The notes under the pieces: generated by a model
What the model was told of the DNA's origin: nothing
The model's input: only the letters and a program-made list of their open reading frames with translations
Database searches by the model: none
Shown here: positions 1 through 39,289 of the stretch, in pieces
How the letters are laid out: every line of letters starts with the position of its first letter
Position numbering within the stretch: position 1 is the first letter of the stretch
Translations under genes and position numbers: made by a program
NCBI GenBank assembly: GCA_030613605.1
Contig: JAUWLO010000001.1
Location: 1-39,289 of the forward strand
DNA length: 39,289 bases
Direction: 5' to 3'
Origin: Gammaproteobacteria bacterium
GTDB lineage: Bacteria; Pseudomonadota; Gammaproteobacteria; SZUA-152

Positions 1-49
1 GACCCAAGCATAGTGTATTGGGTGTGGGCCGATCCCTGGAGAACATCAC

Positions 50-1393
50 ATGTCATTTGAATCCCTCGGCCTCAGGGCCGAATTACTCCGTGCTGTAGCC
101 GATAAAGGCTACAGCGAGCCCACTCCAATACAGATCCAGGCAATTCCTCTTATTCTTGAGGGTAAAGATGTGTTGGGTGGTGCGCAGACAGGTACAGGCA
201 AAACGGCTGGTTTTACCTTGCCACTCCTGCAGCGATTAATATCAACTGCTAAAGCGGTAAAAAAAGGACGTCGGCCTATCCGGGCTCTTGTGCTTACCCC
301 AACGCGAGAACTGGCAGCACAGGTACATGAAAGTGTGCGGACTTACGGGCGGCATCTGTCACTGAAATCTACGGTGATATTTGGTGGCGTCAGCATTAAC
401 CCGCAAAAACAGATACTTATTCGTGGCGTGGATATTTTAGTTGCCACTCCAGGACGATTACTGGATCACGTTAATCAGAGATCCGTAGACCTCTCAAACA
501 TCGATATTCTGGTGCTTGATGAAGCTGATCGTATGCTCGATATGGGGTTTATTCGTGATATCCGCAAGGTTCTTGCGTTAGTGCCTAAAGATAGACAGAC
601 CTTGTTATTTTCAGCCACTTTCTCGGATTCGATTAAAAAACTGGCCAATGACCTGTTGAGGTCCCCTACTTTGGTTGAAGTCGCACGGCAAAACACTGCC
701 ACAGAGACTGTTGAACAAGTTGTGCATCCAGTGGATAAAAAACGTAAACGTGAGCTGCTTTCATTCCTGATTGGCTCCAATGACTGGAAACAGATCCTGG
801 TATTCAGCCGTACCAAGCATGGCGCGGATCGCCTTGCCAAACAACTGAATGCAGATGGCATTACATCCTCTGCCATTCATGGAAATAAAAGTCAGGGGGC
901 TCGTACCAGAGCACTGGCAGATTTTAAAGCGGGTGAAGTGCGAGTATTGGTAGCCACAGATATAGCGGCTCGCGGAATAGATATTGACCAGCTTCCACAT
1001 GTAGTGAACTTTGATTTACCTAACACTGCTGAAGATTATGTTCACCGTATTGGTCGTACGGGTCGAGCGGGTAATGAAGGTGAAGCCATGTCATTGGTAT
1101 GTGTTGATGAGCTGGGTTTACTTAAAGATATTGAGCGATTAATTAAACGCGAAATACCAAATGTAGTGATTGACGGTTTTAAACCGGATCCTTCCATCAA
1201 AGCAGAGCCAATTTTTAAAGGGCGTGGTAAACAGCAGGGTTCAAGAAAGTCTGGCGGTAAAAAGAAAACATCTGCAAGGAACAGTAATAACGGGAACAAG
1301 CGCCCTGCTTCTAAGGGTAATTCGTCAAAACAAGGTCAGTCAAAGAAGCAAACACAAAGAAGTCCAAGGCGCAGTCCTCAGGGAAATTGTTAA
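50..1393 (+). CDS. rhlE: ATP-dependent DEAD-box RNA helicase, RhlE-like
   Basis: 447-aa ORF with the DEAD-box motif set readable in the translation: [13 protein letters not shown] (Walker A), [14 protein letters not shown] (DEAD), [13 protein letters not shown]. The Lys/Arg/Ser/Gly/Gln-rich C-terminal tail is typical of RhlE. A GGAGA Shine-Dalgarno-like site lies about 7 nt before the ATG. Confidence 0.9.
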
Positions 1394-1405
1394 CTAGATT
1401 GTTTT

Positions 1406-1879
1406 ATGAAAAAAATTGCCATTTTCGCTGATGTACAAAATATTTATTACACGACTCGCGATGCCTATGGACGCCAGTTTAACTACCGCAAACTGTGGCA
1501 GCAGATAAGCTCTGAGGGAGAGATAGTATCTGCAACTGCTTATGCCATACATCGTGGTGATGATAAACAGCTAAAATTTCAGGATGCCCTGAAGCACATC
1601 GGTTTTACAGTAAAACTCAAACCCTATATTCAGCGTAGTGATGGTTCCGCTAAAGGCGACTGGGATGTTGGTATTGCTATTGATGTAATGGATGTATCAA
1701 AAGATGTTGATACTGTCGTGTTGTTGTCGGGTGATGGGGATTTTGATTTATTGCTGGAAAAGGTCAAAAATGATTATGGTGTCAGCGCAGAAGTTTATGG
1801 AGTTCCCGCACTCACAGCAAATTCATTGATAAACGCTGCTAATATTTATCATCCTATCGAAGAAGACCTTTTGTTATAA
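1406..1879 (+). CDS. NYN-domain (LabA-like, PIN-like fold) protein, predicted RNase
   Basis: 157 aa. N-terminal IAIFADVQNIYY and central VLLSGDGDF acidic motifs are characteristic of NYN/LabA (DUF88) domains. It starts 12 nt after the rhlE stop. Confidence 0.7.
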   Translation: MKKIAIFADVQNIYYTTRDAYGRQFNYRKLWQQISSEGEIVSATAYAIHRGDDKQLKFQDALKHIGFTVKLKPYIQRSDGSAKGDWDVGIAIDVMDVSKDVDTVVLLSGDGDFDLLLEKVKNDYGVSAEVYGVPALTANSLINAANIYHPIEEDLLL

Positions 1880-1918
1880 GAAGCTGTTATAAAAAGGTGT
1901 TATAAAAGGTTGTTATAA
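1872..1918. repeat. Four copies of TGTTATAA at an exact 13-bp period
   Basis: TGTTATAA begins at 1872, 1885, 1898 and 1911. The first copy contains the TAA stop of the NYN gene. The last contains the TAA stop (minus strand, 1913-1915) of rlmA. Confidence 0.85.
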
Positions 1919-2791
1919 ACCTGTTTTTTCCAAGGTTCTAAAAACAACATCGACTGTCAATTCCAGTTTTTGTAATTTATTCGCAGCATCCCTGCCTTCT
2001 TTTGTCGCCCTGTAAAAATGTGGCGTCATGATGAGCAGATTATGGATTTGTTCGTTATTGATTTCACACGTCTTAAATTGAATCGGTTGTGTGTCCAGCA
2101 CTGAAAACCCAATTTCTTCAACAAAAGAAAGATCCTGTGGGTCTGTCTTTTTAACTTCCGTGTAAATTATTTCCCTTAACTCTTTCAAATGATCGGGGCC
2201 AGGTTCAACCAGAATAATTTTTCCACCTGGTTTTAGTGCTTTATTAAATCCCTCAAAACTCTGAAATCCAAATACGCAAATAATAATATCAACGCTATTG
2301 TCTGCAACGGGCGGCTGTCTGTTTGTTCCAACAACCCAGATTATTTGTTTATTTCTTTTCGCGGCTTCAACTATTGCGGGTTTTGATATATCCAGGCCGA
2401 TAAAGGAAAGATTACGATTGCCATCTTTGTTCTTGAGTGTGTTAAAAAGTGAGTCAAAATAATAACCTTCACCACAACCCGCATCCATAAAACAGATTTC
2501 ATCACTTTCTATACCAGTATCATTGTCAATCAATGCGGTTGATAGTTTGGCTAATGTATTAGCAATGAGCTGGTAGACGCCTGAATTTAAGAAATTAGCT
2601 CTTGCCAACACCATCTCTTTGCTGTCGCCCGGATCTTTAGTCCTTTTATGCTGTACAGGTAATAAGTTCACATACCCCTGACGAGCGACATCGAAAGTAT
2701 GCCCATTTTCACAAATGAGTTGTTTTCCCTCGGATTCGAGCCGTTTGCCGTCAATTGGGCAGGCCAGATTATGTGCTTTTATAATATTCAT
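1913..2791 (-). CDS. rlmA: 23S rRNA (guanine-N1)-methyltransferase, RlmA family
   Basis: 292 aa. It has an N-terminal Zn-finger-like CP..(18)..CENGH followed by ARQGYVNLLPVQHKRTKDPGDSKEM, nearly identical in pattern to E. coli RlmA as I recall it. The SAM motif is DAGCGEGYY. Confidence 0.85.
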   Translation of the reverse strand: MNIIKAHNLACPIDGKRLESEGKQLICENGHTFDVARQGYVNLLPVQHKRTKDPGDSKEMVLARANFLNSGVYQLIANTLAKLSTALIDNDTGIESDEICFMDAGCGEGYYFDSLFNTLKNKDGNRNLSFIGLDISKPAIVEAAKRNKQIIWVVGTNRQPPVADNSVDIIICVFGFQSFEGFNKALKPGGKIILVEPGPDHLKELREIIYTEVKKTDPQDLSFVEEIGFSVLDTQPIQFKTCEINNEQIHNLLIMTPHFYRATKEGRDAANKLQKLELTVDVVFRTLEKTGL

Positions 2792-2880
2792 AATTACTGA
2801 ACTATTTTGATTGCCCTATCTTACCAAAGGCTTTGTTTTGTATAAATATTATGCCCTTTACTGAGTCTGTTTCATTAAAG

Positions 2881-2904
2881 CTTACTTTAAAACTTACTTT
2901 AAAA
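2881..2904. repeat. Perfect 12-bp tandem duplication CTTACTTTAAAA x2
   Basis: Read directly at 2881-2892 and 2893-2904, in the divergent rlmA/recQ promoter region. Confidence 0.9.
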
Positions 2905-2945
2905 CATGGCTTCATGTGACATGTAATTGTAAAATAAGCGGCTCT

Positions 2946-5081
2946 ATGAATGTCCAAGACTCACCCGATAACTCCCCTCAGCACATTTTACAAAGCGTCT
3001 TTGGCTACAACGAGTTCCGGCCACAACAGCAGACGATTGTTGAGCACCTGATTGCTGGCGGCGATGCGCTCGTGCTGATGCCCACCGGGGGCGGCAAATC
3101 ACTCTGTTATCAAATACCTTCTATAGTGCGCTCCGGTGTCGGCATTATCATTTCGCCGCTGATAGCCCTGATGCAGGATCAGGTAGACAGCTTACGCCTG
3201 AACGGAGTGCGGGCAGCCTATCTTAACTCTAGCCTCAGCATCAATGAAATGCGTGAAGTAGAGGGCGCACTGCACAGCGGTGAACTGGATTTGCTCTACA
3301 TCGCGCCCGAGCGACTCATGATGCCGCGCACGCTTGATCTTTTAGAGACATTGCCTGTTTCACTCTTTGCCATAGACGAAGTACATTGCGTCTCTCAATG
3401 GGGCCACGATTTTCGTCCCGAGTATGTGCAGCTCTCAATATTGCACCAGCGTTTCCCGCAGATTCCCCGCATTGCATTAACAGCTACCGCCGACAGTGCA
3501 ACGCAACGGGAGATTATCGAACGATTAGCGCTTACTGAAGCGCGGCAATTTATCAGTGGCTTCGACCGTCCAAATATTCGCTATCGTATAAGTGATAACA
3601 CCATCAACGCCCGTGAACAGCTATTGCGATTTATTCGTAACGAGCACCAGGGAGACGCCGGGATCGTTTATTGCCTTTCGCGCAAGCGGGTGGATCAGGT
3701 GGCCGCCTGGCTAACATCAAAAGGGCTCACTGCGCTGCCCTACCACGCTGGTTTACCGCAAGAGGTTCGCAAAGAGAATCAGGAACGTTTTTTGCGCGAG
3801 GATGGAGTGATTATCGTCGCAACGATTGCCTTCGGCATGGGAATAGACAAACCTGATGTACGTTTTGTTGCTCACCTCAATCTGCCAAAAAGTCTGGAAG
3901 CCTACTATCAGGAAACAGGACGCGCCGGCCGCGACAACCAGCCCGCGAATGCCTGGATGGTCTACGGTTTGCAGGACATGATCATGCTCAAACAGATGCA
4001 GGCAAATTCTGATGCCCCCGAAGAAATAAAACGCATAGAACGTCATAAGCTCGACGCCATGCTGGGGCTTTGTGAATTAACGACCTGCCGTCGTCAGGCA
4101 CTGCTGCGTTATTTTGGTGATGAATTAGAGAAACCCTGTGGTAATTGCGACATCTGTCTGGAGCCGCCCGAAACCTGGGATGCCACTGCCGCCGCGCAAA
4201 AAGCCCTTTCCTGTGTTCATCGCACCGGCCAGCGTTTTGGTGTTGGTTATCTGGTTGATGTATTGCTTGGTAAAGAACATGAACGTATCAGTCGCTTCGG
4301 TCATGACAAGGTAAGCACTTATGGTATTGGTAGTGAGCTTAATCAAAGCGAATGGCGTGATCTTTACCGCCAACTGATTGCCCGAGGCATGCTGGCAGTT
4401 GATATCGAAGGGCATGGCGGGCTTCATCTCACCGAGGAAAGCCGTCCTGTATTGCGCGGTGAACAGCCACTGCATCTACGTAAGTTTTCGAGAAAAGCAA
4501 AAGCAAAAAGCCGTGAGCGAAAAGCCAACCGTTTTACCGATACAGGAAACAACGACCTATGGGAGGCGTTGCGCAATCGTCGTCAACAACTGGCCGATGA
4601 ACAAGGCATTCCTGCCTATATGATCTTCCACGATGCCACTCTCGCCGAGATGGTAGAGAACCGCCCGGATAGCCTTGTGCAGTTATCGAATATCTCGGGT
4701 GTTGGTGAAAGCAAACTGGCCAGCTATGGCGAGCAGTTTCTCGATGTGCTCAATGAATACCGGGGGCTGGAAAATAAAACGCAAAACGATACCGAAGAGG
4801 AAACGCTGCAGCTTTTTCGCCTTGGAATGAACGCCGAAGCCATTGCCACTCAACGTGGCCTCAAAGAAACCACCATTTACAATCATCTGGCCAAAGGAAT
4901 AGAGCGCGATGAGATTCCGCTTGATAAGGTTGTGCCGCTGGAACAGAATCAATTAAAAGCGATTCGATTCGCTTTCGAACAATTTGATAGTGGTAAACGC
5001 CTCAAGCCGGTATTTGATGCGCTGGAGGGAGAGTTTTCCTACGAGGTGTTGCGGTGTGTAAGATCCGATATAACGCGTTAA
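2946..5081 (+). CDS. recQ: ATP-dependent DNA helicase RecQ (long form with extra C-terminal HTH-like domain)
   Basis: Motifs [39 protein letters not shown], a Zn-binding CRRQ..C..CDIC cluster and an HRDC-like segment ([28 protein letters not shown]). An extra roughly 100 aa follows HRDC. The track ORF starts at GTG 2916. ATG 2946 gives an N-terminus of E. coli-like length, so I prefer it (711 aa). Confidence 0.92.
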
Positions 5082-5155
5082 GTCCCTCTTTCTTACGGGT
5101 TTACGGGTAATCTGCTATGATTCGCCACCTTTCCCTGTAGCCAGATTCTTTTCCT

Positions 5156-6559
5156 ATGACCACTTCAGCAGCTAACTCAGCAACCACAGCCTTCTCGTCA
5201 TTGCCCTTATCCCCCGAGTTTTTGGCCAACATAGATTCGCTGGGTTACACAGAAATGACTCCAATACAGGCTCAGAGTTTGCCAGAGATTCTCGGTGGTA
5301 AAGATGTGCTGGCGCAGGCGAAAACCGGTAGCGGTAAAACAGCTGCGTTTGCTATTGGTCTGCTGCACAGTCTGGACGCGAAAACCTACCAAACTCAGTC
5401 GTTGGTGCTTTGCCCAACCCGTGAGCTGGCCGACCAGGTCAGCAAGGAAATTCGCCGTCTGGCACGAGCGATTCCTAATACCAAGATACTGACTTTGTGT
5501 GGCGGCAAACCCTTTGGACCTCAATTGGCGTCATTGGAGCACAATCCGCATATTGTGGTTGGTACACCCGGCCGTGTTTTGAAGCACCTTGAGAGAGGTT
5601 CATTAACCTTAAACAGGCTTAAAACGTTGGTGCTGGATGAAGCTGATCGTATGCTGGATATGGGTTTTTATGACGATATTATGAGCATAATCGACAAAAT
5701 GCCTCAGCAAAGACAAACCTTGCTGTTTTCGGCTACCTACCCTGACGAAATAAAGACGATTAGTGCTTCCATCCAGAATAAACCTGTCGATATTCGCGTA
5801 GAAACTGTGCATGACGACAAAAAAATAAAACAGGTCTTTTACGAAATTCAGAAAGGTGAAAGAACCAAAGCGCTTATATCTCTTCTTGAGCATTATCGTC
5901 CAGAATCTACCGTGGTGTTTTGTAATCGCAAACAACAGACTCAGGAACTGGCAGATGATTTATGGCAAAAAGGTTTCCATGTGCTGGCGCTGCATGGTGA
6001 TCTTGAGCAAAAAGATCGCGACCAGGTACTGGTTCAGTTTTCCAATAAAAGTAGTTCGATACTCGTGGCGACGGATGTGGCCGCCCGTGGGCTGGATATA
6101 AAAGATCTGGAGGCTGTTATTAACTTTGAGTTATCGCCAGACCCGGAAATCCATATTCATCGTATAGGGCGCACAGGTCGCGCTGGAAAGGAAGGATTGG
6201 CGCTAAGTCTTTTCATGGCCTCTGAAGCATACAAAGTGAATGCTATAGAGGATTCCCGGAAAAATCCTATCAAAATAGAATCAATATCTTCTCTTAAAAC
6301 CAGAGAAAACTTTAAGCTCAGCCCACCCATGGTAACGCTGTGTATAAATGGCGGTCGTAAGGACAAGGTTCGCCCGGGCGATATTCTGGGAGCATTAACG
6401 GCAAATACCAGCCTGCCCGGCACACAAATCGGTAAAATCGATATTTTTGACAATATTGCTTATGTGGCGGTTGAGCGCCCTATCGCCAAACAGGCTTTGA
6501 AGGTTTTATCTGAGGGTAAAATTAAAGGACGCATGTTCAAGGTCAGAAAATTACGTTAA
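5156..6559 (+). CDS. dbpA: ATP-dependent DEAD-box RNA helicase DbpA
   Basis: 467 aa with AKTGSGKT, PTRELA, DEAD, SAT and [10 protein letters not shown]. The C-terminal roughly 75-aa domain (GGRKDKVRPGDILGALT...IGKIDIFDNIAYVAV) is typical of the DbpA rRNA-binding domain. Confidence 0.85.
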   Translation: MTTSAANSATTAFSSLPLSPEFLANIDSLGYTEMTPIQAQSLPEILGGKDVLAQAKTGSGKTAAFAIGLLHSLDAKTYQTQSLVLCPTRELADQVSKEIRRLARAIPNTKILTLCGGKPFGPQLASLEHNPHIVVGTPGRVLKHLERGSLTLNRLKTLVLDEADRMLDMGFYDDIMSIIDKMPQQRQTLLFSATYPDEIKTISASIQNKPVDIRVETVHDDKKIKQVFYEIQKGERTKALISLLEHYRPESTVVFCNRKQQTQELADDLWQKGFHVLALHGDLEQKDRDQVLVQFSNKSSSILVATDVAARGLDIKDLEAVINFELSPDPEIHIHRIGRTGRAGKEGLALSLFMASEAYKVNAIEDSRKNPIKIESISSLKTRENFKLSPPMVTLCINGGRKDKVRPGDILGALTANTSLPGTQIGKIDIFDNIAYVAVERPIAKQALKVLSEGKIKGRMFKVRKLR

Positions 6560-6580
6560 TTGGCTACTTCCTACTTTTCG

Positions 6581-7045
6581 TTATGAATCGTCTCGATACT
6601 TGATTTGCACGCCATTCAGGAAATTTCTCAAAATCTGATCTTTACATGCACGGTAGTGTTTATGGTCTGGGCGTCTAAAAAACGCGCTTAATTCGTGTTT
6701 GCTGACCCTCAAGTCTGCGAGTTTCAGTATATTCAGTACGTCCTCAGCCTTCAGGTTTAAGGCTATTTTCAGTTTCATGAAAATAATATTGTTATTGATG
6801 CTTTTTTCAAGAACTGGTTGTGGGCCGTCTTTTTTGCCCCGTTTTTCAATAATCAAACCATTAAGAAAGGTTGCCAGTTTGGTATCCGGACAATTCTGAT
6901 ATTCTGGATCATCCTCTTTTCTTAACCAGTTAATGATCTGTTCCTGGGAAACCTTAAGGTCAGCCAGGCCAAACAGGGAAACCATTTTCGAATCGTTAAA
7001 ATCGAAGGTATAGCGCAGGCGGCGTAGTATATCGTTATTAGTCAT
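6581..7045 (-). CDS. DUF1456 family protein (YehS-like)
   Basis: 154 aa. It has two internal repeats of the ILRRLRY..F / IL.LA...VS..E....FF type that I associate with DUF1456/YehS. Confidence 0.65.
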   Translation of the reverse strand: MTNNDILRRLRYTFDFNDSKMVSLFGLADLKVSQEQIINWLRKEDDPEYQNCPDTKLATFLNGLIIEKRGKKDGPQPVLEKSINNNIIFMKLKIALNLKAEDVLNILKLADLRVSKHELSAFFRRPDHKHYRACKDQILRNFLNGVQIKYRDDS

Positions 7046-7111
7046 GGTTGAATGATCTCACTTTTCACTATTTTTTACTAAACTGATTTTACCCCAAAAG
7101 AAAGAATCCAC

Positions 7112-7135
7112 AAAAAAGCCCACCGTGAGGTGGGC
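7112..7135 (-). terminator. Rho-independent terminator downstream of the Lys/Ala-rich protein gene
   Basis: On the minus strand the sequence reads GCCCACC-TCAC-GGTGGGC followed by TTTTTT. This is a 7-bp GC-rich stem plus T-tract, 57 nt after the stop at 7192. Confidence 0.8.
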
Positions 7136-7191
7136 TGCCATACTTTTGTTACCGCTAAGTTACCGCTTATCAGCAGCGATTACTTAATAGA

Positions 7192-7647
7192 TCATTTAGC
7201 GGCTTTTTTCTTTCTTTTCTTCTTTTTAGGTTTATTCAGAACTTTGTCTGCAGAAGCTACGCTTTTAGCATAGGCTACGGCACGTTTAGATGCTGATTTT
7301 AGCGACGCTAATTCATCAGAAACAGCTGATTTCACTGTTTTAAGCTTAGCGGCTTCTTTCTTGATGGCTACGATGTCCTTTTTAATGACGGCCACAGATT
7401 TTTTATTGGCGGCATTGGCATCTTTTTGCAGTCTTTTTGAAGCGGTTTTCACCTTTTTCATCAAGGCAGCGCGCTTCTTGTTCATGCTCTTGGCTGTTTT
7501 TGCCAATTTCTTATATTCTTTACCTGTGGCAATAACTGCTTTTGTTGCTGCGGCAGCTACATCATCGATAGTAGCAATAGCAGAATCGACAGCTTTTAAA
7601 TGAGCTGCGCCTTTTACAGTTTTTTTAGCTTTCTTTTTTATGGCCAT
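7192..7647 (-). CDS. Lys/Ala-rich basic protein (histone H1-like / AlgP-like or phasin-like)
   Basis: 151 aa. Low-complexity A/K-rich helical sequence ending in KPKKKKRKKKAAK. A strong terminator lies downstream. The family assignment is only compositional. Confidence 0.45.
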   Translation of the reverse strand: MAIKKKAKKTVKGAAHLKAVDSAIATIDDVAAAATKAVIATGKEYKKLAKTAKSMNKKRAALMKKVKTASKRLQKDANAANKKSVAVIKKDIVAIKKEAAKLKTVKSAVSDELASLKSASKRAVAYAKSVASADKVLNKPKKKKRKKKAAK

Positions 7648-7776
7648 CTAGGACTCTCCGTTATTATAAAAAAATGCATTCTGTCACTTTTATCTATAAT
7701 AGGCAAAAATAACAGTAAAAATAATTACTGTGCCAATTTTCCTGTTAGTTCAATTGTTGTGGATAATTGATTGATT

Positions 7777-8667
7777 ATGACTTTATTAAAATTAAATATT
7801 ATTTTTCTGTTTTCAATTTTTTCTACTTTTTACGCAAATATGGTGTTTGCGTATGATATTTTTGCCGACAGTCACATTCATTTCAACTGGGATCAGGTCG
7901 AGGAAACGTCAGCGCAGGATGCAGTCAACATCCTCAAACAGGCCAATGTTGGCCTCACGATAGTTTCCAGTACGCCCACAGACATGGCTCTGGAATTGCG
8001 GCAAAAAGGTGGTGACTGGATAGTGCCTTTCTTCAGTCCCTACATTCATGTGTTGGGAAAACGAGACTGGTTCAGAAAAAGTGAAGTTGTTAAAAAAGCC
8101 GAACAAGGTTTAAAAAGCGGCCAATATTTCGGTATTGGAGAGGTCCATTTCATGGATGGGTTCCACCCAAAAACAGACAATACGATATTCCTTCAATTGC
8201 TCCAGTTGGCAAAAAAGTACTCTGTTCCGGTGCTGATTCATATTGATTCATCCAATGAAACCACATTTCTCAATTTATGCCTGAAAAATCCAGATATTAA
8301 GATGATATTTGCCCATGCGGGTGGAGTACTCAAACCGGCCCATATCGGAAAAATACTGTCCCAATGTGAAAATGTATGGATAGATTTCGCCGCACGTGAT
8401 CCATGGCGATATGGAGGAATAAGCAAAGAAGACCATACCCTGCTCCCGGAATGGAAAAAACTGGTTTTACGGTTTCCAGATCAATTTATTACCGGCACAG
8501 ATCCCGTCTGGAAAGTCACCCGTGGGCAAACCTGGGATTTACCAGATGAAGGTTGGAAAAAGTACGGGCAATTACTGGATTATCACTGGGCATGGATGAA
8601 TGATTTGCCCGAAGATGTCAGGCGGAAAATATCCTGGGAAAATACTAAAGCGCTACTAAAAAAATGA
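7777..8667 (+). CDS. Secreted metal-dependent amidohydrolase-fold protein
   Basis: DSHIHF near the N-terminus, and later EVHF, LIHID and FAHAGG, fit the amidohydrolase/TatD-like His/Asp ligand pattern. The N-terminal hydrophobic signal-like segment ends at ANMVFA. The track start is TTG 7771; ATG 7777 is preferred. Confidence 0.6.
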   Translation: MTLLKLNIIFLFSIFSTFYANMVFAYDIFADSHIHFNWDQVEETSAQDAVNILKQANVGLTIVSSTPTDMALELRQKGGDWIVPFFSPYIHVLGKRDWFRKSEVVKKAEQGLKSGQYFGIGEVHFMDGFHPKTDNTIFLQLLQLAKKYSVPVLIHIDSSNETTFLNLCLKNPDIKMIFAHAGGVLKPAHIGKILSQCENVWIDFAARDPWRYGGISKEDHTLLPEWKKLVLRFPDQFITGTDPVWKVTRGQTWDLPDEGWKKYGQLLDYHWAWMNDLPEDVRRKISWENTKALLKK

Positions 8668-8708
8668 AGGGATAACTTAAATAGTCAATTCTAGAATCTA
8701 TTTTCTGG

Positions 8709-9758
8709 CTATAGCAAAAAAGAAATATTGATAGCACCAAAATTCGTGTTGTCCTTTTGAGTTTCAAATTCTTTTGATCTGATCATATTGCTGATGGAAA
8801 AACGTATACTTTTTGTCTGAAAAACAAACCCAAACTGAAAATCACCCACCAGAATATTTTTATCTACACTGTGGCTATCTGTGAAGGTGTTTCCATCCAG
8901 AAAAATGTTCCTGGCTACTATTCGTCCTTCAACACCCGAAAATATATACCAGCTAATTTTCTGGCTAGGTCTAAATAAGGACAATCCTGGGAATCCAGGG
9001 CGAATATTGGGTGGTGACAAATCATTATTGAGGTATGTTCCTAAGCGAAACATTACACCGGTTGCTGCATACGTATAAATATTCCCTAATACAATGTTGA
9101 CGTGTGGTGTCATGCCATAGTCCAGAGAGCCCGATGGCTTTATGTACCTCCAGAACCTTGTATAGGAAAGGCCAAAGCCCAACTCATCGTCCAATTGATT
9201 ATCCCAGCCGTTGGAACTATCGATGTCAATTAAATTGTGAAATCCAGTTTGGGTTTCTTCTCCCATGGCGCTGGGACCGACAATACTTAAAGTGAGCTCC
9301 ACTAAATTTCCAGTATCTATATTGTCTTTTTTTGAAACTCTGGAAAGCATCGCAGCACTAATGTACAGGTATCCCGCATAAGGACGATCATCAATGACAA
9401 TCCCTGCTGTTTCTGTATCATCCGGCGTAAATATTTTTTGCCCTATGGTGTAAGTGACGCCTTTGATTTCCCCATCAGATTCAAATACTGGGAAAAATGA
9501 TGCTATGTTAAAAATCCACGGCACTGGATTATCCATTACTGTTCGTGATATTTGAGTGCCATGGGTGTAATAACGATCTCCCGATTGAGCAAAGAAATCA
9601 TTTTCGAATTGAATACTCCAGTATTCACCGGGTGCTGCGTTCGGGACCTCTTCAGCTGCAGCCGTTACTTGTATATTGCTTGCACATATAACGAGACAAA
9701 GAATTATCCAGTGACTATGTTGGCCTGATTGGCTGTGATGTGATCTGTGTAACATCAT
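8709..9758 (-). CDS. Outer-membrane LpxR-like (DUF2219, lipid A deacylase family) protein
   Basis: 349 aa with a signal-like N-terminus. The motif WSIQFENDFFAQSGDRYYTHG matches the END-F...D..YT.G signature I associate with DUF2219/LpxR. It is beta-barrel-like, with alternating aromatic residues and a C-terminal F-rich end. It starts 32 nt after the RND stop. Confidence 0.6.
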   Translation of the reverse strand: MMLHRSHHSQSGQHSHWIILCLVICASNIQVTAAAEEVPNAAPGEYWSIQFENDFFAQSGDRYYTHGTQISRTVMDNPVPWIFNIASFFPVFESDGEIKGVTYTIGQKIFTPDDTETAGIVIDDRPYAGYLYISAAMLSRVSKKDNIDTGNLVELTLSIVGPSAMGEETQTGFHNLIDIDSSNGWDNQLDDELGFGLSYTRFWRYIKPSGSLDYGMTPHVNIVLGNIYTYAATGVMFRLGTYLNNDLSPPNIRPGFPGLSLFRPSQKISWYIFSGVEGRIVARNIFLDGNTFTDSHSVDKNILVGDFQFGFVFQTKSIRFSISNMIRSKEFETQKDNTNFGAINISFLL

Positions 9759-9790
9759 TCTCTGGTTGTTGGGTTAAACCATAAATGGCA

Positions 9791-12700
9791 TCACGCAAGA
9801 CTGCGGCCACGTTCATGTTTGCTGCCGCGGCCACGCAAGTGAGCGATATCATGGCCGATGATCAATAGTGATGGAGTGAGTATCAGTGTAATCAAAGTGG
9901 CAAACAACAGACCATAGGCCATGGCCATAGTGAGCGGCATAATCAAACCGTCCTTACCACCCAGGCCATAAGCAGTTGGTAGCAAACCGGCGACCGTGGT
10001 AAAGGTTGTGAGTAGTACCGGCCGTAGGCGATCCTTGGCACCTGACACAACTGTTCGCACCAGGTTTGCTAACTTGTTTCTCGCAAGCTCACGATTGACC
10101 TCGGTCACCATAATAATAGTGTCATTCACCACGACGCCGACTAAACCCAGTGTTCCCATGGTGGAGAAAAATGATAACGGCATACCGTGGGCATAAAAGG
10201 ACCAGATAACTCCGATTATGGCAAAAGGTATTACCGACATCACGATAAAGGATTGACCCAGAGAGTTGAGCAACAGTGCCACCACCAGGTAAATGGAAAC
10301 CAGCGCGATGATGCCTGCCGTCAGGAAGCCACCAAAGATTTTTTTCTGTTCTCTGGATTCACCGGCAAAAGCGACTTCCAGTTTCGGTTGTTCAGCCCAG
10401 CTTTGTTTGAAATGTTCAGAAACCAGTTTTTTAATCATCGCAGAACTTGTCAGTTTTGGATTTAAATCAGCACTAATGGTTTCAGTACGCACACCATTGA
10501 CATGTTTGAATTCCAGAGGCCCCCGGCCATGGGTCAGCGATAAGACATCACTCAGATTCATCACCTGTCCGCGGTTATTCTTTACCGGGATTTTGAAAAG
10601 CATGTCTTTGTTATTACGATATTTTGGATCAACAATCACACGGTATTCAATAGTTTCCTCAATACTGGTAGTGGAACTCACTAACATGCCATCGTAAGTG
10701 ACCCGCAAAGCTTCTGCGACATCCTTAACCTTCAAACCAACCTCGGCAAGTTTGACGTAATCGATATTGACAATAAGTTGATCTTTGCCGGGTTTGTTGT
10801 CGCTTTCGACATCAACCACGCCATCCAGTGTCATTAGGTAACGTTTTACTTCACTTGCTGTATTTTCACGCAAGGTATCATCGTTTGAACTGATACGGAT
10901 TTCTGCGGGTTTTCCAATGGGGGGGCCTACACGCCGTTTTTCAAATATCAGAATCTCGTTTTGTGCGGCTGGAATAGTTTCCCGAAGTGCCATAATAATG
11001 TCGTCTGCCGTTCGGTCACGGTGCGCCTCACCGGTCAGGAAGACACTGATAATTCCCCAATGACTGTGGTCTCCCCTGTTTTTGGATGGTTCAGTCGACA
11101 ATGTGCCTACACGAGTGGCAAATGACTCCAGTTCAGTATCTGGCAAACGTTTGATATGTTCCTCAAGCTCGATCAGGCGCCTCTCTGTAGCCGCCAGTGA
11201 CGCACCACGCTGCATCTCCAGTTTTAAGTAAAATGCTTCTACACCCTCTTGCGGAAATATTTGAAATTTCATGGTGCTTTTGACCAGGAAAATGCTGGAC
11301 ATCAGTATCAACACCATAAAAATTAAAACGGCGTATCGCCAGTGAAGAAGGTGTTCAAGTAACCAGCCGTATTGGGCTTCCAGCCTGAGTATCCAGTTAG
11401 CCTTACCCTTATTTTTCACCAGGCGGCCTGAGGCCAGGTGGTGTGGAAGCAAGAAGAAACATTCAAACAGGCTGACCAGCAAAGCAACAATCACCACGGC
11501 TGGAATCGCCCAGGCAAACTTGCCTGGCATACCGCCAATGTAAAACATGGGGCTAAAGGCAAGAATGGTAGTGATACTGGCGACAGTAACAGGCCGCCAC
11601 ATAGCTAAAGTCCCTTTCAGTGCAGCTTCTTTGGCAGACAGACCTTTTTCCCGATAGTGAGTAATCTTTTCGGCCACCACGATGGCATCATCCACGAGTA
11701 AACCCAGTACCAGCACGAAGCCTGCGAGTGAAATCGCATTAATACTGACTCCAAAGTAAGGTAATAAAATAAAACTACCAAAAAGTGCAAAGGGAACGCT
11801 CATGGCAGTCCAGAAAGCGGCCTGCCGATTCAGTGCCAGCATGAGAATAATGGTTACCAGAGCAAAGCCAAGTAAGGCATTTCCACCCAGTACCTGTAAA
11901 CGTAACCGGGTTCGGGCAGACTGGTCATTGGAATAGGTATAACCCACACCTTCCACAAATTTTTGTTCGGCCATAAAGGCTTTGACACCATCCAATGTAT
12001 TGATAATGTCCGCATTTTTCTTTTTACGAATGACCAGATTCATGCCCGGTTTGCCTTCATTGCGAACAATAAAGTTCTCGTCTTTTTCACGCAGGGTTAC
12101 GGTGGCTATATCTTTGATGCGGACGACCTGCCCCGAGATATTGGCGCGTAGAATCACTTCTTCCACTTCCTTTGGATTGTTGAATTTATTTAAACTAATA
12201 ACAGTTTGTTCATTCAAATAGGATTCCAGTGTTCCGCCGGTGGTGCGCAGATTACGAGACTGAATGGCGATCAGTACTTCAGATAAACTGATGCGCAGGT
12301 GTTTTGCTTTGGTGGGATCTATCTCAATATGGATTTCGCGGTCAAAGTAACCAATCTTGTCGACACCAGAAACACCGGGCAGTGATTCAATGCCACGCTC
12401 CAGTATGGGCAAAATATTGCGTAATTTCTCATGCCCACCAAACAGGTTGACCGATATGATGGGAGTGTCACTTGTTGACAGCACATCAACAATGGGAAGT
12501 TCATCCAGATCCAGTGGTAAATCCTGCGTCTGGTCGACAGCCTGTTTGATGTCATTGACTATCAAATTAAGTGCTTCGGCGCCGGCATCTTCATCTACCT
12601 GAATAATGATGGCGGAGAAATTTTCACGCGAGGTCGAGAGAACTTCATACAGGCCATCGACTTCCCGTATTTGTTCTTCAAGTTGTGCGGTAACGTTGAG

Positions 12701-12883
12701 TTCAACATCTTCGGCAGATGCGCCAGGATAACTTGTGTTGACAGTGACTTTATTCAAATCAACTGCCGGGAACCCTTCTTTCTGGATGGTCATCATACGA
12801 TTGAGGCCAAACAGCAGCACCACCAGAAACAGCATCTTGACCAACATGGAGCGTTGCAGGAAAAATTCGACAAGTCTGTTCAT
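9791..12883 (-). CDS. RND efflux transporter permease (AcrB/HAE-like)
   Basis: 1030 aa with the typical N-terminus (FFLQRSMLV...), two large periplasmic loops, 12 predicted hydrophobic segments and the TM4 motif GLLVDDAIVVAE. Confidence 0.9.
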   Translation of the reverse strand: MNRLVEFFLQRSMLVKMLFLVVLLFGLNRMMTIQKEGFPAVDLNKVTVNTSYPGASAEDVELNVTAQLEEQIREVDGLYEVLSTSRENFSAIIIQVDEDAGAEALNLIVNDIKQAVDQTQDLPLDLDELPIVDVLSTSDTPIISVNLFGGHEKLRNILPILERGIESLPGVSGVDKIGYFDREIHIEIDPTKAKHLRISLSEVLIAIQSRNLRTTGGTLESYLNEQTVISLNKFNNPKEVEEVILRANISGQVVRIKDIATVTLREKDENFIVRNEGKPGMNLVIRKKKNADIINTLDGVKAFMAEQKFVEGVGYTYSNDQSARTRLRLQVLGGNALLGFALVTIILMLALNRQAAFWTAMSVPFALFGSFILLPYFGVSINAISLAGFVLVLGLLVDDAIVVAEKITHYREKGLSAKEAALKGTLAMWRPVTVASITTILAFSPMFYIGGMPGKFAWAIPAVVIVALLVSLFECFFLLPHHLASGRLVKNKGKANWILRLEAQYGWLLEHLLHWRYAVLIFMVLILMSSIFLVKSTMKFQIFPQEGVEAFYLKLEMQRGASLAATERRLIELEEHIKRLPDTELESFATRVGTLSTEPSKNRGDHSHWGIISVFLTGEAHRDRTADDIIMALRETIPAAQNEILIFEKRRVGPPIGKPAEIRISSNDDTLRENTASEVKRYLMTLDGVVDVESDNKPGKDQLIVNIDYVKLAEVGLKVKDVAEALRVTYDGMLVSSTTSIEETIEYRVIVDPKYRNNKDMLFKIPVKNNRGQVMNLSDVLSLTHGRGPLEFKHVNGVRTETISADLNPKLTSSAMIKKLVSEHFKQSWAEQPKLEVAFAGESREQKKIFGGFLTAGIIALVSIYLVVALLLNSLGQSFIVMSVIPFAIIGVIWSFYAHGMPLSFFSTMGTLGLVGVVVNDTIIMVTEVNRELARNKLANLVRTVVSGAKDRLRPVLLTTFTTVAGLLPTAYGLGGKDGLIMPLTMAMAYGLLFATLITLILTPSLLIIGHDIAHLRGRGSKHERGRSLA

Positions 12884-14364
12884 GTTTTATTTTCCGGTGC
12901 CACATTTGTTTTTTCTGTGAAAACAGTTAAATTTTGATCCAGTAATTCGCCGATACTTAATCGAAGTGCTAGTAGACGAGTCAGTAATTGTTCTTTTTGT
13001 AAACGGCTTTCCAGATGAGCGGTTTGATCCTTTAGCAACTCAAATAAATCCAGTTTGCCAATCTTGTATAGCCGTTGTTCTTTGGTGAGTTTTTTAGTCG
13101 CCAGCGCGATTTTTCGGTCGATCGATTTCAGGGCAGTAACCAGTTGAGCTTCCTGCTCCTGTAAATTGGCAAGGCTGGATTCAGCATCAATCATGCGTTG
13201 TTGAGTGTCTGCTTCAAGCTGATGCTTGCTGGCCAGTTGTGTCTGATAATCTCCACTGGCCCGTTTGTTACCTAATGGATAACGGTATTCCAGCATAACG
13301 GAGTAATCATCCTGTTTAAGATTACTGGTGTGCGCATCGTTAAAATCGCTATCAACACCATGACGGGTATAGCCCAGGCTTAAATTGAGATCAGACTGTT
13401 TGGCGTCATATTTTGCATCCAGCAGGAGCTGTTGCTGATCCTGTAATGTATCGAGAATATTTTTAAGACGTGATGTGCTAGCCAGATACCCAGCGGAACT
13501 CGATGTTGACTGACTGGATGTAAATAGCAATGAGGATTGCGGATCAAGTGGGGTCAGTTCGTCTGCCGCATTGTACTGTTTTGAGTTCATCTGGCGCTGT
13601 ATCTGGCGAGACAGGCCAAGGTAACGGCCCTGTGATTGTAGCCAGCGTGAATAGTAATCTTCACGGGTTTCCTGGGCGCGCAATAACTCGTAAGGCTCTA
13701 TAACCTGACGTTTGACCTTAATGCGGGTCAGTTTTTCCTGTTCAATTGACTGTTGATGTACCTCTTTGGAAATGGCGGTTTCACGTGCTGCCAGATACCA
13801 GTCCAGATAAAGACGGGCAAGTTGCGTAATATAGCTTTCGAGGTTTTCCTGGCTACTCAACTCCGCCAGCTTAAGATTCAATCGTTTAAGATTGATATCC
13901 AGACTGTCCTGAATACCCCCTGCATTCTTGAGTAAAGGCTGGGTTAAACGCACGGTGAAGCTGGGCTGGTAATACTGTTCGCCCAGAGTGCCCAGTGGCG
14001 GGTTTCGATCTGTGTATTGGTTACCATACGATAAATTTAAACGAGTACCGGATGTCGAAAACTGGCGATCGTATGCCAGGTTCAGACGCACATCATCGCT
14101 ATCTGACGGCTCAAAACCCAATACCTGATTCGGTTCAGAGTGAGCCAGACTCAGGCTTGAGCTCAAAACACCATCATCAACCCCCTGGCTGGATTCGAGG
14201 GCACCGGCGGCAATGGTTTTGTCCGCCAGGATTTTCTGCACACCAGGATTATTCTTTAAAATCGAGCGTACAAAAGTATCCAGTTCCAGCTCCTGCGCTG
14301 CTGTTTGGTGACTGAATACCAATAGAGCCAAACCGAATCCGGCATACGGTATATTAATACGCAT
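12880..14364 (-). CDS. TolC-family outer-membrane efflux protein
   Basis: 494 aa. It has a signal peptide (no lipobox) and long coiled-coil-rich repeats typical of OEP/TolC proteins. Its TGA stop overlaps the RND ATG (ATGA at 12880-12883). Confidence 0.8.
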   Translation of the reverse strand: MRINIPYAGFGLALLVFSHQTAAQELELDTFVRSILKNNPGVQKILADKTIAAGALESSQGVDDGVLSSSLSLAHSEPNQVLGFEPSDSDDVRLNLAYDRQFSTSGTRLNLSYGNQYTDRNPPLGTLGEQYYQPSFTVRLTQPLLKNAGGIQDSLDINLKRLNLKLAELSSQENLESYITQLARLYLDWYLAARETAISKEVHQQSIEQEKLTRIKVKRQVIEPYELLRAQETREDYYSRWLQSQGRYLGLSRQIQRQMNSKQYNAADELTPLDPQSSLLFTSSQSTSSSAGYLASTSRLKNILDTLQDQQQLLLDAKYDAKQSDLNLSLGYTRHGVDSDFNDAHTSNLKQDDYSVMLEYRYPLGNKRASGDYQTQLASKHQLEADTQQRMIDAESSLANLQEQEAQLVTALKSIDRKIALATKKLTKEQRLYKIGKLDLFELLKDQTAHLESRLQKEQLLTRLLALRLSIGELLDQNLTVFTEKTNVAPENKT

Positions 14365-14380
14365 AATCTGCTTACCCTAA

Positions 14381-14431
14381 AGCCATAGTATTCATGAAGC
14401 CATAGTGTTCATGAAACCACAGTATTCATGC
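14381..14431. repeat. Three tandem 17-bp repeats upstream of the TolC-like gene
   Basis: AGCCATAGTATTCATGA (14381-14397), AGCCATAGTGTTCATGA (14398-14414), AACCACAGTATTCATGC (14415-14431). They lie 17-67 nt upstream of the ATG at 14364. Confidence 0.9.
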
Positions 14432-14596
14432 TCAGCCCCCTAGCCTGTTCAGTCCTTCCTGACTGACACCATATCATGCTCAAACAATCTTTGATTCTCT
14501 GCTATATACCGATATTCTGGATATCTCTATGCTCAAATAACAGTCAATTCCCTACAGAAATGAGGCCTATATTATCGGGAAAATACTTAACATATA

Positions 14597-16288
14597 TTAA
14601 AGTGTACCGTTGATCACGCTAATTGTTTCTGAACGTATTGTGGCCTCGTCATACAGTGCTTCAAACTTTGCAACTTCTGGGTTGGTGTTGTCCAGAAACA
14701 GGTCCGTAATAAAGCCATAAGCCAGTGACTGGTACTTTAACTCTGCGGTATAACTGATAGTGTTAATACTCGCCGAGCCGATATTTATTCTGTATGTGAC
14801 AAGGTCGCTCCCGAAATTAAAATTGTTATCAATCATCGCTTCCCCCGAAACCAGGACATCATCAACCACTACATTCTTGTCGAAGCCTGCTGGCGGTATA
14901 CGATTGTCTTTTAAATATGAGGCAGCGCGCAGCAATGTATAGGTAACGTTATTGTCTGTGTCACTCATAATCGCTTCATATATCTGCACCTGATCTTGTT
15001 GTGTTATTTCGTCATAATGAGATTCATAGCGACTCAAATCTGTATCGGCATCTGCAGCAACAATACTTCCATCCGAATTGGTTTTACCAGACTCAAAAAC
15101 AATAGCACCCGTATTGTCACGCACTACAAAATGAATATAGACGCGTCGTGAGGGATAGCCGGTTGGTAGCTTGTGGCCGGAATGGTTGTTGATGCGTAGT
15201 TGTACAGTCAGTTCATCGCCAACCAGATTTTGACTAACTATCTCAATGTCAGCTGCTGAAACCAGCATCGCGCGAGTTCGCGTTATCGCTGTATCGAAAC
15301 CATCAGCAGTTACTCCCAATTCGACTTTATTACGTGAAAGAATATCCAGCATAGTGGTGTTGGCTCCTACCAGGGTGTGACGAGAAAAATCATTTCGGGC
15401 GGCAAGAAAGTTGGGGCGTGTTGAGATCTTAACGCCATCGGTTTTTGGCATATGGCAGTCCTGACAACTCTGGGCTGTTGCGCCAGATGCAAATGAGCTG
15501 TTTTCCCATTCTGTGTAAACCATTTGTTCGGGAAATTCTGACTCGGGCGTGGTGCTCGCAACTGCCCCAGAGCTGTCCACAAAAGGTGTTTTCAGGTTAT
15601 GGCAGGTTGCACACATCTCTGAGCTGGATATGTGTGCTGCATAAGTTGGCCAAATCCCGGTATTGTTGAACATTGGATTGCTTACAGGATCGGCGTATTG
15701 GCCAAAGGCGGTACGTTCTGTATTAGTACCCAGATCTACAATGCTGAACTTTCCGGAAAAGCCATTGAGTGTTCCCAGGTTTCCGTCATCCTCAATCTGA
15801 TGGCAGGCGGTACAACTAACACCGTCCATTGCAAGATTGTAGTAGACGTTTTGTGGATTAAGAAAACCATCACCAAATAATTCAACTGTTGAACCTTCAA
15901 ATTTTGCTTCAACACTTGCCATTGGCGCATGGCAACGGGAACATTTGTCAGCTAGTAAGGCTTTAAGCTGCGGATTACGTTGCATTTCACTGGCAACCTT
16001 TGCACGCCAGAAGGGATCACGCGTTGAATTTGCCATCATCGAAGTTGACCAGTCTGATTCGATGGATACATCATTGGCTGCACCGTCAGTTAAGCCGTTG
16101 TGGCAGGTAGTACAAGTACCAGAGCCAGCGAAATGGGTAGATAAGAAATTCGGATCGTTTGTGAATGTGGAGGTAGATGTAGATGGCGCACTACTACCTC
16201 CGTAACAAGCGGCTAATAATAAAATCAACAAAGTTAGCACAACATATTTTGCGCGCTGATTTATTTCTCTACCCATGATTCTTTCCAT
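14597..16288 (-). CDS. Pentaheme c-type cytochrome lipoprotein with a large non-heme C-terminal domain
   Basis: 563 aa with the lipobox LLLAAC. There are five CXXCH motifs (CTTCH, CSRCH, CTACH, CATCH, CQDCH), all in the first roughly 280 residues. The following roughly 280 aa have no heme motif but contain NNHSGHKLPTGYPSRR. Confidence 0.75.
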   Translation of the reverse strand: MERIMGREINQRAKYVVLTLLILLLAACYGGSSAPSTSTSTFTNDPNFLSTHFAGSGTCTTCHNGLTDGAANDVSIESDWSTSMMANSTRDPFWRAKVASEMQRNPQLKALLADKCSRCHAPMASVEAKFEGSTVELFGDGFLNPQNVYYNLAMDGVSCTACHQIEDDGNLGTLNGFSGKFSIVDLGTNTERTAFGQYADPVSNPMFNNTGIWPTYAAHISSSEMCATCHNLKTPFVDSSGAVASTTPESEFPEQMVYTEWENSSFASGATAQSCQDCHMPKTDGVKISTRPNFLAARNDFSRHTLVGANTTMLDILSRNKVELGVTADGFDTAITRTRAMLVSAADIEIVSQNLVGDELTVQLRINNHSGHKLPTGYPSRRVYIHFVVRDNTGAIVFESGKTNSDGSIVAADADTDLSRYESHYDEITQQDQVQIYEAIMSDTDNNVTYTLLRAASYLKDNRIPPAGFDKNVVVDDVLVSGEAMIDNNFNFGSDLVTYRINIGSASINTISYTAELKYQSLAYGFITDLFLDNTNPEVAKFEALYDEATIRSETISVINGTL

Positions 16289-16402
16289 CGGTACTACGTA
16301 CTTGAATTGATTGGTTAGTATATTGGGGCAGTCAGCTTGTGAATCAATAGGGTAGATTCATTTTACAGCGGCTTGTAACGTGACTACATATCCAAAATAT
16401 CT

Positions 16403-16624
16403 TTAAGACGATGGCTTTGTTTCATAGTGACCTTCATTTGCTTTAACGCTGCAAGAAGACATGCCAAACAGGCGATAAGCAGGACACCATCCAATAGCAC
16501 CGGTGACCAGTGGTACAAGGCCAATGGCCGCCCAATAGTTCTGATAAAATATACCTGCGGCAATGATTGCTATGCCAGCTAAGATACGAATACTACGATC
16601 TATACCACCAACATTATTTTTCAT
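16403..16624 (-). CDS. DUF2892 (YgaP C-terminal-like) small membrane protein
   Basis: 73 aa. GGIDRSIRILAGIAII plus a second TM segment with GWCPAY fits the DUF2892 pattern. Confidence 0.7.
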   Translation of the reverse strand: MKNNVGGIDRSIRILAGIAIIAAGIFYQNYWAAIGLVPLVTGAIGWCPAYRLFGMSSCSVKANEGHYETKPSS

Positions 16625-16663
16625 AAATTTCTCCTTTTACATTCAGGTTAATAGACTAATAAA

Positions 16664-17134
16664 TCACTGATTACTTTTTTCGATTTCAAACTTATAGATT
16701 GCATGACAGGCCACACAATTTTGCAAAAGCGTACCTAACTGCTCCAGAGTTTGGGTGCCATCTCCCAGTTGTTCTGCATCTAGCGCTAACTGGGTGAATT
16801 GTGAGTGAGTATCAAACCCCATTTTTTTAAATTCCAGTGGTAGCTTTCCGATCAGAGTGCCTGGCATGCCTTGTTGTGCTGCACGTCCAACTATGCGTGC
16901 AGCTTTCGCTGCAGCATTAAAATCATTATTCGCTACTCCCTGGGTAATCTGCTGCACACTATCAAGAAACGTACGCATCTCATGTAACACCAGATCTCTT
17001 TCCTCTGGTGTCAGCTGTATAGCAACTCGTCCGTCAGCACTTTTCTCTGCGTTGCCAGACAAAATAAATTTGTAAGCCATGATCCCGGTGCTCAGGCCAA
17101 GAACCGTCACTAGTATCCAGCTAAATTTTTGCAT
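16664..17134 (-). CDS. Class II c-type cytochrome (cytochrome c'/c556-like)
   Basis: 156 aa with a signal peptide and a helical body. A single CXXCH (CVACH) lies about 15 residues from the C-terminus, the hallmark arrangement of four-helix-bundle class II cytochromes. Confidence 0.6.
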   Translation of the reverse strand: MQKFSWILVTVLGLSTGIMAYKFILSGNAEKSADGRVAIQLTPEERDLVLHEMRTFLDSVQQITQGVANNDFNAAAKAARIVGRAAQQGMPGTLIGKLPLEFKKMGFDTHSQFTQLALDAEQLGDGTQTLEQLGTLLQNCVACHAIYKFEIEKSNQ

Positions 17135-17169
17135 CTTCGTACTCCTTCAGTTTCTGCCGAGGGTTTTAT

Positions 17170-17454
17170 TTAAGCCGCCTGTCGATAAAATTCGATATGG
17201 AACTTAACTGGGCCATTGATCTCAACCTGGTGAGCAGCTTGGGGGGCAACAACACCGTGCTGGCTTATGTTCAGCACATGTTCCTCAACCTCTGGCTCTA
17301 GAATCCGGTAAGTTAAGCTGCCTTCGGTGACCTTAATTTTGCCCCAGATACCCTTTGCCGTTGTGTGCCGACCCAGCATACCCATGGGGACATTGTCCTG
17401 ATCAAAATCATGGGTGCGTTGATGGTAAGTCAGATTGAACGGTAGTGATTTCAT
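17170..17454 (-). CDS. DUF1971 (YeaR / TehB-associated) domain protein
   Basis: The motif HTTAKGIWGKIKVTEGSLTYRI fits DUF1971. The track start is TTG 17487. ATG 17454 is preceded by GAGGGA at good spacing, so I prefer it (94 aa). Confidence 0.6.
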   Translation of the reverse strand: MKSLPFNLTYHQRTHDFDQDNVPMGMLGRHTTAKGIWGKIKVTEGSLTYRILEPEVEEHVLNISQHGVVAPQAAHQVEINGPVKFHIEFYRQAA

Positions 17455-17497
17455 GCTTTTTCCCTCATTAATGTCTTTCGTTATCAATAGTATTATC

Positions 17498-17556
17498 TAT
17501 GCATTGGCAATAGTGAATGCACTATCAACGAACATGACCTTTGCAAAATATGCATT
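17498..17556. promoter_or_regulatory. Nested inverted and direct repeats in the DUF1971/LysR divergent promoter (candidate LysR operator)
   Basis: TGCATT-N10-AATGCA lies at 17500-17521 and overlaps ATAGTG-AATG-CACTAT at 17510-17525. TATGCATT is repeated at 17498-17505 and 17549-17556. CAATAGT is repeated at 17485 and 17508. Confidence 0.35.
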
Positions 17557-17590
17557 AATAAACTAAGGTTTGACCTGGTAAGGAGCCAAA

Positions 17591-18490
17591 ATGAACCTTT
17601 TTAGCAATCTTGAGCTATTCGTCAAAACCATCGAAGTGGGTAATTTTTCAGCACTGGGGCGACAATTACACATGGCGCCCTCCTCAATCTCTCGTCAAAT
17701 CAATACGTTGGAAGAGGAGCTAGGTGTGCGGTTACTACAACGCACAACCCGCAGTATCAGCCTGACCGAAGCTGGGCAAATTTACTTTGAGCGGGTCAGC
17801 AAAATTCTTGGTGACCTGGAAGAGGCTCAATCAGCCATTACTCAACTGCAGGTAAGCCCTAAGGGCATATTGCGCCTTAACGTGGCGATCCCATTTGGTG
17901 AGCGAAATATCGTGCCTTTAATGCCTAAATTCCTGGCGATGTATCCTGATCTGAAGATTGATCTAGCGCTGGAAGATCGTTCGATTGATCTGGTGGAAGA
18001 GCGTGTGGACATGGCCATTCGCATTGGTCGACTGGGCGATTCATCCATAGTGGCCCGCAAGCTGGCCGACAATCAGTTTGTAGTTTGCGCAAGCCAGCAA
18101 TACATTGAAACGCATGGTTCACCCGACACTCCTGATGATTTAAAGCGCCACAATTGTATTATTAATAAAAACATCCACAACAGTGATACCTGGCAGTTTC
18201 GTAATGGCAAATCAACACAGAATATTTCCGTCTCAGGAAATTTTCTAGCGAATACAGGAGGCGCCCTGTACCGAGCCATGTTGTCAGATTTAGGAGTTGC
18301 GGTATTGCCGACCTGGTTTGTGGGCGAAGATATTAAACAGGGAAAATTGAAGGTGATACTAAAAGGCTATGAAGTCAATCTGCCGGCCATGACCGATAGT
18401 GCCATTTATGCCTTGTACCCTGCAGGAGAGTACCTGCCACCAAAAGTCAGGGTGTTTATTGATTATTTGATTGAGAATCTAAAAGTATAG
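17591..18490 (+). CDS. LysR-family transcriptional regulator
   Basis: 299 aa. N-terminal wHTH (FVKTIEVGNFSALGRQLHMAPSSISRQINTLEEELGVRLLQRTTR) and a LysR substrate-binding-like C-terminus. An AGGAG site precedes the ATG. Confidence 0.9.
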   Translation: MNLFSNLELFVKTIEVGNFSALGRQLHMAPSSISRQINTLEEELGVRLLQRTTRSISLTEAGQIYFERVSKILGDLEEAQSAITQLQVSPKGILRLNVAIPFGERNIVPLMPKFLAMYPDLKIDLALEDRSIDLVEERVDMAIRIGRLGDSSIVARKLADNQFVVCASQQYIETHGSPDTPDDLKRHNCIINKNIHNSDTWQFRNGKSTQNISVSGNFLANTGGALYRAMLSDLGVAVLPTWFVGEDIKQGKLKVILKGYEVNLPAMTDSAIYALYPAGEYLPPKVRVFIDYLIENLKV

Positions 18491-18534
18491 GAAATTAATA
18501 AACGTAGTTATGATGATTAATAATATTTTATTAT

Positions 18535-18630
18535 CACAGGCATGAAAAAACCCACCCGGAGTTAATATAAACAGGTTTTTCCATATGCCTTAGCAGCATT
18601 TTGTAAAGCACCCTGCAAGCTGAAACCAAA
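18535..18630 (+). repeat. Dispersed intergenic repeat, copy A (short form)
   Basis: CACAGGCATGAAAAAACCCACCCGGAG...CAGGTTTTTCC...TTAGCAGCATTTTGTAAAGCACCCTGCAAGCTGAAA aligns by eye with 32815-32905 and 35355-35447. It lies between the convergent LysR and Tat-orphan genes. Confidence 0.8.
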
Positions 18631-18648
18631 TTGACGTAGACAGCATGT

Positions 18649-19743
18649 TCAGTTAATCGCTATCCTTTTTATTTCTTTCACAACTCCGCCAGGATTTTCA
18701 GAATAAGCACCAAGAACCTGCTGCACTCCATTTTGGTTCATATAAGCCATTACAGACTGTACGAGAGGGTATTGATTGCTAATATTTTGTGAGACTGCCC
18801 TCACAGTATTTTTTTCATCTGTGTTTCCATACTTTTGTAAGAAACTCAATGCAAGTAAGCTACCTGCTGCCTCGGTAATAGATTCACCATATACCCTGCC
18901 CATTCTCTGTGCATCATCCTCTCCTAGTGATGTTACCAACTCCCCGGTAAGGCGAAGCGTCGGCTGATGGGTAGTTAAATGTATAATTTCAGTAAAAGGG
19001 GAAATCAATGATGTGGGCCCGTGGATCACGAAAATTGTGCTGCCTATCGGTTTGTGATAAACATCATCAATAATGTAATTAATCGCTCTCTCAACAGGCG
19101 CGACATTTACTAATCCTGGCTGGATCTGTATGCCCTCTCCATTTACACCGTTAACCCTATAGACAAGGTAGGTATGCTTACCTACTAATCCCCTGTATTC
19201 TTTGGTATCTACAAATGACTTGGTGTTATGTTTTGGCAGCAAACTCCAGTCAATATTAACTTCCATCAATCCAGAAACCTGGTTGTATAAGTACTCCTGA
19301 GCAAATTTAGAATATGACAAGAGTCTGTTACTGTGAATGGATGAGTCACACACGCCATAGTGCTGATACGTCCATACAATCCGATTAGTTTTTTTCCAAC
19401 GTATACCCTGATTGGCTAGCACTTTCTTCAATAATGCGATCGGTCTCTGGTAGTTACTTTGTTCTACCCTGTTGGCAGGAAGAACAGTTTCCTTATGTAA
19501 TGCACAATATTTCTGCATTAGTGTGAGTTCATCTATTAGTGGGCCTAGCCCCTCCTGAAAGGAAAACGAGAGCCAGTTTCTATCAGGGGTATTGTTCAGA
19601 TGGATATTGCCAAGTGCGTATTTTGGTATCAATGATACTGCAGCCGTACTTGCGAGCAAATACGACAGGAATTTTCGTCGAGTAAGCTTCTCTGACAAGG
19701 ACCCCTCCTCTTCCTGCATATAAGGTGTTTCGGTAATATCCAC
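18649..19743 (-). CDS. Hypothetical protein with twin-arginine (Tat) signal
   Basis: 364 aa. LTRRKFLSYLLASTAAVSL is Tat-signal-like. The rest has no motif I recognise. The start is either GTG 19743 or ATG 19719. Confidence 0.5.
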   Translation of the reverse strand: MDITETPYMQEEEGSLSEKLTRRKFLSYLLASTAAVSLIPKYALGNIHLNNTPDRNWLSFSFQEGLGPLIDELTLMQKYCALHKETVLPANRVEQSNYQRPIALLKKVLANQGIRWKKTNRIVWTYQHYGVCDSSIHSNRLLSYSKFAQEYLYNQVSGLMEVNIDWSLLPKHNTKSFVDTKEYRGLVGKHTYLVYRVNGVNGEGIQIQPGLVNVAPVERAINYIIDDVYHKPIGSTIFVIHGPTSLISPFTEIIHLTTHQPTLRLTGELVTSLGEDDAQRMGRVYGESITEAAGSLLALSFLQKYGNTDEKNTVRAVSQNISNQYPLVQSVMAYMNQNGVQQVLGAYSENPGGVVKEIKRIAIN

Positions 19744-19811
19744 CTCTTGTATATTATAGTCGCTCCAGGGAAATACTTGTAAAAACCCTTTCAGTATTAA
19801 GGAGTCATTGT

Positions 19812-20276
19812 TTATTTCGTCAACAGGACAGGTATGCTGGAGCCATTGGCAACTTCTCGGCTTACACTGCCAAGAAGAAAATCATGGGTTCGTTTTCCTC
19901 GCGAACCAATAATAATCAGTTCGGCTTCTGACTCCTCTGCGCCAGAGAGAATTTCTTCCGCCGGGTGTCCCACTTTCACCATACAATTTATATCGGTGAT
20001 ACCAGCTTTCTCCAGCATTTTATGATAATGAACCATGATTTTGTCGGCGCGTACATCCAAAGCTTCTTTATACTCGGTTCCTTGCAGGGCTTCTCGTAGA
20101 GTGTCCATCTCTGGGCCCATAACCATTCCCTCTCCAATAAGTGATTGGCCGAGTACTTTCTGTACATAAACCAAAGTAACTGCCAGATTGGTCGTAGAAA
20201 ATAAATCAATTAAAGTCTCGACCGCACGTATTGATCCTTTACTGTCATCAACTGCAATGAGTACTCTCTTCATCAC
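19812..20276 (-). CDS. Universal stress protein (UspA family)
   Basis: 154 aa with VLIAVDDS, LIIIGSRGK and LGSVS motifs. An AAGGAG site precedes the ATG. Confidence 0.85.
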   Translation of the reverse strand: MMKRVLIAVDDSKGSIRAVETLIDLFSTTNLAVTLVYVQKVLGQSLIGEGMVMGPEMDTLREALQGTEYKEALDVRADKIMVHYHKMLEKAGITDINCMVKVGHPAEEILSGAEESEAELIIIGSRGKRTHDFLLGSVSREVANGSSIPVLLTK

Positions 20277-20294
20277 ACACTCCTTTGGGAAGGT

Positions 20295-20328
20295 GAAAAC
20301 AAAGTGGAGTCATGATGACCCCACTTTG
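20295..20328 (-). terminator. Long hairpin plus short T-tract between the rhodanese and usp genes (terminator or processing/attenuator structure)
   Basis: CAAAGTGG (20300-20307) pairs with CCACTTTG (20321-20328). An inner GTCAT/ATGAC pairing extends the stem. On the minus strand the hairpin is followed by TTTT. It ends only about 20 nt before the usp RBS. Confidence 0.5.
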
Positions 20329-20365
20329 TCCGCAACATCAATGCCCTCTCACTTTGATATTTTTC

Positions 20366-21376
20366 TTATTTTTTACCTTCCAGTTTTGCGACCTTCTTCT
20401 CTAACTTTTTGATCTTTTTATTCAAGCCGGCAAAATTGAACCACTGCTCTCCTGCCACAGGATGATCGAGCTGTGACCCATAGACACGCCATGATTCATC
20501 CCAGTTGGCGGGATCTTTAAAGCCAAGCAGCCTCATTTCCAGATAGGTCAACGTGGAACGTGTACCTGTCTGGCAATAGGCAAGAGTACGTTTACCTTTA
20601 TCCAAAGATGAAAAGGCTTTGGAAGTAGTTGCAGCATCAAGGTATGCCGTTGCTTTCATTTTTCCCGATTTCTTATCCTTTGCTTTTGACAGGGTGTCGA
20701 TATGGGAAACATTAATGGTGGTATTGGGTACATGTCCGCCTCTGATGGCACGAATATCTTTACCGATATGCTCCTTTTTGGTTCTGGAGTCTATCAATTG
20801 CACGCCACTGCCTTTGGCAATTTTAAGAACCTCTCCAGTAGAGCCGTATCTTGATGATACAACCTTCGCCTTAAAGGTAGTGGCTGCCTTTTTGACGGGT
20901 TTGTTATCAAGGCGATTGCCTGCTTTGCGCCAGGCATCCAGACCACCATTGAGAACATGAACCTTATCGTGTCCGAGATATTCCATTATCCAGAAACCAA
21001 CAGTGGCATCCGTAAAGGTTTTCATACCATCGTAATAAAACACCACATGAGTATCATTACTAATACCCACTTTCCCAAATAATTTTTCATATTTGGAAGT
21101 GTCTCGGTAAACTCGTGCAGTGTTATCTCGCAATGCCTTCTTGCAGCGTTTACCAAGACTTATGGCGCCTGGAATATGCCCTTTCACATAACCTTTAAGG
21201 CCTCTGCAATCAACAACCACCCAGTTAGATTTGTTGATATTTTTCTTAACTGTATCGGCCGTTACCAAAAGACCGGGATTTGCCCATTTTGCCGCACCTA
21301 ATGCCGTCATGCTGATAAACCCCGACATTAGGACTAAAAACAAAACTATATATTTTGATTTTTTATACATATCCAT
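20366..21376 (-). CDS. Periplasmic tandem-rhodanese sulfurtransferase
   Basis: 336 aa with a signal peptide. It has two rhodanese-like halves, and the second carries the active-site loop YCQTGTRS. The C-terminal tail is KKIKKLEKKVAKLEGKK. Confidence 0.8.
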   Translation of the reverse strand: MDMYKKSKYIVLFLVLMSGFISMTALGAAKWANPGLLVTADTVKKNINKSNWVVVDCRGLKGYVKGHIPGAISLGKRCKKALRDNTARVYRDTSKYEKLFGKVGISNDTHVVFYYDGMKTFTDATVGFWIMEYLGHDKVHVLNGGLDAWRKAGNRLDNKPVKKAATTFKAKVVSSRYGSTGEVLKIAKGSGVQLIDSRTKKEHIGKDIRAIRGGHVPNTTINVSHIDTLSKAKDKKSGKMKATAYLDAATTSKAFSSLDKGKRTLAYCQTGTRSTLTYLEMRLLGFKDPANWDESWRVYGSQLDHPVAGEQWFNFAGLNKKIKKLEKKVAKLEGKK

Positions 21377-21672
21377 AATAAATCTCCTCGCAATAAATCA
21401 TCCGTTCGTTAATTATTTTTCACTTTAATCATATCGTTTTGTCTAAGAGGTCGGGAGCCGAGCCTGGGCCAAAGCAATTATCAGCATTGGGCAGAATCGG
21501 TACCTCCTGTGGTACGAAACATTACTTCCCTACAGTGTTATCAATAGTACGATTGGTTGTAGATTGGAATGATGTATTTGCATCACCTTATCGGTTTAAT
21601 GTGAAATTGATGGGTTATACTGAGGTGTGCGCATTGATGCGTGGAAGTTTATTACTAAAATAGTCAGGAACT

Positions 21673-22680
21673 GTGGACACTAAAAACCCTATCCCTCTGA
21701 TTTCCATTATTATCCCTAACTTTAATGGGGCGAGTACTCTGCGCCAGTGTCTCGGGGCGGTAACATCGCTTAAGGATGAGTGTTTCGAGGTAATCGTTGT
21801 GGATGATGGGTCTCACGACAATTCTGTGGAGATCATCAAAGAGTTTCCCTGCCGATTAATTCAACTAGAGCAGCAGAGTGGTGCCTCAAGGGCACGCAAT
21901 GTGGGAGCCGGAAGCAGCCACGGTGATATTCTTTTTTTTACCGATGCAGATTGCCTGGTTCAAGCAAATACCCTGAGTGTAATCCGGCAAACAATGGCCG
22001 TGAATAACCCAAATGTTATTGTCGGTGGTACCTATACAACCCAGCCCGGGGATAATCGGTTTTTTAGCGCCTTTCAATCGGTGTTTATCAATTTCTCTGA
22101 GACCAAACAACTTAAATCACCCGATTACCTTGCCGGCCATGCACTGGCCATCGATGCAAACACCTTTCGCCAAAGTGAGGGGTTTGCTCAGGATTTTCTC
22201 CCCATACTGGAAGACGTCGAATTCAGTCATCGACTGCGACGGATGGGCAGGCAATTAATCATTGAACCACGTTTTTTGGTTCAGCACATTTTCAATTATT
22301 CCCTCATGGATTCATTCCGTAATGCACTGTGCAAGACCAAGTACTGGGTCGCCTACTCTCTGAATCACCGGGATTTATTGTCAGATTCAGGGACTGCCTC
22401 TCACGAACTTAAAATGAATGTTGTGTGTTTTTATATCTCTATCCTGTCCCTTTACATGCTCCTTGGGCTCGATGTGGGCGGTGCATTATTTGGGCTTGCC
22501 ATGCTTACGATGATTAACCTTACAGTGAACAGGAAGCTTTTCCGGGCCTTTTATGATGCAAATGGATCATTGTTTACCCTCCGCGCCTCTTTATACTATT
22601 TATTAGCTTACCCACTTCCCGTCGGGGCTGGCGCTGTTGCTGGAATCACATACTTTATTAGAACTAAAACGAAGGATTAA
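21673..22680 (+). CDS. Family 2 glycosyltransferase with C-terminal transmembrane segments
   Basis: 335 aa with ISIIIPNFNG, VIVVDDGSHD and FFTDADC (DXD-type) motifs. Two to three hydrophobic helices occupy the last roughly 100 aa, as in polyprenyl-phosphate glycosyltransferases (ArnC/GtrB type). GTG start. Confidence 0.75.
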   Translation: MDTKNPIPLISIIIPNFNGASTLRQCLGAVTSLKDECFEVIVVDDGSHDNSVEIIKEFPCRLIQLEQQSGASRARNVGAGSSHGDILFFTDADCLVQANTLSVIRQTMAVNNPNVIVGGTYTTQPGDNRFFSAFQSVFINFSETKQLKSPDYLAGHALAIDANTFRQSEGFAQDFLPILEDVEFSHRLRRMGRQLIIEPRFLVQHIFNYSLMDSFRNALCKTKYWVAYSLNHRDLLSDSGTASHELKMNVVCFYISILSLYMLLGLDVGGALFGLAMLTMINLTVNRKLFRAFYDANGSLFTLRASLYYLLAYPLPVGAGAVAGITYFIRTKTKD

Positions 22681-22712
22681 CCGGAAAGGATCAAAAGTAA
22701 TACCTGATAACC

Positions 22713-23816
22713 ATGCAAATGTATTCTCCATTCCGCCACGCCCCCGCTCTATTCTGGAAACACAAGCCCATACACTTGACCTTTTTTGTGACACGCCGCT
22801 GTAATGCCAGGTGCCCCTATTGTTTTTACCTCCAGAGCCAATCGCCTGAGTGTGATAACCCTTTAGAGAGTCCAGAAAATGAGTTGTCGCTAGAAGAAAT
22901 CCGGAAATTAGCACCGTCCTTTGGGCGTTTACTCTGGCTTGCCTTTTCTGGTGGAGAAATCTTTCTTCGCAAAGACCTGGTCCAGATTAGTCAGATTTTT
23001 TATGAACACAACAAACCGAGCATTATGCTCTATCCAACCAATGGCCTGATGCCAACTCTGATCAGAAACCAGATAGAACAAATCCTTGCTCATACTCCAA
23101 AGAGTGTCGTGGTTGTTAAATTATCTCTGGACGGTCTAAATGAACGTCACGATGAACTGCGCAATACGCCTCACAGCTTTGAGAAAACCCTAAAGACCTA
23201 TGAATTACTCAGCCCTCTACTTGAGCAATATCCTAATTTTGAACTTGGCGTAAATACCGTTTTTTGCTCCGATAACCAGAACCAGATGGATGAGATTATC
23301 GATTTTGTCGAAACATTAGAGCATGTGAATACTCATACTATTTCCATGATCCGAGGATCTCTCAAAGATACACATTTTCAGGAAAACATTGATTACGATA
23401 AGTATGCGCAGGCAGTGGATCGTCTAGCCATTAATATGAAAGGCTCACCGTCCAATCGCTATCGTTTTAAGGGTGCGGGATTGAAGGCAGCGCAAGATGT
23501 TATACAGCGACGTATTATTCATCGTACCCTGGTGGAACAAAAACGTCAGATACCTTGTTACGCAGGTCGTACTAATTTGGTAATGACAGAGGTTGGTGAG
23601 ATTTATCCCTGCGAATTATTAACAGATAGTTTTGGTAACGTGAGGGATCATGATTACGATATTGAACAAGTAGTTAACACCAGCCAGGCAAAAAATAGTA
23701 TTGCCGATATCGAGTCGGAGTCCTGCTTTTGCACACATGAGTGCAATCTAATGACAAATATTCTCCTCAACCCAAGACTTTTACCTTCCCTGGCTCGGGA
23801 ATATAGCGCGCTGTAG
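22713..23816 (+). CDS. Radical SAM enzyme with Cys-rich C-terminal (SPASM/twitch-like) region
   Basis: 367 aa. The motif CNARCPYC (CX3CX2C) is preceded by FFVTRR. A SGGEIFL glycine-rich SAM motif is present. C-terminal cysteines are CYAGR..(15)..C and CFCTHEC. Confidence 0.8.
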   Translation: MQMYSPFRHAPALFWKHKPIHLTFFVTRRCNARCPYCFYLQSQSPECDNPLESPENELSLEEIRKLAPSFGRLLWLAFSGGEIFLRKDLVQISQIFYEHNKPSIMLYPTNGLMPTLIRNQIEQILAHTPKSVVVVKLSLDGLNERHDELRNTPHSFEKTLKTYELLSPLLEQYPNFELGVNTVFCSDNQNQMDEIIDFVETLEHVNTHTISMIRGSLKDTHFQENIDYDKYAQAVDRLAINMKGSPSNRYRFKGAGLKAAQDVIQRRIIHRTLVEQKRQIPCYAGRTNLVMTEVGEIYPCELLTDSFGNVRDHDYDIEQVVNTSQAKNSIADIESESCFCTHECNLMTNILLNPRLLPSLAREYSAL

Positions 23817-23844
23817 TCTAGAATGAATAATCCGGAAAACCTAA

Positions 23845-25323
23845 TCAGGAAGAAGAATTCAGGCTTGATGGTACCGGAGTACCAGGTTTCTGAAACAGGC
23901 CTTTTTTCGCCCATACCCAAAACAGTGTTCTAATCCCACTCAGTGCCAGCCGACAATCATCCAGACTTCGTAACTGTAACAATCGCCGCATAAGAAATGA
24001 GGGGCGTGAATAAAAACGCTTAAAGGCAAGTTGCCGCAGCGTGTGAATCTGTTCCCTGCTCATGGTGTGGGGAGTAAAAGCGGCTCCCTGATAGGTATAG
24101 TTACTCAAATCTTTAGACACCGTTCCATATTTTTCCAGATTGTCGTAAAGATGGGTTCCCGGGAATGCCGTCAGTGCATGGAAATTGGCTAAATCCGGAT
24201 TGAGTTCAATGGCAAACTCAATGGTTTTCAAGCCATCCTCAAATGTCTCGCCAGGAATTCCAAATAGAAAGGGTGTGCTGACTCTAAGCCCTACTTCCTT
24301 GGCTGCCTTAACAGCCTTACGCGTTTGCTCCAGGGTAATACCTTTGCGTAAGGTGTTTAGGTTTTTCTGTACACCACTCTCTGCACCGAAAAGAATGGCC
24401 CAACACCCTGCTTCTTTCATGGCACGCAATAAGGGTTTATCTACCTGGTTTACGCAGGACGAGGCAAACCAGGTGAAATCCAGTCCTTCTGATTTAATTG
24501 CCTTTGCCAGAGTCATCGCCCGGTCGTAGTCAGCAGCAAAGGTATCATCAATAAACTTTATTTCTCGGTAACCTTGATCCAGACACGCCCGTATTTCACT
24601 CAATACATTCTCGACACTGCGGTATCGAATTCCACGCTTACCACTTTTTCTGTTTTTATCCGTCTGGGAGCAAAAGATACAGCGCCGATTACAGCCTCGT
24701 GCTGTGATCATTACGGCGACCGGTTTACGTCGATAGGTTGCAGGTGGTGGGGTGTAATCATCGATATCACCTAGAAGGTCTCTTGCTGGCAGCGGTAGTG
24801 CGTCCAGGTCTTCGATTAAAGGCCGAGCCTGATTTTCTATAATTTCGTTATTTTCTCTAAAAATAATTCCTTGTACGTCGCGTAGTGACAAACCGGCCTC
24901 AAGGTGATTCACCATTTCAGTAACCGTCACTTCTCCCTCACCTGTTACTACGGCATCAATACTACTGGTATTCTCCTCTAAACATTGTCGTTGTTTTGCT
25001 ATTGGGAAGGGGCCACCAACAGCGATAAACACTGAGGGATATAAACGTTTAATGTCATTGGCAGTGCTTACGGCTTTATTCCAGCCGAATGTGGTTGAAT
25101 AGATTCCGACAAAAGCAGGGTCAAATTGAGCTAGACTCTGAATGAGTTCGGATTGTGTCATAAAGGCCCCATTGTAGAATTTCACCTCGTGGCCCGCATT
25201 TTGCAAACATGCAGCAACATATAGCGTACCCAGTGGTTGCCAGTAATTGATCTGAAAACCGGCAGTCTTGGTGGGAAATAATTCTTCCGGTAACCAGGAA
25301 GGTATGACAAGGGCGCATTTCAT
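23845..25323 (-). CDS. B12-binding-domain radical SAM enzyme (class B)
   Basis: 492 aa. The N-terminal Rossmann-like B12-binding-type segment (ALVIPSW...GHEVKFYN...FVGIYSTTF...IAVGGPFP) is followed by ARGCNRRCIFC (CX3CX2C). A TAAGGAG RBS precedes the ATG. Confidence 0.85.
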   Translation of the reverse strand: MKCALVIPSWLPEELFPTKTAGFQINYWQPLGTLYVAACLQNAGHEVKFYNGAFMTQSELIQSLAQFDPAFVGIYSTTFGWNKAVSTANDIKRLYPSVFIAVGGPFPIAKQRQCLEENTSSIDAVVTGEGEVTVTEMVNHLEAGLSLRDVQGIIFRENNEIIENQARPLIEDLDALPLPARDLLGDIDDYTPPPATYRRKPVAVMITARGCNRRCIFCSQTDKNRKSGKRGIRYRSVENVLSEIRACLDQGYREIKFIDDTFAADYDRAMTLAKAIKSEGLDFTWFASSCVNQVDKPLLRAMKEAGCWAILFGAESGVQKNLNTLRKGITLEQTRKAVKAAKEVGLRVSTPFLFGIPGETFEDGLKTIEFAIELNPDLANFHALTAFPGTHLYDNLEKYGTVSKDLSNYTYQGAAFTPHTMSREQIHTLRQLAFKRFYSRPSFLMRRLLQLRSLDDCRLALSGIRTLFWVWAKKGLFQKPGTPVPSSLNSSS

Positions 25324-25334
25324 CCTGTTTCTCC

Positions 25335-26756
25335 TTAAGAGTCTCCTGAAAACATTGTCGTTGAAACCATTCCATTCATTTGCATTTGTTTTCGCTGAAT
25401 TTCTTCTGCCACATCGAAACCCGCTTTCATAGCGTGGTCCATATTGTAATACTTAAACATCCCTCCTCGACCTGCCGTGTACAGATTTTCAAACTTTTCC
25501 AGATATTGATTAATTGTATGGCAGTGGTCACTGTAACCGATCTCAAATAAAGGATAGGCATTTGGAATTCGCATCACCACCTGGTCAATAATATCCTTCT
25601 GATCGATGATGCCGAGGTCATGCAGAATTTTGCTGGTACTGGTAATCAACTCAAAATCTTCACTATTCCACGTTTTGTCACCACGAAAACAGAAATACTC
25701 AATCACCAGAAGTGATTTTCCGGGTGGCGCCATACTGTCACTCCAATTGGTTGGCTCGTGAATACGACCAAATGGAATGGATTTTTCCGGTACATAAATC
25801 CAGGTGTGGCCAGTAACGCGAGGTCGATTGACCATAAGGGTGACCGTCACAAGATCACGGCTGCGTAATTGTGAAGCGGCCTTCAATACATGCTCTGGTG
25901 GTTTTGGTCTTAAGGCGTTGACAAGAACAGGGAGTGGAATGGTGGAAACAAAATGGCTTGCGGATAATTGACCTGGTCGATCATTACATAGTATTTCCAC
26001 ACTTTGAATTCGCGAGTCTGAGTGATTAACAAAACGCACACGTGATTGTGTATATATGGTGTGTTTTTTACATATATCCGCAGCCAGATTGTCGGTAATT
26101 TGGCCTATACCTTTTCGTGGATAAAGGAAACGGTCTGCCAGTGTGGTGAATTTCTTTTTACTGGTAGGCAGTATGGCTTTTGCAATGGCCTTCCCTAAAG
26201 ATAATCCTTGAATTCGCTGTTCTACCCACCGTTGATCAATGTGCTGGCATTCTATGCCCCAAACCTTTTCACTATAGTCACGAAAGTAGATATTGAACAT
26301 AGTGCGGCCAAAATTGGCCACCACCCAGTCTTCAAGTGATGCTGGTATTTCGGTAGTGAATTGTGCGCGAATGCGCTCATAAATATAATCCGCCAATATC
26401 TTTGCCGACATTTTTGGCCCAAAAGCGGATAATGCCTTGAAAGGTTTTAGAGGGTAATCAAAATAACGATTTCGGAGTAGAATCTTACTTGAGCGGGGAA
26501 CGACAAGACAATCCTCGTTGAGGATAGTTCGTACAAAAGTATCCAGTTCCTGGTCATTGGTAACAAACCGATGGCCGCCCAAATCAAAACGAAAACCATT
26601 ATGTTCAATGGTGCGTGCCAGACCACCTATATTTTTACCTGCTTCTATAACAGTCACAGGGAAATTAGCTTTGGTTAGCGCGTGGGCGGTACTCAGACCA
26701 GCTAATCCTCCGCCCATAACCAATGCATGGTTAATCGTATTTACTCTGTCATCCAA
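25335..26756 (-). CDS. FAD/NAD(P)-binding oxidoreductase (amine oxidase / protoporphyrinogen oxidase / UDP-galactopyranose mutase superfamily)
   Basis: 473 aa with the dinucleotide fold VMGGGLAGLSTAHAL...VIEAG..IGG, plus FDLGGHRF and FLYPRKGIGQI motifs. The TTG start is preceded by GAGGTGA and lies 9 nt after the stop of the upstream small ORF. Confidence 0.75.
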   Translation of the reverse strand: MDDRVNTINHALVMGGGLAGLSTAHALTKANFPVTVIEAGKNIGGLARTIEHNGFRFDLGGHRFVTNDQELDTFVRTILNEDCLVVPRSSKILLRNRYFDYPLKPFKALSAFGPKMSAKILADYIYERIRAQFTTEIPASLEDWVVANFGRTMFNIYFRDYSEKVWGIECQHIDQRWVEQRIQGLSLGKAIAKAILPTSKKKFTTLADRFLYPRKGIGQITDNLAADICKKHTIYTQSRVRFVNHSDSRIQSVEILCNDRPGQLSASHFVSTIPLPVLVNALRPKPPEHVLKAASQLRSRDLVTVTLMVNRPRVTGHTWIYVPEKSIPFGRIHEPTNWSDSMAPPGKSLLVIEYFCFRGDKTWNSEDFELITSTSKILHDLGIIDQKDIIDQVVMRIPNAYPLFEIGYSDHCHTINQYLEKFENLYTAGRGGMFKYYNMDHAMKAGFDVAEEIQRKQMQMNGMVSTTMFSGDS

Positions 26757-26765
26757 AACTCACCT

Positions 26766-26972
26766 CTACTCGGTTAAGTCTTTATAGTAATCCTGTAGCT
26801 CCTCGCTCACACCCTCTGGTGCCGAGCCCTCGGATCCAGCCCCATAACCACCTGCATCAGGAGCTTCAAAGTAACCCGGTTCTACACCCGTACCATAGGA
26901 TATTGTCCAGCCAATAAAAAACGATAACATGCAGCTAACAATAATGATTGCTGACCATTGATAGATTTTCAA
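26766..26972 (-). CDS. Small single-pass membrane protein with acidic C-terminal tail (paralogue 1)
   Basis: 68 aa. The TTG start is preceded by a strong GGGAGGGAG SD. It has one N-terminal TM helix and a Gly/Glu-rich tail ending VSEELQDYYKDLTE. It is a paralogue of 27036-27227. Confidence 0.55.
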   Translation of the reverse strand: MKIYQWSAIIIVSCMLSFFIGWTISYGTGVEPGYFEAPDAGGYGAGSEGSAPEGVSEELQDYYKDLTE

Positions 26973-27035
26973 TGTTCTCCCTCCCTATTCTTGTTAATAA
27001 AGGGACAGTGTTGCTCAACAATGCAGTCCACGGCC

Positions 27036-27227
27036 TCATTCTGCCTCTTCGGACAATTGTTCGTAATATTTTTCCATATCTTCACTGACATCCGATTTCA
27101 GGCCTATAGCCTCGCTCTTATCTCCACCAATCATCCCAACCTCTATCATGGGCGGTAAGCTGTAACCCATTAGAAATCCCATAAACACTGTCACCACCAG
27201 AATGACAACCCAGAGTCCGTTTTTCAT
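27036..27227 (-). CDS. Small single-pass membrane protein with acidic C-terminal tail (paralogue 2)
   Basis: 63 aa from ATG 27227 (the track uses TTG 27242). It has the same architecture as paralogue 1, and the tail ends VSEDMEKYYEQLSEEAE. Confidence 0.5.
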   Translation of the reverse strand: MKNGLWVVILVVTVFMGFLMGYSLPPMIEVGMIGGDKSEAIGLKSDVSEDMEKYYEQLSEEAE

Positions 27228-27331
27228 TGTATAGGCCCCCAAATATTACGATCACAATCAGCTAGTTTTTCATAAATAAGCGTTATTACATTTATGATTT
27301 GATCGTTATTTTTAAAGATCATTTTTCTAAC

Positions 27332-27577
27332 CTACGCCTTTTCTATATCCCATAAGAACTGGCCGCCTTCCTTGCTTTGTGAAACGATTTCATCGCCTGT
27401 AATATCGCACATGGCAGCAATAGATTCACCAGAGGAAGGGTTATCAAATATCACCTGTAAATGATCACCAGATTCAATTTTTGATAATGCCTTTTTGGTA
27501 TAGATTTGTGGGTGTGGACATACATAACCTTTTACATCCAGACGATAGTGTCCTTCAGATTGTTTTTCAAAATTCAT
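27332..27577 (-). CDS. TusA-family sulfur carrier protein
   Basis: 81 aa. LDVKGYVCPHPQIYTKKAL carries the CP-X-P active-site motif. The DHLQVIFDNPSS segment follows, as in TusA/YeeD. Confidence 0.8.
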   Translation of the reverse strand: MNFEKQSEGHYRLDVKGYVCPHPQIYTKKALSKIESGDHLQVIFDNPSSGESIAAMCDITGDEIVSQSKEGGQFLWDIEKA

Positions 27578-27611
27578 GATACATTCCTCCTATGATTAAC
27601 TGGACTTGTTA

Positions 27612-29054
27612 TCACATGCCGCACGATTCGAATTGTTTTGCCATTTTTCTTTCAGTCCACCAGTTAAAGAATTTAACACCAATATAAGCGCCACCAATCA
27701 TACCTAACCCAAACAACCAGCCAGAAACATCACCTTGTGAGACCCTGACAAAAAATGCGCCGACATTACATCCTAATCCAAGTCGAGAGCCGATACCCAT
27801 GAGTGCACCACCAATAATTGCCCAGGTTGCCAATTCTAAGGTCGGCTTTTTGAATTTGAACTCATTGTGCAGCAAGGCCATTACTGCAGCACCGCCAATA
27901 AGTGCTAATGACATCCAGTCTGCAGGATTCAGGGCAGGGTTGGGTATGCCGTTAACAAAACCAAAATAGATGTTATCCATATTCTCTGCGCCCATTTTAT
28001 TAAACGCCCAGCCAACCCATTGGGCCTCCTGTGTAGTCACATACCAATAGCCTGGATCGAATACAGTACCGTTAACAGATAGACCAAAGTCATGCCCCAT
28101 TCTCTCTAGCAACGAACCCGCATTTCGCACACCAAATTTTACGCGAAGTCCCTGGGTCACTAGCATCTGTAAGCCGCAAAAGATGCCCAGAATCAAACCG
28201 GCTATTGCGGTTCGTTTTGAGGAAGAAATCATGGCCCAATATCCTTTCAAATCATCCTTAAAACTAAACCCTGATTGCTTTTTCAGAAGTTTTCTCTTGA
28301 AACCACCTCTTGACCAAAAGACATAGACGATAATCAACAAAATGGTGCCAGGCACAAGAACACCAATGAGTACATTGGCAAAAAAAGCGCCTGCTACAGA
28401 ATCATTGGAAAGACCGAGAAGGCTGGCATAAGTCATCACCGGTTGATCCCATACATAACCCGCAAGATACTGGTCTACCCATCCATCGCCTGCATTTATT
28501 GTTGATGGTAATCCCTTTGCTACGGCTGATTCATGCCAGGATTCCGGCACCAGTTTATTGGTCCATCCAGCCACATCGGCAAACAAGGCCTGGGTAACAC
28601 TGATGGATAAGATAACAATGAGCGCAACGCCATTACCCTCACCCGTTTTATATAATGAGCCGGAGGCGCAACCACCGGCAAAGACCATGCCCACACCGAA
28701 GATAAAGCCGGCAATAACTGCATGAACACTTGTGGGAGCCGCATGAAATGTACTCAATCCAGTAGCACTAATAAAAGCACTGACAAAAGCAAACAGCGCT
28801 GTGGCCACCATGACACCAACAACCATTCGCGGGACGCCTACAGCAAACAGATCACGAAACGCTGATGAAAAACAGAAACGACCATATTGCAGACACATAC
28901 CATAGATAAACCCAAACCATAGATAAACCGACAGATAAATATAATATTCGTTGTAGGCAAATGTGGATATGCTAATCATGGCGAAGAACCCAACAATACC
29001 AAAAGCCCACATTCTTTTTTTTCTTAGGTCATTCTCTAATGCTGTAGCATCCAT
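27612..29054 (-). CDS. YeeE/YedE-family sulfur (thiosulfate) transport membrane protein, long form
   Basis: 480 aa and polytopic. The conserved Cys loops are FAGGCASGSLYK and LGLGCNVGAF, one in each half. It is about 130 aa longer than the roughly 350-aa YeeE I remember. Confidence 0.8.
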   Translation of the reverse strand: MDATALENDLRKKRMWAFGIVGFFAMISISTFAYNEYYIYLSVYLWFGFIYGMCLQYGRFCFSSAFRDLFAVGVPRMVVGVMVATALFAFVSAFISATGLSTFHAAPTSVHAVIAGFIFGVGMVFAGGCASGSLYKTGEGNGVALIVILSISVTQALFADVAGWTNKLVPESWHESAVAKGLPSTINAGDGWVDQYLAGYVWDQPVMTYASLLGLSNDSVAGAFFANVLIGVLVPGTILLIIVYVFWSRGGFKRKLLKKQSGFSFKDDLKGYWAMISSSKRTAIAGLILGIFCGLQMLVTQGLRVKFGVRNAGSLLERMGHDFGLSVNGTVFDPGYWYVTTQEAQWVGWAFNKMGAENMDNIYFGFVNGIPNPALNPADWMSLALIGGAAVMALLHNEFKFKKPTLELATWAIIGGALMGIGSRLGLGCNVGAFFVRVSQGDVSGWLFGLGMIGGAYIGVKFFNWWTERKMAKQFESCGM

Positions 29055-29075
29055 TGTGTTCTCCTCCCATCTGCA

Positions 29076-30953
29076 TCAAAGGATTGTATTAATTGCCTGA
29101 CTTCTGACAGGTAAATAAATATCAACGATTGTTTTGTAACGATATATTTCTTCCTGTGTTACGAATTGACGGGCATGTTTATATGCAGAGAGTCGTTCTC
29201 TTATATTGCCCGGAATCTCCTGTTTTTTACTATTCGATATAACAGCAATAATTCTTTCTGTATTTTCTTTATTGTATTGATAATATGTTGGTAATTTATA
29301 TTCCCAGGTAAATCTCAGAGGAGACGACTGCATATCATTTAACTTTGTTTGAGGGTCTCTTCCTCTTTCATCTCTATAGATGACCTGTTTCTGACTATAT
29401 AAATCAAATAAGGGGATACTCATAACTGGATTCACAGATGATCGGGTTTGTGGAAGCGTAATAACCTCTACTGTTGATAGTTCCATGGAATCAATATATT
29501 TACTGGCGGCCTGGATATTGCTTGCGCTGGTGCTTCCAAGAAAAGAGGAAAATCCTGATACTGAGAAGATGCTTGCTGATAGCAGGATGCATAAGCTCAA
29601 GTAACGCCGAATCCTTGCTTCCTTAATGTTAGCTAACGCGTAACCTGCCATTAGGGATAACATTGGGAATGCGATCAAAACATACCTTATTCTTCTAATA
29701 TCAATTATTAATATCAATAGGATCATCCAGCCAATAATTAAATATTTTAAATCCCTCTTCTTGTAGGCAAGATATAGTGAAACAACGGCGGCCAGAGAGA
29801 CAAAAGGATGGGATTGAAAAAGGAATGTCGATAGGTGGCTTTCTGACCATCCGCTTAGTGCAGGCCACTGATATCCGATCAACAATTCTATTTGGTTAAC
29901 AAATACTTCATGCTTCCAAAGTAACAATAGGCCCAGAAAAGCAGAAAGAGAGGCCAGGACAATAATATTTTGTTTTAGCATCATTTTCCTGGCATCAGGA
30001 TTGACTGTGATTTTGAAAAGAACCAGTGAAATCACGGGTAAAATACTCAGCATCAACCAGGTTGAGTATTTTGTCAGCATTGCCAGGACAATACACACCG
30101 CAGCGAGTACTGGTAAAATCGAATTCTGTCGTGTTAATGCCCGGGTATAGACGAATATAGCAAGGGAAAGAAAAAACATGGCTGGCACATCTACTAACAT
30201 CAATGGTACCTGTGTGTGGAGATAAGGGATTGCCAATAACATCAGCGCTCCATACAGACCTACACGCTCACTCCACAGGAGCTTACCGATAAAAAAGGTC
30301 ATGATGACCGTGCCGGAAAAAAAGAGCGTATTAATGACCTGTATGCCTGCTCGACTTTCCCCAGAAACTTGAAATATTAATCCATAAATAAACGGGACAA
30401 GAGGTAAGTCAGTCCAGGCCATGATTCCACGCCCCCACTCGCTAATAAAATAGCCAATGCCGTACATCTCCACATATTTTGCCTGGGTGAAGTATCGAGC
30501 GGCATCTACAATCACCTCAGGGCTACTCCAGTGCAAAATGCCAATGGAATACGATATTAAAAACAGGACGGGTACGAAATAGTGACGTGAAAGTTTAATG
30601 GTAGATATATACCATGCGATCATTAAACCTATAATCAGGGTGAATGAGATGGCCAGTAGGTCTGACTCAGAGAATATCCATTGCCAACTGGTTAGACGAT
30701 TGTCATCAATAGCACGTAACGATAATAAAGCAAAAAAAACACACAGGGATGATAAATAGATCAGTATTGCTTCTGGACAGCGTGCGATCGATGAAATTCT
30801 CAGGCAAGCCTGTTGAAAATAGGAATGAAACCCTACCGTTGTATTACCAATAAGAACCTGTTCCCCATTTTCACAAGGATCGATCCGATTGTTAACACCT
30901 TTACCAGGAGATAACTTTATCGCATTGCTCGATCTTGTCGACAAGCTCATCAT
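29076..30953 (-). CDS. GT-C fold membrane glycosyltransferase (ArnT/PMT, GT39/GT83-like)
   Basis: 625 aa with at least 10 hydrophobic helices in the first roughly 480 aa. A first-loop motif, VDAARYF, resembles the D-x-x-RY motif of ArnT/PMT enzymes. The C-terminal soluble domain is about 140 aa. AT-rich by eye. Confidence 0.55.
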   Translation of the reverse strand: MMSLSTRSSNAIKLSPGKGVNNRIDPCENGEQVLIGNTTVGFHSYFQQACLRISSIARCPEAILIYLSSLCVFFALLSLRAIDDNRLTSWQWIFSESDLLAISFTLIIGLMIAWYISTIKLSRHYFVPVLFLISYSIGILHWSSPEVIVDAARYFTQAKYVEMYGIGYFISEWGRGIMAWTDLPLVPFIYGLIFQVSGESRAGIQVINTLFFSGTVIMTFFIGKLLWSERVGLYGALMLLAIPYLHTQVPLMLVDVPAMFFLSLAIFVYTRALTRQNSILPVLAAVCIVLAMLTKYSTWLMLSILPVISLVLFKITVNPDARKMMLKQNIIVLASLSAFLGLLLLWKHEVFVNQIELLIGYQWPALSGWSESHLSTFLFQSHPFVSLAAVVSLYLAYKKRDLKYLIIGWMILLILIIDIRRIRYVLIAFPMLSLMAGYALANIKEARIRRYLSLCILLSASIFSVSGFSSFLGSTSASNIQAASKYIDSMELSTVEVITLPQTRSSVNPVMSIPLFDLYSQKQVIYRDERGRDPQTKLNDMQSSPLRFTWEYKLPTYYQYNKENTERIIAVISNSKKQEIPGNIRERLSAYKHARQFVTQEEIYRYKTIVDIYLPVRSQAINTIL

Positions 30954-31071
30954 AAGATGTTTCCTTGTTGGTGAGATCTACAGTCTCGACTTTATTATCA
31001 TTTTTTTGTTCCTCGATGAGCTTCGTGGCTTTTTCATCGGGACCATCATTGAAGATATACAGTATTTTCAT
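30901..31071 (-). CDS. Unannotated 56-aa ORF with DsrH/TusB-like C-terminus
   Basis: Hand translation: MKILYIFNDGPDEKATKLIEEQKNDNKVETVDLTNKETSYDELVDKIEQCDKVISW*. An AAGGGA SD lies 8 nt upstream of ATG 31071. The ORF is below the 60-aa track cutoff and overlaps the GT-C ORF start by 53 nt. Its C-terminus resembles the ...DY.DFV.L......MAW end of TusB/DsrH (from memory). Confidence 0.45.
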   Translation of the reverse strand: MKILYIFNDGPDEKATKLIEEQKNDNKVETVDLTNKETSYDELVDKIEQCDKVISW

Positions 31072-31092
31072 GGGTAGATTCCCTTGCTTCTT

Positions 31093-31395
31093 TTACAGGG
31101 ATATGACTTTATCCGCTTCATTATTCATCATCGCGTTGTTAAATTGACTGCCCAGGACGATTTCCTTTGATATCCCTTCCGTATTCACACCTTGATCGCT
31201 AGCACTGTGCTGGCAAAGGCTCATCACAACGTTATCTGCTGTACATAGCTGAGTAAATTCGGGATAAGCCAATAATCGAGTACCGGAGTCCATGGCGAAG
31301 ATAGATACGTCATGTCCCTTTGCGCTAGCTGCCTGAGTGATACCAACAACATGGTCTAGATGGCGGTCTGTTGTTATTATTATCCCTAACTTCAC
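31093..31395 (-). CDS. DsrE/TusD-family protein (short form)
   Basis: 100 aa. The GTG start is preceded by GAGGGGGA. KLGIIITT...GHDVSIFAMDSG...VVMSLCQHSA fits the DsrE fold pattern, including the conserved-position cysteine. Confidence 0.6.
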   Translation of the reverse strand: MKLGIIITTDRHLDHVVGITQAASAKGHDVSIFAMDSGTRLLAYPEFTQLCTADNVVMSLCQHSASDQGVNTEGISKEIVLGSQFNNAMMNNEADKVISL

Positions 31396-31465
31396 GCTGT
31401 ATCCCCCTCAAGCCAATTTATTAGTTTTGCTAGTAATAGGAATACACGCATTACTGCATATCAGG

Positions 31466-31485
31466 AATGATGCATATGCATCATT
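31466..31485. promoter_or_regulatory. Perfect 20-bp palindrome AATGATGCATATGCATCATT (candidate operator)
   Basis: Read directly. It lies 71-90 nt upstream of the dsrE-like GTG start (31395), inside the 247-bp gap that precedes the long minus-strand operon. Confidence 0.4.
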
Positions 31486-31642
31486 TTGGGGTCGCATCAG
31501 AAAAGGACAGTAATATTAACTCTCATACATGATGAGACACTACGCGAGACTATCAGAACGGGTTTTTTTGGAATGGCGTCAAAAAACGATATAGGTGACT
31601 GAATCACCCACAGGAAAATACTACGCAACTAAATAAGATCAA

Positions 31643-31915
31643 CTAATAGGGCAAAATATGGTCGTAAGACAATAACTCCCTGGCCATTGTGGCTGTTGGT
31701 ATATAGGCGGACTCAGTACAACCCTCAATATTTGAATAGGTCTTAATATCCATTTCATCAAGGGTCTCAATATTCAATTCATTGTCCTTTGTCTTAACCA
31801 GATCTCTGTCGAGTAAAAAAACATCGACACTATCATCCATCAAGGTTAAGCCGATGGACATGCGTATCGCTTCATCTTGTCTATCCTTAATGATAACCGC
31901 TATTTTTTTACTCAT
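31643..31915 (-). CDS. Small DsrE/DsrF/DsrH-fold-like protein
   Basis: 90 aa. KIAVIIKDRQDEAIRMSIGLTLMDDSVDVFLLDRDL resembles the beta1-alpha1-beta2 start of the DsrE/F/H superfamily. No conserved Cys sits at the DsrE position. This is a weak call. Confidence 0.35.
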   Translation of the reverse strand: MSKKIAVIIKDRQDEAIRMSIGLTLMDDSVDVFLLDRDLVKTKDNELNIETLDEMDIKTYSNIEGCTESAYIPTATMARELLSYDHILPY

Positions 31916-31951
31916 AACAGGTTCCTCGTATTTTATAGGTAAATATATTTC

Positions 31952-32620
31952 CTAGTGCACAAGGTTATGACGATAGGCGTAAGCTACTGCCTCTGTCTGG
32001 CTATGGACACCCAGTCGCTTCTGGATGTGTTGCATGTGATTACGGACAGTCGTCAGGCTGATCAATAGTCGTTTTCCTATAGAGGCTAGCGATATTCCTT
32101 CTGCCAGCAATTGTAGTACCTCATTTTCCCGGCCAGTAAGGCGAGAGACTACTTCATCACCTTGCCGGGTATTAGCTGGATATGTGAATGATGAGGCTGA
32201 TGGATTTCCTGCGCTCATGGCGTAATCAATAGAAGAAAGAACATCGGTGGACATGCTTCTATTAAGCAGGTGCATCACCACCCACCCCTTTTTACACATT
32301 GATGGCACCAGGACAATATTGACCGATAGAACGATCTGGTCACCCTTAGTGTCATTGGTCTTGATCGAGAAGGATTTAGGTGCGTCTGTTGCTTTCCCGG
32401 AGGCCATATCGGCAACGCAACAACCACGTTTACAAAACTGGGCATCGGTTACCGGATTGCGACCGCATATGACATCACAACATGGACGGCCTAGCACCCA
32501 ATTAGATGAGCGACCAAAAAGCTCTTCACAACCTGCATCCCAATAAATAATTCTCTGCCTGGCATCAACAGCATAGGCTCCATCTACTGCGCCATATAAA
32601 ATATCTCCAAGAATAGGCAC
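31952..32620 (-). CDS. LuxR-family transcriptional regulator with N-terminal Cys-rich PAS-like sensor
   Basis: 222 aa. The C-terminal HTH is LTGRENEVLQLLAEGISLASIGKRLLISLTTVRNHMQHIQKRLGV. The N-terminus is PAS-like (AVDARQRIIYWDAGCEELFG) and carries seven Cys in about 40 residues. The GTG start is preceded by AAGGGG. Confidence 0.8.
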   Translation of the reverse strand: MPILGDILYGAVDGAYAVDARQRIIYWDAGCEELFGRSSNWVLGRPCCDVICGRNPVTDAQFCKRGCCVADMASGKATDAPKSFSIKTNDTKGDQIVLSVNIVLVPSMCKKGWVVMHLLNRSMSTDVLSSIDYAMSAGNPSASSFTYPANTRQGDEVVSRLTGRENEVLQLLAEGISLASIGKRLLISLTTVRNHMQHIQKRLGVHSQTEAVAYAYRHNLVH

Positions 32621-32814
32621 CCTTTATCCCCTTTTATTTATTATTTAATATAGGACTTACTACATTGCTCATGTTTAAGCTCGATAGTTGAGCAAAACGG
32701 TATATTATAATCCCTCCAAACGAAACTGAGCGTTACCTGTAAATCTAGTACAGATTGAGCAAGAATCTACAGGTGATGTAAATAAATCATAAAAAATATG
32801 GAATGCTATTTTCA

Positions 32815-32955
32815 ACAGACATGAAAAAACCCACCCAGAGTTAACATAAGCAGGTTTTTCCAAACGCTTTAGCAGTATTTATAAAGCACCCTGCAATCTG
32901 AAATCAAATCGGTGCTCTAGTTAAAATATAGGTGTTCTTTGGAGAAATACAAGGC
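32815..32955 (+). repeat. Dispersed intergenic repeat, copy B (long form)
   Basis: Aligns by eye over about 140 bp with 35355-35499 (roughly four-fifths identical, one indel block). Its first roughly 90 bp aligns with 18535-18630. Confidence 0.8.
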
Positions 32956-33125
32956 GTTCTTCGAAGGAATCTATCCCTGACAGATCATCTGAAAACGTCC
33001 CCCCACTTCATCACTGTGATTTTGGTTGCAATGAGACCAGAAGAAGTCTACAACTACTACTAGATGAAACGGGTATTCCAGTTCGCTATTTTCACAACTA
33101 GCGATTAAAAGAACAAAGAACAATA

Positions 33126-33569
33126 ATGGAAAAAAGGCATGGGAGCATGAGCAGCAGATCACCTCGCTTTGGAGTATTGCACCAGAGCAATATCACCATG
33201 TTCTTTTTCAGCCTGGCGCTAAGTTTCATGTTGCTTGCGGGGGGGCTATTTGGCTCGGAGGCGCGCGCCGAATACGGTGATATCGTCCTCAATAATTATT
33301 CCGACAAGAATGGGATTCGCCCAGTAATTTTTCCTCACTGGTTTCACCGCATGCGTTACGCATGCAAATCTTGCCATAGCGACATTGGATTTCCCTTTAA
33401 GGCTGGTGGCAGTAAGGTCAACATGCTCAATATTATCAGTGGTGAATACTGCGGCGCCTGCCACAATGGCCAAATTGCCTGGTCGGTGGAAAACTGTGAC
33501 CTGTGTCATTCTGCCCTGCCGAACACGCCTACGCAGGTGCACAACAGTGTGTTAAGAGCACCGAAATAA
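33126..33569 (+). CDS. c7-type triheme cytochrome c domain protein
   Basis: 147 aa with a signal-like hydrophobic N-terminus and three CXXCH motifs (CKSCH, CGACH, CDLCH). They sit in the pattern V.FPH..H...C..CH..(19)..G..CG.CH.G..A....C..CH. The start is uncertain (33126, 33147 or 33198). Confidence 0.75.
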   Translation: MEKRHGSMSSRSPRFGVLHQSNITMFFFSLALSFMLLAGGLFGSEARAEYGDIVLNNYSDKNGIRPVIFPHWFHRMRYACKSCHSDIGFPFKAGGSKVNMLNIISGEYCGACHNGQIAWSVENCDLCHSALPNTPTQVHNSVLRAPK

Positions 33570-33592
33570 TTCAATTATGCCGATCTATTAAT

Positions 33593-34180
33593 ATGAATAA
33601 ACGCCAGATTACAATTACTTCACTTACCTTGTTCGCAGTCGCCCTGACCGCACTGATGGGTGTAGGTGTAGTCAATGCGGCGGGTAATCCTAATCCTTTT
33701 AACCGACTCTTTGTGCCACCCAAAGAGCGTGACACAGCCTTAAAGAATGACAAAATTCACGACCCCTCCGTACCTGGACTGAAGCTGTTACAGCAGCCCA
33801 AAGAAGCCTTTGCACCACTGCCTGGCAGTATAGGTGGTAACTATATTAACTGGGTGCAAGCTCTTAACAAGGGCCTCATCAAGCCTCATTTCGATCACCT
33901 TGATGCCAGCAAAGAGGCCCTGTCCATGGATCTGGTGATTGTCATGGAGGTTAAGGGCAGCATGCCCAATGTAGCCTTCCCTCATAAAGAACACACGGTC
34001 TGGTTAGAATGTACCAATTGTCATGATTCCATCTTTAAGCCATTAAAAGGCGCTAACCCCATGAGCATGGCGGAGATTATGTTGGGACAAAAGTGTGGCG
34101 TGTGTCATGGTTCTGTGGCATTTCCAGTCACAGAATGCCGTCGTTGTCATACGGAATCCAAGAAAACTGCGAAAAAGTAA
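33593..34180 (+). CDS. c7-type triheme cytochrome c domain protein (paralogue)
   Basis: 195 aa from ATG 33593 (signal peptide MNKRQITITSLTLFAVALTALMGVGVVNA). CTNCH, CGVCH and CRRCH are spaced as in the upstream gene. The track ORF start at 33503 overlaps the previous gene and was not used. Confidence 0.75.
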   Translation: MNKRQITITSLTLFAVALTALMGVGVVNAAGNPNPFNRLFVPPKERDTALKNDKIHDPSVPGLKLLQQPKEAFAPLPGSIGGNYINWVQALNKGLIKPHFDHLDASKEALSMDLVIVMEVKGSMPNVAFPHKEHTVWLECTNCHDSIFKPLKGANPMSMAEIMLGQKCGVCHGSVAFPVTECRRCHTESKKTAKK

Positions 34181-34186
34181 CTCCCT

Positions 34187-35083
34187 TTGCGACCTCAACG
34201 AATTGGCTTTTACTTCCTGCTATTTGGTTTATTGCTCTTTGCCCCACTGAGTATGGCTGATGAGCCTCGTCGCATAATCACGGCCGATGCTAGCAAATTA
34301 GGGGTGGGTCAAAATATTGGTTTTGTGGAAAAACTCATCCATGAATCTGCCGCCGCTAAACAAATCTTGAAAAGTGACAATCCAGAGGCTCGCGCATTTC
34401 AGGAAAAAGCCATCATGCATTTGGATGAAGCAAGGGCAGCTGAGAAACAAGGCAATGCCGAGGCCGTTGCCAAGGCCCTGAACAAGGCTAAGCTAGCCAT
34501 TTTTATGGGCATGCGACTTGTGGGCGGCAAGGTCGTAAAAGATAAAAAGCAGGAGAACTACAATAAAAAGCGGCATAGTCTGGAATCCTTATTGGCTGCT
34601 CATAAGCGCATACGTAAAGAAAATGAGTCAGGACAGGATTCCAGGGATGCAGAAGTCGAAACTCACACTCAGAAAAGGATGCAAGAGGCACAAGCGTATT
34701 ATGACAAGGGAGAACTGATCAAGGCCGGGGATGTGCTGAATAACGCCTATCTCAGTCTTAAACTTTCCCTGGTTAAATTACGTGATGGAAAAACGTTGGT
34801 ACGCAGCCTTCACTTTGAAACCAGGGAAGATGAATACCGATATGAATTAAGGCGTAACGACACCCACAATATGCTCATCAATACCGTGCTGAAAAAGAAG
34901 CGCGAAGATCCACGTCTTGGCAAACTCATGGATATCCCGCTCAAGGAAGCAGACAAGCTTCGTACCGAGGCAGAACAACAGGCAGGCAGCGAGAATTATG
35001 AGGCCGCCATAAAAACCCTGGAAGAGTCCACAAAACACATTATCCGCGCCATTCGCATGGCAGGTATCTTTATTCCTGGCTGA
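34187..35083 (+). CDS. Secreted all-helical hypothetical protein
   Basis: 298 aa. The TTG start lies 6 nt after the cytochrome stop. The signal peptide ends LSMA-DEP. The protein is rich in K/E/A helices, and I recognise no motif. Confidence 0.5.
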   Translation: MRPQRIGFYFLLFGLLLFAPLSMADEPRRIITADASKLGVGQNIGFVEKLIHESAAAKQILKSDNPEARAFQEKAIMHLDEARAAEKQGNAEAVAKALNKAKLAIFMGMRLVGGKVVKDKKQENYNKKRHSLESLLAAHKRIRKENESGQDSRDAEVETHTQKRMQEAQAYYDKGELIKAGDVLNNAYLSLKLSLVKLRDGKTLVRSLHFETREDEYRYELRRNDTHNMLINTVLKKKREDPRLGKLMDIPLKEADKLRTEAEQQAGSENYEAAIKTLEESTKHIIRAIRMAGIFIPG

Positions 35084-35125
35084 ATTTCCAGTTAATTAAA
35101 CAATGCGAGCAAGTGCCCCATTTGT

Positions 35126-35314
35126 TTATGGTTTGAACACAACATATATTAGTAAACAAAACATAATAATCGATATTAGCGTGACTATATTTTTTCGCGT
35201 TTTTTCATTTTTAATTACTTTTTTGAGTTTTTTATGGATCAGCCATGAAATGGCAAAATAGGAAGAAAGTACCAGTAAGCCAAATATAATTACTTTTCCT
35301 GTAATATCCGGCAC
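35126..35314 (-). CDS. Possible small two-TM membrane protein (doubtful)
   Basis: 62 aa with a GTG start, two hydrophobic segments and a Lys-rich loop. It lies in a very AT-rich stretch, so the ORF may be compositional. Confidence 0.25.
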   Translation of the reverse strand: MPDITGKVIIFGLLVLSSYFAISWLIHKKLKKVIKNEKTRKNIVTLISIIMFCLLIYVVFKP

Positions 35315-35354
35315 GATTTATTCCTTGTATTTTTAAATGGCTTTAGCCACTTTC

Positions 35355-35499
35355 ACACAGGCATGAAAAAACCCACTCAGCGTTTGCAGCAATAAGCAGG
35401 TTTTTCCTTACGCTTTAGCAGTATTTATTAAGCACCCTGCAATTTGAAATTAAATCGGTGCCTTATTTAAATATAGGACTTTTTTGGAGAAACACAAGG
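35355..35499 (+). repeat. Dispersed intergenic repeat, copy C (long form)
   Basis: CACAGGCATGAAAAAACCCACTCAG...AAGCAGGTTTTTCC..CGCTTTAGCAGTATTTATTAAGCACCCTGCAATTTGAAATTAAATCGGTGCC..TTAAATATAGGAC..TTTGGAGAAACACAAGG. See copies A and B. Confidence 0.8.
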
Positions 35500-35621
35500 T
35501 CAATTTTAAAAAGATTTAATACGTCGTCAGGCCAAAAAGTATGGATTAATAACTTAGTAAATTCAAAAATTAATCGTTTTCTGTCCTGATTATATCTATG
35601 GGTAATGTAGGACGGATATAA

Positions 35622-36059
35622 TTATTTTATACTCTCTTTCAGCCGTTCTGGCAGTTCAAGTGTATCGCATGCGGTAAAATCTTTTTGAATGTCGTTCACA
35701 ACCAGTGCCCGTGTATGCTCATTTATATGGGTATTGAGTAAACCGTGGAAATGGGGAGCGGCAACCAACACCAGACTTTTGTATTCATTAGCAGTACGGC
35801 CCTTCTCCAGCGCATTGGCCAGTTCACCTGCGAAACGTTCGGCTTCATAATCCTTAGGATCAGTATGTTCAGCAAAGGCACCATGGCCTGTTCCTTTACT
35901 TTGGTAGTGCCCTGGCCGATCAGACGCCAGGTCTGAACCTTTTTCACGGCTCTCAGGATGACTGAATTCCTTTATACAATGCAGCGATGCTCCAACTTTT
36001 TCTGTTTCGAACAAGCGCGCTTCACTCGCGCCAGCAACTAAAACCCAAGTCGTACTCAT
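35622..36059 (-). CDS. Host-attachment protein family (Host_attach) protein
   Basis: 145 aa from ATG 36059, which is preceded by GGGAGG (the track used GTG 36104). WVLVAGASEARLFE, SDRPG, RFAGELANAL and LVLVAAPHFHGLL match the family pattern as I recall it. Confidence 0.7.
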   Translation of the reverse strand: MSTTWVLVAGASEARLFETEKVGASLHCIKEFSHPESREKGSDLASDRPGHYQSKGTGHGAFAEHTDPKDYEAERFAGELANALEKGRTANEYKSLVLVAAPHFHGLLNTHINEHTRALVVNDIQKDFTACDTLELPERLKESIK

Positions 36060-36165
36060 ATCATGCCTCCCGGAAAAATTTACCCTATGTGCTAAGAATA
36101 CCACATTTATACAGCTTGCTAGATTATTGGTTAATTAAAGTGGGATCAGTAACTAGCTTTTTTAC

Positions 36166-36858
36166 TCATTGATTTTCAGTAGACTCCTTGTTTTGTTCAG
36201 AACCGCCCTGGGCATCCACCATCGGAACAAAAGAAACGCCAAGGATACTGTTTGTTTGTATATTGCCTTGTTCGTCTTTATCAACACGCATCAGTTCCTG
36301 GTGGCAATAAGGCAGACCTATGGGGATCACCAAATGCCCCCCTGGTTTAAGCTGCTCAATCAGTGTTTGAGGAATAAAAGGGGCTGCCGCAGTGACAATA
36401 ATACCATCATAAGGAGCATGTTCAGGCCAGCCTTCGTAACCATTTGCATTTTTGGCTTCAATATTCTGATAATAATTTTGCTTCAGGCGTTCACGGGCTT
36501 CACCGTTTAATTCCTTAATAACCTCCATTGTGTAGACTTTTTTTACCAGCAGGGAAAGAATGGCTGTTTGATAGCCTGAACCAGTCCCTATTTCCAATAC
36601 AATATCATTTTCATCAGGTTCCAGGAGGTCGGTCATCAAGGCCACGATGTAGGGTTGAGAAATGGTTTGATTATGGCCAATGGGTAATGGTCCATTATCA
36701 AAGGCGAAAGGCTTTAAATCATCAGGAACAAACAAATTGCGGGGGACTCTTCGCATGGCATCCACAACGCGAGGATTGAGCTTATCGCGCCCGGTCATCT
36801 GGCGGGTATAAGTTACTTCCGACTCGATGGTGCTTATCATTTTGTCAATTTTATTCAT
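36166..36858 (-). CDS. pcm: Protein-L-isoaspartate O-methyltransferase
   Basis: 230 aa with GHNQTISQPYIVALMTDLL, VLEIGTGSGYQTAILS, YDGIIVTAAA and LKPGGHLVIPIG. Confidence 0.9.
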   Translation of the reverse strand: MNKIDKMISTIESEVTYTRQMTGRDKLNPRVVDAMRRVPRNLFVPDDLKPFAFDNGPLPIGHNQTISQPYIVALMTDLLEPDENDIVLEIGTGSGYQTAILSLLVKKVYTMEVIKELNGEARERLKQNYYQNIEAKNANGYEGWPEHAPYDGIIVTAAAPFIPQTLIEQLKPGGHLVIPIGLPYCHQELMRVDKDEQGNIQTNSILGVSFVPMVDAQGGSEQNKESTENQ

Positions 36859-36926
36859 TTCGCATGTAAATAACAGGTAACTAAATAGTGCACTTATACT
36901 AAAATATAGCTAAAGGTAGGTCATTT

Positions 36927-37157
36927 ATGTCAAAAGAATCGAAAAAAAATCAGCTAAACATAACCGAGCTCAAGAAAGAGAGGGATCGATTGCGTCAGAA
37001 GTTAACCGCAATCGAGGCCGATTATCGAAAAGGTCTGGTGCCAGATTCTGAAGATCAGGCTATCGAGCTTGAAAATGCGGATGTTCTGGAAGGGATTGCC
37101 AGGGTAACTGCTGAAGAGCTGGAAAAAGTTGAAGCAAGCTTGTCAGAACTTGAATAG
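36927..37157 (+). CDS. Small coiled-coil hypothetical protein
   Basis: 76 aa, helical and charged. It resembles the coiled-coil part of DksA/TraR-like proteins but has no zinc-finger cysteines. Confidence 0.4.
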   Translation: MSKESKKNQLNITELKKERDRLRQKLTAIEADYRKGLVPDSEDQAIELENADVLEGIARVTAEELEKVEASLSELE

Positions 37158-37228
37158 AAGTATTTCATAGGAAAGGAAAATCCAGGCAGATAGTTATAAA
37201 TGAAACAAATGAAGCACATACGGCAAAT

Positions 37229-37247
37229 GGGGAGGCAGCCCCCTTTT
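37229..37247. terminator. Weak bidirectional hairpin between convergent genes
   Basis: GGGG-AGGCAG-CCCC(C) followed by TTTT. The stem is only 4-5 bp. Confidence 0.3.
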
Positions 37248-37256
37248 ATTGTGGGT

Positions 37257-38471
37257 TTATTTCAATTGTCCGGCTATAAAGGCCGTAGTCCATGCGGCCT
37301 GGAAGTTAAAACCTCCAGTAATGCCATCGATGTCCATTAGTTCGCCAGCAAAATACAGGCTCTTGACTGCCTTACTTTGCATGGTATTCATATCGATGCT
37401 TTCCAGGCTGACGCCACCACAGGTCACAAACTCTTCTTTAAAGGTGGTTTTCCCACTCACTGAATAAATATCATTGGTTAATACGCTGACCAGTTTATTT
37501 AACCCCTTTTTTCCGAGCTCTCCCCATTTCTTTGTTACAGACAAGTCACTTTTTTCAAGCAGATAACGCCATAATCTGTCTGGTAATGAATATGGCCTTA
37601 TGTTTGGCAATAATTTATTGGGGTTTGTATTAACAATACCTTTCAGGTCTTCCATAACAACGTCGTTATTTTGAATATTGGCCCAATTTACCTGTGTTTT
37701 GAATACATAGTCTCTTTCACTCAGTAGCCTTGCACCAAATGCGGATAGTTTTAAGATTGCGGGACCACTCATTCCCCAATGAGTGATGAGCAGAGGGCCA
37801 TCGGATTTAAGCCTGGTTCCCTGTATGTTCACCAGCGTTTTTTCCACCACAATACCCATTAGCTCAGTAATTGGCTCGGTTGGCATATTGAAGGTGAACA
37901 ACGAGGGAACAGGGTCTTCGATTTTGTGTCCCAGGGCTTCAAGCCACTCCAGACCTTTTCTTTTTGGAGAACCACCTGTCGCAACGATTACTTTGTCAAA
38001 GATCTCCGTGGGAATTTCTCCCTTTGTAAAGCCTAGCTCAAGTTTATTGCCGGCTGGTTTAATGGTTTTTATCCCTACCCCGGTTTTTATCTCGATATTT
38101 AATTTTCTCGTTTGCCTTAAGAAACAATCAATGATGCTTTGTGAGTCCTGTGATTCTGGGAATACGCAATTATCATCCTGAGTGACCAAAGGGACACCCC
38201 TGGACTCAAACCATTGCATGGTGTGTTGGTTATCAAATATACGGAAGGATTTTTTTAAGGCTTTTCCGCCGCGGGGGTATGCTTCGGATAGTTCTTTTAT
38301 GGAGCTACAGCCATTAGTGACATTGCATCGTCCTCCACCCGATATTTTGACTTTGGCGAGAAGTTTTTGTGATTTTTCGAAGATGAAAACATTAGCGTCC
38401 GGGTAATTTTCTTTCGCGGCAATAGCCGAAAAGAAACCAGCCGCCCCGCCCCCGATGATTGCAATATCCAT
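37257..38471 (-). CDS. HI0933/YhiN (BaiN-like) family FAD flavoprotein
   Basis: 404 aa with IAIIGGGAAGFF, GGGRCNVTN and C-terminal LYFAGELMDIDGITGGFNFQ motifs. Confidence 0.85.
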   Translation of the reverse strand: MDIAIIGGGAAGFFSAIAAKENYPDANVFIFEKSQKLLAKVKISGGGRCNVTNGCSSIKELSEAYPRGGKALKKSFRIFDNQHTMQWFESRGVPLVTQDDNCVFPESQDSQSIIDCFLRQTRKLNIEIKTGVGIKTIKPAGNKLELGFTKGEIPTEIFDKVIVATGGSPKRKGLEWLEALGHKIEDPVPSLFTFNMPTEPITELMGIVVEKTLVNIQGTRLKSDGPLLITHWGMSGPAILKLSAFGARLLSERDYVFKTQVNWANIQNNDVVMEDLKGIVNTNPNKLLPNIRPYSLPDRLWRYLLEKSDLSVTKKWGELGKKGLNKLVSVLTNDIYSVSGKTTFKEEFVTCGGVSLESIDMNTMQSKAVKSLYFAGELMDIDGITGGFNFQAAWTTAFIAGQLK

Positions 38472-38492
38472 TTAATGTCTAGTAATGCCAGG

Positions 38493-38888
38493 TTAACCTT
38501 TTTGATGAAACTCAATAACGTTTTTGTCCTGATCCCGAATAAAGAACATTACACCACCATCTGGTAATGTTATAGGACCTTCGGTGATATGGATGCCAAG
38601 GTTTTCAATTGAGTCCTGGGCGGACTGAATATTATCAACGTCTAAAGCCATGTGTGTGTAGCCCGGGTATTTTTCAGTGACGTCCATAAGGATATTTTCT
38701 TCTAACTCTGTATCAGCATTAAGAATAAAGTTTATATTCACGCCAGATGGATGTTCCATTATTGCTACTGGCTCAGGCCCTATAGGCCCCATAAGGAATA
38801 TAAAGCCAAGCTGCTCATAGAATGCTCTTGCACTTTCGAGATTAGATACTCTTATGCCTATATGATTGATACCGATAATTTCTTTCAT
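38493..38888 (-). CDS. VOC (glyoxalase/bleomycin-resistance/dioxygenase) family protein
   Basis: 131 aa. INHIGIRVSNLESARAFYEQLGF and HMALDV are typical VOC metal-ligand contexts. Confidence 0.8.
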   Translation of the reverse strand: MKEIIGINHIGIRVSNLESARAFYEQLGFIFLMGPIGPEPVAIMEHPSGVNINFILNADTELEENILMDVTEKYPGYTHMALDVDNIQSAQDSIENLGIHITEGPITLPDGGVMFFIRDQDKNVIEFHQKG

Positions 38889-38949
38889 GCATATAATCCT
38901 GATATTTTTTATGCTGGATAGTAGATAGTCAGATTAACGGGTTAAATCA

Positions 38950-39289
38950 CTAATCCCTTATTATTTGTTTTCCCCAGTTTTCATCTGCCTTTATTCTTAA
39001 TTTTTCGGGCCCCTCTTTATTCCAGCTATTAAGAGTATTGGTGAAGAACGCATTGTAAAATAAGTACAACTTGCCATCTAAAATCTGAAATGTTTCCGGA
39101 TCGATTGACACTCTTTTGTCAGAGTCTGCAATTGCATACGCACACCAGCCGCCATATTGTGGAATATATTTCTTCGGATCAGATTTAAACTTATTTAAGT
39201 TCTCTTCTGTAGAAAACTTAAATTTCACACCATCATGATTGAAGGTGTATTTCTGAGCACCTTCAATAGCCTTATCGTTAAAATATTCA
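38950..39289 (-). CDS. YHS-domain (seleno)protein family member, Cys form; 5' end outside the window
   Basis: The frame stays open upstream of the track's GTG to the window edge (..EYFNDKAIEGAQKYTFNHDGVKFKFSTEENLNKF..DPKKYIPQYGGWCAYA...DGKLYLF). The family-typical Cys is encoded by TGT, not TGA. Confidence 0.6.
   Translation of the reverse strand, partial: EYFNDKAIEGAQKYTFNHDGVKFKFSTEENLNKFKSDPKKYIPQYGGWCAYAIADSDKRVSIDPETFQILDGKLYLFYNAFFTNTLNSWNKEGPEKLRIKADENWGKQIIRD

Follow-up and report, generated by a model that had tools for sequence, protein, structure and literature searches.

Genes for sulfur relay are found together in the YTD cluster, which comprises YeeE, TusA, a protein resembling DsrE plus a pair of small conserved proteins, and which has been renamed YeeE-TusA-DsrEFH type II (PMC13293266, PMC13047784, PMC9751629). 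Three pathway cysteines of the transporter are conserved in StYeeE and are essential in E. coli YeeE (PMC7449682). The DNA analyzed here, a stretch of 39,289 nucleotides from a Gammaproteobacteria bacterium (GCA_030613605.1 JAUWLO010000001.1:1-39289, hereafter the window), contains a locus whose sulfur part is, by sequence comparison, a YTD cluster: YeeE and TusA are 47-52% and 58% identical, respectively, to those of the canonical locus L069, the canonical DsrE is reached by a profile search from the DsrE-like protein, and a profile of p90 built on 11 orthologues matches the 88-aa conserved hypothetical protein of L069 (hhalign probability 93.8%, E 1.7e-7). An earlier sequence-only reading had seen no known sulfur pathway in this region, which was wrong, since HMM and hhalign comparisons identify the sulfur genes as YTD. 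Its statement that the gene set is not a described pathway thus does not hold for these genes; it does hold for their linkage with glycosylation genes, as no description of a YTD set interleaved with GT-C, radical SAM and small-protein genes was found in the literature searched. Unlike L069, from which the glycosylation genes are absent, the locus presented here is interleaved with glycosylation, radical SAM and GGYG genes (Table 1).

Table 1. Predicted features of the locus, with positions counted from the first nucleotide of the window.
Feature	Position	Strand	Basis
Universal stress protein (Usp)	19812..20276	-	Usp E 1.3e-24
Secreted tandem-rhodanese sulfurtransferase, divergent from GT2	20366..21376	-	Rhodanese, 2 stretches, E 1e-26
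GT2 glycosyltransferase with C-terminal membrane region	21673..22680	+	Glycos_transf_2 E 9.6e-28
Radical SAM enzyme with C-terminal Cys-rich SPASM/twitch-like region	22713..23816	+	Radical_SAM 54.1 bits
Class B (B12-binding domain) radical SAM enzyme	23845..25323	-	B12-binding and Radical_SAM
FAD flavoprotein, uncharacterised PRK07208.1-4 family, UGM-like	25335..26756	-	Amino_oxidase; NF005548
sm2, signal-anchored small protein, GGYG motif and acidic DYYKDL tail	26766..26972	-	Family alignment
sm1, signal-anchored small protein, acidic ..YYxxL tail	27036..27242	-	One predicted N-terminal TM segment
TusA-family sulfur carrier	27332..27577	-	TusA E 2.2e-17
YeeE/YedE-family sulfur transporter, 480 aa	27612..29054	-	Sulf_transp E 3e-41
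GT-C fold glycosyltransferase (PMT_2/ArnT-like)	29076..30953	-	PMT_2 E 6.8e-10, PMT E 2e-7
p56, small beta-alpha-beta-alpha-beta protein, DsrH position	30901..31071	-	Conserved position, AF2 model
DsrE-like sulfur carrier, 100 aa	31093..31395	-	PF02635; invariant Cys61
p90, 90 aa, homologue of the YTD conserved hypothetical protein (DsrF-type-II position)	31643..31915	-	Profile-profile match
PAS and LuxR/GerE transcription regulator, 36 nt upstream of p90	31952..32620	-	GerE E 8.6e-16, weak PAS match

All ORFs listed in the sequence-only reading are present at the coordinates it gave, and profile-HMM matches back its gene identities, except for the label "DsrH-like" given to a 56-aa ORF. The operon-like layout is also borne out by the tight spacing on the minus strand, all gaps from dsrE through the B12-binding radical SAM gene being ≤89 nt. 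The dsrE-like gene is followed after 21 nt by p56, whose 3′ end overlaps the start of the GT-C gene by 53 nt; the latter, placed between the dsrE-like genes and yeeE, ends 21 nt before yeeE, and the subsequent gaps are of 34 nt (YeeE to TusA), 89 nt (TusA to sm1), 63 nt (sm1 to sm2), 9 nt (sm2 to the flavoprotein) and 11 nt (flavoprotein to the B12-binding enzyme). The two radical SAM genes are convergent, with stop codons 28 nt apart. The gene for p90, missing from the earlier list, lies within the same range and is part of the set; the conserved unit also takes in the tandem rhodanese and Usp and, in Gammaproteobacteria, the PAS-LuxR regulator. A simple promoter and terminator scan was no better than on shuffled sequence, and thus does not inform transcript boundaries.

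The DsrE-like protein scores 24.5 bits against PF02635 (cut-off 22.7), and its Cys61, contained in a C-x-HSA motif, is the same across 26 homologues. The AF2 model (pLDDT 96) has YchN, DsrE/F-like proteins, DsrE (2hy5_A, TMq 0.77) and TusD (2d1p_A) as top Foldseek matches, confirming the predicted DsrE fold together with the invariant cysteine. This subfamily has only about 29% identity with the canonical YTD DsrE and it may serve a different acceptor. In YeeE, Cys61, Cys129 and Cys429, retained by 24/24 orthologues, are the counterparts of the three pathway cysteines conserved in StYeeE; the GYVCPHPQ motif (CPxP) of TusA is also invariant. p90, which had no match in Pfam or NCBIfam, is found within 10 kb in 8/21 loci. 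p56 is conserved in 15/21 loci, where it always adjoins the DsrE-like gene; its model (pLDDT 85) showed no significant link to DsrH/TusB by Foldseek, and neither did its sequence by HMM or hhalign, so that the DsrH-like label is unproven.

Orthologues of the tandem rhodanese, which has an N-terminal hydrophobic signal and a CQTGTR active-site loop, occur with 67-76% identity at the same position in four Gammaproteobacteria loci (L002, L005, L006 and L018); the regulator keeps its position in the same four loci and in the metagenome contig L072. Nitrospirota loci contain instead a single-domain periplasmic rhodanese, located between p56 and GT-C. Usp is found between TusA and the flavoprotein in Nitrospirota and Desulfobulbus, and before GT2 in L026 and L035. 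The locus encodes every member of a relay, from the secreted rhodanese through a YeeE channel with three pathway cysteines and TusA with the CPxP cysteine to a DsrE-fold carrier with two small partners.

The radical SAM, flavoprotein and glycosyltransferase genes had been regarded as belonging to no recognized pathway; indeed, none of them reached the curated cut-off of a characterised family. GT-C has about 10 or more hydrophobic segments. Its 22 orthologues all share R80, D83 and N85, which directly follow TM1, as well as E146, D150, R153, D182, D255 and K295; the first outward loop contains conserved residues, among them an invariant Asp. The flavoprotein scores 441.6 bits with NF005548 (cut-off 389), and among solved structures it comes closest to UDP-galactopyranose mutases of the eukaryote type (4dsg, residues 12-452, E 5.5e-19). 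The B12-binding enzyme, which carries a CNRRCIFC motif, shares 60-70% identity with its orthologues from four lineages of bacteria and 55% with those of archaea; its best NCBIfam match is HpnJ (210.9 bits, below the cut-off of 577.6) and its best PDB match is AprD4 (6fd2, E 3.6e-27). The other radical SAM enzyme has a CNARCPYC motif and matches SPASM weakly (18.1 bits, short of the 21.5 cut-off); it is convergent with the B12-binding gene in Gammaproteobacteria loci and in L072, and lies within 10 kb in 13/24 loci. GT2 has a DAD motif and hydrophobic segments at residues 246-281. Among solved or curated proteins, the closest relatives of both radical SAM enzymes act on sugars, and the group as a whole looks like sugar and envelope enzymes: a PMT_2-type GT-C, a TM-bearing GT2, a UGM-like flavoprotein and an AprD4/HpnJ-like radical SAM enzyme. 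Interleaved with the relay there is therefore, as judged from these likenesses, a putative glycosylation line of the lipid-carrier type.

By analogy with HpnI/HpnJ, GT2 could instead glycosylate a membrane lipid, whose sugar would be rearranged or deoxygenated by the two radical SAM enzymes and the flavoprotein; the sulfur genes would then be only co-regulated, the lipid adapting the membrane to sulfur or polysulfide stress. The HpnJ match and weak HpnI/HpnB matches of GT2 agree with such a head group, as do the presence of Usp in the conserved set, the envelope genes as neighbours, and the conservation of the B12-GT2-SPASM trio alone in archaea, which lack an outer membrane. However, all scores are far under the equivalog cut-offs, the window contains no hopanoid or other lipid-backbone genes, and this scheme leaves unexplained GT-C, whose donors are lipid-linked and whose reaction is periplasmic, the overlapping DsrE-p56-GT-C genes and the in-frame repeats described below; we consider it decidedly improbable.

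The paralogues sm1 and sm2 belong to a family whose position after TusA is conserved. Such small Gly/Tyr-rich (GGYG) proteins with a signal anchor accompany the cluster. Their position is shared between groups A and B, those of group A having a single GGYG motif and few Ser/Thr, and none was detectable in the Nitrospirota loci of group C. Other Nitrospirota homologues of sm2 show long AAGGYGxAP repeats, and in L075 a signal peptide and seven Ser/Thr/Ala/Pro-rich GGYG repeats read in frame, with no stop, into YeeE. We take the tails to resemble sulfur-globule proteins in composition only, and no family model matched. This conserved, exported family and its in-frame variant lend support to the proposal that the tailoring enzymes act on the two small proteins. 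The two proteins, with their conserved GGYG and YY motifs, might alternatively be precursors of a RiPP or of a mycofactocin-like cofactor, on which both radical SAM enzymes and the flavin oxidase would act in the cytoplasm before an MftF-like GT2 adds a sugar. Indeed, the two best NCBIfam matches of GT2 are the MftF-like TIGR04283 (102.8 bits, cut-off 182) and MftF (81 bits, cut-off 280), the SPASM enzyme weakly matches peptide maturases and MftC, and the B12-binding enzyme matches models of RiPP C-methyltransferases (ApyD, 130 bits; TIGR03975, 104 bits). Yet every score is far under its cut-off; the N-terminal anchor, the long low-complexity repeats and the run into YeeE are unlike known precursors; the B12-GT2(-SPASM) genes are kept in four loci where no sm gene was seen (L024, L033, L029 and L030); the cluster in the window has no peptidase, RRE or exporter gene; and GT-C is left without explanation. 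The probability of this reading is therefore small.

Synteny was evaluated in the neighbourhoods of 38 orthologues of the B12-binding enzyme, the denominators being the loci with enough flanking sequence. YeeE was found nearby in 23/25 loci, GT-C in 22/24 and DsrE in 15/21, and the flavoprotein adjoins the B12-binding enzyme in 29/31; starting the search from DsrE recovered the same full cluster. The linkage is strongly conserved, the set being present in Gammaproteobacteria, Rhodospirillales and Desulfobulbus and in many Nitrospirota. In other genomes, the cluster neighbours LPS-core or outer-membrane genes. A chance or neutral juxtaposition of a thiosulfate or sulfur-uptake operon and an unrelated polysaccharide locus might be suggested by the modules occurring apart (YTD without glycosylation genes in L069, the glycosylation module without YTD in the four loci lacking sm genes) and by YeeE identities that do not track those of the glycosylation genes (Spearman 0.11-0.21). 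It is, however, largely refuted and retains a minimal probability: gene order is kept across phyla, contrary to the lack of synteny that would have spoken for chance, the interleaved arrangement recurring, with protein identities of 36-90%, on dozens of independent contigs that represent at least four lineages of bacteria, and ORFs overlap at the module boundary. Moreover, when two Nitrospirota groups are compared, identity of the B12-binding enzyme (78%), flavoprotein (66%), GT-C (51%) and DsrE (62%) is on a par with that inside a group, whereas for YeeE it is only 33% and a different protein stands in for TusA; thus, in one lineage the transporter slot was refilled by a different paralogue and the rest was retained, a pattern that speaks for selection on the association.

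The recurrence of the DsrE-p56-GT-C triad in a third context also argues against chance. In L074 and L075 the order is TusA-ThiF-JAB-DsrE-p61-GT-C, continuing in L075 with GGYG::YeeE, and the overlapping triad is kept; DsrE-like, p56 and GT-C are an invariant core with overlapping ORFs. This core may be read as part of a pathway to a thio-sugar or sulfur-bearing glycan, in which YeeE, TusA and Cys61 of DsrE-like would feed one of the radical SAM enzymes, sulfur would be inserted into a sugar, lipid- or nucleotide-linked, that GT2 and the flavoprotein produce, and GT-C would export it onto an envelope acceptor. The sequence-only reading had put forward, purely as conjecture, sulfur insertion or methylation on a lipid-linked sugar. 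The DsrE-like trio is physically coupled to GT-C and co-evolves with the glycosylation genes and not with YeeE, and the divergence of the DsrE subfamily from the canonical DsrE suggests a different acceptor; TusA-ThiF-JAB, which the triad follows in the third architecture, is the kind of sulfur-activating machinery that serves biosynthetic sulfur incorporation, and the SPASM/twitch enzyme has extra cysteines for an auxiliary cluster. On the other hand, to our knowledge no sulfur transfer from TusA or DsrE to a radical SAM enzyme has been described, and neither enzyme belongs to a known sulfur-inserting family (MiaB/RimO matches ≤47 bits). The glycosylation module also occurs with no sulfur genes nearby in Desulfurivibrionaceae (GT-C-B12-GT2-FAD) and archaea (B12-GT2-SPASM), and is thus able to work independently, and the GGYG proteins with their repeats into YeeE are left without a role. 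Such a pathway seems unlikely.

We tentatively favour, as a possibility somewhat short of even, that the locus represents an extended, horizontally spread form of YTD, operating as one functional unit for the capture and import of sulfane sulfur at the envelope. GT2 would load a sugar onto polyprenyl phosphate or a membrane lipid at the cytoplasmic side, where it would be tailored by the flavoprotein together with both radical SAM enzymes; after flipping (the cluster itself has no flippase gene), the PMT-type GT-C would transfer it to the GGYG tails in the periplasm, or possibly to the envelope. The decorated, membrane-tethered tails at the periplasmic mouth of YeeE may, with the rhodanese, hold zero-valent sulfur or polysulfide, which dissolve poorly, or hand them over. 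YeeE would pass this sulfur into the cell to TusA, from which it would reach Cys61 of the DsrE-like complex and then an acceptor in the cytoplasm (DsrC or similar) for which the window has no gene. Given an arrangement kept across distant bacterial phyla, the sulfur-relay, glycosylation, radical SAM and small-protein genes probably act together in sulfur acquisition at the cell envelope.

All open reading frames proposed by the sequence-only reading are present in the window at their positions, and annotation with Pfam and NCBIfam profiles agrees with the families that it had assigned. In the minus-strand run the gaps from dsrE to the B12-domain radical SAM gene never exceed 89 nt, and the stop codon of p56 lies 53 nt within the GT-C frame. 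The remainder of the window is gammaproteobacterial in look (RecQ, DbpA, RlmA, LpxR, AcrB/OEP, multihaem cytochromes), contains no dsr, sox or hdr genes, and near-identical database proteins carry the label Gammaproteobacteria MAG. A scan for promoter and terminator consensus sequences gave the same counts as shuffled sequence, and the operon boundaries are not based on it; a terminator-like hairpin between p90 and dsrE (31612-31590) is not significant.

Genes of the cluster and of its immediate flanks, with window coordinates
Gene	Coordinates	Strand	Product	Remark
PAS-LuxR regulator	32620-31952	-	222 aa	
p90	31915-31643	-	90 aa	no Pfam/NCBIfam match
DsrE-like	31395-31093	-	100 aa	
p56	31071-30901	-	56 aa	no Pfam/NCBIfam match
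GT-C	30953-29076	-	625 aa	
YeeE	29054-27612	-	480 aa	
TusA	27577-27332	-	81 aa	
sm1	27242-27036	-	68 aa	no Pfam/NCBIfam match
sm2	26972-26766	-	68 aa	no Pfam/NCBIfam match
Flavoprotein (FAD)	26756-25335	-	473 aa	
B12-domain radical SAM	25323-23845	-	492 aa	
Radical SAM/SPASM-like gene	22713-23816	+		converges on the minus-strand run
GT2	21673-22680	+		converges on the minus-strand run
Secreted tandem rhodanese	21376-20366	-		divergent from GT2
Usp	20276-19812	-		divergent from GT2, as the rhodanese

Some features flanking the cluster deserve mention. The PAS-LuxR gene is preceded, at about 230 nt, by a SAM-II/SAM_alpha riboswitch-like element (32849-32925, minus strand) that also lies upstream of the best promoter-like site, spans the full model length and has GAUUUGA, UUGCA and GCUAAAG. 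It is the sole Rfam match, scores 28.2 bits, below the gathering score of 36, was not found in three related loci (L002, L018, L072), and was not counted as a part of the system. Two genes for c7-type trihaem cytochromes (TIGR04257 domain), followed by a 298-aa protein with no assigned family, adjoin the regulator (33126-35083, plus strand), and farther from the cluster there is a multihaem cytochrome of 563 aa that has an MtrC-like domain (14597-16288, minus strand). On the other side, Usp is adjoined by a 364-aa protein (18649-19743, minus strand) with a twin-arginine-like signal (RRKFLSYLLASTAAV), which has no Pfam or NCBIfam match and no counterpart in any related locus.

For the sulfur genes the sequence-only reading had seen no known pathway context, and this part of its interpretation fails: by motif, profile and hhalign comparison, the set matches the YeeE-TusA-DsrE (YTD) cluster. 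According to PMC9751629 and PMC9676032, YTD consists of a YedE-related transporter, TusA, a protein resembling DsrE and a pair of hypothetical proteins that are conserved (chp), and is said, with reference to work of 2020, to have been put forward as a marker of sulfur disproportionation. A publication of 2026 gave the DsrE-like protein and both hypothetical ones a new interpretation, as "DsrEFH type II", the genes of which occur in 985 genomes (Plum-Jensen et al., PMC13293266; PMC13047784); in vitro sulfur transfer from TusA to DsrE (Cys67) and to DsrC is reported for cable-bacterial proteins only (PMC13293266). No dsrC gene lies within the window.

The window YeeE matches Sulf_transp (E 3e-41), and its Cys61, Cys129 and Cys429, invariant in 24 of 24 orthologues, correspond to the pathway cysteines C22, C91 and C293 of the crystallised StYeeE (PMC7449682). 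TusA scores 63.1 bits with PF01206, and its GYVCPHPQ segment, containing the CPxP cysteine, is invariant in two of the three architectural groups described below (A and B). The DsrE-like protein has an invariant Cys61, as cable-bacterial DsrE type II has a conserved functional Cys67 (PMC13293266), and its AF2 model (pLDDT 96) superposes in Foldseek on YchN, DsrE (2hy5_A) and TusD (2d1p_A), which shows a DsrE fold. The DsrE-like profile, run against 1.84 billion representatives, found 329 clusters; a distant match (P0386, E 4e-10) belongs to L069, a classic YTD locus with the order YeeE-TusA-DsrE(103 aa)-88 aa-64 aa-rhodanese, and another (P0334, E 4e-18) directly follows TusA in locus L073. 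YeeE and TusA of the window are 47-58% identical to their L069 counterparts, and DsrE about 29%. With hhalign, the p90 profile matches the 88-aa L069 chp at a probability of 93.8% and an E of 1.7e-7, which gives p90 the place of the DsrF-like partner (Chp1); this is the only comparison of p90 that succeeded, as neither the DsrE profile nor PDB sequences gave a signal. Because YeeE, TusA, DsrE and p90 all tie to canonical YTD, the sulfur part is, on sequence grounds, YTD in a rearranged form whose DsrE is of a divergent subfamily; the relay itself is of an already known kind.

The third partner is less clear. p56 has the position and size of the third YTD partner (the DsrH-like Chp2), and its predicted model (pLDDT 85) is a beta-alpha-beta-alpha-beta minimal unit; its earlier designation as DsrH-like is nevertheless unproven, as four tests gave no significant match, to DsrH/TusB or otherwise: hhalign of its profile with the 64-aa chp of L069, hhalign with the DsrE profile, an HMM search of PDB sequences, and Foldseek, whose best hits are generic Rossmann fragments (E 0.11).

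In summary of the likeness, the window cluster and YTD share a YedE-type transporter with three pathway cysteines, a TusA with the CPxP cysteine, a DsrE-fold protein of about 100 aa with a conserved cysteine, a chp homologue of about 90 aa, a third very small partner and, often, a rhodanese. Unlike YTD, for which the order yeeE-tusA-dsrE-chp-chp is seen in L069, the window has p90-dsrE-p56-GT-C-yeeE-tusA, its DsrE belongs to another subfamily and its third subunit is not demonstrably DsrH-like; moreover, it adds GT-C, GT2, the flavoprotein, two radical SAM enzymes and small proteins with a GGYG motif, and its host is a Gammaproteobacteria MAG. The words "glycosyltransferase" and "radical SAM" have no occurrence in the YTD/DsrEFH type II papers. 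A selenium function was also considered, since the best NCBIfam models are the selenium-type YedE and YedF, but it was set aside: the scores are 140 bits for YeeE (cut-off 350) and 44 for TusA (cut-off 79), and no selD or other selenium gene is nearby.

The glycosylation enzymes can be assigned to families, but none of GT-C, GT2, the flavoprotein and the two radical SAM proteins reaches membership of a characterised one. GT-C matches PMT_2 (39.8 bits) and PMT (31.2 bits) and has no NCBIfam match; R80, D83 and N85, right after the first transmembrane segment, are invariant in 22 orthologues, as are other charged residues. GT2 (PF00535, 97.6 bits) has a DAD motif in ..FFTDADCLV.. and a C-terminal membrane region with hydrophobic segments at residues 246-281; its best curated matches, the MftF-like TIGR04283 and MftF, are both far under cut-off, and with ArnC NF007986 it scores 24.2 bits against a cut-off of 529. 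This combination of a membrane-anchored GT2 with a multi-span GT-C of the PMT_2/ArnT type, with conserved acidic residues in the first outward loop, is shared with the two-step pairs ArnC/ArnT, GtrB/GtrC and DPM synthase/PMT, and in some variants of the cluster the candidate acceptors are likewise Ser/Thr/Ala/Pro-rich exported tails. The window cluster differs from these systems in that it lacks an equivalog score and adds two radical SAM enzymes and a flavoprotein resembling UDP-galactopyranose mutase (UGM); no flippase of the GtrA or ArnE/F type is found among the window genes or the recurrent families of the related loci. An arsenosugar pathway was rejected, the TIGR04283 match being under cut-off and arsM and arsS being absent.

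The flavoprotein belongs to the uncharacterised PRK07208.1-4 family (NF005548, 441.6 bits, above the cut-off of 389). Its closest structures are UGMs of the eukaryote type, over the full length (E 5.5e-19), and its score with the UGM equivalog TIGR00031 is 50.2 bits against a cut-off of 303.75. The B12 enzyme (PF02310, 70.9 bits; PF04055, 87.8 bits) has the CX3CX2C motif CNRRCIFC and is predicted to be a class B radical SAM protein. The nearest solved structure is AprD4 (E 3.6e-27), a dehydratase, not a methylase, and the nearest curated model is HpnJ (TIGR03471, 210.9 bits against a cut-off of 577.6); both relatives act on sugars, AprD4 in the 3'-deoxygenation of aminoglycosides and HpnJ, with HpnI, in the conversion of a hopanoid glucosamine to a cyclitol ether, and as in HpnI/HpnJ the window enzyme is paired with a GT2. 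Unlike them, it has neither a hopanoid nor an aminoglycoside context, and its orthologues form a subfamily of their own, with 60-70% identity across phyla. HpnJ is the relative that would lead to a lipid head-group pathway; no shc or hpn gene is present in the window, and we regard this explanation as distinctly unlikely.

The second radical SAM protein scores 54.1 bits with Radical_SAM (cut-off 29.5) and 18.1 bits with SPASM (cut-off 21.5), and has five C-terminal cysteines. Mycofactocin biosynthesis was rejected, as MftF reaches 81 bits against 280 and MftC 45.3 against 265, and the small proteins of the window, being membrane-anchored and lacking a C-terminal GVY, are not precursors of the MftA type; a peptide-derived product of the locus, mycofactocin-like or of the RiPP kind, is very unlikely. 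A partial parallel is offered by the sHdr-LbpA clusters, in which, according to PMC6067878, sulfur-relay genes share a locus with two radical SAM proteins, dedicated maturases encoded beside TusA/DsrE3 that build an accessory component of the pathway. Those enzymes are reported to be lipoate-synthase-like, whereas the window has a B12-type and a SPASM-type enzyme, and no glycosyltransferases are mentioned with them; conversely, the window cluster has no Hdr or LbpA genes.

The linkage of these genes along the whole operon, which the sequence-only reading had proposed, is real and conserved in other genomes of several lineages. Scanning one genome per species with the B12 enzyme yielded 67 loci, 38 of which have orthologues at 55-70% identity; relatives of 41% identity or less (L036-L067) show no synteny, belong to other multi-paralogue clusters and were left out of the counts. 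Partners were counted by tblastn with all window proteins, in loci with enough flank. The flavoprotein is found near the B12 orthologue in 29 of 31 loci, YeeE in 23 of 25 and GT-C in 22 of 24, the DsrE-like protein and p56 each in 15 of 21, SPASM and GT2 each in 13 of 24. The full order, LuxR-p90-DsrE-p56-GT-C-YeeE-TusA-sm-sm-FAD-B12, with SPASM and GT2 on the opposite strand and then the rhodanese, recurs in Gammaproteobacteria MAGs, Acidiferrobacterales included; a Rhodospirillales MAG has the YeeE-to-GT2 portion on a 6.3-kb contig, a Desulfobulbus MAG has the cluster with Usp inserted, and many Nitrospirota/Thermodesulfovibrionales MAGs have it with both Usp and a periplasmic rhodanese inserted. 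The same full cluster is recovered (L072) when a DsrE homologue is the starting point. In the searched literature, no paper deals with sulfur genes (YeeE/YedE, TusA or DsrE) together with radical SAM and/or glycosyltransferase genes in the sense meant here, and the conserved joining of the YTD relay with GT-C, GT2, radical SAM enzymes, flavoprotein and GGYG proteins appears undescribed there.

The two modules are not simply adjacent but interleaved, with GT-C between dsrE/p56 and yeeE, and the sm genes, Usp and FAD after tusA. Three architectural groups can be distinguished: group A comprises Gammaproteobacteria and Desulfobulbus, group B Nitrospirota with a 476-aa YeeE and TusA, and group C those Nitrospirota in which YeeE has 360 aa and TusA gives way to a Cys-less TusA-like protein with CC at its end. 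Between groups B and C most proteins are as similar as within groups (B12 78%, FAD 66%, GT-C 51%, DsrE 62%), but YeeE is only 33% identical; this difference argues that the transporter slot was refilled by another paralogue of the YeeE family and the rest co-inherited. Correlations of pairwise identity are 0.74-0.84 among FAD, GT-C and B12, and 0.11-0.21 with YeeE. As to the substitute for TusA, four loci (L004, L010, L012, L015; e.g. L012:8361-8591) encode a 76-aa protein (PF01206, 21 bits) without the CPxP cysteine loop and ending in CCV or CGCA, paired with the YeeE paralogue of about 360 aa, which shares only about 31-33% identity with the YeeE proteins from groups A and B.

A further architecture is found in two metagenome contigs (L074 and L075; 66% GC), reached via a DsrE-like profile match (E 1.5e-21), with the order TusA - ThiF/MoeB-like E1 - JAB/MPN - DsrE-like - p61 - GT-C. 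Their DsrE-like, p61 and GT-C frames overlap exactly as their window counterparts do; the triad of DsrE-like protein, p56 and GT-C is thus an invariant core. The TusA, E1 and JAB/MPN (JAMM) genes lie directly upstream of this triad (L074:743-4536 and L075), and no ThiS/MoaD-like carrier gene is seen on the short contig. This ThiF/JAB variant, and the co-evolution of DsrE with the glycosylation genes, would fit an alternative in which sulfur is written into the sugar; on balance we consider it unlikely. The modules are also separable: canonical YTD loci are without the glycosylation genes, Desulfurivibrionaceae MAGs have GT-C-B12-GT2-FAD beside acyltransferase, porin, AsmA/YhdP and FtsX/MacB genes, and two archaeal MAGs have B12-GT2-SPASM only. 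Taken at the level of sequence comparison, the interleaving and co-inheritance are evidence that the association of sulfur and glycosylation genes was selected, not accidental, and a chance juxtaposition is highly improbable.

Other genes recur around the related loci. In one Nitrospirota MAG a gene of the TauE/SafE sulfite-exporter family (L019:5953-6675) adjoins the SPASM-GT2 pair. Nitrospirota and Desulfurivibrionaceae MAGs repeatedly encode, not more than 10 kb from the cluster, a periplasmic protein with no Pfam family and a C-terminal CxxCH (L003:17000-20127, L004, L024:140-3958, L033:19366-21423); one or two permeases of the FtsX/MacB type go with it in L003, L004 and L024, and in L003 and L004 a candidate ABC ATPase-like frame, with a Walker-A motif recognised by eye, comes next. 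In Elusimicrobia and Planctomycetales MAGs (L048, L052, L053, L055, L061, L067), B12-domain radical SAM paralogues stand in arrays of three to seven genes; these arrays, which in Elusimicrobia also hold an FAD oxidoreductase and mostly GT2 genes, encode enzymes only 26-33% identical to the window one and represent a different, uncharacterised kind of cluster. Three YeeE entries 83-84% identical to the window type (P0217, P0222, P0227) are labelled Kaarinaea lacus, a Nostocales cyanobacterium; they are probably contaminant contigs in the assembly of a non-axenic culture and were kept out of the taxonomy.

The small proteins sm1 and sm2 are paralogues in which an acidic tail comes after a hydrophobic N-terminal anchor; the motif GVEPGYFEAPDAGGYG is found in sm2, whose C-terminus reads ..DYYKDLTE. 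Pfam and NCBIfam gave them no match with an E limit of 0.01, and no NCBIfam model fits them or their GGYG-repeat homologues at E up to 5. In the Nitrospirota of group B, the slot after tusA codes for the same anchor followed by long (A/P)AGGYG(S/A)AP repeats, while in L074 and L075 a signal peptide and seven SGGYGSSAPAAPAATSSD repeats directly follow GT-C. In L075 the repeat frame runs without a stop into the N-terminus of YeeE (...PPPAGLMFIVSAMLCGAALGWVLQRGRFCMNSAFRD); if the upstream start is used, this would be a Rosetta-stone fusion in which the GGYG module is tied to YeeE on its periplasmic face. A tiny frame between tusA and dsrE of the canonical YTD locus (L069:5833-5910; MKAPMVVIWTVILAFIGFSVWYANFS) resembles the N-terminal anchor of these proteins, without the tail. 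Two leads suggest themselves: GT-C enzymes of the PMT type O-glycosylate sequences such as exported repeats rich in Ser/Thr/Ala/Pro, and Gly/Tyr-rich exported proteins are reminiscent of the sulfur-globule proteins (Sgp) of purple sulfur bacteria, which are also small, exported and genetically tied to sulfur metabolism. The likeness to Sgp is one of composition and export signal: no Pfam or NCBIfam model matched the proteins of the cluster, their N-terminal anchor looks uncleaved, and in the window they have only a single GGYG motif and an acidic tail.

The reading that we tentatively prefer, giving it somewhat less than an even chance, is that all these genes form a single apparatus with which sulfane sulfur is acquired at the envelope. 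The analysis establishes the gene identities and catalytic motifs, the DsrE fold, the tie to YTD, the interleaved synteny with its conservation, the patterns of co-inheritance and the GGYG repeats running in frame into YeeE. The scheme itself, with its sugar donor and acceptor, the path of sulfur after DsrE and whatever the radical SAM enzymes do, is inferred, and would have GT2 start a glycosylation line on a lipid carrier; the flavoprotein and the two radical SAM enzymes would tailor the sugar, and GT-C would then act, decorating the membrane-tethered GGYG proteins or possibly the envelope. At the mouth of YeeE the decorated proteins would cooperate with the secreted rhodanese, and YeeE would pass sulfur to TusA and then to the DsrE-like complex.

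A bolder proposal, which we consider improbable, is a sulfur-carrying glycoconjugate: sulfane sulfur imported by YeeE would pass through TusA, the DsrE-like complex and a radical SAM enzyme to a lipid-linked sugar, and GT-C would put the thio-sugar on the GGYG proteins at the mouth of YeeE. If it were true, a glycan-borne thiol or persulfide arm would solubilise and shuttle extracellular or periplasmic zero-valent sulfur, a type of sulfur carrier without known precedent, and the Tus/Dsr relay would have a new use in glycan biosynthesis; should the glycan really incorporate sulfur, this would be new chemistry.

Whether YTD, or DsrEFH type II, marks sulfur disproportionation or oxidation in sulfate-reducer-like bacteria is under debate. 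The conserved version described here is hard-wired to a GT-C/GT2 line, to a pair of radical SAM enzymes and to exported proteins rich in Gly and Tyr, which can be read in frame with the transporter, and it points to a concrete, testable component outside the cytoplasm by which sulfur is acquired. Also defined by it are uncharacterised subfamilies of B12 radical SAM enzymes, PRK07208.1-4 flavoproteins, GT-C, 100-aa DsrE, p56 and GGYG proteins, which are widespread in Gammaproteobacteria and Nitrospirota of sediment and groundwater.

Follow-up and report, generated by a model that had tools for sequence, protein, structure and literature searches.

The window, a stretch of DNA of 39,289 nucleotides, carries two tandem mini-protein genes, mpA and mpB, whose products belong to a previously undescribed yet widespread protein family and would represent a third, position-fixed component of the import module formed by a long YeeE-like channel and TusA in an extended YTD / DsrEFH type II cluster. 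Tentatively, we propose that mpA and mpB are single-pass subunits associated with YeeE and TusA and that their exposed tail serves as acceptor or substrate of a neighbouring enzyme block, with glycosylation as the most likely modification. Because the genes hold their position at yeeE-tusA and because tail and enzyme block are inherited together, the mini-proteins look like modified anchor subunits of an importer rather than classical secreted peptide precursors.

Both open reading frames are read from the sequence on the minus strand, between tusA and the genes encoding a flavoprotein and a B12-binding radical SAM (B12-rSAM) enzyme, as reported in the preliminary description, and their coordinates and sequences were confirmed (Table 1). 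The longer frame of mpA spans 27036-27242, and an ATG at 27227 gives the 63-aa protein MKNGLWVV...VSEDMEKYYEQLSEEAE; the mpB protein is (M)KIYQWS...VSEELQDYYKDLTE. BLASTP aligns the two over their full length (28% identity, E 2e-7), and by this similarity they are paralogues. The strong Shine-Dalgarno sequence described before the TTG start of mpB is present, and the flavoprotein gene indeed starts 9 nt past the mpB stop. Intact copies of both genes occur in 15 GTDB species representatives, and the differences between orthologues accumulate at third codon positions, with 2428 vs 1027 and 682 at the other two positions for mpA and 2528 vs 1154 and 958 for mpB. Going by this codon pattern, both are under purifying selection. 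Homologues, intact orthologues and the third-position excess together make mpA and mpB real genes, beyond chance, and the earlier view that the mpB frame is not spurious holds.

Table 1 Features of the mini-protein locus in the window.
Feature	Position	Strand	Description and basis
Tandem rhodanese	20366..21376	-	Pfam Rhodanese E 1e-26; hydrophobic N-terminus, residues 10-28; conserved at cluster end
GT2 glycosyltransferase	21673..22680	+	C-terminal hydrophobic segments; best NCBIfam matches TIGR04283 (glyco_like_mftF) and MftF, both below cut-off
rSAM-SPASM enzyme	22713..23816	+	Lacks an N-terminal RRE; Pfam/NCBIfam and PDB matches
B12-rSAM enzyme	23845..25323	-	Nearest HpnJ (NCBIfam, E 3e-62) and AprD4 (PDB, E 4e-27)
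Flavoprotein	25335..26756	-	NCBIfam PRK07208.1-4 family; NF005548 441.6 bits, cut-off 389
mpB	26766..26972	-	68-aa mpA paralogue, TTG start; TM helix, invariant TGVEPGYFEAPDAGGYG, C-terminal Q-D-Y-Y-K-D-L helix
Shine-Dalgarno GGGAGGGAG	26977..26985	-	4 nt upstream of mpB TTG; read directly from sequence
mpA	27036..27227	-	63-aa single-pass mini-protein; TM helix, acidic tail without GY motif, C-terminal E-K-Y-Y-E-Q-L helix
TusA-family sulfur carrier	27332..27577	-	Pfam TusA E 2e-17; always directly upstream of the mini-protein
YeeE/YedE-family sulfur channel, long (480 aa)	27612..29054	-	Pfam Sulf_transp E 3e-41
GT-C fold glycosyltransferase (PMT_2)	29076..30953	-	Pfam PMT_2 E 7e-10; ~10 or more TM segments by hydropathy
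s56	30901..31071	-	Small, third of DsrEFH type II-like trio, DsrH-like by position; conserved synteny
s100	31093..31395	-	DsrE-like sulfur transferase; Pfam DsrE 24.5 bits, cut-off 22.7
s90	31643..31915	-	Second small protein of DsrEFH type II-like trio; conserved synteny
PAS + LuxR/GerE regulator	31952..32620	-	Cluster head; Pfam GerE E 9e-16

The family comprises about 390 distinct homologues, all from uncultured organisms (Pseudomonadota, Nitrospirota and Desulfobacterota), where they are labelled 'hypothetical' or the gene is uncalled, with 31 homologue clusters for mpB and at least 100 for mpA. The queries of the metagenome scan were 31-residue N-terminal fragments of family members. Searches of Pfam, NCBIfam and PDB sequences with mpA, mpB, remote members and a family profile matched no family and no protein of solved structure. 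P0160, a Gram-positive surface protein of 2152 aa that matched the profile, was set aside as a probable repeat or low-complexity match. Aligned in register, 394 distinct sequences share M1 (90%), K2 (83%), L5 (87%), W6 (94%), I9 (80%), V12 (80%), G17 (87%, with G, A or S in 100%), F18 (93%), Y22 (95%) and S23 (88%). The resulting pattern, MK-x2-LW...G-F-L-x-G-Y-S, includes with G17 and G21 a small-xxx-Gly packing motif, and judged from the alignment the family-defining part is this N-terminal transmembrane (TM) helix and not the C-terminal YY motif.

The TM helix is also the most conserved part of the two window proteins, the mpA helix (FMGFLMGYSLPPMxEVGMIGG) being nearly invariant among homologues, and in mpB the mid-tail TGVEPGYFEAPDAGGYG is equally among the most conserved parts, with a 17-residue disordered segment invariant among orthologues. 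The C-terminal VSE-x3-YY-x2-L-x-E motif highlighted earlier stands in part: distant orthologues keep [DE]-Y-Y-x-x-L but have lost 'VSE', and the helix and the mid-tail are better conserved. In remote members the YY motif is missing in 88%. Across the family the number of [ED]-x-G-G-Y-G repeats in the tail ranges from 0 to >10, and 62% of remote tails have Y or GYx(x) as their last residues. Gly-Tyr is the sole tail feature that is widely shared, and the tails hold no family-wide Ser/Thr. The family also includes tail-less members of 40-43 aa and L075-type members, whose C-terminus reads IDDCGESAGY or GGCGDSAGY.

AlphaFold2 predicts the same helix-coil-helix arrangement for both proteins, with helices at residues 2-29 and 49-62 in mpA and at 3-28 and 57-67 in mpB, which bears out the shared architecture proposed earlier. 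The N-terminal helix, 26-28 residues long, is modelled with pLDDT 84-90, while the invariant mid-tail of mpB is predicted to be disordered (pLDDT ~50), in line with a linear motif that a partner recognises. K/R residues precede the helix in 92-100% of members. Within the first 15 residues past the helix, A- and B-type tails hold 0.2-0.4 K/R and 1.5-2.0 D/E, a charge distribution by which these tails look periplasmic, whereas remote members average 1.33 K/R there, contrary to the periplasmic-tail pattern.

The hydrophobic segment could also be read as a cleavable Sec signal, with possible sites after GYS-x-SS, such that the tails would be released to the periplasm as soluble or envelope-forming peptides. 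An n-region K, a hydrophobic core, a Gly near position -6 and the small residues that 'SVSS' or 'SISSS' provides at -1/-3 fit such a signal, as does the signal-bearing rhodanese of the same cluster. Yet signal peptides are not normally conserved residue-for-residue, as W6 (94%), F18 (93%) and Y22 (95%) are across phyla, the stretch has TM length, mpA has Pro-Pro just past the putative site, and tail-less members would release only a ~17-residue peptide. Judged by eye, helix length and cross-phylum conservation favour an anchor over a cleavable signal, and we regard secreted peptides as improbable.

The order yeeE(long)-tusA-mp is invariant in all 75 distinct loci with upstream DNA, which cover Pseudomonadota, Nitrospirota (Thermodesulfovibrionales) and Desulfobacterota MAGs, and in these loci homologues always neighbour YeeE. 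The Sulf_transp and TusA genes are adjacent and on one strand, an arrangement conserved in all loci, and this gene content assigns the yeeE-tusA-mp module to the sulfur-trafficking cluster of the YTD / DsrEFH type II kind. The YTD, or YeeE-TusA-DsrEFH type II, module occurs in Nitrospirota, Desulfobacterota and Pseudomonadota (Umezawa 2020; PMC13293266, ISME J 2026; PMC9751629). In its published description the module has five genes, and neither a small membrane protein nor a radical SAM enzyme or a glycosyltransferase is mentioned (PMC13293266); our literature search found no paper that combines these terms. Tail-less family members sit in exactly the YTD arrangement. Unlike the published module, however, the loci described here have a sixth, position-fixed gene after tusA, and most of them have an inserted enzyme block and a YeeE of ~480 aa. 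An identity of the mini-proteins with the two 'conserved hypothetical proteins' in the published cluster was rejected, as those correspond to the DsrF/H-like s90 and s56, which directly follow the mini-protein in tail-less loci and whose DsrF/DsrH assignment is by synteny. The regulator at the cluster head is conserved in nine loci (L001, L003, L006-L009, L011, L015 and L026), and the rhodanese at the cluster end is probably periplasmic, given its N-terminal signal or anchor sequence.

Like the YeeE(TsuA)-YeeD(TsuB) system (PDB 6leo, 8j4c; PMC11073785), the module pairs a Sulf_transp channel, with all three conserved Cys motifs kept in alignment to S. thermophila YeeE (6leo), with an adjacent TusA-like partner. 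Unlike in that two-component system, the central region of the long YeeE is ~100 aa longer than in solved YeeE, and the protein scores only 60-108 vs 400-645 bits on TsuA models (NF041049 60 vs 645, NF052577 108 vs 400) and 140 vs 350 bits on NF033796, in each case below the NCBIfam cut-off. By these scores, the long YeeE, which is 57-88% identical across all loci, is a member of the superfamily only and not a TsuA/YedE equivalog. To our knowledge, TsuA-TsuB has no single-pass third subunit. Small subunits of this kind are found in AcrZ-AcrB, KdpF-KdpABC and CydX-CydAB, where a protein of <70 aa with one TM helix is encoded in the operon of the large membrane protein that it binds. The mini-proteins resemble AcrZ, KdpF and CydX in being short, in having one TM helix and in that this helix carries the conservation, and for them we infer binding to YeeE. 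They differ in showing no sequence relationship to these subunits, which, as far as we know, have no long tails with motifs and no link to modifying enzymes. The preliminary description had suggested small subunits of either YeeE or the GT-C fold glycosyltransferase (GT-C); the YeeE version gains from the invariant gene order and the small-xxx-Gly motif and appears, on sequence grounds, to be the best supported of the alternatives offered there.

The enzyme block consists of a UDP-galactopyranose-mutase-like flavoprotein, an HpnJ/AprD4-like B12-rSAM, an rSAM-SPASM enzyme, a membrane GT2 and often a GT-C. The closest solved relatives of the flavoprotein are UDP-galactopyranose mutases (PDB 4u8l/3ute/4dsg, E ~1e-19 to 2e-20 over ~340-440 residues), and judging from their best matches both the flavoprotein and the B12-rSAM lie nearest to enzymes that modify sugars (UDP-galactopyranose mutase and AprD4/HpnJ, respectively). 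For the rSAM-SPASM enzyme, the nearest solved relatives are the peptide maturases SkfB and CteB, at a weak E of 5e-6, and its radical-SAM domain starts at residue ~26, leaving no room for an N-terminal RRE. The GT-C probably starts downstream of 30953, as orthologue alignments begin at residue ~58-80.

Tailed members, i.e., those with GGYG repeats and/or [DE]YYxxL, have the enzyme block nearby in 31/31 loci with at least 2.5 kb of downstream sequence, and the gene following them is the flavoprotein or the B12-rSAM in 46 of the 50 distinct loci with an identifiable next cluster gene. Tail-less members are directly followed by the DsrEFH-like trio (8/8 distinct loci), and the block is absent near them in both of the contigs long enough to tell, the two longest (L027, L072); the tail-less sample comprises few related lineages. 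The block lies exactly between the mini-protein and the DsrEFH-like trio in L020, L022 and L062, and in L023 the mini-protein ends 10 nt upstream of the B12-rSAM. L019 and L063 have both mini-proteins intact and keep GT2 and GT-C, with B12-rSAM and rSAM-SPASM absent from the locus and, in L019, the flavoprotein lost too. A constant neighbourhood with a B12-rSAM does not exist, as this enzyme is missing from the tail-less clusters and from L019 and L063. Within 10 kb, no GT-C was seen in L022 or L047. A correlation of the flavoprotein with tail type or C-terminal residue was considered and rejected, as the gene is present or absent with either ending. On the gene content of these loci, the mini-protein tail is inherited together with the enzyme block, and because tails occur only with the block (31/31 vs 0/2 informative loci), the co-encoded enzymes may use the tail as substrate or acceptor.

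In the explanation that we favour, the conserved N-terminal helix (MK-x2-LW...G17-F-L-x-G21-Y-S) would anchor the mini-protein in the inner membrane and pack on another helix, most plausibly of the YeeE-like channel and/or the sister mini-protein, as the invariant gene order and the packing motif suggest. The charge distribution would place the N-terminus in the cytoplasm and the acidic tail of ~40 residues, with its disordered Gly/Tyr part and [DE]YYxxL helix, in the periplasm. The tail would then be the working part, co-evolved with the enzyme block and most likely its acceptor or substrate. The membrane-bound GT2 may make a lipid-linked sugar, which the UDP-galactopyranose-mutase-like flavoprotein, the HpnJ/AprD4-like B12-rSAM and the rSAM-SPASM enzyme could tailor, and the GT-C may transfer this sugar to the tail in the periplasm, the candidate sites being the Gly-flanked GGYG Tyr or a Ser/Thr next to the membrane. 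If the GGYG Tyr is the site, mpA, which is without any GY, could not be an acceptor of the kind that mpB would be. The residues for which PMT-type GT-C enzymes are known are Ser/Thr, which counts against a Tyr acceptor. Finally, it could be speculated that the decorated tail, located beside the channel mouth and the periplasmic rhodanese, helps to capture sulfur species and hand them over for import to TusA and the DsrEFH-like trio.

GT2 and GT-C enzymes form periplasmic glycosylation pairs in ArnC/ArnT and in the Ppm1/Pmt O-mannosylation of Ala/Pro-rich secreted proteins in Actinobacteria. As in these pairs, a membrane GT2 and a PMT_2-type GT-C occur together here, and the remote tails are Ala/Pro-rich and predicted to be extracytoplasmic. 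The window GT2, however, has no more than weak matches to ArnC/PpgS-type models (E 1e-5 to 1e-6), the tails conserve Tyr instead of Ser/Thr, and tailoring by two rSAM enzymes is not known from such pairs. A second parallel is the tailoring of hopanoid lipid-linked sugars by HpnI (GT2) and HpnJ (B12-rSAM), as HpnJ (TIGR03471) is the best named family for the B12-rSAM and a GT2 is always co-encoded. Unlike in that pathway, both window proteins score far below the cut-offs (HpnJ 211 vs 578 bits; HpnI, TIGR03472, 19 vs 310 bits), and the window holds no hopanoid genes.

The enzyme block may also act elsewhere, on an envelope lipid or glycan, and share only its regulation with the importer, in which case mpA and mpB would be unmodified accessory subunits, with the helix bound to the channel and the Gly/Tyr/acidic tail binding or organising sulfur species or docking the rhodanese, TusA or DsrEFH. 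The existence of tail-less members implies that in minimal yeeE-tusA-mp-dsrEFH clusters the helix functions as a unit by itself, L019 and L063 retain their tails after loss of tailoring enzymes, and HpnI/HpnJ-like pairs, going by the NCBIfam names, act on lipids. The Gly/Tyr-rich composition presumably also recalls that of sulfur-globule envelope proteins, a parallel that we take as a lead only and for which a literature search on these proteins gave nothing of use. What this account leaves unexplained is the restriction of tails to loci bearing the block, the insertion of the block exactly between the mini-protein and the DsrEFH trio and the invariance of the 17-residue disordered mpB segment, and we see in it a minority possibility.

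Direct peptide chemistry fits two of the enzymes equally well, since the rSAM-SPASM enzyme is weakly related to SkfB/CteB and the best families for the GT2 are MftF-like. The mini-protein would then be a membrane-tethered RiPP-like peptide whose tail is cytoplasmic at least transiently and whose Gly-flanked Tyr is modified directly by the rSAM-SPASM enzyme and the B12-rSAM, perhaps with phenol glycosylation by the MftF-like GT2 and with sulfur maybe supplied by TusA/DsrEFH. The product would be a Tyr-derived prosthetic group fixed beside the channel, following the logic of mycofactocin and PQQ without release. Several features agree with this: the N-terminal part resembles a conserved 'leader' and the C-terminal region is variable and has GGYG repeats, 9-10 nt separate the mini-protein gene from the first enzyme gene downstream, tails are found only alongside the block, remote tails have K/R just past the helix, and L075-type ends resemble the C-terminus of MftA. 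The A- and B-type tails, however, look periplasmic by charge, in L019 and L063 the tails are intact with neither rSAM present in the locus, mpA is without GY, the flavoprotein is UGM-like and not MftD-like, and the B12-rSAM is closest to sugar enzymes. The peptide-modifying account appears rather unlikely.

MftF glycosylates the Tyr-derived core of mycofactocin (PMC7491314). In the mycofactocin system a short peptide that ends in Gly-x-Tyr (MftA) occurs with an rSAM-SPASM enzyme (MftC), a flavoprotein (MftD) and a GT2 (MftF), a combination that the locus resembles. Unlike mycofactocin, the locus holds no equivalent of MftA, MftB (RRE), MftD (FMN dehydrogenase) or MftE (peptidase), and the mini-protein is membrane-anchored, with the Tyr of mpB internal. 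On the mycofactocin NCBIfam models, mpA and mpB have no match, and the enzymes stay far below cut-off (TIGR03962, MftC, 45 vs 265 bits; TIGR03965, MftF, 81 vs 280 bits). A more novel but rather unlikely possibility is that a membrane-tethered Gly-Tyr peptide matures in place to a Tyr-derived prosthetic group at the mouth of the YeeE channel; a related one is that the locus encodes a first Tyr-glycosylating GT-C. With the B12-rSAM, rSAM-SPASM, GT2 and flavoprotein, and possibly sulfur from TusA/DsrEFH, such a prosthetic group could be glycosylated, cross-linked or sulfur-bearing.

The preliminary description had pointed to RiPP precursors, in the classical sense of peptides that are rSAM-matured, leader-cleaved and released as a natural product or diffusible cofactor, with the YY motif as the modified core. 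Short paralogous ORFs beside two rSAM enzymes and conserved aromatic motifs are in keeping with this, and a precursor-like gene does adjoin a maturase, mpB lying 9 nt from the flavoprotein, followed by the B12-rSAM, and L023 10 nt from its B12-rSAM. The N-terminus is conserved and the tail, with its repeated GGYG, is variable, which could be read as leader and core; the would-be 'leader', however, is a TM helix of 25 residues whose packing motif is conserved across phyla, and such conservation is readily explained in another way. None of the cluster proteins matches an RRE/PqqD-type Pfam or NCBIfam model, neither the 15 cluster genes nor the syntenic loci include a leader peptidase or dedicated exporter, the YY motif is absent from most remote members, and the gene is tied to yeeE-tusA and not to rSAMs. 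Because of the missing RRE, peptidase and exporter, the conserved TM helix, the rSAM-less tail-less loci, L019/L063 and the sugar-type enzymes, the classical form is unsupported, and we rate it as highly improbable; the part of the suggestion that survives is the tail as a possible enzyme substrate or acceptor.

The YTD module serves as a genomic marker in sediment and subsurface surveys, and its biochemical role in sulfur oxidation and disproportionation was only recently assigned. A large branch of it carries an overlooked sixth gene, the mini-protein without a family model, whose tail is inherited with a five-enzyme block not known to have been linked to sulfur trafficking before. If the tail is modified, the locus would represent a new type of system, with a dedicated acceptor or a tethered peptide, and offer a direct handle on how YeeE channels are presented with insoluble or polymeric sulfur, through one small protein with a predictable mass shift. 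If the tethered group is a cofactor, it would be a RiPP cofactor with a dedicated role in the dissimilatory sulfur metabolism of uncultured bacteria from sediments. Even if the mini-proteins are no more than new accessory subunits, the way in which YeeE-type importers should be reconstituted and annotated changes.

In plasmid collections, neither mpA nor the long YeeE was found. The coding strand is free of terminator-like sites from tusA through mpA and mpB to the flavoprotein gene, and scans of the tusA-mpA and mpA-mpB spacers for promoters, terminators and RNA folds found no signal above chance. The tusA-mpA spacer folds somewhat better than its shuffles (z -2.2).

mpA and mpB, the two mini-proteins, are paralogues (full-length BLASTP alignment at 28% identity, E 2e-7) and are encoded by real genes. 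The latter follows from their homologues (31 clusters for mpB, at least 100 for mpA), from the 15 GTDB species representatives carrying both intact, from differences between orthologues concentrated at third codon positions, and from a coding-strand scan across tusA, mpA, mpB and the flavoprotein gene that found no terminator-like site between them. The preliminary description of the pair as minus-strand paralogues of 63 and 68 aa with near-identical C-termini is borne out, as are the TTG start of mpB, the Shine-Dalgarno sequence ahead of it, the 9-nt gap to the flavoprotein ORF and the upstream TusA. AlphaFold2 predicts for both a single long N-terminal helix (residues 2-29 in mpA and 3-28 in mpB, pLDDT 84-90), which a disordered stretch connects to a short helix at the C-terminus. 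The predicted fold of the tusA-mpA spacer (-19.6 kcal/mol) is somewhat more stable than those of shuffled controls (z -2.2; 6 of 200 shuffles equally good).

Features of the extended cluster and of related loci (window unless a locus is named)
Feature	Coordinates	Strand	Comment
PAS-LuxR regulator	31952-32620	-	
DsrEFH type II-like trio	30901-31915	-	s56, s100, s90
s90	31643-31915	-	
s100	31093-31395	-	passes Pfam DsrE; SLCQHSA Cys motif
s56	30901-31071	-	
GT-C / PMT_2	29076-30953	-	start as listed
long YeeE	27612-29054	-	
TusA	27332-27577	-	
tusA-mpA spacer	27228-27335	-	108 nt
mpA	27036-27227	-	63 aa, ATG at 27227; ORF 27036-27242
mpB Shine-Dalgarno	26977-26985	-	GGGAGGGAG
mpB	26766-26972	-	68 aa, TTG start
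flavoprotein	25335-26756	-	
B12-rSAM	23845-25323	-	
rSAM-SPASM	22713-23816	+	convergent
GT2	21673-22680	+	convergent
tandem rhodanese	20366-21376	-	signal-bearing
multihaem cytochromes	33126-35083	+	
multihaem cytochromes	14597-16288	-	
multihaem cytochrome, L022	10439-11374		
multihaem cytochrome, L024	150-1403		
Usp	19812-20276	-	
Usp, L007	13434-13895		
Usp, L009	699-1163		
Usp, L021	10280-10744		
rSAM-less locus, L019	1-5000		
rSAM-less locus, L063	1-8200		
mini-protein pair, L075	1485-2379		

In alignments, the TM helix of mpA is nearly invariant (FMGFLMGYSLPPMxEVGMIGG), and mpB has an invariant segment mid-tail, TGVEPGYFEAPDAGGYG, the tail being everything C-terminal to the helix. Of the VSE-x3-YY-x2-L C-terminal motif proposed earlier, [DE]YYxxL alone survives in more distant orthologues. 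A profile built from both paralogues and searched against 1.84 billion representatives revealed a far larger remote family (97 matches at E<1e-3), whose members have the N-terminal helix in common, MKTSLWIVIVVV..GFLxGYSVSSYTG. The tails of these proteins, rich in Ala and Pro, contain (E/D)-x-G-G-Y-G in 1 to >10 copies and often end in GGY, AGY or GGYGR. The subfamilies are tied together by the intermediates P0233, P0261 and P0281, which combine GGYG repeats and a C-terminal ELQDYYKELYK in one protein. In an in-register alignment of 394 distinct sequences the signature is M1, K2, L5, W6, I9, V12, G/A/S17, F18, L19, G21, Y22 and S23, the frequencies at G21 and position 22 being set by construction, as the alignment was anchored there; it reads as a small-xxx-Gly helix-packing motif. 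No entry in Pfam, NCBIfam or the PDB matches any mini-protein subtype, and the homologues, all from uncultured organisms, are named 'hypothetical protein' throughout. The comparisons thus place mpA and mpB in a large, unannotated family defined by a predicted TM helix with a packing motif. RefSeq lists one mpA-type protein, P0100 (WP_455211978.1), as coming from Kaarinaea lacus, a cyanobacterium of the Nostocales; its 29.5-kb contig is probably a contaminant, since every other source is a Pseudomonadota-type MAG. Another homologue, P0213 (182 aa), joins a mini-protein N-terminus to the initial GxGxxG of a PRK07208-type flavoprotein through an Arg-rich stretch resembling a frameshifted GGYG region. 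The fusion is probably an assembly frameshift; judged from its sequence, it independently confirms the mini-protein/flavoprotein adjacency in a remote lineage.

The gene order yedE-tusA-dsrE-like-CHP-CHP is known as the 'YTD' cluster. Recent work established that the trio of small proteins it encodes is a DsrEFH type II sulfur transferase, whose subtype 1 occurs mainly in Nitrospirota and Pseudomonadota (PMC13293266; PMC9751629). Upstream of the GT-C gene, the window encodes a DsrEFH type II-like trio, absent from the preliminary description, which makes the region a YTD-type sulfur-trafficking cluster. PMC13293266 mentions no radical SAM (rSAM) enzyme, glycosyltransferase or transmembrane mini-protein, and a literature search found no paper combining YedE, TusA, radical SAM and glycosyltransferase. 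The window therefore contains an extended form of the YTD-type cluster whose sixth gene is undescribed, and the mini-proteins are an undescribed family within a variant of a known sulfur-trafficking system. The YeeE-like protein is the most conserved in the cluster (78-88% identity among proteobacterial loci) and has 480 aa compared with ~340 aa in the solved YeeE, with ~100 aa extra between two matched blocks (query 151-364 versus chain 113-230). The GT-C ORF overlaps s56 by 53 nt (30901-30953) and orthologue alignments start no earlier than residue ~58-80, so that translation probably begins at an internal Met considerably further downstream. The tandem rhodanese, kept at the cluster end in most loci, has a hydrophobic, signal-like N-terminus (MDMYKKSKYIVLFLVLMSGFISMTALGAAKW) and is probably periplasmic.

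Homologous neighbourhoods were mapped by tblastn, with ±10 kb of context, in 88 loci (78 distinct) from GTDB representatives, exact-protein look-ups and a metagenome scan. The position of the family after yeeE-tusA is fixed: TusA lies directly upstream in 75/75 distinct loci with upstream DNA, preceded by YeeE in all 68 with enough of it. The mini-protein is present twice in the proteobacterial branch and also, by independent origin, in the lineage of locus L075, but once in the Nitrospirota/Desulfobacterota-type loci examined; the detector under-counts mpB copies per locus, leaving neighbour statistics unaffected. The tail co-occurs with the enzyme block (flavoprotein, B12-rSAM, rSAM-SPASM, GT2 and often GT-C). 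The first cluster gene identifiable behind a tailed member encodes the flavoprotein (38), B12-rSAM (8), GT-C (3) or GT2 (1), and part of the block is present in 31/31 tailed loci that extend 2.5 kb or more downstream; near L047 it is the B12-rSAM alone. Where the member has no tail (40-43 aa, no GY), the DsrE-like trio comes immediately next in 8/8 distinct loci, a small sample in which the two contigs of sufficient length (L027, L072) hold no glycosyltransferase, rSAM or flavoprotein. L020, L022 and L062 read YeeE-TusA-mp-B12rSAM-GT2-rSAM-trio, with the block placed exactly between mini-protein and trio; in L022 a GT-C is absent within 10 kb. Both rSAM genes are missing from L063 and L019, and the flavoprotein from L019 as well; both loci keep YeeE-TusA, GT2, GT-C, rhodanese and intact mpA and mpB. 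These two loci represent one gammaproteobacterial lineage.

Four of the five block enzymes point to carbohydrate chemistry by their family and solved-relative matches, and one is ambiguous. The flavoprotein passes the NCBIfam PRK07208.1-4 model, with UDP-galactopyranose mutases (UGM) as closest solved relatives (E 2e-20 over ~340-440 residues). The B12-rSAM is nearest HpnJ (E 3e-62, below cut-off) and the sugar diol-dehydratase AprD4 (E 4e-27). The GT2 has hydrophobic segments at its C-terminal end and, as best family models, MftF-like TIGR04283 and MftF, both below cut-off. For the GT-C, a PMT_2 protein, sequence comparison gave no solved relative. The rSAM-SPASM lacks an N-terminal RRE and weakly resembles the peptide maturases SkfB and CteB and AhbD/NirJ-type enzymes.

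The best-supported core is the suggestion, already made as a second alternative, that the mini-proteins would be a small subunit of the YeeE system. We infer that the helix would pack onto the YeeE-like channel, the sister mini-protein or both, with a periplasmic tail acting as acceptor or substrate of the enzyme block. Lys or Arg precedes the helix in 92-100% of members, while the first 15 residues past it hold 0.2-0.4 K/R and 1.5-2.0 D/E in A- and B-type (mpA- and mpB-like) tails, whose net charge is -5 to -7; by the positive-inside rule these tails are thus predicted to lie outside. Remote tails average 1.33 K/R there, making their side ambiguous by charge. Glycosylation, from GT2 via a lipid-linked sugar to GT-C, would be the favoured modification, the UGM-like flavoprotein and rSAM enzymes tailoring the sugar. 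It is preferred because the block enzymes have sugar enzymes as their nearest relatives, the predicted location of the tail is outside, GT2 and GT-C persist where tailoring enzymes are lost, and GT-C is the sole block enzyme seen in the available 9 kb downstream at L075-type loci. The main rival follows mycofactocin or PQQ: the rSAM enzymes would act directly on Gly-flanked Tyr residues, and the tail would be cytoplasmic. A conserved leader with variable repeats, the frequent G-Y at the C-terminal end, an MftF-like GT2 and an SkfB/CteB-like rSAM would suit it, yet no RRE, peptidase or exporter was found, the window proteins fail the mycofactocin models, and the flavoprotein is UGM-like. Of the earlier RiPP proposal, only a modified form survives, a tethered acceptor or substrate; the classical released product is, together with a cleaved signal peptide, least likely. 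A third reading, an unmodified tail handling sulfur or docking partners, would leave the co-inheritance of tail and block unexplained. The finding leads to a concrete, testable prediction: a membrane protein of 63-68 residues should show a shift in mass that depends on the cluster.

The L075-type loci (also L076, L078 and L084) belong to a low-GC lineage. It carries two family members of ~120-127 aa; beyond them come an oppositely oriented GT-C gene and Hdr-like genes. These members each have a Lys-rich middle domain and end in GGCGDSAGY or IDDCGESAGY, reminiscent of the MftA end IDGMCGVY. Multihaem c-type cytochromes (c7/c3-like, MtrC-like) repeatedly adjoin such clusters: two in the window run divergently from the LuxR gene, and one lies between mini-protein and B12-rSAM in L022. 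A universal stress protein (Usp) gene also recurs inside or beside the cluster at variable positions, separating mini-protein from flavoprotein in L021.

Follow-up and report, generated by a model that had tools for sequence, protein, structure and literature searches.

The window analyzed in this study, a continuous stretch of 39,289 nt from an uncultured gammaproteobacterium-like sulfur bacterium, carries three copies of a noncoding repeat. Copy A (18531-18637) lies at the end of a rhodanese-Usp-364-aa operon, copy B (32810-32958) upstream of the gene for a PAS-LuxR regulator, and copy C (35352-35503) upstream of a gene for a 62-aa membrane micro-protein. Between B and C, which form a direct repeat (32810-35503), lie two cytochrome c7 genes, the gene for a 298-aa secreted protein and the micro-protein gene. 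The genes downstream of the regulator form a sulfur-import cluster (Pfam Sulf_transp 3e-41, TusA 2e-17 and DsrE 3e-5). The features of the copies and of the adjacent genes are located in Table 1.

Table 1. Features of the three copies in the window and of the adjacent genes.
Feature	Position	Strand	Basis or remark
Copy B putative -35, TTGTAT	32947..32952	-	Block conservation; 3/6 match to TTGACA
Copy B putative -10, TATATT	32925..32930	-	CTATATTT block conserved; predicted start 1-3 nt before P1
Copy B SAM-II-class aptamer	32865..32917	-	P1 GAGCACC/GGUGCUU; L1 GAUUUGA; UUGCA; tail GCUAAAGCG
Copy B intrinsic terminator, GGAAAAACCUGCUUAU..GGGUGGG + U6	32824..32861	-	RNAfold -12.7 kcal/mol; RNAalifold consensus
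Promoter-like TTGAAA-N18-TATGAT, directly after the terminator of B	32786..32815	-	10/12 match
18-nt fragment resembling the -10/start region of C, just upstream of the LuxR ribosome-binding site	32641..32658	-	Significance uncertain
Gene for the PAS-LuxR regulator, the first one after B; heads DsrE-like/PMT-like/YeeE/TusA cluster	31952..32620	-	Pfam GerE 8.6e-16, PAS 1.4e-3
Copy C putative -35, TTGTGT	35492..35497	-	Block conservation
Copy C putative -10, TATATT, 16-nt spacer	35470..35475	-	Block conservation
Copy C SAM-II-class aptamer	35411..35463	-	P1 GGCACC/GGUGCU; GAUUUAA; UUGCA; GCUAAAGCG; A13/A18 form
Copy C intrinsic terminator	35366..35407	-	RNAfold -14.5 kcal/mol
62-aa two-helix membrane micro-protein gene, 51 nt after the U-tract of C	35126..35314	-	Homologues behind C/A-type switches
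Copy A promoterless SAM-II-class aptamer	18586..18639	-	P1 ACGUC/GGUGC, 4 pairs; tail GCUAAGG (A47G)
Copy A terminator, weaker than those of B and C	18545..18582	-	RNAfold -5.9 kcal/mol

Copy number and distribution of the repeat

Searches with nhmmer and blastn bore out the three same-orientation repeats described in the initial annotation, and all of the sequence blocks quoted there were present. A profile of copies A, B and C recovered all three in identical orientation at E-values of 6e-32 to 6e-47 (nhmmer), and A and C were 85-88% identical to B (blastn). The genome-wide nhmmer search for further copies that had been proposed yielded one more, copy D, which is more diverged and lies on another contig of the assembly, C200 (6077-6202, E 1e-15). 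The assembly searched comprises 2.1 Mb in 291 contigs, is 80% complete and has a G+C content of 47%. A lineage-specific covariance model (R1), built from 25 related aptamers, found exactly four copies in this genome (B 73.3, C 71.3, D 68.4 and A 48.7 bits), these scores and their E-values being circular for B, C and A because R1 was built from these very sequences. The 18-nt fragment that had been counted with the family does match the tail of copy C (three mismatches without gaps, or one indel; chance expectation 0.07 per window), but it is marginal and is not conserved in the closest relative, L162. The absence of coding potential was likewise true of the repeats themselves, but the 62-aa ORF directly downstream of C had not been counted.

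The set of four copies was found in this genome only, and a few close metagenomic relatives share extra copies. Neither blastn nor R1 detected B-, C- or A-type copies in the 31 other genomes of the family, where blastn of copy B matched only metZ-type leaders, in three genomes. A strict exact-pattern scan gave no match in genome contigs, none in viral contigs and one in metagenome contigs (L039), and blastn of the repeat against plasmids returned nothing. With a looser pattern, more than 119 SAM-II-like loci were identified in genome contigs from many phyla, many of them beta-proteobacterial; none was close to B or C (best approximately 54 bits vs approximately 150 for self). The GC profile around the B-to-C segment was unremarkable.

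Strand and class of the encoded RNA

Relative to shuffled controls, the minus strand of the repeats folds with z-scores of -3.0, -1.6 and -1.4, and the plus strand with +0.2, +0.6 and -0.4. On the minus strand, a hairpin of 14 pairs (AAAAACCUGCUUAU...GGGUGGGUUUUUU) is followed by a U-run, and its inner pairs are U-G and G-U wobbles. On the plus strand these wobbles would be C-A mismatches; the RNA is therefore placed on the minus strand, and a plus-strand RNA was ruled out by the fold statistics together with the wobble pairs. Both hairpins suggested previously have their place in this structure: AAAAACC/GGTTTTT is real but represents the outer part of the minus-strand terminator stem, and GCTTTA/TAAAGC involves the 3' tail of the riboswitch. 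The proposal of a small RNA was correct insofar as the RNA is structured and, if terminated, would give a transcript of about 100 nt, whereas its strand was the wrong one and the class of RNA is a known one.

At the gathering threshold, Rfam had no match in the whole window. A relaxed search of the B region identified SAM_alpha (RF00521) on the minus strand with 28.2 bits (E 1.4e-4), the SAM-II long-loop model scored 26.8 bits on the same region, and all hallmark blocks of SAM_alpha (GAUUUGA, UUGCA and GCUAAAG) aligned with copy B. Copy D (40.3 bits) exceeded the SAM_alpha gathering score of 36 bits, and B, C (16.2 bits) and A (9.5 bits) fell below it. Homology in nhmmer and the family-wide alignment link B, C and A to D; C and A are counted as SAM-II because they are clearly homologous to B and D, and not by virtue of their Rfam scores. 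By sequence and structure, all four copies belong to this class, and we consider it likely that the repeats are copies of a known RNA that senses S-adenosylmethionine (SAM), the SAM-II riboswitch, each with its own terminator and each read from the minus strand. That SAM_alpha misses three of the four copies indicates that annotation at the gathering threshold under-counts the class outside alphaproteobacteria. A further Rfam family, RF02424 (Bp2_287, a SIPHT-predicted Burkholderia sRNA), matched weakly to the antisense of D (C200 6070-6193, minus strand) and of C (35379-35457, plus strand); this family may be the reverse complement of the SAM-II/metXZ leader.

The aptamer would fold as an H-type pseudoknot, in which P1 closes the loop, and the loop U-run (GAUUU) and the UUGC segment would join the 3' tail GCUAAAG in a triple helix that surrounds bound SAM. 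Five core P1 pairs are kept in all 25 aligned aptamers, and pair 5-32 is G-C in 17 of them, A-U in five and G-U in three. When the 3' partners were slid by one to three columns as a control, pairing dropped to 38-50%, compared with 89.8% for the structure itself. RNAalifold recovered P1 and the terminator as consensus. The SAM-II structure predicts four pseudoknot pairs; these do not vary among the 25 aptamers, and thus speak neither for nor against the pairing itself. The pseudoknot and triplex nucleotides (the L1 U-run, UUGC, and GCUAAAG with U44, A45 and A46) are likewise invariant in B, C, D and all relatives; in copy A of the window, U44-A46 are kept and A47 is changed to G.

Two differences separate the aptamer cores of B and C, at the base after GAUUU and at the base two before UUGC (G/G in B, A/A in C). 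Among 110 distinct SAM-II-like aptamers of many phyla, these two positions covary as homopurines (A/A in 56, G/G in 36, G/A in four and A/G in none; Fisher 3e-22, uncorrected for relatedness), and the B-C difference is therefore a coordinated change that preserves the fold. The covariation suggests a non-Watson-Crick purine-purine contact.

Among the loci in genome contigs (such as L156:4685-6254, L085 and L120:1700-1960), the A13-type aptamer was often the second unit of a tandem pair. The A13/A18 subtype was located upstream of MoxR-type AAA_5 ATPases in 16 of 50 loci, and the A13 type also preceded NB-ARC/STAND NTPase (L120), RadC, ADP-ribosylglycohydrolase, FGase and metK genes, many of which are non-methionine genes.

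B and C appear to be full cassettes consisting of a sigma70-type promoter, an aptamer of about 53 nt and a terminator, and in A an aptamer and a terminator directly follow a gene. In B and C, the -35-like (TTGTAT/TTGTGT) and -10 (TATATT) elements, separated by 16 nt, are found on the minus strand in what had been called the tail of the repeat. Among five cassettes with such a promoter (B, C and those in L039, L159 and L162), the promoter blocks are conserved, with CCTTG(T/C)(A/G)TTT at the -35 position, and the spacer varies. Homology between cassettes extends from the -35 element to approximately 15 nt past the U-run (CAUGCCUGU..). The proposed promoters and terminators are not among the sites called by simple scanners. 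A sigma54 promoter in AAGCACCCTGCAA was considered and rejected by eye on account of its wrong spacing.

Gene neighborhoods of the four copies

On one side of copy D is purF; on the other, directly downstream, is a 398-aa gene identified as metZ by its match, at 707 bits, to NF006003, the O-succinylhomoserine sulfhydrylase equivalog. Searching the 32 genomes of the family with R1, we found a single strong copy in 30 of the 31 others, and in all 25 single-copy relatives fetched it precedes a metZ orthologue (66-82% identity). The design of D is the same in those 25: a TTGAC promoter, GCGCCGAUUUGA..CAGCUUGCGGGCGC..GCUAAAGCG, and then AACCUGCUUUGGC..GCGGGUUUUUUU. The copy in the metZ leader is the ancestral, family-wide arrangement. 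In D-type leaders, the 5' half of the terminator (CCUGCUUURGC) is matched by a complementary tail, GCUAAAGCGAGG. The antiterminator reached -13.0 kcal/mol in RNAfold vs -12.1 kcal/mol for the terminator, and the fold flipped to the terminator when the tail and L1 were masked. In this folding model, the D-type balance is standard OFF-switch logic, like that predicted for metZ of Sinorhizobium meliloti (PMC9373788), and D would gate metZ by SAM-controlled termination.

Copy B is a recent insertion. A B-orthologous cassette is present in L162, whose LuxR protein is 92% identical, and relatives with LuxR at 77-86% identity have no cassette but share the LuxR leader of about 190 nt, so that the insertion point lies upstream of it. 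When the window is compared with L162, the B aptamer is the best-conserved noncoding stretch (92% identical vs 74.5% for the adjacent leader; Fisher p 0.005). The leader itself (32621-32815, minus strand; ATGATTAATTTGCATCATGTATAGATTC...GTACTAGATTTA...) is conserved down to 77% protein identity and starts with the 10/12 sigma70-like site; it probably holds the promoter and operator of the regulator, the promoter probably being TTGAAA-N18-TATGAT. As B lies upstream of this apparent promoter, its effect in cis may be small. B would feed SAM-dependent read-through into the PAS-LuxR gene and, via or with LuxR, into the YeeE/TusA/DsrE cluster; it may make LuxR transcription partly SAM-dependent, or function mainly as a small RNA. 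Inclusion of a sulfur-import cluster in the SAM regulon would make metabolic sense. L163 and L165, which have no cassette B, are also without the cytochrome operon beside LuxR, so that recombination between cassette copies may have brought in the segment from B to C.

The gene controlled by C is most likely that of the micro-protein, and C would gate this protein by SAM. A C-type switch precedes a micro-protein homologue in L039, L159/L160 and L161, and in five organisms the micro-protein (62-66 aa) is always behind a SAM-II-type switch (homologues at L039:1983-2171, L159:1678-1878, L161:90-290 and L170 approximately 2990-3180). In L039, a LigB-type (4,5-DOPA-dioxygenase-like) gene stands between the switch and the micro-protein gene, and the stop and start codons of the two genes overlap. 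Differences among the micro-protein genes are distributed over the three codon positions as 12/3/28, a pattern that indicates a real coding gene under purifying selection. The family is very rare, with four clusters among 1.84 billion representatives in a full HMMER scan, and Pfam and NCBIfam had no match for the micro-protein or for the 364-aa protein next to copy A. An amidohydrolase gene located beside the micro-protein gene in L039 (2172-3128) and L159 is 80% identical to one at 7771-8667 (plus strand) of the window, 27 kb away from the micro-protein gene there, and gene order around the module thus appears fluid among close relatives.

No promoter belongs to copy A, whose P1 begins 12 nt past the stop codon (18649-18651) of the 364-aa gene. 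It is not truncated: the 5' strand of P1 is present as ACGUC and pairs via G-U wobbles. An A-type switch with GCUAAAG is retained at the orthologous locus of L169, L170 and L171, at protein identities of 92-75%, and in L170 the switch is followed by a micro-protein gene; in the present genome, A has no gene downstream to regulate. A and B share a derived terminator loop (a 4-nt deletion giving UUAAC; 18551-18582 and 32830-32861) that is absent from the orthologues in L169-L171 and L162, and from C. A loop shared by A and B and missing from their positional orthologues points to gene conversion, which probably occurred between these dispersed copies.

Switching mechanism, alternatives and biological meaning

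According to the proposed mechanism, high SAM would lock the tail in the pseudoknot, the terminator would form, and transcription would stop, leaving an RNA of about 100 nt. At low SAM, pairing of the free tail (AAAGCG) with the terminator's 5' half, CCUGCUU, would allow read-through. In B and C, the antiterminator AAGCG/UGCUU reaches -4.0 kcal/mol vs -12.7 and -14.5 kcal/mol for the terminators, and in RNAfold the terminator forms regardless of whether the tail is available. With an antiterminator so weak against terminators so strong, termination should be the default in these two copies, and SAM dependence is not evident from the thermodynamics. However, the conservation of the micro-protein gene, for which no other promoter is visible, implies that read-through must occur. 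None of the genes downstream of B, C and A is a methionine or SAM gene.

A possible though somewhat doubtful alternative is that B, and perhaps C and A, function mainly as stand-alone SAM-binding small RNAs that act in trans or buffer SAM, with read-through being incidental. It would fit the organization of B as a complete promoter-to-terminator unit upstream of the conserved LuxR leader and its 10/12 promoter match, as well as the conservation of the aptamer in spite of strong terminators and weak antiterminators. SreA and SreB of Listeria, SAM-I riboswitches that act in trans, provide a precedent for a terminated riboswitch RNA as a regulator; their aptamer class differs, and the possible likeness, for copy B, is the terminated transcript. 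Riboswitch-derived RNAs (RZ and RA) also accumulate in S. meliloti (PMC9373788). On the other hand, the micro-protein gene, which in five organisms lies 50-100 nt behind a switch or directly behind the dioxygenase gene that does, favors regulation in cis, and a small-RNA role is in any case compatible with the riboswitch explanation. We regard it as unlikely that the extra copies are recent, decaying riboswitch duplicates that serve as a generic promoter (B and C) or terminator (A), with ligand sensing no longer under selection. Their confinement to one species-level lineage, the low Rfam scores of C and A, the exchange of sequence between A and B, and the state of copy A (A47G, a P1 of four pairs, a weak terminator and no downstream gene) would agree with decay. 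Against decay, eight of nine copies of the B/C/A type, drawn from at least five organisms, have all triplex and pseudoknot nucleotides intact, a coordinated homopurine change separates B from C, the aptamer is better conserved than any other noncoding stretch in the comparison with L162, and copies at the A locus are retained at the orthologous position down to 75% protein identity.

The unusual gene neighbors (the LuxR/sulfur-import cluster, the micro-protein and the LigB-type dioxygenase in L039) could also be explained if the B/C/A type were a SAM-II variant for a different ligand, and variant riboswitches with altered ligands are known, such as the SAM-I variants sensing spermidine (PMC10853860). 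We find this very improbable, as the SAM contacts (U10-U12, U20, U21, G22, C23, U44, A45 and A46; PMC3303485, PMC6061858) are unchanged, and A13/A18 is a common isosteric form that occurs in many phyla and also ahead of metK; an altered ligand was rejected since no contact nucleotide differs. Least credible of all, in our opinion, is the view of the repeats as a MITE or as a portable plus-strand promoter driving the cytochrome c7 operon from B, both of which figured in the initial annotation. The cassette does occur at different loci in related organisms, and copy B contains a sigma70-like plus-strand match, CTGAAA-N18-TAAAAT (9/12). This match, however, lies inside the DNA encoding the aptamer, which accounts for its conservation, and the plus strand folds no better than shuffled sequences; the putative promoter in the tail points leftwards, on the minus strand, and would drive the riboswitch instead of the cytochrome operon. 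The two ends of the cassette (CCTTG... and ...CATGCCTGT) do not form inverted repeats, comparison with cassette-free relatives revealed no target duplication at the B insertion, the copies number only four genome-wide, and none was detected in viral contigs or plasmids. A SAM-II riboswitch with its own terminator on the minus strand is the explanation we prefer, and B, C and A would be expected to bind SAM.

Several aspects of such units have been described. The SAM-II riboswitch of S. meliloti metZ is predicted to terminate transcription on SAM binding, yielding the sRNA RZ, which is higher under high SAM (PMC9373788). The present copies resemble RF00521 and this leader in their aptamer blocks, H-type pseudoknot, intrinsic terminator and small RNA upon termination, and copy D also in its association with metZ. 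In contrast, the host is not an alphaproteobacterium, and three further copies, all below the Rfam threshold, stand at non-methionine genes. The metXZ leader of beta-proteobacteria was treated by Leyn et al. (2014) as a new element distinct from SAM-II, and relocation between genes was proposed (PMC4239095). Its similarity lies in a conserved leader that forms a pseudoknot, precedes a terminator and occurs as a single copy before metX or metZ; from this description, it may be of the D type. Tandem SAM-II/SAM-II and SAM-II/SAM-V doublets were reported by Sherlock et al. (2022) (PMC9481103). In the widespread tandem loci, a D-like unit with a terminator is followed by an A13-type unit, and B/C/A-type copies resemble the second unit, but the units of the window are dispersed singly with their own terminators and without a shared leader. 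Thus, transcriptional SAM-II units, duplications within a family, relocation between met genes and tandem pairs are already known (PMC4239095, PMC9481103); what is new here is local, namely four copies in a small genome, the spread of whole cassettes, the unusual downstream genes, and the fact that Rfam misses three of the four.

With these results, an apparently novel repeat family becomes annotated regulation, and four unannotated riboswitches are added to the genome. The YeeE/TusA/DsrE cluster (via PAS-LuxR) and the micro-protein come under likely SAM control, which hints at a role in sulfur supply for methionine and SAM. A riboswitch that spreads as a promoter-to-terminator cassette, with sequence exchange between copies, also bears on how regulons grow. 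We tentatively propose, as a possibility short of a probable conclusion, that the B/C/A unit is a portable SAM-sensing module that in one lineage has been copied, moved and homogenized by gene conversion, that it wires a LuxR regulator and a micro-protein into the SAM regulon, and that it belongs to the widespread A13/A18 subtype found in many phyla before non-metabolic genes (MoxR-type ATPases, STAND NTPase and RadC). If so, the SAM level would serve as a general physiological or stress signal, beyond the feedback control of methionine synthesis.
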